Origin: an uncultured Dorea sp.
GTDB lineage: Bacteria > Bacillota > Clostridia > Lachnospirales > Lachnospiraceae
DNA: 64,000 bases
NCBI GenBank assembly: GCA_947388185.1
Contig: CANDQP010000001.1
Span: 17,604 to 81,603 of the forward strand
Reading direction: 5' to 3'
Shown: piece by piece, positions 1 to 64,000 of the stretch
Layout: every line of letters starts with the position of its first letter
Numbering within the stretch: the first letter of the stretch is position 1
The notes under the pieces: generated by a model
What the model saw: the letters and a program-made list of their open reading frames with translations, nothing else
What the model was told of the DNA's origin: nothing
Databases searched by the model: none
Program-made: the position numbers and the translations under genes

Positions 1-1674
1 CGCGGTATAGTGTTCCTTAGCTACTTCGCTGTCGTCTATCGATACGCTGACAAATTTATCAAAATCCCCGTTGACTCTTATAGTAACACTGCTATCGCCG
101 TTCTTGATTACTGTCTGATCTGCTCCCTCGGTGATCTCATAGCTGATCTGTTCAGTAGGAGGAACAGGATTCAGGGCTGCCAGAGCCGCTTCGATTGCGG
201 CGGCGTATCCGTCCACAACGTCCTGGTCCCAGAAAAGCTTTCCTCTGACTACGGCCTGTACAGCTTCTTCTACGATCTCAAAATTAGTGTAATCTTCCTT
301 CTTAAGCGCTTCGAACTTCTTGACCGCGGCGTCTACGGCGCTGTAATCTGCCTCTGAGAATGTGACATCATCGGAACCGTTCTGTATATTATCATAAGAA
401 GGCGTCCCGTTTGAAAGGATGACACCGCCTATATGTACATTTTTTTCGGAAGCGATTCCTCCCGCCCCGATCTCTGTCGTACCTCCGGTAATGGAGATGC
501 TTCCTACCGCGGAAATGCTGTTGTTATTGGCATTGCCGGAGGCTGTGATATCCGAATCCTTTATGGCCAGATCCCCTAAGATGCGAAGACCGCTCTTATT
601 CTGATCGGAGACAGCTATGACCTCAGAATCCGTAATTTCCGTAGGGCCTTTGCAGAAGATTCCTACGTCATTTGTTGTAACCGCATCCACGGAAGAATCC
701 CTGATAACAGTATTGTTATCCACAAACAAGGCTGGCCAGTAGCCTTTGACATCCACCTTCGAAGAATCTATGATCTCAAGTTCATCGCAGAAGATACCGT
801 TTGTTCCGGTTGATACCAGTGTGGCGGAAGAATCGGAAATGGTTACCTTGTTCCCGGCCGCTTGCAGGGCTTGTCCGTCTTGTGCAGAGATATCCAGTAC
901 AGATCCTCCGGAGATCTCTGTCTTACCGGCGACAACTCCATGCATAGCAGATTCCTTGATTGTAAGGCTGCTGCCAGAGATGTTCAGATTCCCGGAAAAA
1001 GAAATACCGGTATCCAGTGATTCCATGGTAATACTGGAATTATTGGTCACTGTGAGGGAATCCGCTCCTGACATGTTGATTCCGATACACTTCTTATCAG
1101 GATCGGCGAGTGAGTTCATGGCAATCTTTATCTTGGAGTTACTGATCAGATTATCGCTGCCCCAACTCTCAATCCCGTATGCACTGGCATCACTCATTTT
1201 GCCGATTGTTAATTGCAGTTCTGTATCTCTGATGGTCAGTCCGCCGCCTCGCACATGGATTCCGGCACAGGAAAATGTTGGAAGAGAAGAAGACGGGGCG
1301 GTATTGATTGAAAGCCTGCCGCCGTTGGTTCCTTTGATCGTTAATGGGTGTTCGCTCCAGATCCCGTAATGCGCGTTGATTGTATTCCCCCCAATTAATT
1401 CAATAGTTACACCGGGTTCCGTAATCTCTACCCCATATTGCACATCGCTTCCAGTAGTGCTTCCGATCACGGCATTGTCAAGTCTTAAGACCTTCGTGTT
1501 GGGATCGTATGATGCAGTACCGCTCCCGCAGGTGACATGGTAATCCGGCGTCGACAGGATATTGATTCCGTTTACGGAGATAGATCCGCCGGCTGCGGAT
1601 GCTGTTTCCGGCCGTATGGCCAACATAAGGCAGAGTGCCAGAAACATAAAAAACAATTTTCTTTTACCTCTCAT
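1..1674 (-). CDS. secreted cell-surface protein with beta-helix-like repeats and a FIVAR-like segment (3' end cut by window edge)
   Basis: The ORF track has no entry because the frame runs off the window. The reverse-strand ATG (complement of 1672-1674) has a GAAAGG RBS about 8 nt upstream. It reads MRGKRKLFFMFLALCLMLAIRPETASAAGG (signal peptide), followed by G/N/T/I-rich repeats typical of parallel beta-helix surface proteins. Near position 1 it reads ADYSAVDAAVKKFEALKKEDYTNFE, which is FIVAR-like. An ATG ORF of at least 60 aa ending inside the window would have been listed, so the frame is open to position 1. The + strand ORFs 10..357, 419..604 and 746..1369 are its shadows. Confidence 0.7.
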   Translation of the reverse strand, partial: MRGKRKLFFMFLALCLMLAIRPETASAAGGSISVNGINILSTPDYHVTCGSGTASYDPNTKVLRLDNAVIGSTTGSDVQYGVEITEPGVTIELIGGNTINAHYGIWSEHPLTIKGTNGGRLSINTAPSSSLPTFSCAGIHVRGGGLTIRDTELQLTIGKMSDASAYGIESWGSDNLISNSKIKIAMNSLADPDKKCIGINMSGADSLTVTNNSSITMESLDTGISFSGNLNISGSSLTIKESAMHGVVAGKTEISGGSVLDISAQDGQALQAAGNKVTISDSSATLVSTGTNGIFCDELEIIDSSKVDVKGYWPALFVDNNTVIRDSSVDAVTTNDVGIFCKGPTEITDSEVIAVSDQNKSGLRILGDLAIKDSDITASGNANNNSISAVGSISITGGTTEIGAGGIASEKNVHIGGVILSNGTPSYDNIQNGSDDVTFSEADYSAVDAAVKKFEALKKEDYTNFEIVEEAVQAVVRGKLFWDQDVVDGYAAAIEAALAALNPVPPTEQISYEITEGADQTVIKNGDSSVTIRVNGDFDKFVSVSIDDSEVAKEHYTA

Positions 1675-1774
1675 GATTTTTACCTTTCTAAAATATAAAA
1701 TGTATCATCAGTATATATCATTTCGAGAGTATACACAAGATATATGTTTTAAAGTTTCGGCAATGTACTATCAG

Positions 1775-1908
1775 GTAACAGTTCAGACAGGTCTGCGCAT
1801 TCACTGCGCTGACCGTGTCATAGAGTAGAGCCTGAAAGCATACGGCCCATCGCGAAGCGATTTTTAATGGCCGGATGCCTGTAACAGTGAAGGTATCTGA
1901 ACTGTTAC
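1775..1908. mobile_element. 134-bp non-autonomous MITE-like element with 13-bp terminal inverted repeats and an 8-bp target-site duplication
   Basis: GTAACAGTTCAGA at 1775-1787 is the exact reverse complement of TCTGAACTGTTAC at 1896-1908. The element is flanked by identical ACTATCAG at 1767-1774 and 1909-1916. It has no ORF and its interior is full of short hairpins (gcgcattcactgcgc; atcgcgaagcgat). Its right end (1881-1908) recurs 28/28 at 38621-38648. Confidence 0.6.
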
Positions 1909-1935
1909 ACTATCAGTATGGATGGGGACGGCGGG

Positions 1936-3495
1936 CTACAACTCGTGATCCCCCGCATAGGCCAGCACAAAAGCCACCATAGCCTGCGACCCGTCGCATT
2001 CATTTCCCATTACGGAGACCGCCTTCTTCACCTTGTTCTGAACCGTGTTCCGGTGAAGGAAGATGGCATTGGAGGTCTGTCCGATGCTGCGTCCGTTCTC
2101 CAGATAGTGCATAAAGATCTCGCACAGGTCGGTATGGTTCTTCCGGTCGTATCTCTTAAGCACTTCATAGCACGGCGATGTCAGCATCGGAGACGGGACA
2201 GATCTTTTTAATTCCTGTAATATATATGGTACAAATACATCTTTAAACTGGTAGAATTCCCGTGGTTTTTCATCCTTGAGCCGTCCTAAGCGGATGGCTT
2301 CGTTGCATTGCAGCACTGCGGTCGGCAATTCCATCAGCGAGAAGAAGGTATTGGAGATGCCGCAGGTGTAAGTGATGCCGCCCATACAGTTGCGGAACAG
2401 CGTCTCCTGGTCGGGGGAGAGGAAGCTGCCAAGCTTGTCGGAATCGCTGGTAAAACGAAGGACATACAATGCATTCTGATGGACGAAGGGCTTCCAGCCA
2501 GGCGCAGCGTTCCTGAGATTCCAGCTCACGAAGGAGTAGGGCATCTCGGAAATATTCTCATAGCTGACACGTGCAAGGCGGAAATATCCTTCCATGGAAA
2601 GCCCCGGTATGAAACTGATCTGGTCTTCATACTGTTTGCTCGGGGTGTCAGGGTGGTCCAGGATCTCTGTGAAGAGGGATTCATAGATCTCCGAGGAGGA
2701 GCGGCTCTTGAAGCGTTCCTGCTGGAAATAAAGCATAAGGTTCTCAGAGATGATATTCATCAGATCCAGATAATTGGTCTTGGGATGAATGCTGCACCGG
2801 AATACAAGGGCGTAACCCACGGTGTGTCCGTTCGCGGTAAAACGGTACATCATGCTGTAGTAGCATTCGTGGGTGGTGAGACAGTAGTAGTTGATCAGCG
2901 GATTGGCCGCCTGCTCTGAGGTGGAGATCAGCCCGTCCTGGCGAAGCCTTGTCATGGTATCCGGCGTGACGTATCCGGCGTCTAAGATATCGTCCATGAT
3001 AGGGTCGTCGGTTCCCGGGGTCTTCACGTATCCAAGCAGGGAGAAATTCCGGTCCAGTATCACCATGGGGTGTACGATATAGACATTCGTCAGTTCGAGA
3101 AGCTCCTTAAGCGGCCGGTCTTTCAGCAGCGCCAGATGAAAATTTGTATCCCACACTTCAAAATCATGGAAGATGGTCAGCACCTTGTTGAATACGGTGG
3201 GGAAGCTGTCGTTGGAGTACAGCAGTACAAGGGACAGTTCATGGTTGAATTCGTTCAAGTGTGTTTCTCTGTTCTGGCAGACGCACAGGAAGGTGTCTGA
3301 ATTCGTGATCTGATCTGAATATGTACGAAGCATCTCTTCCGACAGGAGATAGAGATACCGCTTGCTGTCTTCCAAAGTGAAGTTGATATCGAAGAATTTG
3401 ACACCGTCATAGTCGGTGGTCAGGTTGATGTTCTGTGATTCGTACAGACTGTTTGCCGAGAGCTGGTACAGTATTACATTTAATGGTAATTGCAT
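1936..3495 (-). CDS. PucR/CdaR-family transcriptional regulator
   Basis: 519-aa ORF with an AGAGGAA RBS. The C-terminal helix-turn-helix LENGRSIGQTSNAIFLHRNTVQNKVKK matches the PucR C-terminal HTH pattern. It is divergent from focA. Confidence 0.8.
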   Translation of the reverse strand: MQLPLNVILYQLSANSLYESQNINLTTDYDGVKFFDINFTLEDSKRYLYLLSEEMLRTYSDQITNSDTFLCVCQNRETHLNEFNHELSLVLLYSNDSFPTVFNKVLTIFHDFEVWDTNFHLALLKDRPLKELLELTNVYIVHPMVILDRNFSLLGYVKTPGTDDPIMDDILDAGYVTPDTMTRLRQDGLISTSEQAANPLINYYCLTTHECYYSMMYRFTANGHTVGYALVFRCSIHPKTNYLDLMNIISENLMLYFQQERFKSRSSSEIYESLFTEILDHPDTPSKQYEDQISFIPGLSMEGYFRLARVSYENISEMPYSFVSWNLRNAAPGWKPFVHQNALYVLRFTSDSDKLGSFLSPDQETLFRNCMGGITYTCGISNTFFSLMELPTAVLQCNEAIRLGRLKDEKPREFYQFKDVFVPYILQELKRSVPSPMLTSPCYEVLKRYDRKNHTDLCEIFMHYLENGRSIGQTSNAIFLHRNTVQNKVKKAVSVMGNECDGSQAMVAFVLAYAGDHEL

Positions 3496-3727
3496 AACTT
3501 ATTCCTCTAAAATTAAAATTGTGTTAAAATATTAGCAGGATTGACGTTCTTTTGTCAAACTACTGTGTGATCGTAAAAAATCACCATTTTATTATAGAAT
3601 AGCATAATAAATGTGCATTATGCATAGATAATCAACAAAAAAATGTTTTTTTTCACATACAAAAATCTGGTAAATAATTTTATGATTGTATAGGTTGAAA
3701 AAGAAATGAAAAGGGAGGGATGCAATT

Positions 3728-4555
3728 ATGAATTTATTTACACCGGCCGAGGTGGCAAAAAATTATATTGCAACAGGAAAAGCGAAAGTGAATACACCGG
3801 TCAGCAAGATGTTTGTTCTGGCGATTCTTGCAGGTGCGTTCATTGCAGTAGGAGGTGTGGGAGCTACGACGGTGGCAGTGTCAGTCCCGCTTGCGTCAGT
3901 CGGGAAGTTCGCCGGGGCGTGTGTGTTCCCGGGAGGCCTTAGCATGGTGCTTCTTGCCGGAAGCGAGTTGTTTACCGGCAATACGCTGCTTGTGATCCCG
4001 CTTCTGGAAAAGGAGATCAGCCCGGCAGGAATGCTGAAGAACTGGGTTGTCGTATACCTGGGTAATATCGTCGGCGGATTCCTGATCGCGGCGGGCATCG
4101 TGTATTCACACCAGGTCAGCTTATTCGGCAATCAGATGGCGGTCTCGGTTCTGTCTACGGCGGCGGGGAAATGTACGATGCCGTTTGGCGACGCACTGAT
4201 CAAGGGAATCTTATGTAATTTCCTGGTATGTATAGCGGTGTGGATCTCTTTTGCGGCGAAGGATGTTGCGGGAAAGATCGCGGGGTTATTTTTCCCGATC
4301 ATGATGTTCGTGCTGTGCGGATTCGAGCATAGCGTGGCCAATATGTACTACATCAGCGCGGGGCTTTTTGCAAAAGGGATTCCAGAGTATGCCGAAGCGG
4401 CGGCAGAGGCCGGGGTGAATCTTGACGCGATCACCTGGGGCGGATTCTTCGGGGGCAATCTGCTTCCGGTGACCATCGGCAACATCATCGGCGGCGCAGT
4501 CTGTGTCGGATGCGCGTACTGGTTCGTCTATCTGCGCAAGGGACAGGCGAAGTAG
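3728..4555 (+). CDS. focA: formate/nitrite transporter (FNT family), probable formate channel
   Basis: 275 aa, polytopic, with a GGGAGGG RBS. It has FNT signatures FPGGLSMVLLAGSELFTGN and CGFEHSVANMY, and sits directly upstream of the formate dehydrogenase genes. Confidence 0.9.
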   Translation: MNLFTPAEVAKNYIATGKAKVNTPVSKMFVLAILAGAFIAVGGVGATTVAVSVPLASVGKFAGACVFPGGLSMVLLAGSELFTGNTLLVIPLLEKEISPAGMLKNWVVVYLGNIVGGFLIAAGIVYSHQVSLFGNQMAVSVLSTAAGKCTMPFGDALIKGILCNFLVCIAVWISFAAKDVAGKIAGLFFPIMMFVLCGFEHSVANMYYISAGLFAKGIPEYAEAAAEAGVNLDAITWGGFFGGNLLPVTIGNIIGGAVCVGCAYWFVYLRKGQAK

Positions 4556-4617
4556 AGAGGATATTATGAGGAAAGAGAAGCAGTCATTTTACATATTTCT
4601 AGAAGGGAGAAACAAGA

Positions 4618-6456
4618 ATGAGTAAGATTTATCTTGCAAACAGCAGGCTCAGTGACGCGAAGATCGGGCCGCTGCTTAAGAAGTTCTCGAACAAGGTCAA
4701 TGTGTACCCGCCGGGAACCTGTCCGCTTACGGTTCAGTTGTCGCTCTTACAGGCGTCAAGGAACCAGACCTGCGGCAAATGTGTACCCTGCCGGGACGGC
4801 CTCAGGCAATTGGAGAAGATGCTGATCAGGATCCTCCGCGGGCGGGCGGATATGGACACTCTGATCGAGATGAAGGAGCTGGCGGCAATGATCCGCGACA
4901 GTGCGGACTGCGCGATCGGCTATCAGTCGGCCATCGAGGTTCTGGAGGGCTTAGAGACGTTCAAGGAGGATTATATCAGCCACATCCGCAGGCAGGAATG
5001 TACAGGCATTACCGGGCAGAAGATCCCGTGCGTGACCTTATGTCCGGCGCATGTGGATATACCGGGATATATAGCCCATGTACAGGAGGGCAATTATGAC
5101 AAAGCCATCAACCTGATACGAAGGGATAACCCGCTTCCGACGGCGTGCGCCATGATCTGCGAGCACCCATGCGAGGAGCGCTGCAGAAGGAACCTGATCG
5201 ATACTTCTCTTAATATCCGGGGCGTCAAGAAATACGCGGTAGATCAGATCGTTGCGGATAAGGTGGAGGTTCCCCGGGCGAATCCGGCAACAGGGAAGAA
5301 GGTTGCCGTCATAGGCGGAGGCCCAAGCGGAATGACGGCGGCATATTATCTGTCTCTGATGGGTCATAAGGTGACCGTGTATGAGGCGAAGGAGAGGCTC
5401 GGCGGTATGCTGATGTACGGGATCCCGAACTACCGTTTCCCCAAGGACAGGCTTGACGAGGATATGAACGCCATCCTGTCAACTGGAAATATTGAGGTAA
5501 AATACGGCGTCAATGTGGGGGTGGATGTTCCGATCGAAGAGATACATAAGAGTTATGACGCCATGTATGTGGCAATCGGCGCTCAGGCAGGCAAGAAGTT
5601 GAGGCTTGAAGGAATTGACGCGAAGAATGTGTTCTCGGCGGTAGAGATGTTAGACGAGATCGGGCATGACAGGAAGCCTGATTATACCGGCAAGACGGTG
5701 GCGGTCATCGGCGGCGGCAATGTTGCCATGGATGCGGCAAGAAGCGCGCTTCGCTGCGGAGCTGCGGATGTGCGGATCGTGTACCGGAGACGGCAGGAGG
5801 ATATGACTGCGCTGGATACGGAGATCGAGTCTGCCGTGATGGAAGGTATCGAGCTGATGCTTCTGCAGGCGCCGAAGAGTATCGAGAAGGACGAGGAAGG
5901 GAATTGCTGTGCCCTGTGGACCCAGCCTCAGATGATCGGGCCGTACAGAAGCGGCAGGCCGGCGCCTGTGGACGCAGTTTCCAAGGAGCCTTTGCGTATC
6001 CCCTGTGATGTAATATTGATCGCTGTGGGACAGGATATTGTCAGCGCGCCGTTTGAAGAATTCGGAATGCCCGCCCAGAGAAATGTGTTCCAGGCGGGGC
6101 TTGATACGGCGATCGCCAATATGCCGGGAATCTTCGTGGGCGGCGACTGTGCGACGGGACCGGCTACGGCGATCCGTGCGATCGCGGCGGGCAAGGTCGC
6201 GGCGCATAATATTGACGAGTATCTGGGATATCATCACAAGCTTGACTGCGGCGTAAAAGCGCCGGATGCAAGGCCCAACAACCGGATCCCGACGGGGCGC
6301 GTCAATATCCAGGAGCGTCCGGCTTACTTAAGGAAGCATGATTTCGAGCATGTGGAATGTCCGATGACCTATGAGGAGATTCAGCAGGAGTGCGGCAGAT
6401 GCCTGCGGTGTGATGTATTTGGATGCGGAAAGCTTGACGGTGCGGTAGACAAATAG
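4618..6456 (+). CDS. NAD(P)H-binding Fe-S flavoprotein (NuoF-type 4Fe-4S N-domain fused to a GltD-like pyridine-nucleotide oxidoreductase); probable electron-transfer subunit of the formate dehydrogenase
   Basis: 612 aa. It has CGKCVPCRDG (NuoF-like cluster motif) and a GltD-like N-terminal Fe-S region, CPAHVDIPGY...CEHPCEERC. It also has two Rossmann motifs, VAVIGGGPSGMTAAYYL and VAVIGGGNVAMDAA. The stop lies 10 nt before fdhA. Confidence 0.85.
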   Translation: MSKIYLANSRLSDAKIGPLLKKFSNKVNVYPPGTCPLTVQLSLLQASRNQTCGKCVPCRDGLRQLEKMLIRILRGRADMDTLIEMKELAAMIRDSADCAIGYQSAIEVLEGLETFKEDYISHIRRQECTGITGQKIPCVTLCPAHVDIPGYIAHVQEGNYDKAINLIRRDNPLPTACAMICEHPCEERCRRNLIDTSLNIRGVKKYAVDQIVADKVEVPRANPATGKKVAVIGGGPSGMTAAYYLSLMGHKVTVYEAKERLGGMLMYGIPNYRFPKDRLDEDMNAILSTGNIEVKYGVNVGVDVPIEEIHKSYDAMYVAIGAQAGKKLRLEGIDAKNVFSAVEMLDEIGHDRKPDYTGKTVAVIGGGNVAMDAARSALRCGAADVRIVYRRRQEDMTALDTEIESAVMEGIELMLLQAPKSIEKDEEGNCCALWTQPQMIGPYRSGRPAPVDAVSKEPLRIPCDVILIAVGQDIVSAPFEEFGMPAQRNVFQAGLDTAIANMPGIFVGGDCATGPATAIRAIAAGKVAAHNIDEYLGYHHKLDCGVKAPDARPNNRIPTGRVNIQERPAYLRKHDFEHVECPMTYEEIQQECGRCLRCDVFGCGKLDGAVDK

Positions 6457-6466
6457 GAGGAAGAAG

Positions 6467-9172
6467 ATGCAGATAACAATAAATGGAAGAAATATAGAGG
6501 CCGCCGAGGGCAGCACGATCCTTCAGACGGCCCGCAGGGAGGGAATTGAGATCCCGACACTCTGTTATCTCGAGGGTGTCAATGATATCGGCTCCTGCCG
6601 TCTGTGTGTGGTAGAGCTTAGCGGATCGGAAGAACTGGTTCCCGCCTGCAATACGAAGGTGAAGGAAGGTATGGTGATCCTGACCCACAGTGAACGTGTA
6701 ACGGCAGCGAGAAGGATGGTACTGAACCTTCTGTTGTCCGAGCACTACGGGGACTGTTTCAGCTGTGAGAAGAACGGGGACTGCGAGCTGCAGAAATACT
6801 GTATTGAGTATGGCGTGGAGACGACGGAATTTACCGGCGCGAGGAAGGAGAAGAACTTCAAGAAGAAAGACGCTCATCCGTTCTTAAGTTATGATCCTGA
6901 CCGCTGTATCGAATGCCAGAGATGTGTGAAGACCTGTTCTCATGTGACTGGCCGGGGAGCGATCTGGCTTGGTAAGACGGGGATGTTCTCTATCATCGAC
7001 GCTCCGTTTGGAGAAGACTGGAAGGATACGCTCTGCGAGTCCTGCGGAAACTGTGCCCAGGCGTGCCCGACAGGCGCTCTGACGGTGAAGCGCAGAAAGA
7101 CTTACCGTGCGTGGGAGGTTGAGAAGGTACGGACCACCTGTCCACACTGTGCTACGGGCTGCCAGATGGATCTGGTGGTCAAGAACGGGAAGATCGTGGA
7201 TGCGGTCGGCGCAGACGGACCGTCGAACCATGGACTTCTCTGTGTCAAGGGACGGAGCGGGTCCTTTGATTTCGTGGATTCTCCGGAGAGGATCCGTTAT
7301 CCGCTCATTAAGAATAAAGCGACGGGTGAGTTCGAGAGGGCTACCTGGGAGGAAGCTTTAAGCCTTACGGCTTCTAAGTTTACCGAGATCAAAAATCAAT
7401 ACGGAGGTGAGGCGCTGGCCGGTTTTGCCTGCTCACGTTCAGCCAATGAAGACATTTACATGCTTCAGAAAATGGTTCGGACGGTATTTGGGAGCAACAA
7501 TACCGATAACTGCGCGCGCGTTTGACATGCTCCTACTGTTGCCGGGTTGGCAACCACATTAGGTTCGGGAGCAATGACGAACACCATTTATGATATTACA
7601 CATGAGTCCGACGCCATTCTGATGGTGGGGACGAATCCGGAATGTGCACATCCGGTCATCGGTATGCAAATCCGGCAGGCCGTGGCAAGAGGGGCGAAGC
7701 TGATCGTTGTGGATCCCCGGGATATCGACCTTGCAAAACAGGCGGACATCCATCTGAAGCTGCGTCCCGGCACCAACGTTGCATTTGCCAACGGTATGAT
7801 GCATATTTTTATCGAAGAAGGACTGGCAGATGAGAAATTCATCAGCGAGAGAACGGAAAATTATGAGGCTATGAAGGAAGCCGTGCGGGAGTATACGCCT
7901 GAAAAGGTAGGAGAGATCTGCGGTATCGACCCGGATAAGCTGCGTGAGGCGGCAAGGATCTACGCTGCGGCGGATAAGGCGCCGGTGATGTACTGTCTTG
8001 GCGTTACAGAGCACCATACGGGTACGGAAGGGGTTATGTCCCTGTCTAATATGGCGCTGATGGTCGGCAAGATCGGACGTCCGGGATGCGGTGTGAATCC
8101 GATCCGCGGACAGAACAACGTACAGGGAGCCTGTGATATGGGCGCTTCTCCGAACCAGTTCCCGGGCTACCAGAACATTTCCAAAGAGGGAATTGTCGAA
8201 AAGTTCGAGAAAGCATGGGGCGTTGCGCTTAACCATAAGGAAGGCACGAAGGCGACGGACTGCTTCCCGAAGATGATCAGCAAGGAGATCCGGGGACTAT
8301 TCATCTTCGGAGAGGATCCGGTGAGAACGGACCCGAATACCAATCATGTGATCAAGGCGCTTCAGTCGCTTGACTTCTTTGTCGTGGATGAATTATTCAT
8401 GACGGAGACCGCGAAGCTTGCAGATGTAGTTCTTCCGGGAATCTCCTATGCGGAGAAGGAGGGGACGTTTACCAATACGGAGCGCCGTGTTCAGAGGATC
8501 CGCAAGGCTGCTGCGATCGCGGGAGAGGCGAAGCCGGATACCTGGATATTCACGGAGATCATGAACCGTATGGGATATCCTCAGCCGCATCTTACGCCTG
8601 CCGAGATCATGGACGAGATCGCTTCGGTAACGCCTTCCTACGGCGGAATCAGCCATGCGCGTCTTGACAGCGAAGAAGTCGGCGGACGGGGACTGCAGTG
8701 GCCGTGTCCTGCGGCAGACCATCCGGGAACTCCGATCATGCATGTGGGCAAGTTCGCAAGAGGAGTCGGGTATTTCCGTCCTGCTCAGTATATTCCGGCT
8801 ACGGAGCTGCCGGATGAGGAGTATCCGCTTACCATGATGACCGGACGTATCCTGTATCACTACAATGCCTGCGCTATGACGGACAAGACGGCGGGCATCA
8901 ACGAGATCGCCGGAGAGTCATTTATCGAGCTGAATACGCTGGATGCGAAGGCGCTTGGTATTGAGGATGGGGAGAAGATCTCGGTATCCTCACGCCGCGG
9001 AGCGATCCAGACGACGGCGCATGTATCTGAGAAGACCAGGGCAGGGGAATGCTGGATGCCGTTCCATTATATCGAGGGCGGCGCGAACTGGCTGACCAAC
9101 GACGCGTTAGACGGTATTTCCAGTACGCCGGAGTACAAGGTGTGCGCGGTAAAAGTGGAGAAGATATCATAA
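6467..9172 (+). CDS. fdhA: formate dehydrogenase catalytic subunit, selenocysteine-containing (2Fe-2S/4Fe-4S N-domain plus molybdopterin domain); the TGA at 7523-7525 is read as Sec
   Basis: Track ORFs 6467..7525 and 7547..9172 are in the same frame (7547-6467=1080). The junction reads ...SNNTDNCARV-TGA-HAPTVAGLATTLGSGAMTN, which matches the conserved FDH active-site context R-V-U/C-H-x-P-[ST]-V. A SECIS-like hairpin follows. The N-terminus has 2Fe-2S ferredoxin and 4Fe-4S motifs (CRLCVVE; CIECQRCVKTC; CESCGNCAQACP; CPHCATGC). Confidence 0.85.
7523..7554 (+). promoter_or_regulatory. UGA(Sec) codon plus candidate bacterial SECIS hairpin
   Basis: TGA at 7523-7525. Twelve nt downstream, GTTGCC-GGGTT-GGCAAC (7538-7554) forms a 6-bp stem with a G/U-rich apical loop, at the position expected for a SelB-binding SECIS. 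Confidence 0.7.
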
Positions 9173-9927
9173 TGTATATAGAAGAGAAATACATTCGGAG
9201 GGCATGCCATATGGCATGCCCGAATAAATTGGAATTGATCAGATACGAGAAGGTTCGGGAAATTCTGCGGGACGGGAGCGTTCGTGAGAATGAATTTGCG
9301 ATCCCGGTCGAGCATTCTGTGACGGTCTGTGTAAACGGAAGAGAGGTCATGGAGATCTCCTGTACCGGGCAGTATCTTGCGGAGGTGATACTTGGAAGGC
9401 TTCTCACCGCGGGAATCATTGAAGATGCGAAAGAGGTGGAATCCGTCTGTGTCAGTGAGTCCGGGGAAGTCGGGGAAGTGATCCTAAGGGAGCCAAAGGG
9501 GCAATGGAATACGGAGTGCAGGTTGTCTCCTGTAGAGCCGGTCATGTGGGAGAAGGAATGGGTCTTCGCTCTTGCGGACCGGTTAGCGGACGGCATGCCG
9601 CTCCATCAGGAGACATTCGCAGTGCATAGCTGTTTTCTGTCTATGCGGGGGAAGCTCTTGTTCGCGTGCGAGGATATCGGACGGCATAATGCATTTGACA
9701 AGGTGATCGGGTACGCCCTTCGCAATCAGATCGATCTTAGGCAGTGTATCGTGTATTCCAGTGGGCGGATCCCGGTGGATATGGCGGTGAAGGCGATTCG
9801 GGCGGGGATTCCGGTTCTGGCGGCTAAGGCGGTGCCGACCTGCGAGGCAGTGCGGCTGGCGGGAAAGTACGGGCTTACGCTGGTGTGCTCGGCAAGGCGG
9901 GATATGATGAGGGTGTGTGTCTCTTAA
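9172..9927 (+). CDS. fdhD: formate dehydrogenase accessory sulfurtransferase FdhD
   Basis: The ATG overlaps the fdhA stop (TAATG at 9170-9174). It has the FdhD signature DIGRHNAFDKVIG, and the C-terminus SGRIPVDMAVKAIRAGIPVLAAKAVPT is typical. The upstream part of track ORF 9049..9927 overlaps fdhA and is not used. Confidence 0.9.
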   Translation: MYIEEKYIRRACHMACPNKLELIRYEKVREILRDGSVRENEFAIPVEHSVTVCVNGREVMEISCTGQYLAEVILGRLLTAGIIEDAKEVESVCVSESGEVGEVILREPKGQWNTECRLSPVEPVMWEKEWVFALADRLADGMPLHQETFAVHSCFLSMRGKLLFACEDIGRHNAFDKVIGYALRNQIDLRQCIVYSSGRIPVDMAVKAIRAGIPVLAAKAVPTCEAVRLAGKYGLTLVCSARRDMMRVCVS

Positions 9928-10027
9928 ACGGAATAAAGAGATCATAAAAATATATTTCCAACTTTATTTCTAATGTGATATGATAGATTTGTTTAGGAAT
10001 ACAGCTTTTTGAAACAGGCGGTGAAGT

Positions 10028-11398
10028 ATGGAATTAGAGCGTGATATTTATCAAAATCTGCTGGCATGGAAAGGTAAAAAGAACCGCAAGGTTTTGGAAC
10101 TTGAAGGTGCGAGGCAGGTAGGGAAAACATACATTTTAGATAAATTTGCGAAGAGAGAATACGAGAAACATATCTATATCAATATGCTTGCTTCTTCCGG
10201 CAGTGATTTCCTGCGTTGTCTGGAGACTGCCGCCAAGTGGGAGCCGGGGCAGAAGCGGGAGGAGAATCCGGTTTATAAGGCATTTCAGTTATATGACTGT
10301 GATTTTGAAGACGATGATAACTTACTGGTTGTTATCGATGAAATCCAGGAATCATCGGTTGTGTACAGTAAGATCAGAGAGTTTGCCAGGAATTTTAAAG
10401 CTCACTTTATTGTGACAGGATCTTATCTGGGGAAAACCCGTGAAAAAGAATATTTCCTCTCGGCCGGCGACGTAGAATCACTTACAATGACGACCCTTAC
10501 ATTCCCGGAATTTCTGGATGCATTTCATAAGCGGGAATTGTATGATTCGGTTGGATTGTATGGAGAATCTGATCATGCCGCATATGATGAGTTGAGATCT
10601 TATTTCAAGATCTATCTTCAGATAGGCGGATACCCGGAAGTTGTGACCACATATCTGGAAAATGAGAATATTCAGGAGTGTATATCTGTGATAGACAATC
10701 TGATTCGGATATTTGTCAAGGAATCTTCCCGATATTTTGAGGGACCGTTGGAATTAGAAATGTTTGAAAAGGTTTTTTCCTCTATTGCGATTACACTGTT
10801 AAAGGAGAAGAAGGGGACGTCTGACCTTACGACTGATCTTACGAAGATAATCTTTAAGGAGGAGAGCGGACGGATTGCCAAGAGAACGACGAACTATGCG
10901 ATAAGCTGGCTATATTTATCACATCAGATCGGGTACTGCAGTATGAGTGTCGACTGCAGTAATCTGGACATTGTGGATAACTGCCGTTATTACTTCAATG
11001 ATCTTGGAATTGCCGGACATTTCTTAAAATTAACTGGAGAGCCAATGAGTGAGATAGAAGGGATTCTGTGTGAGAATTTTGTCTATCTGGAACTTGTCAG
11101 GAGGATCAGAAAAGGTGAGATCGCCGGGCAGGTGCCGTGGTTTGCGACGGATAAGAAGACAAGCGGCGAATTGGATTTTTACGTGAGAAGCCGTGTGGAT
11201 CATAAGGATTACGGATTAGAAGTAAAGAGAGGGAAGAATCAGGCGAATACGGCGAATGTTTTGCTGGAAAGAGGGAAATTAGACTATATCTATCACCTGA
11301 AAAATACTTACGGCGGGATATCCGGGAGAAAATATTCGGTTCCGTTGTATTTGTGCGGACGCGTCTCGTTTGCTATGGGGAAAGAAGATAAAAACTGA
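10028..11398 (+). CDS. AAA-family ATPase with C-terminal DUF4143-like domain
   Basis: 456 aa with Walker A GARQVGKTY and Walker B LLVVIDEIQ. The overall layout resembles AAA_14 plus DUF4143 orphan ATPases. It is visibly more AT-rich than the flanking fdhD and moeA (hand counts of sample lines: about 37-45% versus about 60-68% GC). Confidence 0.8.
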   Translation: MELERDIYQNLLAWKGKKNRKVLELEGARQVGKTYILDKFAKREYEKHIYINMLASSGSDFLRCLETAAKWEPGQKREENPVYKAFQLYDCDFEDDDNLLVVIDEIQESSVVYSKIREFARNFKAHFIVTGSYLGKTREKEYFLSAGDVESLTMTTLTFPEFLDAFHKRELYDSVGLYGESDHAAYDELRSYFKIYLQIGGYPEVVTTYLENENIQECISVIDNLIRIFVKESSRYFEGPLELEMFEKVFSSIAITLLKEKKGTSDLTTDLTKIIFKEESGRIAKRTTNYAISWLYLSHQIGYCSMSVDCSNLDIVDNCRYYFNDLGIAGHFLKLTGEPMSEIEGILCENFVYLELVRRIRKGEIAGQVPWFATDKKTSGELDFYVRSRVDHKDYGLEVKRGKNQANTANVLLERGKLDYIYHLKNTYGGISGRKYSVPLYLCGRVSFAMGKEDKN

Positions 11399-11402
11399 TT
11401 GA

Positions 11403-12626
11403 ATGGCTGGAGGAGAAAGATTGAGCGGATTGATATTAGAGCAGGCACAGAATCTACTGCTTGAGAGAGTGAATATGATTAAGGACGCAGAGGAGATAAC
11501 GCTGTGGGATGCGGCGCGGCGTGTGCTTGCAAAGGACATATACGCCGAACATGACCAGCCCCCGTTTCCAAGGTCGCCCCTTGACGGATATGCGGTCAGA
11601 AGCGGGGACATCAGCATGGCCTCGAAGGATCATCCTGTGCGCCTTAGGGTATTAGAAGAGGTGGACGCCGGGCATGTAGGCAGCAAATGTGTGGAGTCCG
11701 GGACTGCCGTGCGGATCATGACGGGGGCGCCCATACCGGACGGGGCGGACTGCATCGTCGGACAGGAGGATACGGACTACGGGGAAGAGACCGTGGAGGT
11801 CTACGAACCCATTGGTTCTTATGAGAACTACTGTTATGCAGGCGAGGATTATAAGGCGGGCACGAAGATCTTAGGAGAAGGGCTGCTGCTTGGCGCCGTG
11901 GAGATCGGGATACTGGCAAGCCTTGGCCTGGATCGGGTCACCGTGTACAGAAGTCCGAAGGCAGCGGTGATCACCACCGGGGATGAGATCATTCTTCCGG
12001 GAGAAGAGCTTGCAGGCGGGAAGATCTATGATTCCAATCTCTATACGCTGGTGACGAGACTTCGCATGTGGGGAATGGAAGTGACGGCAAAGGAGCGGGT
12101 GGGAGACGACGCGGCATTTGCGGCCGAGAGGATCAGGGAAGCGGCAGGGAATGCAGATCTTGTGATCACAACAGGCGGTGTGTCCGTGGGGAAGAAGGAT
12201 ATCATGCATGAGGTGGTGAAGCTGCTCGGATGCGAGACGATCTTCTGGAAGATTGCGGTGAAGCCTGGGATGCCGACTCTGTGCGCGCAGTATCAGGGGA
12301 AGCTTCTGATCTGTCTGTCCGGGAATCCCTACGGTGCGGCAGTGAATCTGGAGCTTCTGGTGCGGCCAATCCTTTGTAAAATGTCGGGAAGGCCGGACCT
12401 TAAGATCAGAAGGGTGCGAGCTGTGACGGAGAGTACGTTCTCCAAGATGAGCCGGGTGACCAGGTATGTCCGGGGATATTATGAGAATGGAAGCGTGCGG
12501 ATCCCCGACGGGTCGAATGCGTCGGGAATCTTAAGCACGATGTGCGGATGCAACTGCCTGATCGAGATCCCGGCAGGGACACAGCGGCTTGAGGCAGGAG
12601 ATGAGGCAGTGATCGTACGGTTGTAG
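11403..12626 (+). CDS. moeA: molybdopterin molybdenumtransferase MoeA
   Basis: 407 aa with PFPRSPLDGYAV and TTGGVSVGKKD motifs. The N-terminus aligns with the usual MoeA leader helix. Confidence 0.9.
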   Translation: MAGGERLSGLILEQAQNLLLERVNMIKDAEEITLWDAARRVLAKDIYAEHDQPPFPRSPLDGYAVRSGDISMASKDHPVRLRVLEEVDAGHVGSKCVESGTAVRIMTGAPIPDGADCIVGQEDTDYGEETVEVYEPIGSYENYCYAGEDYKAGTKILGEGLLLGAVEIGILASLGLDRVTVYRSPKAAVITTGDEIILPGEELAGGKIYDSNLYTLVTRLRMWGMEVTAKERVGDDAAFAAERIREAAGNADLVITTGGVSVGKKDIMHEVVKLLGCETIFWKIAVKPGMPTLCAQYQGKLLICLSGNPYGAAVNLELLVRPILCKMSGRPDLKIRRVRAVTESTFSKMSRVTRYVRGYYENGSVRIPDGSNASGILSTMCGCNCLIEIPAGTQRLEAGDEAVIVRL

Positions 12627-12671
12627 TCTGACTCTCCGCCGGTTGTGCAGACTTCCTGGACGCAGCTGTCC

Positions 12672-13901
12672 TTATACCGATGAAGCCGGTACAACTTTGC
12701 TTCCGATCGCAGCGGAGAGGAAGATCCACACGAACATCTTGACGGGGAAGCATAGAGATAGTACCATGGTCACGGCGAGAGGCTTCTTCATGATCCCGCC
12801 TAAGAGGGCGGATGTCACGACTGCGGCGGTGAACACCACATGCCCTGCGCTCTCCGGGAATACAAGGCCTGCAATCCCGTATCCTAAGCAGACTCCTGCG
12901 AAGATGACAGGGAAGAAGTGCCCTCCCGCAAGTCCGCTCTGAATGCAGAGATTGGTCAGCAGTATCTTGAAAAAAGCCATAGCGATCAGCCATAGCGGCA
13001 GGTAATCCAGATAGCTTCCCATCAGCACGCCCATCTGCTCTTCGCCGGAGAACAGGGCTGCCGGTACGGCAGAACCGGCGATTCCAAGGCAGAGACCTCC
13101 CATGGTCTCTCTTAATATAGAAGGAAGCTTCCCTGCGAGGTGTGTGCATCCGTGATGGGTCAGTTGATAGAACCTGGCAAGGATGCAGCCGCATATGATG
13201 TAGACGATCATCATCAGATAGTCTGTCCGTACCAATTCCTGCGGCGGAAATGACGGGAATCCGCCCATCCCGGCCCCGAACAGATGGGACAGGAGCAGAT
13301 AGGCTCCGAACCCGGATGCGATCGTAATTCCATAGACGAAGGTCTTAGAGGTCCTGGTAAGATCAGGGATCTCTTTTTCTTTGTTCTCTTCTTCTACAGC
13401 GAAGATTCCGAACAGGGGAGAGTGGAAGAGAAGGCTTAAGGTGACGGCCATGCCGACTTTGGAGTATTCTCTTGCATTGCCCTTGGCGAAATTCAGATTA
13501 TCTCCCGCCCAGTAACATAATCCGACGATGATTCCGGTCAGTCCGGCCTCCGGGCCGACGCTGCTTCCGATTACCAGCGGAAGGAAAGCGGCGATGAGCA
13601 TTACCGGCATGTTTCGGTATTCATAACGCTTCTCCTGCTTGATTTTGCCCAGAACGGCAGTCAGTTCTTCCGGGTAATCTCCGCATTTCTTCCGGAAGAT
13701 CCCGATCAGGGCGCCGCCCGCGGTGCAGACGAGTATCGGATAGAAAGGCCAAGTAATCTTTCCTGGAATCCATTCCCAGAGAAAGGACGTACCGACTGAG
13801 ACTGCCTTTAAGAACAGCCAGATAACAGCGCTTATAAAGGCGCCTACGATCATGCAGAACAGAGTTAGATTCCATTGATTTTTAAGCTTTATTTTGTTCA
13901 T
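12672..13901 (-). CDS. ClC-family voltage-gated chloride channel/antiporter
   Basis: 409 aa, polytopic, with a GAGGAA RBS. It has ClC-like filter motifs GSSVGPEAG and GGHFFPVIF (GxFxP). Confidence 0.8.
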   Translation of the reverse strand: MNKIKLKNQWNLTLFCMIVGAFISAVIWLFLKAVSVGTSFLWEWIPGKITWPFYPILVCTAGGALIGIFRKKCGDYPEELTAVLGKIKQEKRYEYRNMPVMLIAAFLPLVIGSSVGPEAGLTGIIVGLCYWAGDNLNFAKGNAREYSKVGMAVTLSLLFHSPLFGIFAVEEENKEKEIPDLTRTSKTFVYGITIASGFGAYLLLSHLFGAGMGGFPSFPPQELVRTDYLMMIVYIICGCILARFYQLTHHGCTHLAGKLPSILRETMGGLCLGIAGSAVPAALFSGEEQMGVLMGSYLDYLPLWLIAMAFFKILLTNLCIQSGLAGGHFFPVIFAGVCLGYGIAGLVFPESAGHVVFTAAVVTSALLGGIMKKPLAVTMVLSLCFPVKMFVWIFLSAAIGSKVVPASSV

Positions 13902-14074
13902 AGTGATTCCTCAACTTGGGTGTTTTGATTATGAGATGCGCACTCTAATTATAAATGCAGTGAGGAAATAATCTGCAAATCTGTGGTAAAAAGTAGATTT
14001 TTGGGGTAAAAGAATGATATAAATACAGTATGATTTGTTAGAATTTATAGAGGAAAGGATGTGGGGATCATTCC

Positions 14075-14800
14075 ATGAACATAGCAGTAGTAGAAGACAG
14101 CAGGCGGGAGGCAGAAGAGTTGATCCGGTTTCTGGAACAATTTGGCAAGAAGCATGGCTGTGATCTGAGAATTTCATATTATATGAATGGGGAGGATTTT
14201 CTTGCGTCCCTTGGGAAAAATGATTATACAGCGGTATTCTTAGATATTTTCCTGGGGAAGATGAGCGGAATGGAGGCTGCCGGGCGGCTGTGGGAATATA
14301 ATCCGCAGTGTCAGATCATATTTCTGACATCGAGCAGAGAGCATATCCGGCAGGCATTCCAGGTACATTGTTTTGATTATATAGATAAGAAGGATTTCAC
14401 TTGTGAGCGGATCTTCGAGGTGATGGAAGACCTTAGAAGGAAGCTTCCTTCCCTGAACCGGTATCTGGAATTTGTCAGCGGGAACCGGTCTGTACGCCTT
14501 CCGATGAATAAGATCCAGCACGTGCTTTCAGACAATAATTACACGGTATTCGTGATGGAGGACGGGAAGGAGTACCGATACAGGATTCCCTTTGGCAATA
14601 TCTTAGAGCTGATGGAACCGGCAGAGAATTTCCTGAATTGCAACCGCGGTGTGCTGCTGAATATGAATGATATCGTGAAGGAAGAGGCGGATGTGTATGT
14701 GATGAAGAGCGGGCAGCGTTTCCCGATCCGAAGATTGGACCGTGCGCTGATCAAGGACCGGTATCATCAGTATCAGTTTGCCAAATTAGAGGAAATGTGA
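14075..14800 (+). CDS. LytTR-family response regulator (REC + LytTR DNA-binding domain)
   Basis: 241 aa. It has a REC domain (VFLDIFLGKMSGMEAA) and a C-terminal LytTR region (IQHVLSDNNYTVFVMEDGKEYRYRIPF...FLNCNRGVLLNMNDI). Confidence 0.9.
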   Translation: MNIAVVEDSRREAEELIRFLEQFGKKHGCDLRISYYMNGEDFLASLGKNDYTAVFLDIFLGKMSGMEAAGRLWEYNPQCQIIFLTSSREHIRQAFQVHCFDYIDKKDFTCERIFEVMEDLRRKLPSLNRYLEFVSGNRSVRLPMNKIQHVLSDNNYTVFVMEDGKEYRYRIPFGNILELMEPAENFLNCNRGVLLNMNDIVKEEADVYVMKSGQRFPIRRLDRALIKDRYHQYQFAKLEEM

Positions 14801-14811
14801 GGAAGAACGGT

Positions 14812-16146
14812 ATGGAAGATATATTAAGCTATTTATTATATTGTTCAATAATAATTCCTTTGATTCCGCTGTGTTTCTATCCTGTGCAGGGATATATTAA
14901 GAGCCGTATGCCTGTCTTGATCGTGAAGATCATTCTGGCGCTTTCAGCGGCGGCAGTGTTGCTGGCGCTGATCGGAAGCTTCATAATTCCCCTGCCCAGT
15001 CAGACGGATTATGTGTTGGCTCCTGTTGGTATCTATTGTTTCTATCTATATAACAGGGAAGTGAAGATCTTATTTACCAAGAAATTATTCGTGTTTCTCA
15101 CAGCCTGTGTGGTAGGCGGATATTCGTTTTTATTTGCCACGGTGGCTGACTATACGATACATCCGACCAGTAATTATCTGAATTTTTCAACAGAAGCGCT
15201 GACCGTGCAGATTCTCATCCTTGCCGCGGCAGATGTAGTCCTGTACCGGCCGTTATCCAAATATCTTGGATGGGTAATCTCGAATCTGCATGAAGAGGCG
15301 ATATGGAAGAGGGTGTGGATCTTCCCGGCGCTGTTTTTCGCGGCGACCTTTTGTATGTTTCCGCGGAAGTACAGCACCATGTATGTGTGGAAAGTTAGAA
15401 AATTGTATCCGGTAGCCTTGAGTCTTTTTGCTTTTTTGGGTATTCTGATCTATTTCCTGTTCTATGTGGTCGCATATACATATGTGCAGAAGCAGAAGAC
15501 GGAGATTGCTAACCGTATGCTCGCCATGCAGGGGACGCAATATCAGCAGCTGCTGCGGACGGTGGAGGAGAACAGCCGGATCCGGCATGATTTCCGGCAT
15601 CAGCTTATTGTGATCGCAGAGCTGGTGGGGCAGAAGGAATATGAGAAGCTTGAAGAATATGTCCGTAAATATATCGACGACGGGCAGGCCGAGGTGAAGC
15701 TGTATTCTTATTCGGCTGCGGTGAATGCGCTGATCTCGTATTATGAGTCTGTCTGCATGAGGAGGGGGATCCGGACGGAATTCGCGGTGTCTCTGCCGAA
15801 CCGGCTGCCTGTGTCGGATCAGGACTTCTGCGTGATGCTGGGGAATCTGCTTGAGAATGCAATAGACGGGAGCGGGGAGCTGGAAGATCCGTACATCTGC
15901 CTGAAAATCGGGCAGACATCGTCGAATATGCTGGCGGTCAAGGTAATGAATCCGTGTCAGGGAGAGCTGGTCAGGGAGAACGGGCATTATCGTTCCACCA
16001 AGAGGGATGGATACGGACAGGGATTGGAATCTGTGAACCTGATTGCAGAGAAATATCAAGGCGTGATGGAGATCCTGGCGGATGGGAAGCTATTCACCGT
16101 TAAGGTGCTGCTGCAGATACCGGGCAGGAGTGCAGGCAGTTCCTAA
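14812..16146 (+). CDS. AgrC/HPK10-type sensor histidine kinase (multi-TM sensor + GHKL ATPase)
   Basis: The track ORF starts at GTG 14797. ATG 14812 is preferred because a GAGGAAG RBS lies 6 nt upstream. About 6 TM helices are followed by the H-box RHDFRHQL and N-box LGNLLENAIDG. It overlaps or abuts the response regulator stop (14798-14800). Confidence 0.85.
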   Translation: MEDILSYLLYCSIIIPLIPLCFYPVQGYIKSRMPVLIVKIILALSAAAVLLALIGSFIIPLPSQTDYVLAPVGIYCFYLYNREVKILFTKKLFVFLTACVVGGYSFLFATVADYTIHPTSNYLNFSTEALTVQILILAAADVVLYRPLSKYLGWVISNLHEEAIWKRVWIFPALFFAATFCMFPRKYSTMYVWKVRKLYPVALSLFAFLGILIYFLFYVVAYTYVQKQKTEIANRMLAMQGTQYQQLLRTVEENSRIRHDFRHQLIVIAELVGQKEYEKLEEYVRKYIDDGQAEVKLYSYSAAVNALISYYESVCMRRGIRTEFAVSLPNRLPVSDQDFCVMLGNLLENAIDGSGELEDPYICLKIGQTSSNMLAVKVMNPCQGELVRENGHYRSTKRDGYGQGLESVNLIAEKYQGVMEILADGKLFTVKVLLQIPGRSAGSS

Positions 16147-16175
16147 GGTTCTGGTTTTTGGAGAGGAGAGAAGAG

Positions 16176-17432
16176 ATGGATACATTTCTAGTGAATACGG
16201 TTATTTTCCTGGCACTGGTGGTGGTGTTCGGTTATTTGAACGAGAAGGTGACGCGGTTCACCCATGAGATCGCATTAATGTTGTTTGCAGTGATACTTGG
16301 CGGGGCGTTGGCGGTATTTGGCGCCGTCTCTAAGGGGACGGGGGCCGTATCGCAGATACTTGAAGAGGTTCAGTTCTTTAATCTGGAGGGATTCCTGATC
16401 GAAGGTGTCTTATGCTTTATGCTGTTCGCGGGCTCCTGTCATATGAAGCTTCTGGATTTTAAGAAGCATGCGAGGGCGATCTCGCTTCTAGCGGTGGGGG
16501 CTACATTTCTTGGCGCCGTGTTCTACGGAGTGATCTTCTATGGCGCCGGGAAGCTTCTGGGGCTTACTCTTACGCTTCCGGTCTGTCTGATGTTCGGGAG
16601 TATCGTTGCGCCTACGGATCCGATCGCCGCGACCAGTATCCTGAAGAAGTTCCATCTGCCGCCTGGGATCAGCTTCATCATCGAGGGAGAGTCTCTTCTG
16701 AACGACGGGATGGGAGTGGCTCTTTTTATCTTCTTCTCAGGGATGGTCACGGCCGAAGGAAGCGGCGGTTTCTTTGCCGTCATGGCGAAGGAGCTTCTCG
16801 GAGCTGTAGTTGTGGGGATACTTGTGACGGCGGTCTGTTTCCCCATATTCAGCCATACGAAGGATGAGTCAAGGCAGATCTTCACCAGTCTGCTGGCGGT
16901 GTCGCTGGCGTATGTACTGTGTGAGGCCTTCGGATTCTCCGGGGCGATCGCCTCTGTTGTCTGCGGCGTTTTGTTCTCTGCGCTTCGCAACCGGTCGGAG
17001 CAGAAGGGAGCGCCCCTTATGCTTAAGCAGTTCGATATCTTCTGGGGGATTCTGGATACGCTGCTGAATTCGATCCTGTATGTCATGCTTGGCCTGTCAT
17101 TTATACATATCCTGCAGATGCCGCATGTATTGCTCTTGTCGGTACTGGCGGTTGCCGCCAACCTGATCGGGCGGACGGGCAGCCTTGGCGCGGCGTCGCT
17201 GTTCATCGGCCCGCTGCCGGACGGGTATCGGAAAGGGCAGTTTATCAGGCTGCTGACCTGGGGAGGCCTTAGGGGAGGCCTGTCGGTAGCGCTCGCTATG
17301 AGTACCCAAGGAATCGTCCCCGATGAGATCTATCATGTGATCCTGGGCGGGACATATGCGGTGGTATTCTTCACGACGATCGTTCAGGGCATGACGATGC
17401 GCAGGGTGTACGAGAATATTCAGAGGAGCTAA
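16176..17432 (+). CDS. CPA1/NhaP-type Na+(K+)/H+ antiporter
   Basis: ATG 16176 follows a GGAGAGGAGAG RBS; the track starts at TTG 16158. The protein is polytopic and carries IVAPTDPIAATSIL, a CPA1 signature. Confidence 0.85.
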   Translation: MDTFLVNTVIFLALVVVFGYLNEKVTRFTHEIALMLFAVILGGALAVFGAVSKGTGAVSQILEEVQFFNLEGFLIEGVLCFMLFAGSCHMKLLDFKKHARAISLLAVGATFLGAVFYGVIFYGAGKLLGLTLTLPVCLMFGSIVAPTDPIAATSILKKFHLPPGISFIIEGESLLNDGMGVALFIFFSGMVTAEGSGGFFAVMAKELLGAVVVGILVTAVCFPIFSHTKDESRQIFTSLLAVSLAYVLCEAFGFSGAIASVVCGVLFSALRNRSEQKGAPLMLKQFDIFWGILDTLLNSILYVMLGLSFIHILQMPHVLLLSVLAVAANLIGRTGSLGAASLFIGPLPDGYRKGQFIRLLTWGGLRGGLSVALAMSTQGIVPDEIYHVILGGTYAVVFFTTIVQGMTMRRVYENIQRS

Positions 17433-17436
17433 TCGA

Positions 17437-18996
17437 ATGAAATTATACAAGAAGCTTACGGTGATATTTGCCGTGTGTATCTTAAGCTTCGGAATACTGG
17501 CATGTGCGGCGGGTTTCAAAGCGAATTACCGCCGGGAGCAGGAGCGCAACCAGGCTTATCTGCTTCGGTGTGCGCATCTTGCGGCGAAGATATTTCGGCA
17601 GTCAGACGTGGCAGAGCTTGCGTCAGACGGTGACAGCATTTATTATCAGGACTGTAAAAGAGAGATGGACCAGATTCAGAAGGAAATGGGATTAAAGTAT
17701 GTCTATACCTATGTCCCCTCTGAGGATGGGAGGTCGCTGACGGTCGCAATGATCTCGGGAATGACAGAGGATACCGGGTGGAAGCCGGGACAGATCGTGG
17801 AAGAAGAGGTACCTTCGGAGGCGCTTCATGTATATGAGGGAAGGGAAGAGAGCGGCTTTCGGATCGTCAGGAATCAATATGGCTATGTGGCGACCGCGTA
17901 CTGTCCGGTCTATGGGCCGGACGGAAGGATCCAGGCAGTAACGGGCGCGGATCTGGAACGCCTGGAGGTTGTGTCTGCGTATTTCAGGGAGGTCAGATGG
18001 GTATCCGCATGGATTCTTGCAGGCTGCGGGGTACTGTTCTTCCTGCTTCGGTACTTAAGCCGGCACTGTGTGATCCGTCCTGTCGTAGAATTGTCGGAGC
18101 ATATGGGACACTTCGTAAGAGACAGGGAGGAAGGGAGAGAATTTGCACGGCTCGCGGTCAAGAGCCGGGATGAGATCGGGCAGATGACCGAGACATTTAA
18201 CCAGATGGCGGAAGAGCTTGCATACTATATAAAGCAGACGGCAGATATGGCGGCTGCGGCGGAGCGCAAGAGGGCCGAGATGGAAGCCGCAAAGCGCATC
18301 CAGGAGGCAAGCCTGCCGGATGGAGATGACCCATATAAGGACGATCCCCGCTTCAGCCTCTATGCCGGTATGAAGGCGGCGAGACAGGTCGGGGGTGACT
18401 TCTATGATCATTTCAAGATATCCGATGACCGGCTTGCCACCGTGATCGGGGATGTCTCCGGCAAGGGGATCACGGCGGCGCTGTTCATGATGCGTGCCAT
18501 GACATTGATAAGAGAGCGGACACTGGAAGGAAGCGCTCCCTCCCGGATACTGGAGCAGGCCAATCAGGAGCTATGCGTCAGAAATCCATCGGGAATGTTC
18601 GTCACAGTATTCATCGGGATTCTGAACCTGAACACCGGAAGATATAGCTTCGCCAGCGCCGGTCACAATCCGCCTTACCTGTGCCGCGGTAATTTTGAAG
18701 CCATTCGCCTTGAATCAGGAGTCCCGTTAGGACTGTTTGAAGACGAAGAATATGTAAGCGCCGACCTGGAACTGAATTCCGGCGACAGCCTGTTCCTATA
18801 CACAGACGGCATAACCGAAGCCATGAACCGGGGGAAAGAACTATGGGGAGAAGTACGGCTTAAGGAGACATTGAATCTGCATCAAGATAAAACATGCGCC
18901 GAACTGCTCCATATGATTGACCATGCTGTAGCCGAGTTCGCAGGCGATGCAGAGCAGGCCGACGATATCACCATGCTCTGCCTGAAATATAATTGA
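17437..18996 (+). CDS. membrane-bound sensor phosphatase: TM - extracytoplasmic domain - TM - HAMP - PP2C/SpoIIE domain (RsbU/SpoIIE-like)
   Basis: 519 aa, starting 4 nt after the antiporter stop. It has HAMP DEIGQMTETFNQMAEEL and PP2C/SpoIIE motifs GGDFYDHF, IGDVSGKGITAALFM, AGHNPPY and TDGITEA. Confidence 0.85.
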   Translation: MKLYKKLTVIFAVCILSFGILACAAGFKANYRREQERNQAYLLRCAHLAAKIFRQSDVAELASDGDSIYYQDCKREMDQIQKEMGLKYVYTYVPSEDGRSLTVAMISGMTEDTGWKPGQIVEEEVPSEALHVYEGREESGFRIVRNQYGYVATAYCPVYGPDGRIQAVTGADLERLEVVSAYFREVRWVSAWILAGCGVLFFLLRYLSRHCVIRPVVELSEHMGHFVRDREEGREFARLAVKSRDEIGQMTETFNQMAEELAYYIKQTADMAAAAERKRAEMEAAKRIQEASLPDGDDPYKDDPRFSLYAGMKAARQVGGDFYDHFKISDDRLATVIGDVSGKGITAALFMMRAMTLIRERTLEGSAPSRILEQANQELCVRNPSGMFVTVFIGILNLNTGRYSFASAGHNPPYLCRGNFEAIRLESGVPLGLFEDEEYVSADLELNSGDSLFLYTDGITEAMNRGKELWGEVRLKETLNLHQDKTCAELLHMIDHAVAEFAGDAEQADDITMLCLKYN

Positions 18997-19019
18997 AAAG
19001 AACACAAGGAGGATTCACC

Positions 19020-19340
19020 ATGACAATCACAATGAAAACAGAAGGCACCGCTGCCACGCTCCACGTAGAGGGCTGGCTTGATACCCAGTCTTCCCCTGAT
19101 CTTGGGAAGGCGGTCAAAGCGCTCCCGGAGGAGACGGCCGCCCTGATACTGGATTTTAAGAAGCTGGAGTATATCTCATCCTCCGGCCTTCGGGAAGTAG
19201 TAGCGGCATATAAGAAGATGAAGGATAAAAACGGCACATTCTCTGTGATCCATGTAGGGAACGAGGTCATGGATGTGTTCCGTCTTACCGGGTTTGACAA
19301 GAAACTGGATATCAGAAGCGCAGGAGAGGTGATAAGATGA
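19020..19340 (+). CDS. STAS-domain protein (anti-sigma-factor antagonist family, SpoIIAA/RsbV-like)
   Basis: ATG 19020 follows an AAGGAGG RBS; the track starts at TTG 18993. It has the conserved phosphorylatable-serine motif LEYISSSGLREVV and the C-terminal VFRLTGFDK. Its stop overlaps the NRPS start (ATGA at 19337-19340). Confidence 0.85.
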   Translation: MTITMKTEGTAATLHVEGWLDTQSSPDLGKAVKALPEETAALILDFKKLEYISSSGLREVVAAYKKMKDKNGTFSVIHVGNEVMDVFRLTGFDKKLDIRSAGEVIR

Positions 19341-22300
19341 GAGATGATTTTGCATATTACGGCGATATAGTCAGGGAGCCGGAGCTGGATTCCTGCCTGC
19401 TTGCCGATCATGACGGGACGGGAATGACGGAAGCGGAATATATACACAGTGTGAAGAAGGAAGCGGCGCTGGCGGCGGCTTCTTTTTGTATGGAACGGGA
19501 ATGGGATATGATAGAGTTGGCAAAATCAGTCCTGATGCTTGTATTATCGAAGTATACCGGCCATACGGCGGCGCTGGCGGCAGTTGCGGCAAAGGGGCGG
19601 TTGTTCCCGGTATTCCTTGACAGCGAGAAGACGCCGGATTTCCGGGAGTATTATGGCGGCTATATCAGGCAGGCGGAAGATAGCAGGATGCATGATGAGA
19701 TTCCCTTTGAAGAGCTTCGGGCGGAATTCGGATGGAGTTCTTTTCCTTATCTTACGAGTGAAGCCGGATTCTATGATTCCTTCTCGCTGGGGGATTATCA
19801 GGACAGCAAGGCGAAGCTTGGGATCTGCACTGTAATTGCAGGGCGCAAGCTTGTAGTGAAGGTAAAATATAACAGAGAAATATACGATCAGAAGACGATA
19901 GAGCGATTCCTTGAATCCTTTGATGCGGTCCTTATGCAGGTTGCAAAGGGAGAAGCCCGGATCGCGGAGTTGTCTCTGCTTACGGATAACTTGTCGGCAG
20001 AATTGGATGCATTGAACCGGACGGAATGCCCTTATGATGAGAATCGCACGGTGGTAGATCTGATCCAGGAGGCAATCGGGCGCTATGGTGACCGGACGGC
20101 GGTAGTCTATCGGGACCATAAGATGACCTATCGGCAGTTCGGGGAGATGACGGACCGGATCGCATCTTACATCCATTCCAGAGGAATCGGAAGGGAGGAT
20201 GTGGTGGCGATCCTGATACCCAGATGTGAGTATATGCCGGCTGCAGCTTACGGCGTAGTGAAAGCAGGAGCGGCTTATCAGCCGTTGGATCCAAGCTATC
20301 CGCCGGAGCGGCTGAAATTCATGATGGAGGATGCGAAGGTAAGGCTTCTGATCGCGGAGGAAGCGCTACTTCTTTTGGTGCCGGATTATGAGGGGGAGGT
20401 GCTGACGATAGAGGAGCTTGCCGGACTGCCGGACGCTGCGGCGGCAGAGGAGCTTAAGCCATGGTATCCGTCTAAGGAGGATCTGTTTATTCTGCTCTAC
20501 ACCTCGGGAACGACGGGGCTTCCCAAGGGTGTGATGCTGGAGCACGGCAACCTTGCGGCCTTCATCCACTGGTATCGGAATTATTATCATATGACGGAAG
20601 ACAGCAGGGCGGCGGCGTATGCTTCCTTTGGTTTTGACGCCAACATGATGGATACGTATCCGGCCCTGGCAAGCGGCGGGCAGGTACATATTATTGAGGA
20701 AGAGATCCGGCTTGAGCTTCTCGCGCTTCGGAATTACTTCGAGAAGAATCAGATCACCCACAGCTTCATGACGACCCAGGTGGGAAGACAGTACGCCAGC
20801 CTGTTCCCGGATGCCAGGTATCCGAAATACCTGTCTGTGGGCGGGGAGACGCTTGTCCCTGTCGCTCTGCCGGAATACAGATTCTATAATGTCTATGGGC
20901 CGACGGAGTGCACCATCCTTACGACGGCATTTCCGATGGACCGGATGTATCAGAACGTTCCGATCGGCAGCGCCAATCAGAATATCCGGCTGTATGTGAC
21001 CGACCGTCACGGGAAGCGGCTTCCGGTCGGTGTTCCGGGCGAGCTGTGGATTGCCGGGCCTCAGGTGGGAAGAGGATATCTGAACCGTCCGGAGAAGACG
21101 GAAGAGGTCTTTATCAGGAATCCGTTCTCTCAGGATGAGGGTTACCGGAGAGTCTACCGTTCCGGTGACATCGTTCGTTTCCTTCCGGATGGAAATATAG
21201 AGTTCATCGGAAGGAATGACGCCCAGGTGAAGATCCGGGGATTCCGCATCGAGCTTACGGAGGTGGAAGGAGTTATCCGCGAATTCGGCGGGATCAGGGA
21301 TGTTACGGTTGCAGCCTTTGACGAGGCGGGCGGCGGCAAGTTCATTGCGGCTTACGTTGTCTCTGACGATCCGGTGGATATCGGCGCGCTGTATGCATTT
21401 ATCCGGGAGAGGAAGCCGCCTTATCTGGTTCCGGCGGTCACCATGCAGATTGATCAGATCCCGCTCACCCAGAACCATAAGGTCAATAAGCGCGCCCTTC
21501 CGGTACCTAAGAAAGAGGCGGAAGAGATCGTAAGGCCGAAGGATGAGGTTCAGCAGAGGATCTATGACTGTCTGGCGGAGATTCTGGGGTATGAGGAGTT
21601 CGGGATCACGGAGGATATTCATGAGGCGGGGCTTACATCCATCGGCGCGCTTCGTTTTATCGTGATGCTGTCCAGGGAATTCGGGGTTACGGTCAATATC
21701 AGGGATCTGACAGAGTATTCTACCATAGAGAAATTGGGGGCATATATAGAGAATGCAGAGAGGGAAGGCGCAAGGGAGATCCGGGAGAAATATCCGCTGA
21801 CACAGACGCAGCTTGGAATCTATGTGGAATGTATGATGAATCCGGGGTCAGTCTTCTATAATCTGCCGGGGAGCTTCACATTCTCAAGGGAGGTTCCGTT
21901 CAGTATAGAGAGTCTTGGCAGAAGCATAAGGAAGGTGATAGACGCCCATCCTGCCATGAAGTGCAGTATCCGGACGGATGAGAACGGAGATACCTTCATG
22001 TATCCGAATGAGGACAGGGAGGTTGTGATCGAGCAGTTTGCCGGGACGGAAGAAGAGTATGAGACGTTCTTTCAGAACTTTGCGAAGCCCTTTGACTTGG
22101 CAGAGGGGCCGTTGTATCGGATTGCCACATTTCTGACCAGGGAACATCTGTATCTGGTGACGGATTTCCACCATATCATTAGCGACGGGACATCGATCGC
22201 AGTCTTTGCCGAAGAGCTTGACCGTGTCCTCACCGGAGAGGAGCCGGCAGGAGAGGACTATTCGCAGTTTGACATAGCCGTAAGCGAGGAGAAGGCAAGA

Positions 22301-25300
22301 GAGAGCGAGGCGTATCAGAAGGCCAGGGCATACTATGATTCCGTATTTGCCGGGGTGTCCGAATGTACGGTTGTGGACCGTGACGTCTATGACGAGGAGG
22401 AGAGCTGCGGCTTCTGCCGCCGCTACAGCAGCAGACTGTCCCCCAAGCGGGTGGAGAGTTACTGCCGGAAGCATAAGATCACGCCGAATGTGTTCTTCTT
22501 CTCTGTGATGGGATATGTGCTGGGGAAATACGCCGGGAGCGAGGAGGCCTGCTTTACGACGATCTATAACGGAAGAGGCGACGGCCGGACTGCGGGTACG
22601 GCCGGGATGCTGGTGAAGACGCTGCCGGTGCTGTGTATGCTTGAGGAACAGACGGAGATCCCGGATTATGTAAGCCGTGTGCAGGAACAGCTCTTGTCTT
22701 CCATGGCTAATGATATCTACTCCTTTGCAGAGATCAGCAGGGCATATGGGATCCGTCCGGAGATCATGTTCGTCTACCAGGGGGATGATTTCGTGGAGTT
22801 TGAGATCGGCGGGCAGAAGACCATCTTTCGCGAGGCGGTGTCCGATCGGGCGAAGGCGGCGATCTCTGTGAATATCTTCCTGGAGAACGGGAAGTACCGG
22901 TATGAGTTCGAATACCGGAAGAATATGTTCAGCGAAGCGTTCATAGAAGATCTGTACGAGGTCTTGACGGAGGCGGCAGTAAGCTTCCTTGGGGCGCTGA
23001 CCCTTGGAGACGTGAACATCCTGTCGGCAAGGCAGGAGAGGCTGATCGAGAGCTTCAACGAGACGGACTATCCGGTGGAGCCGGTCAGTGTGAATCGGTT
23101 ATTTGAAGCGTGGGTGAAAAAGGCACCTCAAAGGACGGCGGTGATCGCAAACGGAGAGAAACTGACCTATGAAGAACTGAATCATCTGGCCAACCGGCTT
23201 GCCCATTCCCTGATCGGGCTTGGAGTGAAAGAAGATACCATCGTGGGCCTGATCTTAGAGAGAAGCGTCAACGTCTATATCACCAGGCAGGGAATCCTGA
23301 AGGCAGGCGGCGCATTCCTTCCGCTGGTGCCGGAGTACCCGGATGACAGGATTGATTTCTGCCTGACGGATGCCGAGTGTCCTTATGTGATCACCACGGA
23401 GCAGATCAGGGATGAGAGAAGCGCCTTGTGGGCAGGCAAGCCTTACCGGGTATTGACGGTGGAGGAATTATTGAGGGCAGAAGAGGGAAGGGAGGAGGAA
23501 TGGGAGTCTGATCCCGGACTTGTGATTCAGACCTCTTCTCTGGCATACTGCCTCTACACCTCGGGATCCACGGGACGGCCCAAGGGTGTGCTGATCGAAC
23601 ACGGCAATCTCTGTAACTTCGTCAACTCCAATCCAAAGAATCCGGAGAGCACCAGTTATACGGCCAATGGAACCGTATCCCTTGCGCTGGCTTCTATCTC
23701 TTTTGATGTGTCGGTCATGGAAGAGTTCATACCGCTGTGCAACGGTATGACCATCTGTATGGCCAACGAGGAGGAGATCCACAATCCGCTTGCCCTTGCC
23801 GAACTTCTGATCAAGAATAAAGTGGACATCATGAAGTGTACGCCGTCATATATGACGAATATCATAGAGGTTCCCCAGATGCGGGAGGCTCTTGCCGGAG
23901 TGAAGGCATTTGTCATAGGGGCGGAGCCCTATCCGCAGACACTCTACGGTAAGATGCGAAGGGTCAATCCGACGGCTGTCATCGGCAACAGCTACGGGCC
24001 GACGGAGTGTACCGTGAGCTGTACCACGAAGATATTGGAGAATGACGGCGAGATCACGATCGGCGGTCCGCTCACGAATATGAAGCTCTATGTGGTTAAT
24101 CGGAAGAATAAGCTTCTCCCGGTGGGAGTAAGCGGCGAGCTGATCATATGCGGAGCCGGTGTGGGGAGAGGTTATGTGAAGCTTCCGGATAAGAACAGGA
24201 AGTCCTTCTTTAGGCTTCGCGGGCTTCCTGCCTATCACAGCGGGGATCTTGTCAAATGGAACCGAAAGGGCGAGATCGTGTTCCAGGGGAGGCTTGATAA
24301 TCAGGTGAAGCTTCGAGGACTTAGGGTGGAGTTAGACGAGGTTGAGGGTGCGATCAACACATTTGACGGAGTGAAGACAAGCAAGGTGATCGTAAGGAGT
24401 AACGGAAGCGAAGAGTATCTTGCAGGATATTTTACGGCGGAGAAGGAGATTGACCTTGCCATGCTCACAGAGCATTTAAGATCGAAACTCACCCATTATA
24501 TGGTGCCGAATGCCCTGATGCAGCTTGAGAAGATGCCCCTTACCGTCAACGGAAAGATTGACAAGAAGCAGCTTCCCAAGATCACTTACCAGGCGGCAGA
24601 AAGAGAATATGTGGAGCCTGTTACCGAACTTCAAAGGGAACTGTGCGGCAAATTTGCCGAGATCCTGACTCTTGACAGGGTAGGGATTACGGATAACTTT
24701 TTCGAGATCGGGGGCACATCCTTAAGTGCGACGAAGATTGTCATGTATGCGATCACAGAGGGGTATCCGGTGGTTTATAAGGATGTCTTCGCCAACCCAA
24801 CGCCGAAGAAACTTGCTGAATTCATTGAAGGGAAAGGGGTTCAGAAGACAGAGTGTAAGGATGCGGCGTCGGATATCAAGGAGTATGATTATTCTGCAAT
24901 CTGCAGGCTGCTCTCAAGGAACTGCAGCGAGAATGTGGAGCAGATCAAAGAAGGAAGCCTTAGCAATATCCTGCTTACGGGCGCGACCGGATTCTTAGGC
25001 ATCCATGTGCTGCGTGAATTCCTGTTAGGCTATAAGGGCAGGGCATACTGTCTGGTGCGGAAAGGGAATTATCCATCCAGCGAAAAAAGGCTGATGAATA
25101 TGCTGATGTATTACTTTGATACGCCGTTTCTGGATGCGTTTGAGGAACGGATCGTGTGTATCGACGGCGATATTACGGACCGGGATATGGTGCTAAGCCT
25201 TGAGGCGCTTCCATTTGCCACGGTGATCAACTGCGCGGCCTGTGTGAAGCATTTTGTGAAGGACGATCTGTTGGATCGGATCAATGTGGAGGGCGTCAGG

Positions 25301-26059
25301 AATATCACAGAGCTCTGCAGGCGGGCGGGCAGGCGTCTGGTACAGATTTCAACCACGTCCGTGGCTGGAGAGGGCAATGCGCATACGGTGCCGTCTACGA
25401 AGCTCATGCGGGAAGACGAACTGTACTTCGGCCAGATCTTGGAAAATGATTATATACGGACGAAGTTCCTGGCAGAACGTGTGATACTGGAGGCATGTGC
25501 AAAGGGCGAAGTAGAGGCGAAGATCATCCGTGTGGGGAATCTCATGAGCAGGAGATCAGACGGAGAGTTCCAGATTAATTTCGTAACCAATGGGTTCATG
25601 CGTGCCCTGGCGGCATACAAGACTCTGGGATGCTTCCCAATGGGAATGATGCATGCGCCGGCGGAGTTCTCGCCCATTGATTCCACGGCTCTGGCAGTGC
25701 TGAAGCTTGCGGCAAGCGATGGTGGTTTTACTGTTTTCCATGCTTATAACAGCCACCGGATCTATATGTCGGATGTGATCTATGCCATGCGCTCCTATGG
25801 GTTTGCCATCCGTATCGTACCGGATGACGAGTTCGAGAGGGTTCTTCATGAGACGGCGAAGGAAGGAGAGAAGAGCGATGCGGTTCTCGGCCTGATCGCC
25901 TATGCATCGGATGACGAGGAGCGGCGCTATGAACTGAAGTCGGATAACTTGTTTACAGCAGAAGCCCTCTATCGTCTTGGATACAAATGGCCGATCACGG
26001 ACGACCGGTATCTTGAGAATGCGATCGGTGCGTTGGATGGGCTGGAGTTTTTTGGATAA
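19337..26059 (+). CDS. bimodular non-ribosomal peptide synthetase, (partial C)-A-T-C-A-T-R with terminal thioester reductase
   Basis: 2240 aa. Approximate domains by motif:
- N-terminal C-lobe-like region without HHxxxDG: 19337-20011.
- A1 (20054-21511): LYTSGTTGLPKG, YGPTE, GELWIAGPQVGRGY, YRSGD, GRNDAQVKIRGFRIEL.
- T1 (21539-21751): EAGLTSIG.
- C (21785-23041): HHIISDG.
- A2 (23099-24571): LYTSGSTGRPKG, YGPTE, GELIICGAGVGRGY, YHSGD, GRLDNQVKLRGLRVEL.
- T2 (24608-24826): FFEIGGTSLSA.
- R (24959-26056): LLTGATGFLGIHVL, YIRTK. Confidence 0.95.
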   Translation: MRDDFAYYGDIVREPELDSCLLADHDGTGMTEAEYIHSVKKEAALAAASFCMEREWDMIELAKSVLMLVLSKYTGHTAALAAVAAKGRLFPVFLDSEKTPDFREYYGGYIRQAEDSRMHDEIPFEELRAEFGWSSFPYLTSEAGFYDSFSLGDYQDSKAKLGICTVIAGRKLVVKVKYNREIYDQKTIERFLESFDAVLMQVAKGEARIAELSLLTDNLSAELDALNRTECPYDENRTVVDLIQEAIGRYGDRTAVVYRDHKMTYRQFGEMTDRIASYIHSRGIGREDVVAILIPRCEYMPAAAYGVVKAGAAYQPLDPSYPPERLKFMMEDAKVRLLIAEEALLLLVPDYEGEVLTIEELAGLPDAAAAEELKPWYPSKEDLFILLYTSGTTGLPKGVMLEHGNLAAFIHWYRNYYHMTEDSRAAAYASFGFDANMMDTYPALASGGQVHIIEEEIRLELLALRNYFEKNQITHSFMTTQVGRQYASLFPDARYPKYLSVGGETLVPVALPEYRFYNVYGPTECTILTTAFPMDRMYQNVPIGSANQNIRLYVTDRHGKRLPVGVPGELWIAGPQVGRGYLNRPEKTEEVFIRNPFSQDEGYRRVYRSGDIVRFLPDGNIEFIGRNDAQVKIRGFRIELTEVEGVIREFGGIRDVTVAAFDEAGGGKFIAAYVVSDDPVDIGALYAFIRERKPPYLVPAVTMQIDQIPLTQNHKVNKRALPVPKKEAEEIVRPKDEVQQRIYDCLAEILGYEEFGITEDIHEAGLTSIGALRFIVMLSREFGVTVNIRDLTEYSTIEKLGAYIENAEREGAREIREKYPLTQTQLGIYVECMMNPGSVFYNLPGSFTFSREVPFSIESLGRSIRKVIDAHPAMKCSIRTDENGDTFMYPNEDREVVIEQFAGTEEEYETFFQNFAKPFDLAEGPLYRIATFLTREHLYLVTDFHHIISDGTSIAVFAEELDRVLTGEEPAGEDYSQFDIAVSEEKARESEAYQKARAYYDSVFAGVSECTVVDRDVYDEEESCGFCRRYSSRLSPKRVESYCRKHKITPNVFFFSVMGYVLGKYAGSEEACFTTIYNGRGDGRTAGTAGMLVKTLPVLCMLEEQTEIPDYVSRVQEQLLSSMANDIYSFAEISRAYGIRPEIMFVYQGDDFVEFEIGGQKTIFREAVSDRAKAAISVNIFLENGKYRYEFEYRKNMFSEAFIEDLYEVLTEAAVSFLGALTLGDVNILSARQERLIESFNETDYPVEPVSVNRLFEAWVKKAPQRTAVIANGEKLTYEELNHLANRLAHSLIGLGVKEDTIVGLILERSVNVYITRQGILKAGGAFLPLVPEYPDDRIDFCLTDAECPYVITTEQIRDERSALWAGKPYRVLTVEELLRAEEGREEEWESDPGLVIQTSSLAYCLYTSGSTGRPKGVLIEHGNLCNFVNSNPKNPESTSYTANGTVSLALASISFDVSVMEEFIPLCNGMTICMANEEEIHNPLALAELLIKNKVDIMKCTPSYMTNIIEVPQMREALAGVKAFVIGAEPYPQTLYGKMRRVNPTAVIGNSYGPTECTVSCTTKILENDGEITIGGPLTNMKLYVVNRKNKLLPVGVSGELIICGAGVGRGYVKLPDKNRKSFFRLRGLPAYHSGDLVKWNRKGEIVFQGRLDNQVKLRGLRVELDEVEGAINTFDGVKTSKVIVRSNGSEEYLAGYFTAEKEIDLAMLTEHLRSKLTHYMVPNALMQLEKMPLTVNGKIDKKQLPKITYQAAEREYVEPVTELQRELCGKFAEILTLDRVGITDNFFEIGGTSLSATKIVMYAITEGYPVVYKDVFANPTPKKLAEFIEGKGVQKTECKDAASDIKEYDYSAICRLLSRNCSENVEQIKEGSLSNILLTGATGFLGIHVLREFLLGYKGRAYCLVRKGNYPSSEKRLMNMLMYYFDTPFLDAFEERIVCIDGDITDRDMVLSLEALPFATVINCAACVKHFVKDDLLDRINVEGVRNITELCRRAGRRLVQISTTSVAGEGNAHTVPSTKLMREDELYFGQILENDYIRTKFLAERVILEACAKGEVEAKIIRVGNLMSRRSDGEFQINFVTNGFMRALAAYKTLGCFPMGMMHAPAEFSPIDSTALAVLKLAASDGGFTVFHAYNSHRIYMSDVIYAMRSYGFAIRIVPDDEFERVLHETAKEGEKSDAVLGLIAYASDDEERRYELKSDNLFTAEALYRLGYKWPITDDRYLENAIGALDGLEFFG

Positions 26060-26073
26060 AGAAAGAGGATTCT

Positions 26074-27888
26074 ATGGAGAGAAATGAAAAATTGATCAAG
26101 ACCAAGCTTTGGCAGTATCTCTTGCCGAGTATTATGATGACTGCCGCGCTTCAGCTGGGGAATATCGTGGATACCATGCTTGTGGGCAATATCCTGGGGG
26201 CGGATGCCATGTCGGCCGTCAAGGTGGGAATGACCATAGACCATATCATGGAAATCCCGGGATATGTCCTTGGGGTGGGCGGAAGCGTCGCGGCGGGAAT
26301 CCTGCTTGGGAAACGGAAGAGGGATGAGGCGAACCGTGTATTCTCCGTGACGCTGACGGTGAGTATGCTGTGCGGGATATTATTCGCGCTGCTTTCGGTC
26401 ACATCGCCGATGCTGGCAAAGGCACTCACCGGGGGCGGCTCCCTCTTGAGGGATGTGGAGAGATTCGTATTCGTGACTCTGCTTGGAGCGCCGGTTATCA
26501 GCCTTGCGCTGCAGTTTATGAGCTATGTGGCAGTGGACAATAACCCGTCGGTAGCGTCTGCCTACGTGATCGTATCCAATGTGATCAACCTGGCGCTGGA
26601 TTATCTGATTCTTAAGTTCACGGCGCTTGGGACGGCGGGAGCCGCATTGTCGACGGTGCTGGGGTACGGGATCGCGATGCTGGTGCTGATCCGCTATCTT
26701 CGATCTCCCAAGCGGATGCTTCGGTATGTGATGCCCTTTGGGGGCGGGAAGGACAGGAAGCATCCGGGGGAAGACGCGAAGCAGGGGCGAAGGGAAGGCC
26801 AGGCAGCGGGCGCTTTTGTACTGGCTTTCTCAACGGGAGTGCCTACGCTTCTGTATATGATCTTCCTGACCCTTAAGGATCTGGGACTGAATACCATGAT
26901 CGTGCGTCTGATCGGGAATGACGCGATGGCGGTCTATACCGTGTGTACCAATGTGGTACTTCTGGTAGAACTTCTGGTGGGCGGGATCATCGGTACCATC
27001 GCCTCGATCGGCGGGGTGATCTACGGGGAGAAGGATTACTTCGGAATCCGAAGCCTTGTGAAGCATGTGCTGCTGTACAGCTATGCCGTACTTGCCGTGT
27101 TACTGGTTATCCTGCTGGTATTTCCGGAAGCTGTGGTTGCATTATTCGGTATCACAGGCGGCGCTCTTTTGGAGATGGCGGCGGCGGCCCTTCGGATCTT
27201 CGTGTGTTCTCTGCCGTTCTATCTGCTGAACAAATTTATGACAACCTACTATCAGAGTACGGAGAAAACGAAGTTATCGGGGATCGTGACATCGCTGCAG
27301 ACTTGTGTGGCGATCCTTCCGCTTGCCGTTGTATTTCTCTTTGCAGCAAGGGCGGCTGGGCTTGATCTTCTGAACGCGCTGATGGCGGCATTCGTGTTCA
27401 GCGAGATCCTTACGGCTGTGACCGTATGCATCTACCGGAAGATGAAGTATAAGGGACAGGGATTCCTGCTTCTTCCTAAGAGAGAAGAGGAGGCAGTCTA
27501 TGATATCTCGGTGGTCGCGGACTTAGAAGAGGCGGAGCGTGTTCCAAGAGAGATCATGGAGTTCTGCCAGGCGCATCAGGTAGATGCGGGGAGGGCGAAC
27601 CTCCTTGCGGTGGCGGCGGAGGAGATGCTGGTGAATATTATCCGGTACGGCGGGAAGAAGGCGGATACGATAGATATCAATCTGTGTATTACGGAAGACA
27701 CCCTGCTGTTCCGGTTAAGAGACAACGGAGTCCCGTTCGATCCTACGGATTATTCGGCGGATACCGGAGAGTATGAGATCCATGGGATCGAGGTGGTGAA
27801 GAATATCACGGACCGGATGCAGTACATGCGGGTGCTGGATCTGAATCATACAGTAATAGAGATGAAAAGAGGATGCAGGGAAAGTTGA
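26074..27888 (+). CDS. MATE-family efflux transporter fused to a C-terminal RsbW/SpoIIAB-like HATPase (anti-sigma-factor kinase-type) domain
   Basis: 604 aa, starting 14 nt after the NRPS stop with an AAGAGGA RBS. Roughly aa 1-455 are a 12-TM MATE-like protein. Roughly aa 470-604 (nt 27481-27885) read LLAVAAEEMLVNIIRYG...LLFRLRDNGVPFDPTDY...GIEVVKNITDRMQY. This resembles the N-box and G1-box of HATPase_c_2 kinases and is a paralogue of the stand-alone protein at 29636-30025. Confidence 0.8.
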   Translation: MERNEKLIKTKLWQYLLPSIMMTAALQLGNIVDTMLVGNILGADAMSAVKVGMTIDHIMEIPGYVLGVGGSVAAGILLGKRKRDEANRVFSVTLTVSMLCGILFALLSVTSPMLAKALTGGGSLLRDVERFVFVTLLGAPVISLALQFMSYVAVDNNPSVASAYVIVSNVINLALDYLILKFTALGTAGAALSTVLGYGIAMLVLIRYLRSPKRMLRYVMPFGGGKDRKHPGEDAKQGRREGQAAGAFVLAFSTGVPTLLYMIFLTLKDLGLNTMIVRLIGNDAMAVYTVCTNVVLLVELLVGGIIGTIASIGGVIYGEKDYFGIRSLVKHVLLYSYAVLAVLLVILLVFPEAVVALFGITGGALLEMAAAALRIFVCSLPFYLLNKFMTTYYQSTEKTKLSGIVTSLQTCVAILPLAVVFLFAARAAGLDLLNALMAAFVFSEILTAVTVCIYRKMKYKGQGFLLLPKREEEAVYDISVVADLEEAERVPREIMEFCQAHQVDAGRANLLAVAAEEMLVNIIRYGGKKADTIDINLCITEDTLLFRLRDNGVPFDPTDYSADTGEYEIHGIEVVKNITDRMQYMRVLDLNHTVIEMKRGCRES

Positions 27889-27904
27889 TTTCCCGTTACT
27901 ATTC

Positions 27905-27938
27905 CCGGATGCCTTGCACGCTGCTGCAAGGCATCCGG
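27905..27938. terminator. perfect 14-bp-stem hairpin between convergent genes (probable bidirectional terminator)
   Basis: CCGGATGCCTTGCA-cgctgc-TGCAAGGCATCCGG. No clear U-tract on either side. Confidence 0.5.
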
Positions 27939-27955
27939 CCAGTAAAGTGGATGGG

Positions 27956-29596
27956 TTATAGTTCTTCTACTTTACAGAAATGTTCTTTCGTTTTCTTGTC
28001 ATAACTGATTCCGACTGCCAGGATCCGTCCTGTGTATTTAGGAGTTTCACCCAGCTTTCCATGGAAACGCAAGGCATATTTCTTATCACGGATCTGCCGG
28101 ATGGCATCTTCAGGAGTCCTGCCGACTTTCAGTTCGAGGATGAAGGCATCCATATTCTTGCGGACAGGATAGAAGATAAAATCCACAAAACCTTCCCCTG
28201 CCTTGTCTTCCCGCTCTACATGGTAGCTGTCCCTTGCAGCCAGATAGACAAGGTTAACGATTGCCGACAGTTCAATCTCGCTGTTGTAAGAGAAAATCGG
28301 AGATTCCGTGTCGTGGGCATATTTCAATATCATGGCCATTTCCTGGGTGTTGCCGGTCAGGGTTGCATGCAGCATCTTTTTGGAGGCATTTGCCAGATTG
28401 TAAATGTAGCCCAGAGATTTCTCTTTCTTCATCATAGCGGCGAAACTGTCCATCAATTCCTGATTAGGGATGTACACAAGTCCGTCTTTGTAGGTCAAAA
28501 GACCATAGGTCACCATAGCCGAATAGATCTCATCCTTCGTCTCAAGCTGCATAGAAATGGCCGCATACTCCTGGATGTCGGCGGGGATTCCCTCACCTGC
28601 AAAGAGGAGCGCCAGGTCATCCTGTATATTGTCTATATCATTCTTAATATAACTGAATACGGAATCATAGATTCCGGAACTGGTCCAGTAATTGTGTAAT
28701 TGATTATTCGTCAGGGCGCATACGATAGAACGCGGATTGTACATTCGTTCCCCGCCGGCGGTGTAATAGCCGTCGTACCAGGTGCGCAGATCCCCGCGTG
28801 TGAACCTAACCGGATCGGTAGTCTGCTGATAGATATCGTAGAGCCGGTCGACCTCCAGATTAGAGAAACCGAAGTATTCACTGAAACGTTCAGTCGTTGC
28901 CATATGGTATTCGAGGAACATATTCAGTTCCGAGCCTTCTGAATATTTGGCAATTGGCAGGATACCGGTCATATAGACAAGCTCTGCGTAAATATTGTCT
29001 TTCAGGAGTGATTTTAAAAAGAGAAGATATTCCTTCCTGTCCGGATCCGTAATAAAATTCATATGGAATACGGCGTCCCACTCATCCAGGACGAAGACGA
29101 AGCGATGTCCGGTCTTCTGATAGACCAGAGATAATATATTCCAGATAGAATGTGCCGGATCTATCTTGCATTCCGGAAAACATTCGGATAAGTCTGTTTT
29201 CAGGTCTTGAAGGATCCAGTTGATATAAGTATCGTATGAGCGGCAGTTTTCCGGCATCCTGCTGAAATCAATATAGATAACATCATAGTGGTTCAGATAT
29301 TCGAGGTAGCCTTTGCAGGAATTCTTCTCAAGTTTTACGGCAATCTCCGGTGATGCGATCTGAAGCTTGCCGAATATCTCGCCAGAGTCCATCGCTTTGC
29401 CAAAGAACGCCCCGATCATATTGGCCATGACGCTTTTCCCAAACCGGCGCGGCCGGGTCAGGCAGAAGAAGCGCTGGCTTGTGCCAAGCGCAGGAATGAG
29501 TTCGGCGATCAGGGCAGTCTTGTCTACAAAGTATCTTTCTGATGCGATTGCACGGTAAGAATCGAAAGGCACCCTGCTGTTTAAATATAATCCCAT
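27956..29596 (-). CDS. AAA-ATPase-like domain protein with C-terminal PD-(D/E)XK nuclease-like domain
   Basis: 546 aa with a GGAAGGAGAA RBS. The N-terminus YFVDKTALIAELIP...FFCLTRPRRFGKS matches the AAA-ATPase_like pattern. The C-terminus GFVDFIFYP...ILELKVGRT...QIRDKKY matches a PDDEXK_9-like pattern. It is more AT-rich than its neighbours (about 42-45% GC in hand-counted lines). Confidence 0.8.
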   Translation of the reverse strand: MGLYLNSRVPFDSYRAIASERYFVDKTALIAELIPALGTSQRFFCLTRPRRFGKSVMANMIGAFFGKAMDSGEIFGKLQIASPEIAVKLEKNSCKGYLEYLNHYDVIYIDFSRMPENCRSYDTYINWILQDLKTDLSECFPECKIDPAHSIWNILSLVYQKTGHRFVFVLDEWDAVFHMNFITDPDRKEYLLFLKSLLKDNIYAELVYMTGILPIAKYSEGSELNMFLEYHMATTERFSEYFGFSNLEVDRLYDIYQQTTDPVRFTRGDLRTWYDGYYTAGGERMYNPRSIVCALTNNQLHNYWTSSGIYDSVFSYIKNDIDNIQDDLALLFAGEGIPADIQEYAAISMQLETKDEIYSAMVTYGLLTYKDGLVYIPNQELMDSFAAMMKKEKSLGYIYNLANASKKMLHATLTGNTQEMAMILKYAHDTESPIFSYNSEIELSAIVNLVYLAARDSYHVEREDKAGEGFVDFIFYPVRKNMDAFILELKVGRTPEDAIRQIRDKKYALRFHGKLGETPKYTGRILAVGISYDKKTKEHFCKVEEL

Positions 29597-29635
29597 AGTT
29601 ATCTGATTCTCCTTCCTATCACAGTTTCTACTCCT

Positions 29636-30025
29636 CTATGCGAGAAGTGTTGTCTTGATTCTGAGTACCAAGACATTCCTGGAGTCCTCATACGCATAGC
29701 TGACATCGTCCACGAATCCAAATGCGATCAGTCTCCCAAGTCCCCCGATCTGTGTATCCAGGTCATAATCGTCGGGATCTGCAGGGTTATCGAGAGGGTT
29801 GAAGGGTCTTCCCTCATCACGGAAAGTCATGACGATCGGTCCTGTAGCCTCAAGGGTAATTTCGACAAGCCCGGCCTCCCCTTCATAGGCATAGGAACAG
29901 ATGTTGACGAATACTTCCTCGGCGGCGAGGCATAATTTCTTCTTCGAGGCATCCGGGATATCGGGATGTTCCATGATAAGCGTCTGTACGAGCTTAAGAT
30001 TATCAAGCCGGGCTGTTATGGTCAT
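29636..30025 (-). CDS. stand-alone RsbW/SpoIIAB-like HATPase (anti-sigma regulatory factor, Ser/Thr kinase type)
   Basis: ATG 30025 is preferred; the track uses TTG 30034. LCLAAEEVFVNICSYAY...MTFRDEGRPFNPLD...GGLGRLI are N, G1 and G2-like boxes. It starts about 20 nt (ATG 30025; 11 nt if the TTG at 30034 is used) downstream of the hybrid kinase stop, so the two are probably co-transcribed. Confidence 0.75.
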   Translation of the reverse strand: MTITARLDNLKLVQTLIMEHPDIPDASKKKLCLAAEEVFVNICSYAYEGEAGLVEITLEATGPIVMTFRDEGRPFNPLDNPADPDDYDLDTQIGGLGRLIAFGFVDDVSYAYEDSRNVLVLRIKTTLLA

Positions 30026-30045
30026 TGCAATCAACCTCTGTAAAT

Positions 30046-33033
30046 CTAATGAAATAAAAATGTTCGCAGGGCTTCTTCTAACTTCTCGATATCCACCGGC
30101 TTGGAAATATGTCCGTTCATACCGGCTTCTTCGGATTTCCTGATATCGTCTGCGAAAGCGTCCGCCGTCATGGCGACGATAGGGATCGTCTTAAGATCCT
30201 CTCTGCCGGACGACCGGATCGCCCTGGTGGATTCATATCCGTTCATTACCGGCATCTGGATATCCATGAAGATCAGGTCATAGTAGCCGGGTTCGTGGTC
30301 AAGCACACAGTCAACCGCGAGCTGGCCATTCAAAGCCTGGTCTGCCTGGATGCCTACGATGTCAAGAAGCTCTGCCGCCACCTCGATATTCAGTTCATTG
30401 TCCTCCACCAGAAGGACTCTTTTGCCTGAGAAATCCTGCTCCTTGAAGGTCTCAAGCGCAGTGGCAGGTCTCTCGCTGTTATCAAGACCCAGCACATCCT
30501 TCAACACTTTCATCAGCCGGGACTTGAACAAAGGCTTCTCGATAAATGCGTCGATACCCGCATCCATTGCCTGCGCCTCAATATCTGACCAGTCATAGGC
30601 CGACAGGATAATGAGCGGAATATCATTGCCGGTCAGGTTGCGGATCTCCTTTGCCGTAGTCAGGCCATCCTTTCGCGGCATCTTCCAGTCAAGGATTACA
30701 ACGGCGAAGTCTCTTGCGGCCTTACGGGCTTCGATGATGCGCTTGATAGCAGAATCACCGTCAAGCACATATTCTGCATCCATGTTCAGGCTGTTCAGAA
30801 TCTCGCAGGCGCTCTCGCAGGCAGCTTCCTCATCATCTGCTACAAGCACCGGAAGAGAAGAGAAGGCTTCAATATCCGCCTGTGTAATGTCGTTGAGTTT
30901 CAAGTATACCTGAACGGTGAATCTGGAGCCTTCTCCAAGAGTACTCGCTACCTTGATGTCGCCGTTCATCATACGGGCGATATTGACGGCGATACTCATG
31001 CCAAGACCGGTTCCTTCGATCTTGCCGATGCGCGAATCTGCAGCGCGGGAGAATGGTTCGAAGATCTTCTGGATATAATCCTTCTCCATTCCGATACCGG
31101 TATCCTCAAAAGTAAATTCAAAGAATCCGCTGCCTGCAATATGTGAAGGCTTCTCTTCAATATAAAGGCTGATCTTTCCGCCCTCTGGTGTGAACTTGAC
31201 CGCGTTGCCCATGATATTCATGAATATCTGCTGCAGCCGCTGTTCGTCGCCGATCACGCTCTCGTGTTCCACATTGACCACGTTCACGCAGAGTTCCAGA
31301 TTCCTGGCTTCCATCTGGGAATGGAAGATGGTCAGCAGATTCTCGAAGGTATCGGACAGGTTAAAGATACCCTCTGTAAGGCTGACTTTCCCGCTCTCGA
31401 TCCGGCTCATATCCAGGACTTCATTGATCAGTCCCAGAAGGTGCTTGCTGGAGACGGTGATCTTGCCAAGAGCATCGAGGACGCGTTCCTTATCGTCTAT
31501 ATGCATGCCGGCGACAGCGGTCATACCAAGGATGGCGTTCATCGGTGTGCGGATATCGTGGCTCATCCGGGACAGGAAATCGCTCTTTGCCAGGTTGGCG
31601 GCTTCTGCTCGTTCTGCTGCCAGAGCGAGCATCTCTTTCTGTTTCTCTTCACGGTGGATGATCTCGTCTATACTTCGGATGGTCAGCGTAATGGCGGTTG
31701 CTTGTTCCCCGTCCATCTCAGCTATGGTGGCGACGGTGGAGCACCATTCGTATTTGCCGTTTTCATCGATACGTTTATACTGAAGTTCAATGTGGTCCTC
31801 GGTCTCCAGAAGCTTTACGATGTTAGACAGATCAAGGAATTGCTGTACCTGTTCCCGGTGCTCTTCTGCAATGATACCGGCTTCAAAACGCTTGGATACG
31901 AATTCTGTGTTATAATCTCCGGATTCTGTATTCCTGCCGCGGTGGGGATAGAGCATATCATATCTTCCGGTGAGCATATCAACGTAATAGATAGCCCGAT
32001 AGGCCCGTGCCGTGCTGTTCATGGCATTCTGATAGATCCGGTTGCGGTCTGCCATCCGATTGCGCTCTTCTACAAGGAGCTGGTTTTGTTTCTCCTGCCT
32101 GTATTCCCTGACAGCCTGGAAGATGATCAGCGCCAGGCCAAGGAGGGCTACCATGATACTTATGTAGTTAAAGGTGTCAAGACCTGTAAAAATCTCGGAT
32201 TCCGGTATGGTCAGTATAGCCGTCCATCCGTTCGTCATTTGGTGAAAATAAACGTTACGGGCATGCCCGTCCATGGCTATGACATTCTCCAACACCTGAC
32301 TTCCCTTAGCCAGGTTAGACTGCTCCATAAATCCGTCTACCAGCACCTGGAATTCATCGTAGGTGTGGTCGGTAGCGGCCTTGAAATAAAGCAGGGTTCC
32401 CTCTTTGTCGATCAGGTAGTAAGAGGCATTCGCCGGAAGAGTGAGGTTCTCATTATTCAGCTCGAAATAAGAGAACATCATATCAATGGCGAGAAAGCTT
32501 CCGGTAGACGGGACGGTCTTGCACATGGTGATCACGTTCTGCCCGGTTACCACATCAACATATGCCGGGGAGATATAGATCCCGCCGTCTGCCGCTGCGG
32601 CGCCCTGATAGTAGTCCGTATCGGTGACATCATAGTCTTCCATATCTTCGATCTCCGGAATGTTAGATATGAAATGATCGTTGTCAAGAGCCTTGCCATA
32701 GACCTGAATATTCTCTGGGCCGTAGAGCTCGGTCAGGCCGTTCATGAAAGGGTAGAGGCCTTCCTTGAGCTCCTTGAGTGAAACGCCGTCCTGTTCACGT
32801 TCTTCGATATAGTTCACGCTGAGAGTCAGAATGGACTCACAGGCGCGCATATTGCTCTCTTCGGATGTGGAATAATTCTCCACGAGTGAAAGTCCCATCT
32901 TGTTGGTGTTGTCCATCAATGAATTGCGCAGGATGTTCGTACACAGCATGATCACCAGGATAAACATCACAAGCACGATCATGTTGTTCCGCATCTTCCT
33001 AAGTAACTGTTTTTTCTTCTTTTTACTCATCAT
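30046..33033 (-). CDS. hybrid sensor histidine kinase/response regulator (TM - Cache-like ectodomain - TM - PAS-like - HisKA - HATPase - REC - REC)
   Basis: 995 aa. It has the H-box SDFLSRMSHDIRTPMNAILG, N/G boxes NIMGNAVKFTPEGG, DTGIGM and GTGLGMSI, and two receiver domains (VILDWKMPRKDG; IFMDIQMPVMNG). Confidence 0.9.
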   Translation of the reverse strand: MMSKKKKKQLLRKMRNNMIVLVMFILVIMLCTNILRNSLMDNTNKMGLSLVENYSTSEESNMRACESILTLSVNYIEEREQDGVSLKELKEGLYPFMNGLTELYGPENIQVYGKALDNDHFISNIPEIEDMEDYDVTDTDYYQGAAAADGGIYISPAYVDVVTGQNVITMCKTVPSTGSFLAIDMMFSYFELNNENLTLPANASYYLIDKEGTLLYFKAATDHTYDEFQVLVDGFMEQSNLAKGSQVLENVIAMDGHARNVYFHQMTNGWTAILTIPESEIFTGLDTFNYISIMVALLGLALIIFQAVREYRQEKQNQLLVEERNRMADRNRIYQNAMNSTARAYRAIYYVDMLTGRYDMLYPHRGRNTESGDYNTEFVSKRFEAGIIAEEHREQVQQFLDLSNIVKLLETEDHIELQYKRIDENGKYEWCSTVATIAEMDGEQATAITLTIRSIDEIIHREEKQKEMLALAAERAEAANLAKSDFLSRMSHDIRTPMNAILGMTAVAGMHIDDKERVLDALGKITVSSKHLLGLINEVLDMSRIESGKVSLTEGIFNLSDTFENLLTIFHSQMEARNLELCVNVVNVEHESVIGDEQRLQQIFMNIMGNAVKFTPEGGKISLYIEEKPSHIAGSGFFEFTFEDTGIGMEKDYIQKIFEPFSRAADSRIGKIEGTGLGMSIAVNIARMMNGDIKVASTLGEGSRFTVQVYLKLNDITQADIEAFSSLPVLVADDEEAACESACEILNSLNMDAEYVLDGDSAIKRIIEARKAARDFAVVILDWKMPRKDGLTTAKEIRNLTGNDIPLIILSAYDWSDIEAQAMDAGIDAFIEKPLFKSRLMKVLKDVLGLDNSERPATALETFKEQDFSGKRVLLVEDNELNIEVAAELLDIVGIQADQALNGQLAVDCVLDHEPGYYDLIFMDIQMPVMNGYESTRAIRSSGREDLKTIPIVAMTADAFADDIRKSEEAGMNGHISKPVDIEKLEEALRTFLFH

Positions 33034-33116
33034 AGCTTAAGCCCTCTTCATTCCTGTCTGCCATATTTAAGATATATTTTACGCTTTATTGGAATGAAAA
33101 TCAATAGTTCTTGAGA

Positions 33117-33156
33117 CGAAAACGGACACAGCAACCTTCTCTGGTGTTGTGTCCGT
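33117..33156 (-). terminator. rho-independent terminator of the acidic membrane protein gene
   Basis: On the minus strand, the hairpin AACGGACACAACACC...GGTTGCTGTGTCCGTT is followed by TTTTCG. Confidence 0.6.
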
Positions 33157-33170
33157 TCCGCATGCATATA

Positions 33171-33464
33171 CTAATCTTCGTCAGCATCCGCGCTGTCTGC
33201 CTCTTCTGGTTCAGCATCCTCAGCAGCGGCCTCCCCGGAAGCTTCTTCGTCAGCTTCCTCGCTCTTGGCGGATGGATTCAGAGAAACATATTCACGGTCT
33301 GATACAGGCTTTAAGTCACTGTCAAGATCGAAGTCGTCGTCTTCAAAATCATCATCAAAATCATCATCCTCACAGGAATCTTTTTTCTTTAAATAATAGA
33401 TAAGGCCTGCGATCGCGCCGCCTGCTGCTGCCAGCCCCATTAAGCCTTTGCCCCATTTCTTCAT
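33171..33464 (-). CDS. small membrane-anchored, extremely acidic protein
   Basis: ATG 33464 follows an AAAGGAG RBS; the track uses TTG 33485. One N-terminal TM (GLMGLAAAGGAIAGLIYYL) is followed by a D/E-rich low-complexity tail (DDDFDDDFEDDDFDLDSD...EEADSADADED). Confidence 0.6.
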   Translation of the reverse strand: MKKWGKGLMGLAAAGGAIAGLIYYLKKKDSCEDDDFDDDFEDDDFDLDSDLKPVSDREYVSLNPSAKSEEADEEASGEAAAEDAEPEEADSADADED

Positions 33465-33636
33465 GATAATTATATCTCCTTTCAAAAATTATATTCTAAT
33501 ATCTATCATATCACACATTGCATTATTTTTCCTCTAAAAAAATAATAAAATGTGTGTAAAAAATAAGTAATCTGTTAGATTATTGGAGGAAACTGTGTTA
33601 AACTGTTGTCTGTGGTTACAAAAAGGAGTGTGTATT

Positions 33637-35199
33637 ATGAACAAAAACCAGGCGTCCGGAACGGCAAAGAAGGGATTATTCCGTATCATTTTCAGCAGAA
33701 CCGGAATTATTCTGCTGATGCTGCTGATTCAATTAGGGTCTATAGCGGGATCGATCCATTATCTGCAGGCATATCTTCCATATATTTATGGAACGCTGAT
33801 CGTGTTAGAAGCAGTGATACTGATATACATCATCAATACGAAGGGCAATCCGGCATTCAAGATGACATGGATGCTGTGCGTCCTGGTATTCCCGGTATTC
33901 GGAGTGATATTCTATGTCTTTGTGCAGATGCAGGTGGGCACCAGATTCCTGCAGAACAGGCTGTCGACTTTAAGGATCGAGACGGCTCCGTATATGCAGC
34001 AGGATCCGGAGATCGTGGAGAACCTGTGGGCGAGCAAGTCTGCCAATGCCCATCTGTCCTATTATCTGTCCAGACAATTAGGGTTCCCCACCTACCGCAA
34101 TACGTCGGTCCAGTATTTCCCGCTGGGGGAGTATAAGCTTGGAGCGATGCTGTCGGAGCTTAAGAAGGCCAAAAGATACATATTCATGGAATATTTTATC
34201 GTGGAAAAGGGATATATGTGGGGAACGATCCTTGAGGTCCTCAAGGAGAAGGCGAAGGACGGCGTGGAGGTCCGATTCATGTATGACGGCATGTGCGCCA
34301 TATCCATGCTGCCTTATAATTATCCAAAACAGCTTGAGAGATTCGGGATCCAGTGCAAGATGTCGAATCCCATCAAACCGTTTCTGTCAACGACACAGAA
34401 CAACCGGGACCACCGCAAGATCTGTGTGATCGACGGCAAGGTTGCATTTACCGGAGGGATCAACTTAGGAGATGAGTACATTAACAGGAAAGAGCGGTTC
34501 GGACACTGGAAGGACACGGCGGTCATGCTTAAGGGGGACGCAGTGCAGAGCCTGACCATGATATTTCTGCAGATGTGGAACGTAGAAGAGAGGCGGCCCG
34601 AGAGATATAAGAAATACCTGACGCCCAAGAAGACGGAGCTTCACAGAGGCTTAGGCTATGTGATCCCCTATGCGGACAGTCCCTTTGACAATGAGAATGT
34701 AGGTGAAGAGGTGTATTTCCACATACTGAACCATGCGAAGAAGTATGTACATATCATGACGCCTTATCTGATACTGGACAATGAGATGATCACCACGCTT
34801 ACAAGGGTGGCAAAAAGCGGGATCGAGGTCGTCATCATCATGCCCCATATCCCGGATAAGTGGTATGCGTTTGCGGTGGCGAAGACATACTATAAGGAGC
34901 TGATCGAGAGCGGCGTCCAGATCTATGAGTATACGCCCGGATTCGTCCATGCCAAGGTTTTTGTATCGGATGATGACACGGCTACGGTGGGAACCATCAA
35001 TCTGGATTACAGGAGTCTCTACCTGCATTTTGAATGCGGCGTATTCATCTATAATAATCCAGAGATCGACAGGATCGAGAAGGATTTCAAGAAGACGCTC
35101 AAGAAGTGTCACAAGGTAACGCTGGTGGAGGCCAAGGAGAGAAGCCTGCTCACCAAGCTGTGCGGACACGTGCTGCGGATGGTGGCGCCGCTTATGTAA
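33637..35199 (+). CDS. cls: cardiolipin synthase
   Basis: ATG 33637 follows an AAGGAG RBS; the track starts at TTG 33583. It has N-terminal TMs and two HKD motifs, HRKICVIDGKVAFTGGINLGDEY and HAKVFVSDDDTATVGTINLDYRS. Confidence 0.9.
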   Translation: MNKNQASGTAKKGLFRIIFSRTGIILLMLLIQLGSIAGSIHYLQAYLPYIYGTLIVLEAVILIYIINTKGNPAFKMTWMLCVLVFPVFGVIFYVFVQMQVGTRFLQNRLSTLRIETAPYMQQDPEIVENLWASKSANAHLSYYLSRQLGFPTYRNTSVQYFPLGEYKLGAMLSELKKAKRYIFMEYFIVEKGYMWGTILEVLKEKAKDGVEVRFMYDGMCAISMLPYNYPKQLERFGIQCKMSNPIKPFLSTTQNNRDHRKICVIDGKVAFTGGINLGDEYINRKERFGHWKDTAVMLKGDAVQSLTMIFLQMWNVEERRPERYKKYLTPKKTELHRGLGYVIPYADSPFDNENVGEEVYFHILNHAKKYVHIMTPYLILDNEMITTLTRVAKSGIEVVIIMPHIPDKWYAFAVAKTYYKELIESGVQIYEYTPGFVHAKVFVSDDDTATVGTINLDYRSLYLHFECGVFIYNNPEIDRIEKDFKKTLKKCHKVTLVEAKERSLLTKLCGHVLRMVAPLM

Positions 35200-35302
35200 A
35201 GCAAAAGTTTTAAAATGCATTTTACAGAAGCCGGAAAATATAGTATAATGTTATCTGGTTTTGAGTGGATTATAGTTAAATGATAACGCAGGAGGAATTG
35301 AT

Positions 35303-36580
35303 ATGGTAAGAGCAGTAGTTGGCGCCAATTGGGGAGACGAAGGAAAAGGGAAGATTACGGATATGTTAGCCGAGAGGGCGGATATTATCGTAAGATTCCA
35401 GGGAGGAGCGAACGCGGGGCATACGATCATCAATGATTACGGTAAGTTTGCGCTGCACACCCTGCCATCCGGTGTATTCTATAGCCATACCACGAGCATC
35501 ATCGGAAATGGTGTCGCACTGGATATTCCGGTTCTCTGCAAGGAGATACAGTCTGTTGTCGACAGGGGAGTTCCGGCGCCGAAGATCCTGGTATCAGACC
35601 GTGCGCAGATGGTAATGTCATATCACAAGAATTTTGATGCGTATGAGGAGGAACGGCTGGGCGGAAAGTCCTTTGGCTCTACGAAGTCAGGGATCGCTCC
35701 GTTCTATTCAGACAAGTATGCGAAGGTCGGATTCCAGGTAAGCGAGCTGTTTGATGATGAGCTGCTAAGGGAGAAGGTAGTAAGGATCACGGCACAGAAG
35801 AACGTGTTGCTTGAGCATCTGTATCATAAGCCGGCGATTGATCCGGATGAGCTTTATAATGAACTTCAGGAATATAAGAGGATGATAGAACCGTATGTAT
35901 GCGATACGTCGCTCTATCTCTACAATGCGTTGAAAGAGGGGAAGGAGATTCTTCTTGAGGGACAGCTTGGAACGCTTAAGGATCCGGATCACGGGATCTA
36001 TCCTATGGTGACCTCTTCTTCTACATTGGCAGCCTACGGGGCCATCGGGGCAGGAATCCCGCCGTATGAGATCAAGAAGGTGATCACAGTATGCAAGGCT
36101 TATTCCAGCGCGGTAGGAGCCGGTGCGTTCGTAAGTGAGATCTTCGGAGAGGAAGCGGATGAACTGAGACGCCGCGGAGGCGACGGCGGCGAGTTCGGAG
36201 CGACTACCGGACGTCCAAGGAGGATGGGATGGTTCGACTGTGTTGCTTCTAAGTATGGATGCAGGATGCAGGGCGCGACGGATGTGGCGTTTACGGTGCT
36301 TGACGTACTTGGGTATCTGGATGAGATACCGGTATGCGTGGGCTATGAGATCAATGGGGAGGTGACGACGGATTTCCCTGTGACACATCTGCTTGAGAAG
36401 GCGAAGCCTGTCTATAAGAAGCTTGCAGGATGGAAATGTGACATCAGGGGGATCAAATCTTACGAGGAACTGCCCGAGAACTGCCGGAAGTATATTGAGT
36501 TCGTAGAAGAGCAGATTGGGTATCCGATCACGATGGTTTCCAACGGACCGGGAAGAGACGATATCATCTATCGCGGATAA
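35303..36580 (+). CDS. purA: adenylosuccinate synthase
   Basis: 425 aa with GANWGDEGKGKITD, GGANAGHT and TGRPRR motifs, and an AGGAGGA RBS. Confidence 0.95.
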   Translation: MVRAVVGANWGDEGKGKITDMLAERADIIVRFQGGANAGHTIINDYGKFALHTLPSGVFYSHTTSIIGNGVALDIPVLCKEIQSVVDRGVPAPKILVSDRAQMVMSYHKNFDAYEEERLGGKSFGSTKSGIAPFYSDKYAKVGFQVSELFDDELLREKVVRITAQKNVLLEHLYHKPAIDPDELYNELQEYKRMIEPYVCDTSLYLYNALKEGKEILLEGQLGTLKDPDHGIYPMVTSSSTLAAYGAIGAGIPPYEIKKVITVCKAYSSAVGAGAFVSEIFGEEADELRRRGGDGGEFGATTGRPRRMGWFDCVASKYGCRMQGATDVAFTVLDVLGYLDEIPVCVGYEINGEVTTDFPVTHLLEKAKPVYKKLAGWKCDIRGIKSYEELPENCRKYIEFVEEQIGYPITMVSNGPGRDDIIYRG

Positions 36581-36737
36581 GTATATAAGAGGGCCTGTCA
36601 GGGGATGAGAGTTTGCACAGGATAAGATATAAGAGTGCGAACAGGCTTCCTTTGGCGGCTCTTTTTACATTTTAGATACATTTCCATAGGATTTTCGAGA
36701 TTTCTCACGGATATAATACCGCATATAGAAAACAGAT

Positions 36738-36766
36738 GTAACGGTTAAGCTTGTCTGAACTGTTAC
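36738..36766. repeat. 29-bp minimal copy of the GTAAC...GTTAC element in the asnB leader
   Basis: GTAACGGTTAAGCTTGTCTGAACTGTTAC. Its right 14 nt match 1895-1908 and its left end resembles the MITE left TIR. It is flanked by AAACAGAT (36730-36737) and AAACAGAC (36767-36774), a 7/8 direct repeat. Confidence 0.5.
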
Positions 36767-36792
36767 AAACAGACAGAAGAGGAGCGGTAGAT

Positions 36793-38640
36793 ATGTGCGG
36801 GATCTGTGGGATGATCGGAGAGGCAGAAGGTAAGGAGCAGGTGCTTTCACGGATGATGAAGGCGCTTAAGCATCGCGGGCCGGACGGAAGGGACAGTTAT
36901 ATCACAAGAGATGCAATGCTGGGATTTCAAAGGCTTGGTATCATAGATCTGGAGACAGGAATGCAGCCGATCCAGAATGAAGATAAGAGTAAGACGCTGG
37001 TTTTCAACGGGGAGATCTATAATTACCGGATCTTAAGGGATATGTTAAGGCAAAAGGGACACCGGTTCGAGACAGATTCGGATTCAGAGGTGATCCTTCA
37101 CGGATATGAGGAATATGGCAAGGTATTCCTGGATAAATTAAGAGGGATGTTCAGCTTCGCTGTCTGGGATGATAAGGAGAAGACTTTGTTCGCGGCAAGA
37201 GATTATTTTGGGATCAAACCTTTTTATTACACGGTGGCAGGAGATACTCTCGTATTTGCATCGGAGATCAAGAGTATTCTGGAATACCCGGGGTATCACA
37301 GAGAAATGAACGAGGAGGCGCTGGAACAGTATCTGTCTTTCCAGTATTCGGTGCTGCCGGAGACATTTTTTAAAGGGATCTACCAATTGCTGCCGGGGCA
37401 TTATCTGACATATACACTGTCAGGGGAGCTTCGGACGACACGCTATTTCGAACCGTCTCTTAAGCCCGGTAAGGGTCTGGGGGAGGAGAGCCTTCTGGAG
37501 GATGTGAAGAATGTGATCGGCCAGTCGGTGAAGCGTCATCTGGTCAGTGATGTGGAGGTGGGCAGCTTCTTATCCGGCGGGGTAGATTCAAGCATGGTTG
37601 CGGCAGCGTCCGGCTGCGGCAGGACATTTACGGTAGGCTTCGAGAATGAAGGAGCCTTGTATGACGAGACGGTATATGCGGGGGAGCTTGCGGGTACGCT
37701 TGGGACAGACCATCACTGCAGATACATCACGAAGGAGGAATTCAGGGAAGCGGTTCCCAAAGTGATGTATCATCTGGACGAGCCCCTTGGCGACGCATCG
37801 GCGGTGGCGCTCTATTTCCTTGCGCAGGAGGCGTCTAAGGAGGTGAAAGTAGTGCTGTCCGGAGAGGGAGCGGACGAGATATTCGGAGGCTATAATATCT
37901 ATCTGGAACCTAAGGCGCTTAAGTTTCTTGGGTGGCTGCCGGCGGAGGCAAGGAGATGCCTTGCTTCTCTGGCGGAATATCTGCCAAGACATATGAAGGG
38001 CAGGAATTATCTGATCCGGGCGTCCCAGTCTCTTAGGGAGCGTTATATCGGGAATGCCTATATCTTCCATACCGGAGAGCGAAGAGAGATCCTGAAACGG
38101 CCCGGGAATGCCGGGGAGCCGGCAGATTTCCTGGAGGACGCCTATGAGAGGGCGGCGCCGCTTCCGGATTCTGACCAGATGCAGTACATAGATCTGAAAT
38201 ACTGGCTTCCGGGAGATATCTTGCAGAAAGCGGATAAGATGAGCATGGCGCATTCGCTGGAGCTCAGGGTTCCGTTCCTTGACAGGGATGTGTTTCAGAT
38301 CGCAAGAGCGATTCCCCATGAGATGAAGACAAGGCGCTGCACGACCAAGTATCTGCTGAGGAGAGCGGCAGACGATTATCTTCCGGAGAAGGTAGCGCGC
38401 AGGAAGAAACTGGGCTTCCCGATTCCGATCAGGAACTGGATGAAGGAACAGGACTGGTATCAGGAGATAGCGGAAGTATTTACAGGGAAGGCGGCAGCGG
38501 AATATTTTCATACGGAGAAGCTTGTGAAGCTTCTTAAGGAACACAGGGACGGGAAGGAGGACAACAGCAGGAAGATCTGGACAGTCTATGCGTTTCTCGT
38601 GTGGCACAAGGTATATTTTGGTAACAGTGAAGGTATCTGA
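36793..38640 (+). CDS. asnB: asparagine synthase (glutamine-hydrolysing)
   Basis: True start is ATG 36793 (MCGICGM, with Cys2 as the Ntn amidotransferase nucleophile); the track starts upstream at TTG 36751. It has the SGGVDSS PP-loop motif. The last 6 codons and the stop (GNSEGI-TGA) lie inside the 28-bp repeat at 38621-38648. Confidence 0.9.
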   Translation: MCGICGMIGEAEGKEQVLSRMMKALKHRGPDGRDSYITRDAMLGFQRLGIIDLETGMQPIQNEDKSKTLVFNGEIYNYRILRDMLRQKGHRFETDSDSEVILHGYEEYGKVFLDKLRGMFSFAVWDDKEKTLFAARDYFGIKPFYYTVAGDTLVFASEIKSILEYPGYHREMNEEALEQYLSFQYSVLPETFFKGIYQLLPGHYLTYTLSGELRTTRYFEPSLKPGKGLGEESLLEDVKNVIGQSVKRHLVSDVEVGSFLSGGVDSSMVAAASGCGRTFTVGFENEGALYDETVYAGELAGTLGTDHHCRYITKEEFREAVPKVMYHLDEPLGDASAVALYFLAQEASKEVKVVLSGEGADEIFGGYNIYLEPKALKFLGWLPAEARRCLASLAEYLPRHMKGRNYLIRASQSLRERYIGNAYIFHTGERREILKRPGNAGEPADFLEDAYERAAPLPDSDQMQYIDLKYWLPGDILQKADKMSMAHSLELRVPFLDRDVFQIARAIPHEMKTRRCTTKYLLRRAADDYLPEKVARRKKLGFPIPIRNWMKEQDWYQEIAEVFTGKAAAEYFHTEKLVKLLKEHRDGKEDNSRKIWTVYAFLVWHKVYFGNSEGI

Positions 38641-38648
38641 ACTGTTAC
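38621..38648. repeat. 28-bp hairpin copy (8-bp stem) of the MITE right end, overlapping the asnB 3' end
   Basis: GTAACAGTGAAGGTATCTGAACTGTTAC is identical 28/28 to 1881-1908. The stem is GTAACAGT/ACTGTTAC with a 12-nt loop, followed by GTATTTTA. Confidence 0.6.
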
Positions 38649-38687
38649 GTATTTTAAGTGTGATGGTTAGCAAAGAGGGTGGTAAGG

Positions 38688-39383
38688 ATGACGGTGACGG
38701 AGGAGATCAGAATACTGGTGATAGAGGATGAGAAGCCGATCGCGGATATTCTGGAATATGGATTTAAGAAGGAAGGCTTCAGTGTGAAAAGCGCATATAC
38801 CGGCGCCGACGGGCTTAGGGAGGCAAAGGAGTTTGGAGCGCATCTGGTGCTTCTGGATTGGATGCTTCCGGATCTCAGCGGAGTGGATGTCTGTAAGATG
38901 CTGACGGAGCAATATAATATCCCGATCATCATGCTGACAGCGCGGGGCAGTATCGATGATAAGGTATACGGGCTTGAATCCGGGGCGGATGATTATATCA
39001 CGAAGCCTTTCGACCTGCGGGAGGTGATCGTCCGTGTGAAGGCCATCCTGAGGAGGTTTGGAAAGTCTTTGAAGGGGCAGGAGGAAGAACGGGAGATCTG
39101 TGTGAAGAATGCGGTGATCTCCGAGCGGGAACGGACGGTCTGCCAGGGCGGAGAATATGTGGAGCTGACGCCAAAGGAATTCGACCTGCTGGTCTTCCTG
39201 GTGAAGAACCCAAGGCGGGTGTTCACCAGGTCACACCTGCTTGATGAGATATGGGGCTATGATTTCATGGGAGATACAAGGACGGTAGATATTCATATAC
39301 AGAGGCTCAGGAAGAAGCTGTGTATGGGAGAAGCTATCGTGACGGTGTTCGGCGTGGGGTATAAGTACGTACCGGAGGAATAG
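38688..39383 (+). CDS. OmpR/PhoB-family response regulator
   Basis: It has a REC domain (LVLLDWMLPDLSGVDV) and a winged-helix domain (LTPKEFDLLVFLVKNPRRVFTRSHLLDEIWG...VDIHIQRLRKK). ATG 38688 is preferred over track GTG 38679. Confidence 0.9.
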   Translation: MTVTEEIRILVIEDEKPIADILEYGFKKEGFSVKSAYTGADGLREAKEFGAHLVLLDWMLPDLSGVDVCKMLTEQYNIPIIMLTARGSIDDKVYGLESGADDYITKPFDLREVIVRVKAILRRFGKSLKGQEEEREICVKNAVISERERTVCQGGEYVELTPKEFDLLVFLVKNPRRVFTRSHLLDEIWGYDFMGDTRTVDIHIQRLRKKLCMGEAIVTVFGVGYKYVPEE

Positions 39384-39396
39384 GCTGGTGTGGAAG

Positions 39397-40896
39397 ATGG
39401 ATGATCGAAAGAATAGATTCTTTCATGGGATCTTGTTTCGGATGAGTGTGTGGGTGCTGCTGTTAGGGCTCTTAAGTGTCCTGGGTGTCACGTATTTTGT
39501 AAGGATGCGTATGCAGTATAATCTGGAGAAACAGATCATGAAGGAGCTTCAGAGTATAGAGAGCAATACGGAGCTCTATATCCGCCAGGTCCTGCTGATC
39601 AATAACCGCCAGATAGACGAGGACGGGTTCCGGGAATGTACCCGTGAGATCGAGCAGCAGCTTAAGAACGCGGGGTATCAGGAGGCGGCGCTCTACGACA
39701 GCGGCGGGCGTCTTTTAAGCCGGGGTGTAAGGCGAAGGTTTGAAGGGGCCGAAGAACGGGAGGATTTCCAGCTTGCGAAGGGCGGACAGAGCGCGTTTAC
39801 CATATATTATGGCGGACAGAATCGGTGCGAAGTGTATTTTACCATGCCGATGATAGAAGGGATGGGGCAGAAGATCGGGATCATCAGCTATTTCCTGGAT
39901 TATCACGAGATGTTCGAGAGAGAATGGACGATCCTAAAGGAGATCGTCAGGATCACGGTGCTGGCTTTTGCGGTCAGTTATCTGGTGGTGTGGGTGATGA
40001 TCCGGCGCATGGTCTCTCCGATCCGTCTTCTCGGTCGCACCTCCAGTGACATCTCAAGCCATCTGAAGGACGGGCAGTTTGACAGCGAGGCATTAGGGAA
40101 GCTCAAGGTCAATGAGAGGAAGGATGAGATCGGGGAGCTGTCGCGGAATTATACACAGATGCTTAAGGTTACAAAGGAGCAGTTCGAGAAGATCCAGGAG
40201 GACAGGGACCATATCTTAGCGCTCTGGAGCAGCAGGCAGGAGTTCTATAATAATGTGACCCATGAGCTTAAGACGCCGCTCACGACGATCTCAGGTTATG
40301 CCCAGCTTATGGAGGAGAACGGACTTGGAGACGAGGAATTGTTCTATAATGGGATGGAGCATATCCTGCAGGAGAGTACCAGGCTGCACCGTATGGTGGT
40401 CCAGCTCCTGGAAATGCAGGATAAGGACAGGTATCTCAGGATGGAGCCTCTGGATATTGCCGATACCTTGAGAAATGTGGTGGATGCCATGCGGATGAAA
40501 GCACGGCGGTATGAGAATACGCTGGTTCTGGAGGGGGATGCTATACCTTGTCTTGTTCGCGGAAGAGAAGACCGGATCCGGCAAGTATTGATCAACTTGA
40601 TCGATAATGCCATCAAGTATGGGAAGCCGGGAAAGGAGATCTGGATCCGGCTCACGAGGCGGAAGAATCAGATCCAGATCGCAGTTGCGAATCAGGGGAA
40701 GGGCATTGAGGCGGACGAGGCAGCACATATCTTCGAGCCGTTCTACCGGGTGGATAAGGAGCGGTCAAGGGAGATGGGAAGCTCCGGGCTTGGACTGGCC
40801 ATCTCCAGGAAGATTATGGAGGAGCACGGAGGAACGATCCAGGTGAAGAGCGAGCCGGACGGGTATACTATATTTATGGTCAGTTTTCCGGCATAA
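39397..40896 (+). CDS. sensor histidine kinase (2 TM, HAMP, HisKA, HATPase_c)
   Basis: It has the H-box FYNNVTHELKTPLTTISGY, N-box LINLIDNAIKYG and G-boxes NQGKGI and SSGLGLAISRKI. The start is uncertain: ATG 39397 or GTG 39388. Confidence 0.85.
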   Translation: MDDRKNRFFHGILFRMSVWVLLLGLLSVLGVTYFVRMRMQYNLEKQIMKELQSIESNTELYIRQVLLINNRQIDEDGFRECTREIEQQLKNAGYQEAALYDSGGRLLSRGVRRRFEGAEEREDFQLAKGGQSAFTIYYGGQNRCEVYFTMPMIEGMGQKIGIISYFLDYHEMFEREWTILKEIVRITVLAFAVSYLVVWVMIRRMVSPIRLLGRTSSDISSHLKDGQFDSEALGKLKVNERKDEIGELSRNYTQMLKVTKEQFEKIQEDRDHILALWSSRQEFYNNVTHELKTPLTTISGYAQLMEENGLGDEELFYNGMEHILQESTRLHRMVVQLLEMQDKDRYLRMEPLDIADTLRNVVDAMRMKARRYENTLVLEGDAIPCLVRGREDRIRQVLINLIDNAIKYGKPGKEIWIRLTRRKNQIQIAVANQGKGIEADEAAHIFEPFYRVDKERSREMGSSGLGLAISRKIMEEHGGTIQVKSEPDGYTIFMVSFPA

Positions 40897-40929
40897 TAGG
40901 ATGCGCAGTTATGAGAAAGAGATATCGGT

Positions 40930-42165
40930 ATGAGAAGTGACAGAAAAGGGATAAAACAAGTGATAGCGTTGATTGTGGCAGGGCTCCTGCTGTGCGGATG
41001 CGCCGGGCAGGAGACGTCGAAGACCATTATCCTTCCGAGAGAGACGGAAGATGCGGAGAATAATGCGGGAATCGATGTCAGGGATATCAAGGAGTATAGC
41101 TTTGAAGGCAGTGTATATTCCATGACCTGGAAGAAAGAATCCAGGGAAGAGATCTGTGTACTCCGGGATCAGGGGGAAGGCTTAGGTTATCAGACTATGA
41201 ATATTTATCAGGGGACGGAATCGGACATTGCGGTCTTTGAGGAGCGTCCGGTCAGCGTATCGCAGCTTGCTCCCGGAGGACAGTATGTCTTGTACGAGAC
41301 TTTTGATAACAACATGATCCAGCTTATCCTGTATCGGGTGCAGACAGGGGAAAAGTTGGTGATCCATGAAAGGGACGGTTCGATGGATACATGTTGTTTT
41401 AGGTGGAGCGGTGACGGTACGAGGTTCTTTGTGTGGCCGGACGGAAATTACAGCGGGCAGAATGCAGTGCAGATGTATCCCATCTGCCGGTATGATGCCT
41501 TGAGCGGGGAGAAGACGGAGATTATGATGGAAGGAACCGAGAATGCATGGAGGCAGGCGATTCCCAATGAAGATGGGTCGAAGGTGTATGTGCGGGAGGA
41601 GTATCCCGATCAGGAGGGGAACGTGCCGATATCTTCCGAAGAATGGCTGGAACTGTATGGAGTTGAGAATACGGAGTTGAAGACAGGTGCAGCGTATGCA
41701 GACGGGTATGAACCGTCTCTTCCGGGAAGAAGCTGGGTGTTAGAAATGGATACGGCTGCAATTCGGGAGATTGACGGGGAGAATGGAGATATTCCGAATT
41801 TGATCAGATATACAGATCAGGGAGTAATTGGAAGAAACGGGGAAGAAGTGTGGATGATGGCAGAGCCTCTGAGTGAATTCCCAAAAGAGAGGATCCTGAT
41901 GACAGATTGTGAAAAGGTCTGTGTATGCGGGAAGGGCGATCATATCTTCTTGCTTGACCGCGAGAGTGGGACGGATACGATGCAGATCATGGGAATCAAG
42001 GTCCAGGATGGGGAGATTGTGGGGCGTCAGGTGTTATATAAGGGAATCAACGGATATTGCTCCGGAGTGGAAGTGGGGGCGGATGACGGAGAACTGATCG
42101 TTCAGACGATCGGATATCTGGAGAATGGGAACAGCTTAGCGCAGGTGACGGTGCTGGAATATTGA
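40930..42165 (+). CDS. lipoprotein with beta-propeller-like (PD40/TolB-like) repeats, function unknown
   Basis: It has the signal peptide and lipobox VAGLLLCGCAG. Repeated motifs APGGQYVLY, WSGDGTRFF and NEDGSKVYV are present. It lies immediately downstream of the two-component pair. Confidence 0.7.
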   Translation: MRSDRKGIKQVIALIVAGLLLCGCAGQETSKTIILPRETEDAENNAGIDVRDIKEYSFEGSVYSMTWKKESREEICVLRDQGEGLGYQTMNIYQGTESDIAVFEERPVSVSQLAPGGQYVLYETFDNNMIQLILYRVQTGEKLVIHERDGSMDTCCFRWSGDGTRFFVWPDGNYSGQNAVQMYPICRYDALSGEKTEIMMEGTENAWRQAIPNEDGSKVYVREEYPDQEGNVPISSEEWLELYGVENTELKTGAAYADGYEPSLPGRSWVLEMDTAAIREIDGENGDIPNLIRYTDQGVIGRNGEEVWMMAEPLSEFPKERILMTDCEKVCVCGKGDHIFLLDRESGTDTMQIMGIKVQDGEIVGRQVLYKGINGYCSGVEVGADDGELIVQTIGYLENGNSLAQVTVLEY

Positions 42166-42453
42166 AGGATTCCATTAGATAATTTTAAGAAATCCCTAAT
42201 CTTTCTTTTAGAAAATTGCCATAGCATAGACACATTTAGCTGGTATTCTGTTTATAGTTATTATAGAGGCATATCTATTGGGGTATGCCCATATAATAAT
42301 AATACGGGGACTTCGCTATATTCATTGGCGGATCGTAATGAGGGGAAGGAAGACGATACATAGTGTCAGCTCCCGTGAGTATAAATATGGCGTATTCCTG
42401 ATCCCCCGGCCTATGGGCAGGGAATTTCAGGATATCAAAGAAGGAGGTATTAC

Positions 42454-42609
42454 ATGCAGCGGAAAAAGAAAACGAATCATACAGAAGTTCTCTCTATTGA
42501 GGAATACCTTACGAAAAGAAAAAGAGTCAGAGACATGGATCCAAGCCAGGTGCGGGGAGGAATCCCAGAGGAAAATCAGGCATTGGTCCTGGCAGGATTA
42601 TGTATATAG
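42454..42609 (+). CDS. candidate small basic protein (51 aa), unannotated in the ORF track
   Basis: A strong GAAGGAGG RBS lies 6 nt before ATG 42454. It reads MQRKKKTNHTEVLSIEEYLTKRKRVRDMDPSQVRGGIPEENQALVLAGLCI and is followed by a terminator at 42617-42645. I recognise no family. Confidence 0.35.
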   Translation: MQRKKKTNHTEVLSIEEYLTKRKRVRDMDPSQVRGGIPEENQALVLAGLCI

Positions 42610-42616
42610 GAGAATG

Positions 42617-42645
42617 AACAGGCCCTTTACGGGTCTGTTTTTTTG
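42617..42645 (+). terminator. rho-independent terminator
   Basis: AACAGGCCC-tttac-GGGTCTGTT followed by TTTTTTT. It overlaps the last codons of the convergent minus-strand ORF. Confidence 0.65.
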
Positions 42646-42875
42646 ATGGGATCGCTGTCTTCTTCATTGGTTCTGGTAAGCCGGTATACCAGCGTATAGG
42701 CATAGAGAAGGACCGGAAGAATAATCGTACAGGCAATGGAAGCCATGAGAAGATCCTGTGCGGCGGGGTGGTCGATCAGTGCGAAGGCAAGGGTGCCGGC
42801 GTACATGGCAAAGAGCAGAAAGGCGCCGAGTGCCGCCAGGATTCGTTTTGTTTTGCTTGTTTTTGTATTTTTCAT
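42627..42875 (-). CDS. small membrane protein (2 TM), function unknown
   Basis: 82 aa with an AAAGGAGGA RBS. It has two hydrophobic helices, ILAALGAFLLFAMYAGTLAFALI and IACTIILPVLLYAYTLVY. Confidence 0.55.
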   Translation of the reverse strand: MKNTKTSKTKRILAALGAFLLFAMYAGTLAFALIDHPAAQDLLMASIACTIILPVLLYAYTLVYRLTRTNEEDSDPIKKTDP

Positions 42876-42981
42876 GCGAATCCTCCTTTACATCTTAACG
42901 AGACTTTAGTATATTATATAAGTGGCAGGAAAAAATTGCAAACACAAATATAAAAACAAATACAAAGGAGCAAAATATATT

Positions 42982-43488
42982 ATGAGCAAGACATTATTGG
43001 ATCAGTGGAAAGAGATTGCGTATGACGAGAAGGCGGACAGGGGGCAGCTTCAGAGATTCTGGAAGAATTATTTTCAGATCGAGAAGGAGATCTATGAGCA
43101 GCTTCTGACGAATCCGGACGAGGAAGTGAAGGGGACCGTGAAGGAGCTGGCAGAGAAGTACGGCCAGGAAGTCCTCACCATGGTTGGTTTCCTGGACGGC
43201 ATTGATGAGAGCCTTAAGGAAACGAACCCGATCGAGACGATGGATGAGGATACGGTTGTGAGCCTTGCTTTTGACAAGGAGAAGCTGTATAAGAACATGG
43301 TAGCGGCCAAGGCTGACTGGCTGTACGATCTTCCGCAGTGGAAGGAGATCTATCCGGAGGAGGAATTGAAGCGGCTCTATAAGGAGCAGAAGGAATCCGG
43401 CACGATCCGCAAGGAGAAGAAGATCGGACGTAACGATCCGTGTCCTTGCGGTTCAGGTAAGAAGTATAAGAAATGCTGTGGCAAATAA
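42982..43488 (+). CDS. SEC-C metal-binding motif protein
   Basis: ATG 42982 follows an AAAGGAG RBS. The C-terminus is [20 protein letters not shown]. Confidence 0.8.
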
Positions 43489-44225
43489 TTATTTCTGGTT
43501 TTAGTATACTGTGCCTTGTGTATTATGCGCTGCTGTGCATCCGTCTTCGGAAATGGGATTCTACATTCTCAAGATTCTGGCTGATATGCGGGTGTGCGGG
43601 TCTGATATTCCGGTATCTGTGCATGGACGGCTCCGGTATGCTGCCGGTGCTGCTCCTCATTCTGACCGGAATCTTCTTATTAACAGAGGTGAAGATCATC
43701 CGGGGGATGTTTCCGGACAGGAGATTGGCAGGACGGCAGGAGGATTACAGGTATCTGATCGTGTTGGGCGCACAGGTGGACGGGAAGCGGATCACGGATT
43801 CGCTGCGAAGAAGGCTTGACCGGGCTGTCGGGTATCTGAAGGAGCATCCGGGGACTTGCGCCATTGTATCCGGCGGTATGGGAAGAGGCGAGGAGGCTGC
43901 AGAGGCAGAGGTTATGGGAGAGTATCTTCTGAAGCATGGGATCGAAGAAGAGAGGATCTTAAGGGAGGACCGTTCGCGGACTACGAAGGAGAATCTGGAA
44001 TATTCCAAGGCTTACATAGAAGACTTGAGCATCCCGGTCGGGATCGTATCGAATAATTTTCATCTCTACCGTGCGGTCTGTTATGCGAAGAGGGAGGGGT
44101 ATCTTCGGCCCTGTCCGGTGGCGGCGGACTGTCATCCGCTGTTATTTTTGAATTATGTTGTCAGGGAGTTTTTTGCGGTGTGGAAGATGATATTACAGTT
44201 CACTCGTCAGTCATTCTCAAGATAA
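43473..44225 (+). CDS. YdcF/DUF218-family membrane-anchored protein
   Basis: N-terminal TMs are followed by YLIVLGAQV...[27 protein letters not shown]...[14 protein letters not shown], a DUF218 pattern. It overlaps the previous gene by 16 nt. Confidence 0.8.
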
Positions 44226-44303
44226 GTTGTGCTTGCACAAGGGCTTATCTTGAGATTGACTGACGAATGGCGCGGGAGTGAATGTCCGAAGTAAAATTTC
44301 CGG

Positions 44304-44331
44304 TTGACAAAAGGATTTACAGTGTTATAAT
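44304..44331 (+). promoter_or_regulatory. sigma-70/SigA-type promoter of the T-box operon
   Basis: TTGACA (44304-44309), a 16-nt spacer, then TGT-TATAAT (extended -10, 44326-44331). Confidence 0.6.
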
Positions 44332-44339
44332 GTTTGATA

Positions 44340-44591
44340 TAAAATGTATGAACACGCTGACGAGACGAGTAGGCTGGGAAAGGAATCGCAGAGAGAGAAG
44401 CCGCAGGCTGCAAGCTTCTTATTCCGGAACCTTCTGAAAACTACCTCTGAGTGGCTGCAAAACAGCCCGGTGATTCCGTTATCATCATGAATGAAGCGGC
44501 TTTGGTATGGATGGATGATATACAGGGCAATCAGGGTGGAACCGCGAGAGTAACTCGCCCCTTACAGTAGATCTGTAAGGGGTATTTTTTT
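44340..44591 (+). promoter_or_regulatory. T-box riboswitch leader, threonine specifier
   Basis: It has an AGAGAGA stem-I element and a specifier region GAAAACUACCUCUGAG carrying adjacent Thr codons ACU and ACC (44440-44445). The T-box sequence AATCAGGGTGGAACCGCGAG lies at 44529-44548. The terminator CCCCTTACAG-tagat-CTGTAAGGGG (44558-44582) is followed, after a two-nucleotide spacer, by a T-run (44585-44591). thrS is downstream. Confidence 0.8.
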
Positions 44592-44675
44592 AGGTCTTGA
44601 GCAGCGCGCCGGACATGCATGTCTGCATGCATAGCTGGCAATGATAAGATTAATTTGGGAAAGAAGGGAAGGTAA

Positions 44676-45110
44676 ATGAGCGAATGGAAGCCTTATCAGC
44701 ATAAGGTACAGTATTACGAGACTGATCAGATGGGAATCGTTCATCATTCCAATTATATCCGCTGGTTTGAAGAAGCGCGGATGGACTATATGGAGAAGAT
44801 GGGCATGGGCTATGACCAGATGGAGGAGAAGGGCATCTTAAGCCCGGTGCTGTCTGTAGATGCGGAATATCTTCAGATGGTGCATTTCGGCGGGACGGTG
44901 ACCATAGAGGTATTTATCAGAGAGTATAACGGTATCAAGCTGACCGTGGGATACGAGGTGATCGATGACAAGACGCAGCGGACCTGCTGCAGGGGAACTA
45001 CGAAGCATTGCTTCCTTGACAGGGAAGGGAAGTTCCTGTCATTAAAGCAGGCTTGCATAGAAGGCCATCAGATGTTCACGAGGGGCCTGGAAGATCATAA
45101 GAGCGAATAG
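44676..45110 (+). CDS. acyl-CoA thioesterase, 4HBT/YbgC hot-dog family
   Basis: 144 aa with YYETDQMGIVHHSNYIRWFEEAR, a hot-dog thioesterase motif that includes the catalytic Asp region. Confidence 0.8.
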   Translation: MSEWKPYQHKVQYYETDQMGIVHHSNYIRWFEEARMDYMEKMGMGYDQMEEKGILSPVLSVDAEYLQMVHFGGTVTIEVFIREYNGIKLTVGYEVIDDKTQRTCCRGTTKHCFLDREGKFLSLKQACIEGHQMFTRGLEDHKSE

Positions 45111-45128
45111 AGAAGGAGAGGAAAACAT

Positions 45129-47054
45129 ATGAAGATCACATTAAAAGATGGTTCTGTGAAGGAATACGAGGGGAGCAGGTCGGTTCTTGACATTGCGAAG
45201 GATATCAGCGAGGGCCTTGCAAGGGTCGCAACGAGTGCGAAGGTGGACGGTGATATCGTAGACTTGAGGACACAGATCAATAAGGATTGTGAACTGGAAT
45301 TACTGACATTTGATTCCGAGGATGGAAAAGGAGCGTTCTGGCATACTACATCCCACATTATGGCGCAGGCAGTGAAGCGTCTGTACCCGGAGACGAAGCT
45401 TGCGATCGGGCCGTCCATCGATAATGGTTTCTACTATGATCTGGACAGGGAGACGCCGTTCGTGACGGAAGATCTGGAGAAGATCGAGGCAGAGATGAAG
45501 AAGATCGTCAAAGAGAATCTGGCGATCGAGAGATTTACGAAGTCAAGGGAAGAGGCTGTCGCATATTTTAAGGAAAATGATGAACCCTATAAGGTAGAGT
45601 TGGTCGAAGATCTTCCGGAGGGCGAGGAGATCAGCTTCTATCAGCAGGGAGAATTCGTAGATCTCTGTGCCGGACCGCATCTGATGTCTACGAAGAATGT
45701 CAAGGCGGTGAAGCTTCTGAGCCTTGCAGGCGCATATTGGCGCGGCAGCGAGAAGAACAAGATGCTGACCAGGATCTACGGGATCTCTTATCCGAAGAAA
45801 GCAGAGCTTGAGGAATATCTGCACAGGCTTGAGGAAGCGAAGAAGCGTGACCACAGGAAGCTTGGACGTGAACTGGGATTGTTCATGATGTGTGATGAGG
45901 GACCGGGATTCCCGTTCTTCCTTCCGAAGGGAATGGTACTTAAGAATACGTTGATGGAATACTGGAGAGAGCTGCATAAGAGGAACGGATATGTGGAGAT
46001 CGCAACACCGATCATCTTAAGCCGCCATCTGTGGGAGAACTCCGGACACTGGGATCATTACAAGGATAATATGTATACGACCGTCATTGACGAGGAGGAT
46101 TTCGCGGTGAAGCCGATGAACTGTCCGGGCGGAATGCTGGTCTACAAGTCAGAGCCTCGTTCTTATAAGGATCTGCCGCTCCGTGCGGGAGAGATCGGAC
46201 TGGTGCACAGGCATGAGAAGTCAGGAGCACTCCACGGTCTGTTCCGTGTCCGCTGTTTCAACCAGGATGATGCCCATATCTTCATGATGCCGGAGCAGAT
46301 CCGCGATGAGATCAAAGGTGTGGCAAGGCTCATCGATGAAGTATACAGCTTGTTTGGATTCAAGTATCATGTGGAACTTTCCACTCGTCCGGAGGACAGC
46401 ATGGGAAGCGACGAGGACTGGGAGATGGCGACCAGCGGTCTTAGGGGTGCGCTTGATGATCTGGGGCTTGACTATGTGATCAATGAAGGCGACGGCGCAT
46501 TCTATGGACCGAAGATCGATTTCCATCTGGAGGATTCTATCGGCAGAACATGGCAGTGCGGAACCATTCAGCTTGATATGCAGATGCCGCAGAGATTTGA
46601 TCTGGAATACACGGGAGCAGACGGGGAGAAGCATCGTCCGATCATGATCCACAGGGTTGCATTTGGCTCGATCGAACGGTTTATCGGCATCCTGATCGAG
46701 CACTTCGCAGGTGCGTTCCCGACCTGGCTTGCGCCGGTACAGGTCAAGGTGCTTCCGATCTCAGAGAAGCATCTGGATTATGGCAAGAAGGTACTGAAGG
46801 AATTAGAAGAGGCCGGAATCCGTGCCGAGATCGATGAGAGGGCGGAGAAGATCGGCTATAAGATCAGAGAGGCCCAGATGAATAAGATTCCATATATGCT
46901 GGTTGTCGGGGCGAAGGAAGAGGAACAGAACTTAGTCGCGGTTCGAAGCCGTTTTGCAGGCGACGAAGGGCAGAAGGGTATCGGAGACTTTATTGCTGCC
47001 GTGAAGGAAGAGATCGCCGGGAAGATCCAGCGTGAAGTGGTGAAGGAAGACTAA
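45129..47054 (+). CDS. thrS: threonine--tRNA ligase
   Basis: 641 aa with an N-terminal TGS domain, an editing domain (HTTSHIMAQA) and class II core motifs (FRVRCFNQDDAHIF; GTIQLDMQMPQRF; HRVAFGSIERF). Confidence 0.95.
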   Translation: MKITLKDGSVKEYEGSRSVLDIAKDISEGLARVATSAKVDGDIVDLRTQINKDCELELLTFDSEDGKGAFWHTTSHIMAQAVKRLYPETKLAIGPSIDNGFYYDLDRETPFVTEDLEKIEAEMKKIVKENLAIERFTKSREEAVAYFKENDEPYKVELVEDLPEGEEISFYQQGEFVDLCAGPHLMSTKNVKAVKLLSLAGAYWRGSEKNKMLTRIYGISYPKKAELEEYLHRLEEAKKRDHRKLGRELGLFMMCDEGPGFPFFLPKGMVLKNTLMEYWRELHKRNGYVEIATPIILSRHLWENSGHWDHYKDNMYTTVIDEEDFAVKPMNCPGGMLVYKSEPRSYKDLPLRAGEIGLVHRHEKSGALHGLFRVRCFNQDDAHIFMMPEQIRDEIKGVARLIDEVYSLFGFKYHVELSTRPEDSMGSDEDWEMATSGLRGALDDLGLDYVINEGDGAFYGPKIDFHLEDSIGRTWQCGTIQLDMQMPQRFDLEYTGADGEKHRPIMIHRVAFGSIERFIGILIEHFAGAFPTWLAPVQVKVLPISEKHLDYGKKVLKELEEAGIRAEIDERAEKIGYKIREAQMNKIPYMLVVGAKEEEQNLVAVRSRFAGDEGQKGIGDFIAAVKEEIAGKIQREVVKED

Positions 47055-47132
47055 TTTGCCGTAATACAGATTAAAACGGTAAGAAACGGGGCATAATAAT
47101 TCTTGATATTTTCAATATTAGGAGGTAAGATT

Positions 47133-47453
47133 ATGCCAGATTTAAGATGTACGGTACAGACATGCACCCACAACAAGAATTTCTACTGTGACCTTGACGG
47201 GATCGTGGTAGGCGGCAATTCTGCAAAGCGTGCGGAGGAGACTTGCTGTGACAGCTTCGAGGAAAGAAAAGGAGATTCTTACAGCAATGTAACGGGAGAG
47301 GCCTCTCCTACAAGCAAGATCGACTGCAAAGCTACGGATTGTATGTACAATGACGAATGTAAATGTCATGCAGGAAAGATCAGTGTAGAGGGCGGCGATG
47401 CCTGCCACTGTGAGCAGACAGAATGTGCGACTTTCAAGTGCGGCTGTCAATAG
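47133..47453 (+). CDS. DUF1540-family cysteine-rich protein (two repeats)
   Basis: ATG 47133 follows a TAGGAGG RBS. It has C-x-V-x-x-C-x-H-N-type repeats (CTVQTCTHNKNFYC; CKATDCMYNDECKCHAGKI). Confidence 0.8.
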   Translation: MPDLRCTVQTCTHNKNFYCDLDGIVVGGNSAKRAEETCCDSFEERKGDSYSNVTGEASPTSKIDCKATDCMYNDECKCHAGKISVEGGDACHCEQTECATFKCGCQ

Positions 47454-47464
47454 TGAAGAGAGAG

Positions 47465-47501
47465 TTATATGCCCGGGAGTGATTCGTTCCCGGGCATATA
47501 A
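47465..47501. terminator. perfect 14-bp-stem hairpin between convergent genes
   Basis: TTATATGCCCGGGA-gtgattcgt-TCCCGGGCATATAA. Confidence 0.5.
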
Positions 47502-47521
47502 CTTCTTGGCTGCAAGCTGCA

Positions 47522-48088
47522 CTATGAATGAACAGAGCGTCTGAAGATAACCCATGTGCTGATAAAATAGCAGAGCAGCAAAATCACCAAAACAATCACA
47601 ACAGAAGCTACTATGATTGCTGCGATGAAGCGGTATTTATATGGTCCTGCATCTAAAAGCTGCTGTAAAGAAAGCACTGTAAGGCAAATTACCATCAGCA
47701 CAACAGCACCGTAAATCATTGACGTCTGCATAATAAAGTTACCTGTTATCGTACTGTTTATTTGCAGCGTGCTGAAACGTATACTATACTCATTTCCGTT
47801 TTCCGTTTGTTCCGGATACTCTGCCGTAGAGAGGCTTTCCAGTTCGAGAGCATTTTTATAAGAAATTTTTTCTGTCGTTGTGATATAGCGGTTTCGCATA
47901 ACCGGAAGCAGTTGTGTACAGATATTGTCTGGCATTACATAACAAATATCTGTTGCAACACTGGTATGAACTGCAATAAAACTATTTCTTTCTTCTTCCG
48001 ATGCTATTGTATTCCACTGTGAAAAGTATGAGAAAAACGCCGGACCCCTTGAAAATACTGGATTAAAACGGCGTCCCCACCATATCAT
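47522..48088 (-). CDS. hypothetical membrane protein, possibly a remnant of an FtsX/BceB-type ABC permease
   Basis: 188 aa, AT-rich (about 40% GC in a hand-counted line). It has two C-terminal TM helices separated by LSLQQLLDAGPYKYRF, which resembles the FtsX-family loop. It overlaps the metA 3' end by 26 nt. I see no convincing RBS. Confidence 0.4.
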   Translation of the reverse strand: MIWWGRRFNPVFSRGPAFFSYFSQWNTIASEEERNSFIAVHTSVATDICYVMPDNICTQLLPVMRNRYITTTEKISYKNALELESLSTAEYPEQTENGNEYSIRFSTLQINSTITGNFIMQTSMIYGAVVLMVICLTVLSLQQLLDAGPYKYRFIAAIIVASVVIVLVILLLCYFISTWVIFRRSVHS

Positions 48089-48983
48089 ACGGCGTCACCT
48101 GGTACACATAATAATTCAGCCAATTCGTATACAGATTATTCGCCGTAGCCCTCCAGGTGAGCAGCGGTTTGTTCTCCGGGTTATCACCGATATAGTAATT
48201 CTTCGGCAGCTCTATAGGCAGTCCCTTTGACAGATCCCGCTTATACTCACCGTCCAATGTCACCCGGTCATACTCAGGGTGTCCCATAACGAAGATCTGT
48301 CTGCCGTCTTCTGCCATAGCAAGGAAGAGTCCCGCTTCATCGGATTCGGCAAGTACCATCAGCTTCTTCTCTGCACGGATACGATCCATCGGAACTTCTG
48401 TATGCCGGGAATGGGGAGCCAGGAATACGTCGTCAAACCCGCGGACAAGAGGGATCTTGCGGTTCATTACCTTATGCCAGAATACGCCGAATACCTTCTG
48501 ATCTACCGGAACCTTATCGATCCCGTAATGATAGTAGATTCCTGCCTGGGCACCCCAGCACAGATGCAGGGTGGAAGTTACATGGGTCTTGCTCCACTCC
48601 ATGATCTCCTTCAATTCTTCCCAGTAATCAACTTCTTCAAAAGGCATCTGCTCTACCGGAGCCCCGGTGATGATGAATCCGTCGAATCGCTCCTTCCTGA
48701 TCTCGCTGAACTTCTGGTAAAACTGATTCAGATGGCTGGTAGGTGTGTTCTTCGATTCGTGGGTAGACACTGTCACGAAAGACACGTCTACCTGCAGAGG
48801 CGTATTCGACAGCGACCTTAAGATCTGAAGCTCCGTGTCCTCTTTGAGCGGCATCAGGTTAAGAAGGCCGATCTTGATGGGACGGATATCCTGATGAGTC
48901 GCCCGGTGTTCATCCATAACAAATATATTCTCCTGTTCCAGTATCTCTTTTACCGGAAGATTATTCTGAACTCTGATTGGCAT
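48063..48983 (-). CDS. metA: homoserine O-acyltransferase (MetA family)
   Basis: 306 aa. The N-terminus is MPIRVQNNLPVKEILEQENIFVM, and IKIGLLNLMP and CWGAQAG (active-site Cys region) are present. Confidence 0.9.
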   Translation of the reverse strand: MPIRVQNNLPVKEILEQENIFVMDEHRATHQDIRPIKIGLLNLMPLKEDTELQILRSLSNTPLQVDVSFVTVSTHESKNTPTSHLNQFYQKFSEIRKERFDGFIITGAPVEQMPFEEVDYWEELKEIMEWSKTHVTSTLHLCWGAQAGIYYHYGIDKVPVDQKVFGVFWHKVMNRKIPLVRGFDDVFLAPHSRHTEVPMDRIRAEKKLMVLAESDEAGLFLAMAEDGRQIFVMGHPEYDRVTLDGEYKRDLSKGLPIELPKNYYIGDNPENKPLLTWRATANNLYTNWLNYYVYQVTPYDMVGTPF

Positions 48984-49003
48984 AATAGATAGTTTCCTTT
49001 CTC

Positions 49004-50341
49004 TTATTCGTCTGATTCATGCGAATGATAGTACACGCCTTCATCATTCACATAACTCATCGTATCATAGTATTCGGAAGGCGCCGGCAGCTTCTTGCGC
49101 TCCAGACGGTTGTTGATCACCATCTGGACAATATAATACAGTACCGCAAATGTCGGAACTCCCATGACCATTCCTGCGAATCCGAACAGCCCTCCTCCAA
49201 GGAGGATCGCGACGATAACCCAGAAAGCCGACAGCCCCGTGGAGTTCCCCAGGATCTTTGGCCCAAGTATATTACCGTCAAACTGCTGCAGAAGCAGCAC
49301 AAATATAACAAAATACACGCCCTGGATCGGATTCGCCAGCATGATGAGTATCGTGCTTGGAACCGCTCCGATATATGGTCCGAAGAACGGAATGACGTTG
49401 GTAACGCCTACGATCACACTGACCAGCATAACATAAGGCATCTTCAGCAGCGTCAGTCCAACGAAGCACAGAACCCCGATAATAGCGGAATCAATGATCT
49501 TGCCGATAATAAATCCGCCGAAGATCTCGTTGCTCTTCGTTGTCAGGTGAAGCACCATGTTCGCGTGTCTTGCAGATAACAGTGCATAGACACATTTCTT
49601 TGACTGGCGTACGAAGGTCTCTTTGCTGAACAGGATATAGACGGACACGATCAGCCCGATGACCGCGTTGAACAATTCGCTTAAGATATTCAGCACGCCG
49701 ACGGTCAGATTGGACATCAGTTCATTCGCCTGTGTCATAAGGTCTGTCCGAAGCCAGTCAAGCAGCATGTCTGTTCCTTCCTTCATGCCGGTCTTGATCA
49801 ATGTACTGGTGGTCGAGTCGTCTAATTGTACCTCGCTCAATTCGGAAACCAGGTCATTCAACTGTTTAGGCAGCGTCATCACCAGATTGCGGATACTGGA
49901 ATACAGTTCCGGAATCAGGAGATTGCACAAAGTGACGATCAATACGATCAATAAGACGATCGCTGCTAAGATCCCAATACCGCGAGAGACACTCTCCGCT
50001 TGTCCCGGCTTCTTAAGCTTCTGCTTTAGAACAGGGACCAGATACTTGTCCACCTGCTTCACAATCGGATTCAGCAGATATGCGACTACACAGCCGTAGA
50101 CAACCGGTTTCAACACTCCGAAAACCTTCTGAAATACTTCTGACAGGTTCGTAAGGCGCAGCAATGCGAAATAAAACAGAAGGCTGGCCGCAATCACCAG
50201 GAAATAGGTCATACCTCTGCTGAATTGCTGCCGAAGCTTTGAGGGACCGCCTTTCCCAAGCTTAGGCTGATTAAAATAATGTTCCTTATCCGGCTCCTTT
50301 ATCTCGTCTGGATTCTCCAGCGTGGGTTCTTCTCTACTCAT
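49004..50341 (-). CDS. AI-2E family transporter (PerM/YhhT, UPF0118)
   Basis: It is polytopic with VGVTNVIPFFGPYIGAVP, a family signature. ATG 50341 is preferred over track TTG 50350. Confidence 0.85.
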   Translation of the reverse strand: MSREEPTLENPDEIKEPDKEHYFNQPKLGKGGPSKLRQQFSRGMTYFLVIAASLLFYFALLRLTNLSEVFQKVFGVLKPVVYGCVVAYLLNPIVKQVDKYLVPVLKQKLKKPGQAESVSRGIGILAAIVLLIVLIVTLCNLLIPELYSSIRNLVMTLPKQLNDLVSELSEVQLDDSTTSTLIKTGMKEGTDMLLDWLRTDLMTQANELMSNLTVGVLNILSELFNAVIGLIVSVYILFSKETFVRQSKKCVYALLSARHANMVLHLTTKSNEIFGGFIIGKIIDSAIIGVLCFVGLTLLKMPYVMLVSVIVGVTNVIPFFGPYIGAVPSTILIMLANPIQGVYFVIFVLLLQQFDGNILGPKILGNSTGLSAFWVIVAILLGGGLFGFAGMVMGVPTFAVLYYIVQMVINNRLERKKLPAPSEYYDTMSYVNDEGVYYHSHESDE

Positions 50342-50374
50342 TGTATCCAACCTTTCTTTAACACAGATATAATT

Positions 50375-50403
50375 ATTATACTATCTGGATAAACAAGCGT
50401 CAA
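50375..50403 (-). promoter_or_regulatory. candidate promoter of the AI-2E/metA operon
   Basis: On the minus strand: TTGACG, a 17-nt spacer, then TATAAT. Confidence 0.5.
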
Positions 50404-50438
50404 TCTGAGTTTGAAAGAGTTTTGATGAAACAAAGGCT

Positions 50439-50467
50439 TTGACACGTTTTAGATTGATTGTTATAAT
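50439..50467 (+). promoter_or_regulatory. consensus sigma-70-type promoter
   Basis: TTGACA (50439-50444), a 17-nt spacer, then TATAAT (50462-50467). Confidence 0.55.
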
Positions 50468-50520
50468 TAAGGCAGATGCTCGAAACAATCTTTCTTTTTA
50501 GAAAGCAGGTGATTAATTAT

Positions 50521-50673
50521 ATGACAGATAAGCAATTGCGGTATATTAACAGAATAACCGTTTTTGTAAGGAAACTGTTAAAGATGGTTCCCCAGGACAA
50601 AAGAGACGAGCTTGAAAATGAATTTGATTGTATTCTTTTAGAAGTTACAGAGCCAAGTGAAAAAAACGATTAG
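50521..50673 (+). CDS. candidate small protein (50 aa; alternatively 65 aa from a near-leaderless ATG 50476)
   Basis: It reads MTDKQLRYINRITVFVRKLLKMVPQDKRDELENEFDCILLEVTEPSEKND. An AGGTGA RBS lies 8 nt upstream. It has its own consensus promoter and a terminator hairpin, GTGTAAAG...CTTTACAC-TTTT (50682-50721). Confidence 0.35.
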   Translation: MTDKQLRYINRITVFVRKLLKMVPQDKRDELENEFDCILLEVTEPSEKND

Positions 50674-50857
50674 TCAAAAAGGTGTAAAGTCTTTATCCGG
50701 TTGTAGGGGCTTTACACTTTTCTATTTTGCTTTTATAATGACCCCAAATATATTGACAATATCTATGGAGACAGAGTATATTTATAAATAAAGTTTTATT
50801 CATAGAAGAAACTGATCAGACAGACTGTCTGGAAAGAGAGACTAGGGAGGAAAAACA

Positions 50858-51775
50858 ATGGTTCGATATTTTGCAAAGCGGTTAGGGCTGATGCTGATAG
50901 CACTGTTCCTGATCATCCTTGTGACTTTCGTGATCATGCACGCTGTACCGGGAGGTCCGTTCACCAGTGACCGGAACTTAAGCGAGGAGGTAGAGGCGGC
51001 GCTGAATGCGAAATATCATCTGGATGACCCGCTCCCCAAACAATTTTTTGACTATCTGAAGGGACTTCTTCATGGAGATTTCGGCCCCTCTTACAAATTC
51101 ACCGGGAAAACGGTCAATGATTTTATTGCTAATGGGTTCCCGGTATCAGGGAAGCTTGGAGGGATTACGATCATCTTCGTAGTTCTGGCTTCGATCCCCA
51201 TGGGGATACTTGCTGCCGTGAAGAACGGCAAATGGCAGGATATGGTGGTCATGGCGGTTGCTACCATAGGGGTGACGATTCCGTCCTTTGTAATCGCGTC
51301 CATGCTGATCTACATATTCTCGTTCCGCATGGGAGCGCTGCCAAGCTTTGGCCTGGATTCCTGGAAGGGCTACATACTGCCGGTCATCACACTTGGAGGT
51401 TATTCGGTCAGCTATCTGGCAAGGCAGATGCGGTCAAGCCTTCTGGAGGTCATGGGGCAGGATTATATACGGACGGCAAGGGCGAAGGGACTTGCGGAGC
51501 CTAAGGTGATCTTCAAGCATGCACTGCGCAATGCTCTGATCCCGGTTATCACAGTTCTTGGGCCTACGGTTGCCAATCTGCTGACGGGAAGCTTCGTTGT
51601 GGAGAAGATATTCGCAGTACCGGGGCTTGGCGTTCATTTTGTCAACAGTGTTTCGATGAGAGATTATACTACGATCATGGGTGTGACGGTCTTCTATGCG
51701 ACCTTCCTTCTCGCCATGGTATTCATCGTGGATGTCTTTTACTGCCTGATTGACCCTAGAATTAAGTATGACTAA
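50858..51775 (+). CDS. oppB: oligopeptide ABC transporter permease
   Basis: 305 aa, 6 TM, with the binding-protein-dependent transport motif RTARAKGLAEPKVIFKHALRNALIP. Confidence 0.9.
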   Translation: MVRYFAKRLGLMLIALFLIILVTFVIMHAVPGGPFTSDRNLSEEVEAALNAKYHLDDPLPKQFFDYLKGLLHGDFGPSYKFTGKTVNDFIANGFPVSGKLGGITIIFVVLASIPMGILAAVKNGKWQDMVVMAVATIGVTIPSFVIASMLIYIFSFRMGALPSFGLDSWKGYILPVITLGGYSVSYLARQMRSSLLEVMGQDYIRTARAKGLAEPKVIFKHALRNALIPVITVLGPTVANLLTGSFVVEKIFAVPGLGVHFVNSVSMRDYTTIMGVTVFYATFLLAMVFIVDVFYCLIDPRIKYD

Positions 51776-51794
51776 GGACTGGAGGACGGATACG

Positions 51795-52946
51795 ATGGAG
51801 AATAGATGGGAAATGCTTGAGTCCTCCAACGAGGACCGGGAAAAATTATGGAAGAAGAACCGGACGTTCGCAGGTGATGTGTGGTTCCGGTTTCGGCATA
51901 AGCCAACGGCGATCGCGGGATTTGTGATCATTGTGCTGCTATTGTTGTTTGCGCTTGCGGGACCGTATTTTACGAAATACAGTTATTCGGCGCAGAATCT
52001 TGAACTGGTGAACATTCCGCCGCGGATGAAGGTATATGAAGCGCCGGACGGAACGGGTTATATGTATATCACCCAGTCGCTTAAGGTGGTGTGGGTGAAC
52101 AAGGACGGTACGCTCGGCGGCCAGCTTAAGAAGGTGCGGGAGGAATCAGAATCTTCCATGACGATCTTCGACTGCAACGGCACGGAGGTTGCGCTGTATT
52201 ACGGTGTGAAGCCGTATATGATGGCGGATCCGGAGACGAGAGTGCTGTATCCTACAAGACATGTGTTCAATAAGTCTTATACGCTGGGAACGGACAGCCT
52301 GGGAAGAGATATCTTAACAAGACTGATGTACGGGACGCGGGTATCGCTGATGGTGGCATTTGTGGCGGTGCTTGTGAATCTGGTGATCGGTATTATCTTC
52401 GGAGGAATCTCCGGTTATGCGGGCGGCACGGTGGACACCATTATGATGCGTATCGTGGATATCATCAGTACGATACCGTTGACGCTCTATGTCATCCTGA
52501 TCATGGTCGTGCTTGGGACAGGCCTTAAGAGTATTATCGTGGCGCTAGGTACGGTGTACTGGGTAGATATGGCAAGGGTCGTAAGAGGGCAGGTCTTAAG
52601 CTTAAGAGAGCAGGAGTTCGTATTGGCTGCGAAGACCATAGGTTCTTCCACCAAGTCGATTCTGGTGCAGCATCTGATCCCCAATGCTATGGGCTCGATC
52701 CTGGTAACGGTTACGATGCTGATCCCTTCGGCGATCTTCATGGAAGCGTTCCTTGGTTTCCTGGGAATTGGGCTTCAGCCGCCGCTGGCAAGTCTTGGTA
52801 CGATGTGTAACGATGCGACAGAGAATCTTCGTTCCTGCCCGTATCAGCTCTTTATCCCGGCGCTCGTGATCTGTCTGATCATGTTTGCGTTTAATTTCGT
52901 GGGAGACGGACTGAGGGATGCGCTGGATCCGAAGCTTAAGAAGTAG
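51795..52946 (+). CDS. oppC: oligopeptide ABC transporter permease
   Basis: ATG 51795 follows a GGAGGA RBS. It has an OppC-type N-terminal TM plus an extended loop, then LAAKTIGSSTKSILVQHLIPNA. Confidence 0.9.
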   Translation: MENRWEMLESSNEDREKLWKKNRTFAGDVWFRFRHKPTAIAGFVIIVLLLLFALAGPYFTKYSYSAQNLELVNIPPRMKVYEAPDGTGYMYITQSLKVVWVNKDGTLGGQLKKVREESESSMTIFDCNGTEVALYYGVKPYMMADPETRVLYPTRHVFNKSYTLGTDSLGRDILTRLMYGTRVSLMVAFVAVLVNLVIGIIFGGISGYAGGTVDTIMMRIVDIISTIPLTLYVILIMVVLGTGLKSIIVALGTVYWVDMARVVRGQVLSLREQEFVLAAKTIGSSTKSILVQHLIPNAMGSILVTVTMLIPSAIFMEAFLGFLGIGLQPPLASLGTMCNDATENLRSCPYQLFIPALVICLIMFAFNFVGDGLRDALDPKLKK

Positions 52947-52954
52947 GAGGGCCA

Positions 52955-53968
52955 ATGAGCATGGAACCAATATTACAAATAGAGAATCTGAAGACTTCTT
53001 TTATGACCAGTAACGGAGAGGTGCAGGCTGTCCGCGGTGTGAGTTTTTCTATTAACAAAGGAGAGATCCTTGGTATCGTGGGAGAGTCAGGAAGCGGTAA
53101 GAGCGTGACGTCTATGTCGATCCTGCGGCTCCTGGCGGATACGGCGGTCATCAAGGAAGGGTCGATCACATTTGAAGGGAAGAATCTGATCGATGTGTCT
53201 AAGAAGGAGATGAGGGGAATCCGGGGAGAGAAGATCTCCATGATCTTCCAGGATCCCATGTCTTCTCTGAATCCGCTGATTCCAGTAGGTAATCAGGTGG
53301 CTGAGATGATCCTGGAGCACCATCCGGACCGGAAGAAGGAGGACGTGAAGAAGGAAGTATTAGAGTTATTTTCCAGAGTCAGGATACCGGAGCCTGAGAA
53401 GCGGTACAAGTGTTTCCCCCACGAATTCTCCGGCGGGATGCGCCAGAGGGTTATGATCGCCATGGCGCTGGCCAATAAGCCGGACCTTCTGATCGCGGAT
53501 GAGCCTACTACGGCGTTGGATGTAACCATTCAGGACCAGATCTTGCATCAGCTCAGGGAGCTTGAGAAAGAATACGGTACAAGTATTATATTTATCACCC
53601 ATGATCTGGGAGTGGTGGCTGAGCTGTGCGACCGCGTGATCGTAATGTACGGAGGTCTGGTGATGGAGGAGGCGTCGATCGACGATATCTTCGAGAAGCC
53701 GGGGCATCCTTATACGATGGGCTTATTGGTATCGATCCCGGATATCAAGCAGGACAAGAGCGTGCGGCTGATGCCGATCCCCGGTTCACCGCCGGATATG
53801 ACGAATCCGCCGAAGGGGTGTCCGTTTGCACCGAGATGCCCTTATGCGAGAAAAATATGCGCCCAGGAGCTGCCGGAATTCATAGAGCTTGGGGAAGGCC
53901 ACAGGACCAGATGCTTTCTGCAGTATCCGGATGCGCCGGCCGATGAACACAATCCATTCCGGAGGTAG
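52955..53968 (+). CDS. oppD: oligopeptide ABC transporter ATP-binding protein
   Basis: It has Walker A GESGSGKS, signature FSGGMRQR, Walker B LLIADEPTTALD and the oligopeptide C-terminal extension (GCPFAPRCP). The start may be 52961. Confidence 0.9.
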   Translation: MSMEPILQIENLKTSFMTSNGEVQAVRGVSFSINKGEILGIVGESGSGKSVTSMSILRLLADTAVIKEGSITFEGKNLIDVSKKEMRGIRGEKISMIFQDPMSSLNPLIPVGNQVAEMILEHHPDRKKEDVKKEVLELFSRVRIPEPEKRYKCFPHEFSGGMRQRVMIAMALANKPDLLIADEPTTALDVTIQDQILHQLRELEKEYGTSIIFITHDLGVVAELCDRVIVMYGGLVMEEASIDDIFEKPGHPYTMGLLVSIPDIKQDKSVRLMPIPGSPPDMTNPPKGCPFAPRCPYARKICAQELPEFIELGEGHRTRCFLQYPDAPADEHNPFRR

Positions 53969-53976
53969 GAGTAATT

Positions 53977-54936
53977 ATGAGTGATCAGAATATACTGGAG
54001 GTCAGAGACCTTACAAAACATTTTAAAGCAGGCGGCAAGCAGGTGGTCCACGCAGTGGACGGCGTAAGCTTCACGCTTGCAAGGGGGAAGACGCTGGGGC
54101 TGGTAGGCGAGTCCGGATGCGGCAAGTCAAGCTGCGCCAGAACCATCATCCGCATGTATGATGTGACGGCCGGTCAGGTGATCTTAGACGGGACGGACAT
54201 CACGAATATGAAGCAGAAGGAGTTGAAGCCCCTTCGCAAGAAGATGCAGATGATCTTCCAGGATCCCTATGCTTCTCTGAATGCGAGGATGACGGTGAGA
54301 GATATTATCGCGGAACCGCTGATCGCACACGGGATCGTGAAGAAGAAGGAGGCGGCCAATGAGCTGGTATATCCGATGCTTGAGTGGGTGGGGCTTACGA
54401 AGGAGCATGCCAACCGGTATGCCCATGAGTTCTCCGGCGGCCAGAGGCAGAGAGTCGGGATCGCCAGGGCATTGATCCTGCAGCCGGAGCTAGTCATCTG
54501 TGACGAGCCGATCTCGGCGCTGGACGTATCGATCCAGGCGCAGGTTATCAACCTTCTGAAGGATTTCCAGGAGGAGAAGGGGCTGTCCTATCTGTTTATC
54601 GCCCATGACCTTTCTATGGTGCGGTATGTGTCGGATGAGGTGGGAGTTATGTATTTAGGGCATCTGGTGGAGATCTGCGAGTCCAACGAGATCTACAACA
54701 ATCCTCTTCACCCGTACACCAAAGGGCTTCTTGGCAGTATCCCGATCGCCAATCCCAAGCTTGCAAGGCAGAAGGAGAAGAGCGGGATAGAAGGAGATAT
54801 TCCAAGCCCGATCCATCCGCCCCAGGGGTGCAGATTCCATACCCGGTGTCCGTTCGCGAAGCCGGAGTGCGGGGAGGTTAAGCCGCAGATGAAGGATGCG
54901 GGCGGCGGCCATATGGTTGCGTGTCATCTGTATTAA
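53977..54936 (+). CDS. oppF: oligopeptide ABC transporter ATP-binding protein
   Basis: It has Walker A GESGCGKS, signature FSGGQRQR, Walker B LVICDEPISALD and C-terminal GCRFHTRCP. Confidence 0.9.
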   Translation: MSDQNILEVRDLTKHFKAGGKQVVHAVDGVSFTLARGKTLGLVGESGCGKSSCARTIIRMYDVTAGQVILDGTDITNMKQKELKPLRKKMQMIFQDPYASLNARMTVRDIIAEPLIAHGIVKKKEAANELVYPMLEWVGLTKEHANRYAHEFSGGQRQRVGIARALILQPELVICDEPISALDVSIQAQVINLLKDFQEEKGLSYLFIAHDLSMVRYVSDEVGVMYLGHLVEICESNEIYNNPLHPYTKGLLGSIPIANPKLARQKEKSGIEGDIPSPIHPPQGCRFHTRCPFAKPECGEVKPQMKDAGGGHMVACHLY

Positions 54937-55077
54937 CAAGGTTTCTCGGCACGGATATCTGGGTTTATATTTGACCGATTGGCCGGATAACAGTACAGAT
55001 ACGGTGTCTTGGAGCATAGATCAGACCGGCCGAAGGCGGCTGGTTCAATAATCCATTATAAAGGAGGAGACAATATT

Positions 55078-56751
55078 ATGAAAAAGAGGCTGAGCCTTCT
55101 TCTGGCGCTGAGTATGATGTGTACGGCAGTGCTGGCAGGCTGCGGCGGCAAGGACCAGGAGCCGCAGACCATTGATGATGTGCAGGAGAACACAGAAGAG
55201 GAAGCAAAAGGAGAAGCGGCAGGAGCGCAGGAGATGACCTTTGTCCTGAGCAATGAGCCGGATACCATCGACCCGACGGTCACGAACAATTCATTCGCGA
55301 CACCGTTTTTGGTTAACTGCTTTGAAGGACTTGTAACCTATAATGAAGCCGGTGAGGTTGTACCGGGCAATGCTGAGTCATGGGAATCTAATGACGACCT
55401 GACTGTCTACACCTTCCATCTGAGAGACGGACTTAAGTGGAGCGACGGAAGCGATCTTACAGCGAATGACTATGTATACGCTGCCCTGCGTGTCCTGACT
55501 CCGGATACTGCTGCGCAGTATGTGAACATGATCTCTGATTATGTGGTAAATGCAGAAGAATTCTACAACGGAGAGAAGAAGGCAGAAGATATAGGAATCA
55601 AGGCGGTGGATGACCAGACATTGGAATTCACGCTGAAGGAGTCCTGCCCGTTCTTTGTTGACCTGGTAAGTATGTGGGTATATTTCCCTGTACAGGAGGC
55701 AACGATCGAGGCGAACGGCGATAAGTGGACAACATCTGCTGAATCATATATCGGCAACGGTCCGTTCAAGGTAACGGAGATGAAGGAGAAAGAGAGCTTC
55801 ACTCTTGAGAAGAATGAAAACTACTGGGATGCAGAGAATGTAACGCTTGAGAAGCTTACCTACCGTTACATCCTGGATGTTGCGACCGCACTGACAGCTT
55901 ATGAGAACGGTGAGGTCGACGGTGTAAGGACGATCCCGTCCAGTGATATCGCACGTCTGAAGGCAGATAACGCAGGCGTATACACAGCTCCAAGCTATGG
56001 TACAGTATACTATGATATCAACTGCTCCGTAGAGCCGTATGATGATCCGTTGGTAAGGAAGGCGCTGAACCTGGCGATCGACCGTGAGGCCCTGATCAAT
56101 AATGTGGCTCAGGTTGACGGAGAGCCGGCATATAGTTTCTATGCACCTGGTTATGTGGTAGACGGTAAGGACTTAACAGAGGGACGTTCTGAGTTCGGAT
56201 TGTCTTCTACAGCAGATCCGGAAGCGGCGAAGCAGGCGTTGGCTGACGCAGGTTTTCCGGACGGAGAGGGATTCCCGACCGTACAGTTATCTTTCTACTC
56301 TGACGACAATGTGAAGAAGATCGCAGAGGCGATCAAGGAGATGTGGGAGCAGAACCTGGGAATCAAGGTAGAAGTAAGCTCCGCTGACTGGGCTGTATTC
56401 TATGATGACGTACAGAATGGTAACTATGAAGTAGCAGCTATGGGATGGAGCGCGGATTATGTGAATCCGATGAGCTTCCTTCCGCTGCTCTACACAGACG
56501 ACGTGACGAACAACAGCTTCTACAGCAACCCGGATTATGATGCGATCGTAGACCAGGCGAAGGTAGAGAAGGATCCGGCGAAGTTCGGCGAACTGGTAAA
56601 ACAGGCTGACGAGCTGGTATCTGCAGACTATCCGGTACTTGCCCTGTACTATAAGTCCAACAACATCCTGCTTAAGGATTATGTGGAGGGCGTATATATG
56701 ACATCATCCTCTAACATCTACTTCAAGAACGCGAAGGTTCTTGAAAAGTAG
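55078..56751 (+). CDS. oppA: oligopeptide-binding lipoprotein (SBP family 5)
   Basis: ATG 55078 follows an AAAGGAGGAG RBS. It has the lipobox LAGCGG and the family-5 SBP pattern (EPDTIDPT...; W(S/T)DG). Confidence 0.9.
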   Translation: MKKRLSLLLALSMMCTAVLAGCGGKDQEPQTIDDVQENTEEEAKGEAAGAQEMTFVLSNEPDTIDPTVTNNSFATPFLVNCFEGLVTYNEAGEVVPGNAESWESNDDLTVYTFHLRDGLKWSDGSDLTANDYVYAALRVLTPDTAAQYVNMISDYVVNAEEFYNGEKKAEDIGIKAVDDQTLEFTLKESCPFFVDLVSMWVYFPVQEATIEANGDKWTTSAESYIGNGPFKVTEMKEKESFTLEKNENYWDAENVTLEKLTYRYILDVATALTAYENGEVDGVRTIPSSDIARLKADNAGVYTAPSYGTVYYDINCSVEPYDDPLVRKALNLAIDREALINNVAQVDGEPAYSFYAPGYVVDGKDLTEGRSEFGLSSTADPEAAKQALADAGFPDGEGFPTVQLSFYSDDNVKKIAEAIKEMWEQNLGIKVEVSSADWAVFYDDVQNGNYEVAAMGWSADYVNPMSFLPLLYTDDVTNNSFYSNPDYDAIVDQAKVEKDPAKFGELVKQADELVSADYPVLALYYKSNNILLKDYVEGVYMTSSSNIYFKNAKVLEK

Positions 56752-56760
56752 GAGAGGACA

Positions 56761-57246
56761 TTGAGGTGCATTATTACGACGGAAGGCTTCGGGGATATGG
56801 TCTTTGACCTGTTCCCGGACCTTGCGCCGATCACGGTTAAGAATTTTGTGGATACGGCTAAAAGCGGGTTCTATGACGGACTTGCCTGGTGCCGGATCGT
56901 GAAGGATTATGTGATCCAGTCAGGCTCCCCGGATAATGATATCATGACAGACAGCGACTGGCATATCAAAGGGGAATTTGAGGAGAACGGAATCCACAAT
57001 CCGATTCAGCATAAGAGAGGCGCACTGTCCATGGCGCGTGATGACGATCCTGATACGGCTGGGACGCAGTTCTTTGTCGTACACAAGGATGCACATAAGC
57101 TGGACGGCAGATATGCGGCTTTTGGAGAGATGACAGCCGGGTTCGAGGTGCTGGATGCGATAGCAGAACAGTCGACTTATGGGCCTGATACATGGAATAA
57201 GCCGAAGGAGATGCCGGTGATCACACGGATTGTAATTGAAGAATAG
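56761..57246 (+). CDS. cyclophilin-type peptidyl-prolyl cis-trans isomerase
   Basis: It starts at TTG with an AGGAGAGG RBS. It has APITVKNFV, ALSMARDDDPDTAGTQFFV and GRYAAFGEM motifs. Confidence 0.85.
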   Translation: MRCIITTEGFGDMVFDLFPDLAPITVKNFVDTAKSGFYDGLAWCRIVKDYVIQSGSPDNDIMTDSDWHIKGEFEENGIHNPIQHKRGALSMARDDDPDTAGTQFFVVHKDAHKLDGRYAAFGEMTAGFEVLDAIAEQSTYGPDTWNKPKEMPVITRIVIEE

Positions 57247-57317
57247 GGCATATAAAGGATCACTGCGATAAAGCTATGGAAGATCTGAAGCAGTATGTCT
57301 GAATGATGATAATATAT

Positions 57318-57359
57318 AGAAGGTATCTTGCGATTTGATTCGGAGATATCTTCTTTTTT
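57318..57359 (+). terminator. rho-independent terminator after the opp-ppiase operon
   Basis: AGAAGGTATCT...AGATATCTTCT (10/11 bp) followed by TTTTTT. Confidence 0.6.
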
Positions 57360-57517
57360 ATAGATGCTCTCATATAACAATAAGTTATATGAGATATAAG
57401 TATTTCTGTATATGACAAAAGCCTCTAACCATTGATTTCCATGTAAAAATATGCTTTAATATATTTTGTATGCGATGAGCTGTTGATTGTCTACAATTTG
57501 CGGAAGAGGATGAGAAA

Positions 57518-58390
57518 ATGAGTCTTTGGAAATACAAATATTTTGTTGATGTGGTAGATATGAAGAGCTTTACGAAAGCCGGAAAGAAGAATTATGTAAC
57601 ACAGACTGCGATCAGCCAGCAGATTGCGAAGCTTGAAAAAGAAGCAGGCGGGAAGCTGATCAGCAGAGAATCAGGGGCTCTTAAGGTTACGGAGCTTGGA
57701 CAGGTTGTCTATGATAAGGCCCGGGAGATGCTGTACATATACAGGCAGATGGAGAAGGAGATCGAGCAGATACTTAAGAAGGATGTCATCAGGCTCGGAA
57801 TCGATAGTTCTATCAATGACCTTATCTGGCATAGGATGCAGGAATTGATAGACGCGTACTATTCTGAGGAGGATTTTCAGTTCTGCAGGATAGACGGGGC
57901 GGCCGGGAATAAGATGCTGGCAGAGTATTCGCTCGATATCTATATTGGATATGGAGTAGATGAAGAGTACCGGACGGAGGACATTGAGGAATTCACATTA
58001 TGCGAGCATCCGGTGGGAGTCTATGTAGGGAAGAAGAGTACATTGCATCTTGGCAAGACTGCGCGTATAGAGGATCTGAAGGGCTATACCAGATACGGGA
58101 CGGATATCTATCCCTGCAGTGTTGCGGAGGATATCAGCGACAGGTTCCGTGAATCATGCGCGCGGATCTGCCGCGTGGATAATGTGGATACTATGAAGCT
58201 TAAGGTCGAGTTTAACGACGGATATGCATTCGTGGACAGCTATTATTTCCAGCAGAATTCGGGGGAGGTATATCCGTTGTCAGACTGGATGTGTCCGCAG
58301 TATATAAAGGTATATTATAGAAGAAATAAGAATAAAAAGAAGCTGTGCGATGTGCTGAAGAAGCTTCGGTGTCTGTCGGAGAAGCTGTGA
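57518..58390 (+). CDS. LysR-family transcriptional regulator
   Basis: 290 aa with the N-terminal HTH FVDVVDMKSFTKAGKKNYVTQTAISQQIAKLE. Confidence 0.85.
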   Translation: MSLWKYKYFVDVVDMKSFTKAGKKNYVTQTAISQQIAKLEKEAGGKLISRESGALKVTELGQVVYDKAREMLYIYRQMEKEIEQILKKDVIRLGIDSSINDLIWHRMQELIDAYYSEEDFQFCRIDGAAGNKMLAEYSLDIYIGYGVDEEYRTEDIEEFTLCEHPVGVYVGKKSTLHLGKTARIEDLKGYTRYGTDIYPCSVAEDISDRFRESCARICRVDNVDTMKLKVEFNDGYAFVDSYYFQQNSGEVYPLSDWMCPQYIKVYYRRNKNKKKLCDVLKKLRCLSEKL

Positions 58391-58482
58391 ACGAAGCTTG
58401 TTGAGAAAACAACTTGAAGGATCGGTGTTTTAGTGTTACTATATGAGAACAACAGCAACTAAAACAGGAGAGGTATATCAAA

Positions 58483-59793
58483 ATGTATGAAGAGATTGTA
58501 TCAGGACTAGCAGAATTTATCAAAAAGAGTCCGACAGCGTTCCATGCAGCGGCGAATCTGGCAGCCATGCTGCACGAAAATGGTTATCAAAGGCTTGACG
58601 AAGGGGAGCAGTGGGAGATCAGGCCGGGGGGAAGGTACTATGTGACCCGCAATGATTCCAGTATCATTGCACTGAATGTGGGAGAACAGCTTGAAGACTA
58701 TCGTTTTAAGATCGCGGCTTCCCACAGTGATTCCCCTACCTTTAAGATCAAGGAGAATGCCGAGATCCAGGTGAGGGATAAGTACACGAAGCTGAATACG
58801 GAAGGCTACGGAGGGATGCTGTGCGCGACATGGTTTGACCGTCCGCTGTCGGTCGCCGGCCGTGTCGTAGTAAGAGAAGGGAAGGAATATGCTGCGAAGC
58901 TTGTGAATGCGGACAGGGACCTTCTGCTGATCCCGAATATGGCGATCCATATGAACCGGGAGGTCAACAAGGGTTATTCTTATAACAATCAGGTTGACAT
59001 GCTTCCATTGTTCGGCGGGAGCGGATGCAGGAAGGGCGATTTTAAGAGGCTGATCGCGGAAGAGCTCGGTGTGGAGGAAGACGCCGTCTGCGGGATGGAT
59101 CTGTATCTCTATAACCGTATGAGGCCGTCGGTGTGGGGGGCAGACAATGAGTTTATCTCCTGTCCGCAGTTAGACGACCTTCAGTGCGCGTATACTTCTC
59201 TGACAGGTTTTCTTGCGGGAGCGGACGATCACGCCGTCAATGTATTTGCATGCTTTGACAATGAAGAAGTGGGTTCAGGGACCAAACAGGGCGCGGCCTC
59301 TACATTCCTTCATGATACGCTTTACCGCACGAATCTCTGTCTCGGAAAAGGAGAAGAGGAGTTCTACCGTGCGGCTTCGAAGAGCTTCATGCTCAGCTGC
59401 GACAATGCCCATGCGGTGCATCCGAATCATCCAGAGAAGACAGACGAGGGCAACTGCGTGTATATCAACGAGGGAATCGTAGTGAAATCACACGCCGGAC
59501 AGAAATATACCAGTGACGCCGTAAGCATTGCCGTGTTCAGAGGGATCTGTGAAGAGGCAGGCGTGCCTCTGCAGTTTTTTGCGAACCGTTCGGATATGGC
59601 AGGCGGAAGTACGCTCGGCAATATCGCGATGTCGCAGGTGTCTATGAACAGCATTGACATCGGGCTGCCGCAGCTTGCGATGCATTCCTCCTTCGAGACT
59701 GCCGGAGTGAAGGACAGCTATTATATGGTCCGTGCGGTCGGGAAATTCTTTGACAGTCCCATAGAGGCTATATCGGTCCGTCCGCAGTTATAG
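58483..59793 (+). CDS. M18-family aminopeptidase
   Basis: 436 aa with SHSDSPTFKIK, FDNEEVGS and LAMHS motifs typical of M18 (aspartyl aminopeptidase-like) enzymes. Confidence 0.85.
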   Translation: MYEEIVSGLAEFIKKSPTAFHAAANLAAMLHENGYQRLDEGEQWEIRPGGRYYVTRNDSSIIALNVGEQLEDYRFKIAASHSDSPTFKIKENAEIQVRDKYTKLNTEGYGGMLCATWFDRPLSVAGRVVVREGKEYAAKLVNADRDLLLIPNMAIHMNREVNKGYSYNNQVDMLPLFGGSGCRKGDFKRLIAEELGVEEDAVCGMDLYLYNRMRPSVWGADNEFISCPQLDDLQCAYTSLTGFLAGADDHAVNVFACFDNEEVGSGTKQGAASTFLHDTLYRTNLCLGKGEEEFYRAASKSFMLSCDNAHAVHPNHPEKTDEGNCVYINEGIVVKSHAGQKYTSDAVSIAVFRGICEEAGVPLQFFANRSDMAGGSTLGNIAMSQVSMNSIDIGLPQLAMHSSFETAGVKDSYYMVRAVGKFFDSPIEAISVRPQL

Positions 59794-59824
59794 GTTTATA
59801 TTTATTATGATATAGGAGTACGCT

Positions 59825-60673
59825 ATGAAAAAGGAATTTAATTTAAAATCTTTTTTGACAATGTTGGCGGGTATGTTCCTGATATCCGCGGCAGTATATT
59901 ATATTATGATGCCTGCGAATCTTGTGCTGGGGAGTCTGTCCGGTCTTGTGCTTGTGCTTGTGAATTTTATACCTTTGAAGGTATCGACTCTGACGTTCAT
60001 TCTGAACGCCGTCCTGCTGGTGTGCGGGTACATATTTATCGGAAAGGAATTCGGAGCGAAGACGGTAGTGACGTCTCTGCTGCTTCCGGTCTATCTCTGG
60101 ATCTTTGAGATCGTTACGCCTGACGTAAGTTCCTTGTCCGGCAATACCGTGATAGACCTTGCGTGTTTTATGGTTGTGATCAGTATGGGACAGGCTTTGC
60201 TGTTTAACATGAATGCATCTTCAGGAGGGCTGGATGTGGTTGCGAAGCTGCTCAACAAATATCTGGGCTTCAAGATCGGGGAGAGCCTTACGATCGCGGG
60301 ATTCATCATAGCTTGTACGTCGATCTTCGTCTATGACCGCGAGACTATGGTGGTCAGCCTGATCGGGACGTATATCTACGGGCTTGTATTAGACCGCTAC
60401 TGTGACGGGTTCAGAATCCGCAAGAAGGTGTGTATCCTGTCCGTGAAATATCAGGAGATCCAGGAGTATATCGTAAAGGAGCTTCACCGCGGGGCGACGC
60501 TCTATCACGCATACGGAGGAATGGGGCTTACGGAGCGTATGGAGGTAGTGACTATCCTTGAAAAGAGCGAATATGGGAAATTGCTTGCTTATATCCACCA
60601 AGCAGATCCGGCCGCGTTCGTGACGGTCAGCACGGTCAATGAGGTGATCGGCGAGTGGAATCGGAGACGGTAG
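59825..60673 (+). CDS. YitT-family membrane protein (DUF161 + DUF2179)
   Basis: 282 aa with 5-6 TM helices and a C-terminal soluble domain, GATLYHAYGGMG...FVTVSTVNEV. Confidence 0.8.
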   Translation: MKKEFNLKSFLTMLAGMFLISAAVYYIMMPANLVLGSLSGLVLVLVNFIPLKVSTLTFILNAVLLVCGYIFIGKEFGAKTVVTSLLLPVYLWIFEIVTPDVSSLSGNTVIDLACFMVVISMGQALLFNMNASSGGLDVVAKLLNKYLGFKIGESLTIAGFIIACTSIFVYDRETMVVSLIGTYIYGLVLDRYCDGFRIRKKVCILSVKYQEIQEYIVKELHRGATLYHAYGGMGLTERMEVVTILEKSEYGKLLAYIHQADPAAFVTVSTVNEVIGEWNRRR

Positions 60674-60695
60674 AGCCATTAGAAGGAGACAACAT

Positions 60696-61718
60696 ATGAA
60701 AAAGATATTGATGATAGGAACCGGAGGCACGATCGCTTCCACACCGACAGAATACGGACTGGCGCCGGGGCTTACACCGGCTGATATCCTGTCTTATATT
60801 CCGGCGGTGCGTCAGGTCTGTGAGGTGGATACCATACAGGTCTGCAATCTGGACAGTACCAATGTGACGCCCAAGCACTGGAAGCTGCTTGCGGGAACCG
60901 TTGAGGAACATTACAAAGAGTACGACGGATTTGTGATCTGTCACGGGACAGATACCCTGGCATACACAGCGGCGGCTCTTTCTTATATGATTCGGAATTC
61001 ATCCAAACCGATCGTGATCACAGGGGCGCAGAAGCCCATCCAGATGGATGTTACCGATGCAAGGACGAACCTTCTGGACAGCTTCATCTATGCTGCGGAT
61101 GACGAATCGCAGAACGTCAATATTGTATTCGACGGGAAGGTGATCGCCGGTACCCGTGCGAAAAAGGAACGTGCGAAGAGCTACGATGCATTTTCCAGTA
61201 TTAATTTCCCTTATCTGGCGGTGATCCAGGAGGGAATGATCGTGCGCTATATCAGGGAGCCGCAGTGCAATACGCCGGTGCATTTCAGTTATGATATGAA
61301 GGACAGCGTATATGTGCTGAAGCTGATACCGGGAATGCATGCCAGCGTTCTGCCGTATCTGTTCGAGCATTACGACTGTCTTGTGATCGAGAGCTTCGGG
61401 GTAGGAGGAATCCCCAATACGCTGGTGCAGGAATTCTACACAGAGATGAAGAAGTGGGAAGGCAAAGGGAAATACGTGGTGATGACGACCCAGGTGGCGA
61501 ATGAGGGAAGCAATATGACTGTCTATGAGGTCGGCAAGCGTGTGAAGCAAGATTTCAAGCTGTTCGAGGCTTATGATATGACGCTGGAGGCCGTGATCAC
61601 GAAGATGATGTGGCTGATGGGAAGAGGAACGGCAGAATATGAGGAGATGAAACGAGAATTCTATACGGAAGTGAATCATGATATACTGTTTACGAAGCGG
61701 TTGGAGAGCGAAGGATAG
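60696..61718 (+). CDS. ansA: L-asparaginase, type I
   Basis: 340 aa with IGTGGTIAS (catalytic Thr motif), HGTDTLAYTAAAL and GGIPN. Confidence 0.9.
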   Translation: MKKILMIGTGGTIASTPTEYGLAPGLTPADILSYIPAVRQVCEVDTIQVCNLDSTNVTPKHWKLLAGTVEEHYKEYDGFVICHGTDTLAYTAAALSYMIRNSSKPIVITGAQKPIQMDVTDARTNLLDSFIYAADDESQNVNIVFDGKVIAGTRAKKERAKSYDAFSSINFPYLAVIQEGMIVRYIREPQCNTPVHFSYDMKDSVYVLKLIPGMHASVLPYLFEHYDCLVIESFGVGGIPNTLVQEFYTEMKKWEGKGKYVVMTTQVANEGSNMTVYEVGKRVKQDFKLFEAYDMTLEAVITKMMWLMGRGTAEYEEMKREFYTEVNHDILFTKRLESEG

Positions 61719-61732
61719 AGTGGAGTAAAGCC

Positions 61733-61761
61733 TTTACACTTATATCGTTGATTGATATAAT
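61733..61761 (+). promoter_or_regulatory. candidate sigma-70-type promoter
   Basis: TTTACA (61733-61738), a 17-nt spacer, then TATAAT (61756-61761). Confidence 0.5.
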
Positions 61762-61803
61762 AAAAGTATCAAGGTAAACGGCGCTTATAAGTGAGGTGAT
61801 AGT

Positions 61804-61971
61804 ATGCCGGGAGAAAAGGAAATTAACATTAATCTATTAAATATTTTAGATCTGTTGGAACGATTGGAAATAGCGGATCAGGAAGGCGGACACGAAAAGC
61901 TGAAGTCACAGATTGCATTTGAAAAAAGATGCATTGAAAGAAAGCTTTATCAAAAGCCGCCGCTGGATTAG
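61804..61971 (+). CDS. candidate small helical protein (55 aa), unannotated in the ORF track
   Basis: A GAGGTGA RBS lies 5 nt upstream. It reads MPGEKEININLLNILDLLERLEIADQEGGHEKLKSQIAFEKRCIERKLYQKPPLD. It has its own promoter and a strong terminator (61996-62041: AAGGTGTAAAGTCTTG...CAAGACTTTGCGCCTT-TTTT). Confidence 0.4.
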   Translation: MPGEKEININLLNILDLLERLEIADQEGGHEKLKSQIAFEKRCIERKLYQKPPLD

Positions 61972-62161
61972 AGGGTTAGATAAAACAGCGCTTGGAAGGT
62001 GTAAAGTCTTGGGTTTATAAGCAAGACTTTGCGCCTTTTTTGCGTCTGAATAGGGTATAAGTTTTTCTTATAGGCCATTCGTTTTTCTTGTTGGAAATTC
62101 TGAGAATACAGATGTACAATTGCATATAGCGAATACATCAGAAAAACTAGGAGGATGAACG

Positions 62162-63562
62162 ATGGAAAGGAAAAATATGTGGGAGCAGTACACAGAGGAA
62201 CAGCATGCAGAATTAGAATCTCTCTGTAACAGGTACAAAGAGTGCCTTGATGCTGCGAAGACAGAGAGGGAGTGCGTGACCTTAGGTATTCGTATGGCAA
62301 AAGAGCATGGATACAGAGATCTCAACGAATGCATCGCTGAGAATACTGCGCTTAAGACCGGCGACAAGGTTTATGCCAACTGTATGGGAAAAGCACTCGT
62401 TCTGTTCCAGATCGGTGAGAAGCCGTTAGAGGAAGGAATGAATATTCTGGGTGCGCATGTGGATTCCCCAAGACTGGATATCAAGCAGAATCCATTGTAT
62501 GAGGATACGGGTATGGCATATCTGGATACTCATTATTACGGCGGAATCAAGAAGTACCAGTGGGTAACGCTTCCTATGGCGATCCACGGAAGCGTAGTGA
62601 AGAAGGACGGGACAGTGAAGGAGATCGTGATCGGTGAGAAGGAAGAAGATCCGGTACTCGTGATCTCTGATCTTCTGGTTCATCTGTCACAGAAGCAGAT
62701 CGAGAAGAAGGCCAATGTGGTGATCGAGGGAGAAGGTCTTGACCTTCTTGTAGGTACGAAGCCGTTGGTTGGAGCTGGAGAAGAACAGAAGGAAGAGAAG
62801 GAAAAGGTTAAGGCGGCAATCCTTGAGTATCTCAAAGAGAACTGTGATATGGAGGAAGAGGATTTCCTGTCGGCAGAGCTTGAGGTGGTTCCGGCCGGAA
62901 GAGCAAGAGACTGCGGTCTGGACAGAAGCATGATCATCGGCTATGGACAGGACGACAGGGTGTGTGCGTTTACTTCTCTTTTTGCCATGCTGGAGGCAGA
63001 GAACCTTAAGAGGACAAGCTGCTGCATCCTTGTGGACAAGGAAGAGATCGGAAGCATGGGTGCGACCGGTATGCAGTCCAGGTTCTTCGAAGATGCGGTG
63101 GCAGAGCTGTGCGCTCTGAACGGCGGCGGGGAACTGGTGAAGGTAAGGCGTACCTTACATAATTCATATATGCTGTCTTCTGATGTGAGCGCGGCGTATG
63201 ATCCTCTCTATGCTGATGCATTCGAGAAGAAGAATACGGCATACTTCGGGAAAGGCCTTGTGCTGAACAAGTACACGGGAAGCAGAGGCAAGAACGGAAC
63301 CAGCGACGCTAACGCGGAATATATCGCAAAGCTTCGGAAGGTATTGGACGCCAATGAGATCGGATTCCAGACAGCGGAGATGGGTAAGGTTGACCTTGGC
63401 GGCGGCGGAACGATCGCCTATATCATGGCGAATTACGGAATGAATGTGATCGACAGCGGAGTAGCAGTGTTATCCATGCACGCGCCGCATGAAGTGACGA
63501 GCAAGTCAGATATTTATGAAGTCTATAAAGGCTATAAGGCATTTTTAAAAGAAATGGAATAA
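62162..63562 (+). CDS. M18-family aminopeptidase (aminopeptidase I-like paralogue)
   Basis: 466 aa with a TAGGAGGA RBS. It has GAHVDSPRLDIK, VDKEEIGS and LSMHAPHE motifs. Confidence 0.85.
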   Translation: MERKNMWEQYTEEQHAELESLCNRYKECLDAAKTERECVTLGIRMAKEHGYRDLNECIAENTALKTGDKVYANCMGKALVLFQIGEKPLEEGMNILGAHVDSPRLDIKQNPLYEDTGMAYLDTHYYGGIKKYQWVTLPMAIHGSVVKKDGTVKEIVIGEKEEDPVLVISDLLVHLSQKQIEKKANVVIEGEGLDLLVGTKPLVGAGEEQKEEKEKVKAAILEYLKENCDMEEEDFLSAELEVVPAGRARDCGLDRSMIIGYGQDDRVCAFTSLFAMLEAENLKRTSCCILVDKEEIGSMGATGMQSRFFEDAVAELCALNGGGELVKVRRTLHNSYMLSSDVSAAYDPLYADAFEKKNTAYFGKGLVLNKYTGSRGKNGTSDANAEYIAKLRKVLDANEIGFQTAEMGKVDLGGGGTIAYIMANYGMNVIDSGVAVLSMHAPHEVTSKSDIYEVYKGYKAFLKEME

Positions 63563-63587
63563 GAGGGAAAAGGAAGGAAAGAAAAAC

Positions 63588-64000
63588 ATGGAGACAGCAG
63601 CAAAGAAAAAGGGATATCCAAAAGCGTTTTGGGCATGTGCATGTACAGAAATTTTTGAACGTCTTTCTTACTATCTGGGGCGTTCTCTGATATTGTTATT
63701 TGTATCGGCTACAGTGGCAACAGGAGGTCTTGGATTAGATGATACGGTTGCGGCAAATATGCAGTCAAACCTGACCGCATTTTCCTATCTGCTTCCTTTG
63801 TTCGGAGGTATTGTGGTTGACCGGTTTATAGGAGCCAAATATACGACTCCGGTGGGTATGGCAATCGCAGGCGTAGGTTATTATATGGGAGGTATCGCTA
63901 CCAGTGCGACAGGCGTATATGCGATGATCTTCCTGGTAAGTCTCGGGCTTGCTTTGTTTAAAAACGGACCGATCATCGGACGTGTTATTACCGATAAGTC
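63588..64000 (+). CDS. POT/PTR2-family proton-dependent di/tripeptide transporter (5' part; cut by window edge)
   Basis: The ORF track has no entry because the frame runs off the window. It reads METAAKKKGYPKAFWACACTEIFERLSYYLGRSLILLF...GGIVVDRFIGAKYT, matching the ExxERFxYYG and GGxxADr PTR2 signatures. Confidence 0.85.
   Translation, partial: METAAKKKGYPKAFWACACTEIFERLSYYLGRSLILLFVSATVATGGLGLDDTVAANMQSNLTAFSYLLPLFGGIVVDRFIGAKYTTPVGMAIAGVGYYMGGIATSATGVYAMIFLVSLGLALFKNGPIIGRVITDK

Follow-up and report, generated by a model that had tools for sequence, protein, structure and literature searches.

The best-described partner-switching systems, RsbU/RsbV/RsbW-sigmaB and SpoIIE/SpoIIAA/SpoIIAB-sigmaF of Bacillus, combine a PP2C phosphatase, a single-domain STAS protein with a phosphorylatable serine and a kinase with N, G1 and G2 boxes, and the sigma factor gene normally lies in the same operon (rsbVW-sigB and spoIIAA-AB-sigF). 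UsfX of Mycobacterium tuberculosis, a soluble anti-sigma factor of the RsbW fold that sequesters sigmaF, binds the STAS antagonists RsfA and RsfB and reportedly does not phosphorylate them. Partner switching also operates independently of sigma factors, as in SypE/SypA of the Vibrio fischeri syp locus, BtrU/V/W of the Bordetella T3SS, and HsbR/HsbA and SiaA/B/C/D of Pseudomonas (PMC8256260). Peptide-aldehyde NRPS clusters are known from gut Clostridia (Guo et al. 2017, and ruminopeptin, both as cited in PMC8518294). In the papers searched, no role in such clusters was described for STAS proteins, PP2C phosphatases or MATE exporters with a fused SpoIIAB/RsbW-like C-terminal domain (CTD), the cluster maps of Guo et al. 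2017 lying outside that search. The preliminary description of the DNA analyzed here had likewise known of no account of such wiring, and we found none published in the same literature.

The window, by which we mean the whole 64-kb stretch of DNA from an uncultured Dorea sp. that was analyzed, contains at 17437-27888 a HAMP-PP2C phosphatase, a STAS protein, an A-T-C-A-T-R NRPS and a MATE exporter with an SpoIIAB/RsbW-like CTD. The locus resembles the Bacillus systems in its PP2C, its single-domain STAS protein with a phospho-serine and its stand-alone kinase (kin2) with N, G1 and G2 boxes, and the fold of the CTD is closest to SpoIIAB and RsbW; it differs from them in having no sigma factor in the operon, in the window or, co-conserved, in related loci, in the fusion of its MATE transporter to a second RsbW-like domain whose G2 box is degenerate, and in the placement of the module within an NRPS cluster. 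As in the Syp, Btr, Hsb and Sia systems, the PP2C/kinase/STAS set lies within the locus of the process that it would control, with an output other than a sigma factor; PP2C-kinase fusions like SypE and HsbR occur among the relatives, and the best NCBIfam match of the PP2C is SiaA, below the cut-off. Unlike in those systems, the candidate output is a transporter with its own anti-sigma-like domain, the process is predicted to be natural-product export or synthesis, the PP2C carries no REC domain, and the lineages are gut Clostridia. An anti-sigma-like domain fused to the cluster's efflux pump seems to stand in for the usual sigma-factor target. By analogy rather than membership, SLC26/SulP proteins with a fused STAS domain are a conceptual mirror image, being secondary transporters whose cytoplasmic C-terminal region comes from STAS/anti-sigma signaling, except that here the transporter is of the MATE and not the SulP type and carries the anti-sigma-like partner, and the STAS protein is separate and phosphorylatable.

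Gene content of the locus

14075..14800, +, LytTR-type response regulator (Pfam Response_reg and LytTR)
14797..16146, +, membrane GHKL histidine kinase (AgrC-like, HATPase_c_5), partner of the LytTR regulator (Pfam HATPase_c_5, E=1.3e-19)
16158..17432, +, Na+/H+ exchanger within the gene run (Pfam Na_H_Exchanger, E=7e-40)
17437..18996, +, membrane sensor phosphatase, HAMP-PP2C of the SpoIIE family, 519 aa (Pfam SpoIIE, E=1.3e-52; HAMP, E=2e-7)
19020..19340, +, single-domain STAS protein of the anti-sigma-antagonist type, 106 aa (Pfam PF01740, E=1.2e-13)
19337..26059, +, NRPS, (C-remnant)-A-T-C-A-T-R with terminal reductase, 2240 aa (Pfam AMP-binding x2, PP-binding x2, Condensation, NAD_binding_4)
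26074..27480, +, MATE efflux transporter body, residues 1 to ~469 (Pfam MatE x2)
27481..27888, +, SpoIIAB/RsbW-like CTD of the transporter (Pfam HATPase_c_2, residues 481-596, E=2.5e-12)
29636..30025/30034, -, kin2, stand-alone RsbW-type serine kinase (Pfam HATPase_c_2, E=4.8e-18)
30046..33033, -, hybrid sensor histidine kinase, dCache-HisKA-HATPase-REC (Pfam)

Pfam HMM searches bore out the PP2C, STAS and HATPase_c_2 domains of the preliminary description together with their coordinates. The SpoIIE match covers the full Pfam profile, and the phosphatase consists of a predicted TM segment (7-25), an extracytoplasmic domain of ~160 aa, a second predicted TM segment (186-204), HAMP (213-261) and SpoIIE/PP2C (329-518). 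Its gene was correctly placed 23 nt upstream of the STAS gene, and the gap contains an AAGGAGG ribosome-binding site; the phosphatase is predicted to dephosphorylate the phosphorylated STAS protein. The latter scored 66.3 bits against NCBIfam ant_ant_sig (cut-off 53.45) and does carry the phosphorylatable ISSSGL motif noted earlier, within EYISSSGLR; the predicted phospho-site is Ser54 (codon 19179-19181), and the serine aligned to SpoIIAA Ser58 was invariant in all 50 unique cluster-linked STAS proteins. The overlap of the STAS stop codon with the NRPS start codon (ATGA at 19337-19340) is likewise real, and close spacing at this junction is typical of the relatives (-8 to +94 nt), although the ATGA overlap itself is not universal.

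The A-T-C-A-T-R order first proposed for the NRPS holds, but the protein has in addition ~240 N-terminal residues that include a condensation-domain remnant (residues 161-222). Like the peptide-aldehyde clusters, whose gut origin the Lachnospiraceae and Clostridia carrying the present locus share, and like AusA of S. aureus (aureusimine/phevalin), the NRPS has the A-T-C-A-T-R architecture with a terminal reductase, and its predicted product is a dipeptide aldehyde or pyrazinone. AusA was its best NCBIfam match, yet at 1032 bits against an equivalog cut-off of 2500 the protein falls short of that family. Relatives include reductase-terminated NRPSs of ~3000 aa, which have three modules where domains were resolved (L030).

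The exporter domain and the stand-alone kinase

The exporter gene spans 26074-27888 on the forward strand and encodes 604 aa. An AF2 model matched MATE structures (6fhz, E=9e-13, TM 0.83 on target); predicted TM segments extend no further than residue 453 and, since standard MATE topology implies a cytoplasmic C-terminus, the CTD should be cytoplasmic. A profile search of PDB sequences with the CTD gave RsbW and SpoIIAB as best matches, and in a Foldseek search with a CTD-only AF2 model (pLDDT 91.6) the top 16 matches were all SpoIIAB, UsfX or RsbW (TM 0.61-0.75, query-normalized), with the UsfX structures 8ih8 and 8jzt among the top structural matches. PDB 6kko, from the same search, was drawn on in the comparison with sigma-independent partner-switching systems. 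Unlike UsfX, the CTD forms part of a membrane pump as a fused domain, with no sigma partner in sight.

The preliminary description had called this domain an RsbW/SpoIIAB-like kinase domain. The HATPase_c_2 assignment and the anti-sigma fold stand, but a canonical G2 box is absent: the N-box and G1 are kept, whereas G2 reads IHGIE instead of GxGxG. Conservation among 128 family members was high at E516 (96%), E517 (95%), N521 (72%), D550 (85%) and G552 (95%), while at the second G2 glycine position Gly was not among the six commonest residues; G2 is degenerate family-wide with a shortened lid, and this region is deleted in L021, L023 and L025. Because the nucleotide-binding residues are retained and the G2 box is lost, the CTD more likely serves as a receptor for STAS than as a kinase. 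The gene at 29636-30025, earlier listed as a second kinase paralogue, does encode a HATPase_c_2 protein, but its status changes, since kin2 has canonical N, G1 and G2 (GGLG) boxes and is proposed to be the module's real kinase, acting on the STAS protein. Its position convergent to the exporter is kept in three lineages (L003, L005/L029, L113); in at least five others it is fused to the PP2C C-terminus (L007, L009, L010, L030, L032), and in L114 and L008 it lies directly upstream of STAS.

Conservation across related loci

The gene set recurs in ~100 independent loci spread over many lineages, in which both the flanking genes and the gene order vary, so that the assignment of the module to the NRPS cluster extends well beyond one strain. 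NRPS and MATE-CTD form a near-invariant pair (a reductase-terminated NRPS directly adjoins the fusion in 97 of 102 related loci, covering 19 of the 21 lineages), which STAS, PP2C and kinase accompany in many lineages. With F denoting the MATE-CTD fusion, at least three gene orders occur: STAS-NRPS-F, F-NRPS-STAS and NRPS-F-..-STAS-F2-..-PP2C-kinase. The PP2C adjoins STAS in L003-5, L029 and L113. Co-occurrence of STAS and PP2C with the NRPS across Clostridia, raised as a question by the preliminary description, is frequent but not universal: a STAS protein is present in 51 of 63 evaluable loci, representing 9 of 16 lineages. The remaining 7 lineages keep the CTD with no STAS within 10 kb, which indicates that the CTD does not strictly depend on a cluster-encoded STAS protein, and L018 has PP2C and kinase without STAS. 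At the other extreme, minimal loci (L022/L028, L006, L012, L020, L024) are reduced to STAS, NRPS and MATE-CTD and lack any further RsbW-like partner within 10 kb.

The reported lack of a sigma factor in the 64 kb was upheld by both methods used: no window ORF of 150 aa or longer has a Sigma70 Pfam domain, and jackhmmer seeded with sigF and sigB recovered no sigma factor from window ORFs of 60 aa or longer. Among 112 related loci, compared with flanks of 10 kb or less, only 4 had sigma-like ORFs, mostly short (~160-185 aa), several kb distant and not conserved in position, and no sigma factor was co-conserved with the module.

Proposed mechanism and alternatives

We lean, with modest confidence, towards a sigma-independent partner-switching module that serves the peptide-aldehyde NRPS cluster alone and has the exporter of that cluster as its terminal partner, binding and phosphorylation being predicted from sequence. 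In this scheme an extracytoplasmic or membrane signal would govern phosphorylation of STAS Ser54 by kin2 and its reversal by the PP2C, and unphosphorylated STAS would bind the MATE CTD as SpoIIAA binds SpoIIAB.ADP. Such binding would act as an on/off switch for export of the reactive peptide aldehyde and may couple export to the translationally linked NRPS.

The CTD could instead be an active, atypical kinase that reports transport through STAS phosphorylation, with the NRPS or another cytoplasmic protein as the STAS target, so that synthesis rather than export would be regulated. Retention of the N-box Glu/Asn and G1 Asp/Gly, the minimal loci in which the phospho-serine persists with the CTD and no other kinase, and the many loci in which the NRPS start is overlapped or directly preceded by the STAS gene all speak for this feedback role; we nevertheless judge it unlikely, given the family-wide degeneration of G2 and its lid, the canonical kin2 present or PP2C-fused in many lineages, and the placement of STAS at the far end of the NRPS gene in the F-NRPS-STAS order. 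Quite improbable, in our view, is a CTD that serves the pump independently of STAS, for example as an ATP/ADP energy sensor or for dimerization, while PP2C, STAS and kinase regulate something else in the cluster. The lineages that keep the CTD without nearby STAS, the conserved nucleotide-binding residues and the dimeric state of SpoIIAB and RsbW would fit such a domain, but its fold is that of STAS-binding anti-sigma factors, it is the sole candidate partner in the minimal loci, and the 51 of 63 loci with STAS far exceed the few per cent that we estimate for a gene with a few copies per genome.

Classical wiring, in which kin2 or the membrane-tethered CTD is the anti-sigma factor for a sigma factor that is encoded elsewhere and transcribes the cluster, would account for the presence of all three canonical component types and for the true anti-sigma factors closest in structure to the CTD, and the related loci were seen with 10-kb flanks only. 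The sigma-free window, the 4 of 112 loci with mostly short, positionally unconserved sigma-like ORFs, the usual same-operon location of the sigma gene and the transcriptional input already supplied by a LytTR regulator make it very improbable. Chance adjacency of unrelated signaling genes and an NRPS in one strain might be suspected, because Clostridia carry several STAS, PP2C and RsbW paralogues, but it was rejected on the recurrence of the set in so many lineages, with different flanks and orders.

Neighboring genes

Under the exporter-directed partner switching that we favor, the upstream LytTR two-component system probably governs transcription as a separate input. The response regulator, a probable transcriptional regulator of the cluster, is the first gene of a tightly packed same-strand run, and the gene for its histidine kinase, which has five hydrophobic segments, overlaps it by 4 nt. 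In L032 the pair likewise precedes PP2C-STAS-NRPS-MATE at this position, and in L006, L014 and L018 it is divergent. Promoter and terminator scans were at chance level, and we infer co-transcription of the cluster solely from gene spacing. The Na+/H+ exchanger, whose gene position is the same in L003-L006 and L029, is a possible source of the ion gradient for the MATE pump. The hybrid sensor histidine kinase, encoded on the strand of kin2 and 20 nt upstream of it, is a possible extra input of uncertain membership in the module; a different hybrid kinase follows the MATE-CTD in L008/L026, and L029 has none beside kin2. Between the exporter and kin2 lies an AAA-ATPase/PDDEXK gene (27956-29596, -) that is strain-variable and absent in L003.

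Gene organization of the cluster

Pfam annotation of the NRPS cluster and its flank gave the genes listed below, of which the seven on the plus strand form a single run with intergenic gaps of -4 to +23 nt.

Genes of the cluster and its flank (domain assignments by Pfam; membrane segments of the phosphatase predicted)
14075-14800, +, LytTR response regulator
14797-16146, +, GHKL (AgrC-like) histidine kinase
16158-17432, +, Na+/H+ exchanger
17437-18996, +, TM-sensor-TM-HAMP-PP2C phosphatase
19020-19340, +, STAS protein
19337-26059, +, NRPS
26074-27888, +, MATE transporter with C-terminal HATPase_c_2 domain (CTD)
27956-29596, -, AAA-ATPase_like/PDDEXK_9 gene
29636-30025, -, stand-alone HATPase_c_2 protein of 129 aa (kin2)
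30046-33033, -, hybrid histidine kinase, dCache-HisKA-HATPase-REC

Both junctions of the STAS gene are as the preliminary description gave them: a gap of 23 nt separates it from the PP2C gene, and its stop codon overlaps the NRPS start exactly (ATGA at 19337-19340). An AAGGAGG ribosome-binding site lies in the gap ahead of the STAS gene. A promoter and terminator scan across the cluster returned site counts at the level of shuffled sequence and was uninformative on the operon. The phosphatase matched PF07228 (E = 1.3e-52) over profile positions 1-191 of 192, and its extracytoplasmic domain comprises ~160 aa in the window and is a dCache domain in other lineages. The NRPS has the order A-T-C-A-T-R with a terminal NAD_binding_4 reductase, as in the reductase-terminated peptide-aldehyde/pyrazinone family; its best curated match, AusA (aureusimine synthetase), scored 1032 bits, below the NCBIfam equivalog cut-off of 2500. 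Ahead of these domains lie ~240 aa (residues 1-240, 19337-20056) in which residues 161-222 correspond to just the final ~60 positions of a condensation domain; the extension looks like a decayed starter-C domain. Some NRPS relatives, of ~3000 aa, carry additional modules. PF01554 matched the exporter in two stretches, the two repeats of the 12-TM MatE fold, and its AF2 model resembled PfMATE (6fhz) with a TM score of 0.83 on the target; at 102 bits against an NCBIfam subfamily cut-off of 147 it is a divergent MATE member, and NCBIfam holds no model for the MATE-HATPase_c_2 fusion.

Among the related loci compared with the window (L numbers), L003 and L004, from mouse-gut Lachnospiraceae/Dorea assemblies, encode exporters 100% identical to the 604-aa query, and the remaining cluster proteins were 95-100% identical between the window and assemblies of this type. 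The AAA-ATPase_like/PDDEXK_9 gene separates the MATE gene from kin2 in the window and L004; L003, otherwise near-identical to the window, is without it, and kin2 there abuts the cluster directly. This gene is a strain-variable insertion. Several lineages have a LytTR regulator and GHKL histidine kinase beside the NRPS cluster (14075-16146, +, in the window; 5687-7753 in L032; 429-2608 in L018), an Agr-like pair that points to transcriptional control by quorum or peptide signals. The Na+/H+ exchanger gene, just 5' of PP2C or STAS, is retained within the cluster in the closest lineages (L005, L006 and L029), and its product may supply the ion gradient for the MATE pump. The hybrid histidine kinase was ruled out as a core member, being absent beside kin2 in L029. 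A different hybrid kinase (PAS-HisKA-HATPase-REC-Hpt) and a REC protein lie beside the module in L026 (11904-14467); hybrid kinases near the module are reminiscent of HptB-HsbR input, but the cluster PP2C has no REC domain.

Conserved association of the exporter fusion with the NRPS

The MATE-HATPase_c_2 fusion (MATE-CTD) was taken as the anchor of the comparative survey because it is the most distinctive gene of the cluster. A word-indexed search returned 273 relatives, and both domains were present in 119 of the best 120 listed, at 58-99% identity. When 1.84 billion cluster representatives were searched exhaustively, 429 of them scored E <= 1e-30; 127 of the best 150 were 560-620 aa long, the single-stretch matches listed spanned nearly the whole query including the CTD down to 26% identity, and at least 127 representatives (clusters at 50% identity) have the MATE-CTD architecture.

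With each species represented by one genome, a scan located 23 fusion loci, and an orthologous NRPS (55-100% identity) stood immediately upstream of the fusion in all 23. Since the flanking genes were wholly different between species, this association does not reflect synteny inherited over a larger region. Metagenomes, scanned with a distant subfamily alignment as seed (A3, 30-40% identity to the window protein; the 28-sequence A2 was too diverse for patterns), contributed 80 further loci, the ORFs of which were sorted by jackhmmer profiles. Over the genome and metagenome sets an NRPS ORF lay directly beside the fusion in 97/102 loci, and the five loci without one were mostly short contigs. 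After correction for redundancy by single-linkage clustering of the fusions at >=70% identity, the adjacent NRPS was present in 19 of 21 lineages, and all five super-lineages (50% identity) had both an adjacent NRPS and STAS. Gene order varied, with at least three arrangements across the related loci; the distant, Pfam-checked L050 reads NRPS, MATE-CTD, glyoxalase, cNMP-binding protein, STAS, second MATE-CTD, GNAT, dCache-HAMP-PP2C and HATPase_c_2 kinase. The NRPS and MATE-CTD are the invariant core, and STAS, PP2C and kinase are frequent but non-obligatory members of the cluster. Restriction of the module-NRPS association to this strain, which the preliminary description had named as fatal to its reading, is contradicted by its recurrence across many lineages and gene orders.

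In many distant clusters (L048-L053, L056, L058, L062, L069, L070) two paralogous MATE-CTD pumps flank the STAS gene, the second ~2-3.5 kb past the first, with accessory glyoxalase, cNMP-binding, GNAT or GH3 genes; the second fusion of L018 is at 11756-13492. A Clostridia-type NRPS and MATE-CTD locus, L025, occurred in a MAG labelled Myxococcota, probably through a binning or taxonomy error.

The STAS protein

The STAS protein is a single-domain protein (PF01740; NCBIfam ant_ant_sig above cut-off) with a phosphorylatable serine in a DSSG-like loop; its stretch EYISSSGLR contains the ISSSGL motif first noticed there. Ser54 of the window protein (codon 19179-19181), which aligns with Ser58 of SpoIIAA and Ser56 of RsbV, is conserved in 50/50 unique cluster-linked STAS proteins, with the motif [ED]Y[ILV][SAC]S[AS]G[LIV]R. 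The alignment takes the reference sequences used as accurate; for RsbW, the stretch shown in the PDB-sequence alignment agreed with the one used. The invariance of this serine argues that phosphorylation control of STAS has been retained, even in loci with STAS and MATE-CTD only (L022/L028 and others).

In 12 of the 23 genome-set loci the gene immediately 5' of the NRPS was a STAS orthologue, and in 8 others no STAS was found within 10 kb (HMM search, E up to 1). Among evaluable loci, STAS was present in 12/19 of the genome set, in 26/30 metagenome loci ordered fusion-NRPS-STAS and in 13/14 ordered NRPS-fusion-...-STAS; on a lineage basis (fusions clustered at >=70% identity) it was present in 9/16. 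Sampling from the STAS side agreed, with two arrangements around homologues at 51-61% identity. In L030, PP2C.kinase-STAS-PPTase precedes a three-module reductase-terminated NRPS, and L032 reads LytTR RR-HK-PP2C.kinase-STAS-NRPS-MATE.CTD. In L018 the pumps are followed by a HAMP-PP2C and a canonical kinase, and STAS was undetected within 10 kb. Within the 58-60% group of loci, the identity of the CTD to that of the window was similar with or without STAS and gave no signal.

Roles of the two HATPase_c_2 domains

The preliminary description had counted two kinase domains, one in the exporter and one at 29636-30025. HATPase_c_2 is indeed present in both, but only kin2 has a canonical G2 box, that of the exporter being degenerate. 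The N, G1 and G2 boxes of kin2 (EE..N, DEG, GGLG) are intact, as in RsbW/SpoIIAB-type serine kinases, and are all kept in the kin2-type alignment (AAEE.FVN, D.G, GGLG). The CTD retains the N box and G1 (E516 in 96%, E517 in 95%, N521 in 72%, D550 in 85% and G552 in 95% of 128 family members), and reads IHGIE at the G2 position in the window; its lid is shortened, and among the 128 members Gly is not one of the six commonest residues at the second G2 glycine. The lid is deleted in three lineages, and in the one scanned (L025) the domain is no longer detected by Pfam.

A homologue search with kin2 gave 18 proteins. Its orthologues are convergent to MATE-CTD in three lineages with otherwise differing neighbors (L003, L005/L029, L113), lie directly 5' of STAS in L114, have a STAS gene on either side in L008, and are fused to the C-terminus of HAMP-PP2C in L007, L009, L010, L030 and L032 (47-58% identity, measured for the first three); these fusions tie kin2 to PP2C and STAS. 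In L115 (754-1652) STAS is paired with a kin2-like kinase (50% identity) among DUF3575, DUF5119 and Mfa-like (faint match) genes, and an NRPS is absent from the stretch seen; distant kin2-like/STAS pairs thus serve other loci and are not NRPS-specific.

Searches of PDB sequences by phmmer with the single CTD and kin2 sequences gave nothing meaningful, and Foldseek with the full-length exporter AF2 model, in which the CTD lid had low confidence, returned MATE structures only. A 39-sequence CTD profile found RsbW (E = 1e-4) and SpoIIAB as its best PDB-sequence matches, which end at G1. The model of the CTD by itself (pLDDT 91.6) had SpoIIAB, UsfX or RsbW as all of its 16 best structural matches (query-normalized TM 0.61-0.75), mostly taken from structures in which a STAS antagonist or sigma F is bound, and histidine kinases scored far worse. 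We infer that catalysis falls to kin2 and that the CTD is an anti-sigma-type binding domain.

Absence of a sigma factor and possible mode of action

The claim that no sigma factor gene is present was borne out in the 64 kb: Pfam found no Sigma70 domain in window ORFs of at least 150 aa, and jackhmmer, started from sigF and sigB, detected no sigma factor in those of at least 60 aa. As a positive control, the same search recovered the sole Pfam-confirmed sigma gene, in a related locus. The module has the components of Rsb/SpoIIA partner switching and lacks the sigma factor that defines it; neither the window nor the related loci hold a cognate co-operonic one, and sigma-like ORFs occur in just 4/112 related loci, at variable positions, so that the co-conserved sigma factor that would have told against the first reading did not appear.

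The component inventory, folds, motif states and conserved co-localization without a sigma factor were established directly, and beside them the following scheme is proposed as our preferred model. The membrane PP2C and kin2 would between them determine whether STAS is phosphorylated; in its unphosphorylated form STAS would bind the MATE pump's cytoplasmic CTD and alter peptide-aldehyde export, and the LytTR two-component system would set transcription. A bolder reading, held tentatively and with more doubt than confidence, is that a phospho-switchable STAS protein directly gates a secondary transporter by docking on a fused anti-sigma-like pseudokinase domain, the exporter being the terminal target, possibly together with the NRPS carrier domains via STAS, which would couple synthesis to export of the reactive aldehyde. 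The earlier interpretation, that the output may be post-translational control of synthesis or export, finds support, within the reach of comparative genomics, in a module conserved with the NRPS and the lack of a sigma factor; it is changed in that kin2 appears catalytic and the CTD a likely receptor, and in that the module genes are not obligatory.

Alternatively, the CTD could signal the state of transport to STAS as an atypical kinase, the NRPS then being the target; it could sense nucleotide independently of STAS; or the target could be a distal sigma factor. With its N box and G1 the CTD may still bind nucleotide; judged by its G2 box and lid it is probably not an efficient kinase. The chief weakness of the preferred model is that the CTD is kept without a nearby STAS in 7/16 evaluable lineages. 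As a non-sigma partner of STAS the CTD is a candidate on three grounds: its predicted fold, the frequent presence of STAS alongside it, and the minimal loci. UsfX is a precedent for a protein of the RsbW fold that binds STAS proteins and is reported not to be their kinase.

The sigma-independent modules SypE/SypA, BtrUVW, HsbR/HsbA and SiaABCD are encoded within the loci they control, and by analogy the present module, which lies within and is conserved alongside the NRPS/MATE locus in many lineages and gene orders, may belong with them. SLC26/SulP-STAS transporters join a SulP membrane domain to STAS, whereas here MatE is joined to HATPase_c_2; they mirror each other in concept but are not relatives. 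A review of STAS-only proteins (PMC8256260) mentions neither a transporter with a fused anti-sigma-like domain nor an NRPS link, and the literature searched gave no description of such a fusion or of NRPS-linked partner switching.

Peptide aldehydes of gut Clostridia inhibit host proteases (PMC8518294), and how their release is controlled matters for host-microbe chemistry and for cluster activation in culture or heterologous hosts. If the preferred model is true, a membrane exporter under direct control would join sigma factors and a few enzymes among the outputs of partner switching, and a large uncharacterized protein family, whose fused-domain architecture occurs in hundreds of sequence clusters, would gain a testable function. 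Nature would also have turned a pseudokinase-type anti-sigma domain into a regulatory module of a transporter. The docking reading, if true, would define a large unrecognized class of MATE pumps, with the architecture shared by at least 127 representatives (clusters at 50% identity), and would connect directly, in function, the two halves of the STAS world, transporters and anti-sigma factors.

Other loci in the window

An Rfam scan of the whole window gave zero matches at the gathering threshold. A T-box leader at 44348-44565 (+), upstream of thrS (45129-47054), scored 88 bits, just short of the gathering score of 93, and so escaped the default scan. At 44198-44273 a hairpin-like element had only spurious miRNA-family matches. 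The formate dehydrogenase alpha subunit (6467-9172, +) appears as two ORFs, 6467-7525 and 7547-9172, with an in-frame TGA at 7523-7525 in the context CARV-TGA-HAPTVAGL..GSGAMTN, the classic FdhA selenocysteine site. The region is probably a single selenoprotein gene and not a pseudogene; its neighbors encode a formate/nitrite transporter, FdhD and MoeA.

Follow-up and report, generated by a model that had tools for sequence, protein, structure and literature searches.

Partner switching is best known as a means of controlling sigma factors, and its direct control of enzymes has been shown only recently. In SiaABCD of Pseudomonas aeruginosa, for example, SiaC activates the diguanylate cyclase SiaD. 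The HenR/All4160 system of Anabaena is a partner switch with a glycosyltransferase as its output (PMC13555669), and SypE of Vibrio fischeri unites an RsbW-like kinase and a PP2C phosphatase in one protein, which acts on the STAS protein SypA (PMC10120452). In the MlaFEDB ABC transporter (MlaB-MlaF) and in SLC26/SulP carriers, STAS contacts the cytoplasmic part of the transporter and is needed for, or modulates, its activity (PMC7367683, PMC8256260). On the biosynthetic side, A-T-C-A-T-R is the architecture of dipeptide-aldehyde and pyrazinone synthetases (PMC8210680, PMC12327764), and the nonribosomal peptide synthetase (NRPS) family of this kind in the gut makes dipeptide aldehydes that inhibit host proteases, with native strains being hard to bring to production (PMC12327764).

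We analyzed a locus from an uncultured Dorea sp. (Lachnospiraceae) in which these elements lie side by side, contained in a 64,000-nucleotide stretch of contig CANDQP010000001.1 (hereafter, the window). The open reading frame at 26074-27888 on the plus strand runs from ATG to TGA without interruption and encodes 604 amino acids; the gene has a purine-rich ribosome-binding site, aaagaaagagga, 14 nt downstream of the stop codon of an NRPS gene. The original prediction, which read this frame as a single chain joining a MATE exporter to an RsbW/SpoIIAB-type domain, was confirmed by Pfam profiles and by the predicted fold: the protein consists of a DinF-type MATE transporter with 12 transmembrane (TM) helices and a C-terminal HATPase_c_2 domain.

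The MATE part occupies aa 1-455 (26074-27438, plus strand). Pfam MatE (PF01554) matched it in two stretches with 105.2 bits against a cut-off of 24.9, and TIGR00797 aligned to aa 18-422 with a score under its strict cut-off. The AlphaFold2 model of the full-length protein (pLDDT 79) contains 12 TM helices, most of them with pLDDT >90, and in Foldseek it superposed on solved MATE structures, including 6fhz (E 8e-12, TM 0.84), DinF-BH (4LZ6), PfMATE, NorM, and ClbM (4Z3N). By sequence, the top PDB match of this part was DinF-BH (E 6e-19). D33 of the fusion aligns to the TM1 aspartate of DinF-BH (BH2163) and is invariant among 42 homologues; its counterpart, Asp40, is presumably the acidic residue used in cation coupling. 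The MATE part is probably an H+-coupled antiporter. TM12 is followed by a cytoplasmic linker (aa 456-473; 27439-27492, plus strand), which was delimited by alignments, carries a conserved LLLP motif, and has no regular secondary structure in the AlphaFold2 model. Separately, we observed that the central cytoplasmic loop of the MATE part (aa ~211-247) is rich in lysine and arginine.

The remaining C-terminal region (hereafter, the tail) comprises aa 474-604 and, with the stop codon, 27493-27888 on the plus strand. A match of this region to HATPase_c_2 had been set beforehand as a test of the assignment, and Pfam aligned the profile to aa 481-596 with 47.3 bits against a cut-off of 27.4, covering profile positions 2-124 of 127. 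Because the full-length model gave only MATE matches in Foldseek, the tail was modeled separately for a fold search of its own (pLDDT 73). All of its top eight matches were SpoIIAB, UsfX, or RsbW chains (E 1e-7 to 4e-6, TM 0.6-0.86); the structures matched were SpoIIAB 1L0O, 1TIL, and 1TH8, UsfX 8IH8, RsbW 6M36, and 8JZT, which, like 1L0O, is a complex with sigma F. The SiaB-SiaC structure 6KKO was also among the fold matches, and in every one of the structures nearest to the tail a STAS protein or a sigma factor is bound. At the sequence level, a search of the PDB returned only a weak match to VraS (E 0.008). A chance Pfam match could be ruled out by the score above the gathering cut-off and the independent agreement of the fold.

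The fusion is genuine and widespread. Both domains stand in one continuous frame in more than 100 homologues (580-605 aa, 58-99% identity) from independent assemblies, which rules out an assembly artefact or a frameshift at the junction. The cluster of the fusion protein at 90% identity holds 97 member sequences (NCBI, ENA, and Logan), and at 50% identity the family as a whole falls into 191 clusters with E below 1e-10, among which fusion to MATE is essentially universal. The nearest relatives of the tail are fused to MATE without exception (80 of 80 long representatives), and relatives come from metagenome-assembled genomes of Lachnospiraceae or Oscillospiraceae from mouse, rabbit, and human gut. 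A literature search for the combination of a MATE transporter with an RsbW-like tail found no paper describing it, in line with the original prediction, for which no characterized MATE of this architecture was known.

The fusion gene is the last of a tight seven-gene operon on the plus strand, with overlaps of 4 nt or gaps of ≤14 nt. The operon opens with a LytTR-type response regulator (14075-14800; Pfam Response_reg and LytTR), whose end overlaps by 4 nt the gene for an AgrC-like membrane GHKL histidine kinase (14797-16146; HATPase_c_5, 70 bits) with several hydrophobic segments in its N-terminal half. A Na+/H+ exchanger family protein follows (16158-17432; Na_H_Exchanger, 137 bits), a gene found at the same position in four related loci (L004-L007). 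Next comes a membrane sensor phosphatase (17437-18996; HAMP and SpoIIE, 179 bits), laid out as a TM segment, an extracytoplasmic domain of ~160 aa, a second TM segment, HAMP, and SpoIIE/PP2C, with hydrophobic segments at aa 7-25 and aa 186-204. The fifth gene encodes a single-domain STAS protein of the RsbV/SpoIIAA type (19020-19340; 50.7 bits); a mechanical call starts the frame at TTG 18993, and the likely start is ATG 19020, which is preceded by AAGGAGG. Its YISSSGL aligns to MDSSGL of SpoIIAA, so that the phosphorylatable serine is kept at the S58 position. The sixth gene encodes a dimodular NRPS of 2240 aa (19337-26059) with the architecture A-T-C-A-T-R, supported by Pfam matches to AMP-binding (two), PP-binding (two), Condensation, and NAD_binding_4; it ends in a reductase and has a partial C-like region at its N-terminus. 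A PP2C phosphatase, a STAS protein, and an RsbW-like domain, that is, a full partner-switching set, are thus present within the operon. Downstream of the fusion gene, a perfect 14-bp stem-loop between convergent genes (27905-27938; RNA fold -34.2 kcal/mol, z = -5.3) is the probable end of the operon. When the region of the AAA/PDDEXK gene was compared with one related locus (L004), no clean insertion junction was found, and the flanks diverge right past the stop codon.

The window also contains a stand-alone canonical RsbW-type kinase on the minus strand (29636-30034; HATPase_c_2, 65.8 bits), located after a hybrid histidine kinase (30046-33033, minus strand). It possesses the N-box, G1, and the G2 box IGGLG. 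In relatives, orthologues of the sensor phosphatase carry an additional canonical HATPase_c_2 domain at the C-terminus, and the stand-alone kinase shows 60% identity to such a fused kinase domain, that of the SpoIIE phosphatase in L001. Judged from this similarity, it is the orthologue of the PP2C-fused kinase domain, and in this system it probably acts on the STAS protein as its kinase. The tail had been described as closely resembling this kinase, which overstated the likeness: the two are 33% identical in an alignment of 93 aa (E 1e-9).

We then compared gene neighborhoods among relatives of the fusion. In 13 of 21 distinct loci of the clade that includes the window, a STAS gene lies ≤10 kb from the fusion gene, usually together with SpoIIE or a SpoIIE::HATPase_c_2 fusion; chance would give a STAS neighbor in ~3%, a rough estimate based on a few STAS genes per genome. 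No STAS gene was found within 10 kb at the other eight loci, and in four loci without one (L017, L018, L020, and L003) the tail is nevertheless fully conserved, so STAS may be non-obligatory, one of several partners, or encoded elsewhere. The more distant loci L052 and L054 show the arrangement NRPS-fusion-STAS-SpoIIE::kinase, in which the gene order has changed. In a still more distant clade (~25% identity), which is free of NRPS genes, all nine loci with upstream context contained STAS, along with PP2C. The original prediction had tied the fusion to a STAS partner-switching circuit, and the conservation of the neighborhood in the window clade, in L052 and L054, and in the NRPS-free clade strongly supports a functional link of the fusion to the STAS/PP2C set.

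Based on these data, our main reading, to which we assign a probability of roughly 55%, is that the fusion is dedicated to exporting what the adjacent NRPS makes and that its tail is the output end of a STAS partner switch. The first part brings in the NRPS, which the original prediction did not mention; it follows from the position of the gene at the end of an NRPS operon and from its almost constant linkage to NRPS genes. The product is presumably a dipeptide aldehyde or a pyrazinone, judging by the A-T-C-A-T-R architecture only. The make-up of the operon suggests that export of a metabolite is switched by protein phosphorylation and not by transcription alone. That STAS binds the tail, which way the switch works, what is exported, and which signal is read are inferences, and the proposed sequence of events is as follows. 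The HAMP-PP2C phosphatase (17437-18996) would sense an extracytoplasmic cue and then dephosphorylate the STAS protein (19020-19340), which would be rephosphorylated by the canonical kinase (29636-30034), possibly with help from the tail. The tail would dock unphosphorylated STAS, as in SpoIIAB-SpoIIAA and RsbW-RsbV, and docking would shift the position of the tail relative to the transporter and thereby switch export. As a guess on the direction, docking may relieve an auto-inhibited state of the pump. The LytTR two-component pair at the head of the operon probably sets transcription separately.

A more specific version of this reading, which we put forward tentatively and hold to be somewhat less likely than its opposite, is that the tail acts as an intramolecular gate, with the transporter taking the place of the sigma factor and STAS docking on a nucleotide-binding but non-catalytic domain. 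An extracellular cue, relayed by the HAMP-PP2C protein, could then, in a matter of seconds, start or stop the export of a reactive peptide aldehyde.

Whether the tail is better regarded as a docking domain or as a kinase depends on its nucleotide-binding motifs. Both motifs quoted in the original prediction are present: the N-box AAEEMLVNIIRYG at aa 514-526 and the G1 motif LRDNGVPFDP at aa 548-557. E516, E517, and N521 of the N-box and D550 and G552 of G1 are invariant among 42 homologues, and across 65 representatives of the family the N-box Glu is kept in 64 and the Asn in 58, with D550 kept in 63 and G552 in 64. At the position of the G2 box, however, the tail reads EIHGIE where canonical kinases have GGLG, and its ATP lid, a region of low confidence in both the full-length and the tail models, is ~6-11 residues shorter than in canonical neighbors. 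The GxG signature is absent from 62 of the 65 fused representatives but present in all six canonical references. The tail has decayed further in L028 and L030. The distant clade, too, goes further, having lost the Asn of the N-box and the Gly of G1, which reads DxA there. The earlier designation "kinase domain" therefore holds for family and fold, but "kinase" is not secure as a name, since across the fused family the G2 box is missing and the lid is incomplete. Since the G2 box is missing and canonical GGLG kinases are usually co-encoded, the tail is most likely a STAS-docking output. One point against docking is the oligomeric state: RsbW-type proteins function as dimers, whereas a MATE transporter is generally monomeric.

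The conservation of E517, N521, D550, and G552 in 58-64 of the 65 representatives implies that nucleotide binding still matters and that the tail may be a working kinase; certain GHKL kinases, such as those of the AgrC type, are active despite a degenerate G2 box. This raises an alternative, the second of the two possibilities in the original prediction, in which the MATE part is a sensor and the tail an active RsbW-type kinase. Its activity towards STAS would be set by the pump as it passes through its conformational or ion-coupling cycle, and free STAS would act elsewhere, for example on the NRPS or on the pair formed by the canonical kinase and the hybrid histidine kinase. The near-invariance of the N-box and G1 residues, as if ATP were bound, fits such a scheme, as do five loci (L007, L013, L023, L025, and L026) in which STAS has its phospho-serine and no other kinase lies within 10 kb. 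We nonetheless consider it unlikely, given that the G2 box and a portion of the lid are absent across the family. In addition, the distant clade, clearly a pseudokinase, keeps the same neighborhood, most loci co-encode canonical kinases, often as phosphatase fusions, and no separate target of STAS is evident within the operon.

The constancy of the NRPS invites another explanation, namely that the tail binds the synthetase as such, or else its carrier or reductase domain, and brings it to the membrane, where the reactive aldehyde would pass straight to the pump, with STAS being an accessory or an unrelated neighbor. In essentially every window-clade locus with context, including the eight without STAS, an NRPS gene adjoins the fusion gene, which makes it a more constant neighbor than STAS in the main family, and the two genes are always adjacent and co-directional. 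The combination of NRPS and fusion, often with STAS and a PP2C phosphatase or PP2C-kinase, occurs in many gut Firmicutes and in several gene orders. However, the clade that has STAS and PP2C but no NRPS shows that this type of fusion can do without a synthetase; moreover, docking of an NRPS by a GHKL domain has no known precedent, and the established ligand class of the tail fold is STAS. We therefore regard recruitment of the NRPS as improbable.

Because the structures nearest to the tail include anti-sigma factors bound to sigma F (1L0O and 8JZT), the tail might also sequester a sigma factor in the way that RsbW and SpoIIAB do, here at the membrane, until STAS frees it. In L031 and L032, a gene of the sigma-70 family indeed lies directly upstream of STAS. 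When the L031 sigma protein was used as a seed against 48 loci, however, the gene was found beside the system in these two loci only; the remaining matches were weak and concerned open reading frames several kilobases off in L009 and L018. A Pfam scan of the genes of the window's operon found no sigma factor gene, although a partner could be encoded elsewhere, and with LytTR the operon is already provided with a regulator of transcription. We consider a role as a tethered anti-sigma factor very improbable.

Against its closest orthologue, the tail has a dN/dS of ~0.04, with synonymous sites being saturated against more distant ones, and ~30 of its residues are invariant over 42 homologues, including the surface motifs HGIE and YMRVLDLN; by these comparisons of sequence, it is under strong purifying selection. 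Such constraint, together with retention of the fusion in >100 clusters at 50% identity and the consistent link to STAS and PP2C, makes it hardly credible that the tail is a decaying remnant with only a structural or stabilizing role, of the kind proposed for some SulP STAS domains, and no part in signaling, even though the G2 box is lost, decay has gone further in L028, L030, and the distant clade, and the lid is modeled at low confidence.

If our main reading is true, a transporter with a built-in RsbW-like receptor adds a class of output to partner switching and provides a rare case in which a MATE pump is controlled rapidly and post-translationally; were the tail a gate as outlined above, the fusion would be the first demonstrated case of partner-switching control over a secondary transporter. 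The fusion family goes together with the reductase-terminated NRPS clusters found in gut Firmicutes, and the switch could represent a general post-translational checkpoint across a widespread class of clusters in gut commensals. The circuit of sensor phosphatase, STAS, and pump tail would then offer a testable handle on the timing of molecule release in the gut. The two clades also form a natural series, with a nucleotide-binding tail at one end and a clear pseudokinase at the other, which is of use in studying how a kinase turns into a docking domain.

Compared with known systems, the NRPS of this gut Lachnospiraceae shares A-T-C-A-T-R with AusA/PznA of Staphylococcus aureus and with the dipeptide-aldehyde NRPSs of gut Clostridia. 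The gut clostridial family was reportedly described by Guo et al. in 2017, and ruminopeptin, from Schneider and Balskus in 2018, is said to belong to it. As in the colibactin island, where the gene for ClbM, an exporter dedicated to an NRPS/PKS product, is likewise placed inside the biosynthetic cluster, a MATE gene accompanies the synthetase, and the fold and the TM1 Asp are shared; ClbM and DinF-BH, unlike the fusion, are plain proteins of ~450 aa without a cytoplasmic regulatory domain.

As for STAS-controlled transport, the STAS domain of the Mla and SLC26/SulP systems binds an ABC ATPase or belongs to the carrier itself, with neither a PP2C/kinase cycle acting on free STAS nor an RsbW-like receptor domain. 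SiaABCD and HenR/All4160 resemble the present set in that a PP2C phosphatase, a kinase, and a STAS-like protein govern an enzyme by direct protein contact, but neither includes a MATE protein or an NRPS cluster, whereas here the putative target is a secondary transporter and the STAS receptor is an RsbW-like domain fused to that target. SypE has both activities in one chain, like the SpoIIE::HATPase_c_2 fusions beside STAS in relatives of the window, but the domain order is opposite, PP2C being N-terminal in those relatives, and in the window the two activities are encoded by separate genes.

The same three families, namely a SpoIIE-type PP2C, a STAS protein with a phospho-serine, and HATPase_c_2, make up the Bacillus switches SpoIIE-SpoIIAA-SpoIIAB-sigma F and RsbU-RsbV-RsbW-sigma B, and the phosphatase is a membrane sensor here as are SpoIIE and many RsbU-like proteins. 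Unlike the Bacillus switches, the operon has no sigma factor, the RsbW-like domain is tethered to a 12-TM transporter and has no G2 box, a separate gene supplies a second, canonical kinase, and the output is presumably transport and not transcription. The MATE-tail system is, in this respect, a new form of partner switching.

The original prediction placed a MATE exporter and a kinase-like domain in a single reading frame, and this arrangement is no artefact, since more than 100 further proteins (580–605 aa, 58–99% identity) contained both Pfam domains and the junction was unbroken in alignments of 12 and of 42 homologues. The ORF at 26074–27888 (+) consists of 604 open codons with the stop TGA at 27886–27888; it starts 14 nt past the stop of a 2240-aa ORF and is preceded by a purine-rich ribosome-binding sequence. 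Pfam detected MatE in two stretches (105.2 bits, cut-off 24.9) and HATPase_c_2 at aa 481–596 (47.3 bits, cut-off 27.4); NCBIfam returned only generic MATE models and weak RsbA/RsbW matches. The 90% cluster of the protein comprised 97 member sequences from three sources, and the window matched Lachnospiraceae bacterium A77_70.CF.DSS and an uncultured Dorea MAG. When only the tail (the C-terminal domain) was searched against 1.84 billion representatives, 1406 matches were obtained at E ≤1e-3 and 191 at ≤1e-10, and all 80 listed matches of at least 400 aa had a MATE N-terminus; this sub-family of HATPase_c_2 occurs essentially only as a MATE tail. Compared with the closest orthologue, dN/dS was ~0.04 in the tail and 0.08 in the membrane part.

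The full-length AlphaFold2 model, built with 42 homologues (pLDDT 79, pTM 0.77), showed 12 long helices followed by an alpha/beta domain, and superposed on solved MATE transporters (6fhz, TM 0.84; DinF-BH, PfMATE, NorM, ClbM). DinF-BH was also the top PDB sequence match of the membrane part (E 6e-19), and D33, aligned to its TM1 aspartate, was invariant across the 42 homologues. Between the two MATE lobes, ~20 aa with many K, R, D and E residues are inserted into the central cytoplasmic loop (aa 226–247, window 26749–26814; pLDDT <50); this insertion is common to some homologues only (e.g., P0034) and absent from most. Modelled separately (pLDDT 73), the tail best matched SpoIIAB (1L0O, 1TIL, 1TH8, 1TID), M. 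tuberculosis UsfX (8IH8) and B. subtilis RsbW (6M36), all anti-sigma kinases solved with STAS or sigma partners. Because the Pfam profile and the predicted fold agree, the label “RsbW/SpoIIAB-type” is justified.

The fusion closes a compact operon of seven plus-strand genes, in which neighbours overlap by 4 nt or are separated by ≤14 nt. It follows genes for a LytTR response regulator (14075–14800), a GHKL (HATPase_c_5) histidine kinase (14797–16146), a Na+/H+ exchanger (16158–17432), a HAMP-SpoIIE (PP2C) phosphatase (17437–18996), a STAS protein (18993/19020–19340) and an A-T-C-A-T-R NRPS (19337–26059). The phosphatase looks like a membrane sensor, because two hydrophobic segments (aa 7–25 and 186–204) flank ~160 aa. 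For the STAS protein, the most probable start codon is ATG 19020, preceded by AAGGAGG, and the protein keeps the serine: its YISSSGL aligned to what we take to be the SpoIIAA sequence, MDSSGL, at the S58 position. Downstream of the fusion stop codon lies a perfect 14-bp hairpin (27905–27938; -34 kcal/mol, z -5.3). The exchanger is kept between the histidine kinase and the phosphatase only in the related loci L004–L007; speculatively, it might support the ion gradient for the pump. Dimodular NRPSs with a terminal reductase, of which one widespread family is found among gut commensals, release dipeptide aldehydes that cyclise to pyrazinones (PMC8210680, PMC12327764). By eye, the first ~230 aa of the NRPS (window 19337–20050), ahead of the first adenylation domain, resemble the C-terminal half of a condensation domain; in relatives such as L054 the starter C domain is complete, and the products there would accordingly be N-acylated.

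On the minus strand downstream, Pfam identified an AAA-ATPase_like/PDDEXK_9 gene (27956–29596), a stand-alone HATPase_c_2 protein (29636–30034) and a dCache hybrid histidine kinase (30046–33033). The AAA-ATPase_like/PDDEXK_9 gene, lying between the fusion and the stand-alone kinase, is present in L005; in L004, with an identical fusion protein, it is absent and the kinase gene lies ~32 nt from the fusion stop. This looks like an insertion polymorphism, and comparison of the window with the L004 flanks found no clean insertion junction, divergence beginning directly after the stop codon. Copies of this family also flank the system in L028. The 995-aa hybrid kinase combines dCache, PAS-like, HisKA, HATPase_c and two receiver domains, and since the RsbW-type kinase lies 11 nt after it, the STAS switch may also receive sensory information from a second source.

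To compare ATP-binding motifs, MATE tails were aligned to the kinases, stand-alone or SpoIIE-fused, that occur at the same loci, together with sequences we take to be those of RsbW and SpoIIAB. All canonical kinases had an N-box E...N, a G1 DxGxP[FY][DN]P and a G2 IGGLG. In the window's tail, the N-box (AAEEMLVNIIRYG, aa 514–526, with E516, E517 and N521) and G1 (LRDNGVPFDP, aa 548–557, with D550 and G552) are located as originally quoted and retained; the lid is ~6–11 residues shorter, and G2 reads EIHGIE, with H570, G571, I572 and E573 invariant among close homologues. Among 65 full-length representatives of the fused family, E517 was kept in 64, N521 in 58, D550 in 63 and G552 in 64, 62 lacked a GxG motif, and the single glycine G571 was kept in 54. 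Conservation of the N-box and G1 makes it probable that the tail still binds nucleotide. It may also phosphorylate STAS: some loci have no other kinase nearby, and a degenerate G2 box does not prevent activity in some GHKL kinases. By its motifs, the window's canonical kinase is the stand-alone protein; the close resemblance originally claimed between it and the tail did not hold, identity being only 33%. It was 60% identical to the SpoIIE-fused kinase domain of L001, which on sequence grounds is a Rosetta-stone link between this kinase gene and the operon's phosphatase.

Scanning 185,579 species genomes yielded 45 loci, which were annotated with window-derived seeds and small HMMs. The window's clade (43–100% identity) spans Lachnospiraceae, Oscillospiraceae, Ruminococcus, Faecalicatena, Roseburia, Selenomonadaceae and Acutalibacteraceae MAGs. 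In essentially every locus with enough context, the fusion is directly adjacent to an NRPS with the window's domain architecture. Of 21 distinct loci, 13 have a STAS gene that either immediately precedes the NRPS or neighbours the fusion, in many of them together with SpoIIE or SpoIIE::HATPase_c_2 (L001, L008, L010, L011, L027). At eight loci of this clade (e.g., L003), no STAS was found within 10 kb. L019 (9965–17230) carries two tandem MATE::HATPase_c_2 genes after the NRPS, then SpoIIE and a stand-alone canonical kinase, with no STAS detected within 10 kb. In L009 (2012–3290), two different STAS genes (EGRLDT...SSAGL and EGWLDTQSS...SSSGL) lie on either side of a canonical stand-alone kinase just ahead of the NRPS, a hint that the switch there has two tiers, as in RsbS/T plus RsbV/W. 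More distant tail relatives were looked up in seven cases, which added five lineages: NRPS tail-fusion-STAS-SpoIIE::HATPase_c_2 (L052), PPTase-NRPS-fusion-STAS-SpoIIE::HATPase_c_2 (L054), NRPS-fusion-PPTase (L055), fusion-NRPS (L049) and a fusion with neither NRPS nor STAS (L056).

A second clade (~25% identity; L031–L040, e.g., L036 9621–14624 and L031 8266–13850) contains MATE/MurJ-like transporters with a degenerate HATPase_c_2 tail, from Eubacteriales, Synergistaceae, Sphaerochaetaceae and Clostridium sp. 1001271st1 H5. Its tails lose the Asn (to S, A, T or V), have DxA in G1 and score at or below the Pfam cut-off (19 and 30 bits), and the tail is a clear pseudokinase. STAS was present in 9/9 loci with upstream context. 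Alongside it, the clade encodes an LPG_synthase_C-like or formyltransferase-like (Formyl_trans_N-like) enzyme and either SpoIIE, with a kinase domain attached or not, or a stand-alone kinase; it is without an NRPS. In L031 and L032, a sigma-70-family gene lies upstream of STAS, and C39-peptidase ABC exporters are encoded on the downstream side. As STAS would be expected within 10 kb by chance in only a few percent of loci (a rough estimate from a handful of STAS genes per genome), the fusion–STAS linkage is real, and was kept through several rearrangements.

Most economically, the system can be read as a partner-switching circuit with the pump as output. The sensor PP2C and the canonical kinase would set the STAS phosphorylation state, and the RsbW-like tail would be the docking site that passes this state to the exporter of the NRPS product. 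For the direction of control, analogy to RsbV and SpoIIAA offers no more than a guess: STAS binding might relieve auto-inhibition. Alternatives are a transceptor whose kinase is under the control of the pump, docking of the tail on the NRPS, a tethered anti-sigma factor and a structural remnant. Full-text literature searches, which did not reach Guo et al. 2017, turned up no account of a MATE carrying an RsbW-like tail. As a sequence family it is not new, because the architecture is already in databases and auto-annotated (“hypothetical protein”, “ATP-binding protein”, “MATE family efflux transporter”); what is new is to read it as the output of a partner switch.

The system has the same parts as the SpoIIE-SpoIIAA-SpoIIAB and RsbU-RsbV-RsbW modules. 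Here, however, the operon encodes no sigma factor, and, unlike SpoIIAB and RsbW, the RsbW-like domain lacks a G2 box and is tethered to a transporter. Partner switches with a non-sigma output include SiaABCD, represented among the tail's fold matches by 6KKO, and Anabaena HenR/All4160 (PMC13555669). Transporters are regulated by STAS domains in MlaFB (PMC7367683) and SLC26/SulP (PMC8256260), and ClbM, among the fold matches of the fusion, is a MATE pump serving an NRPS cluster.
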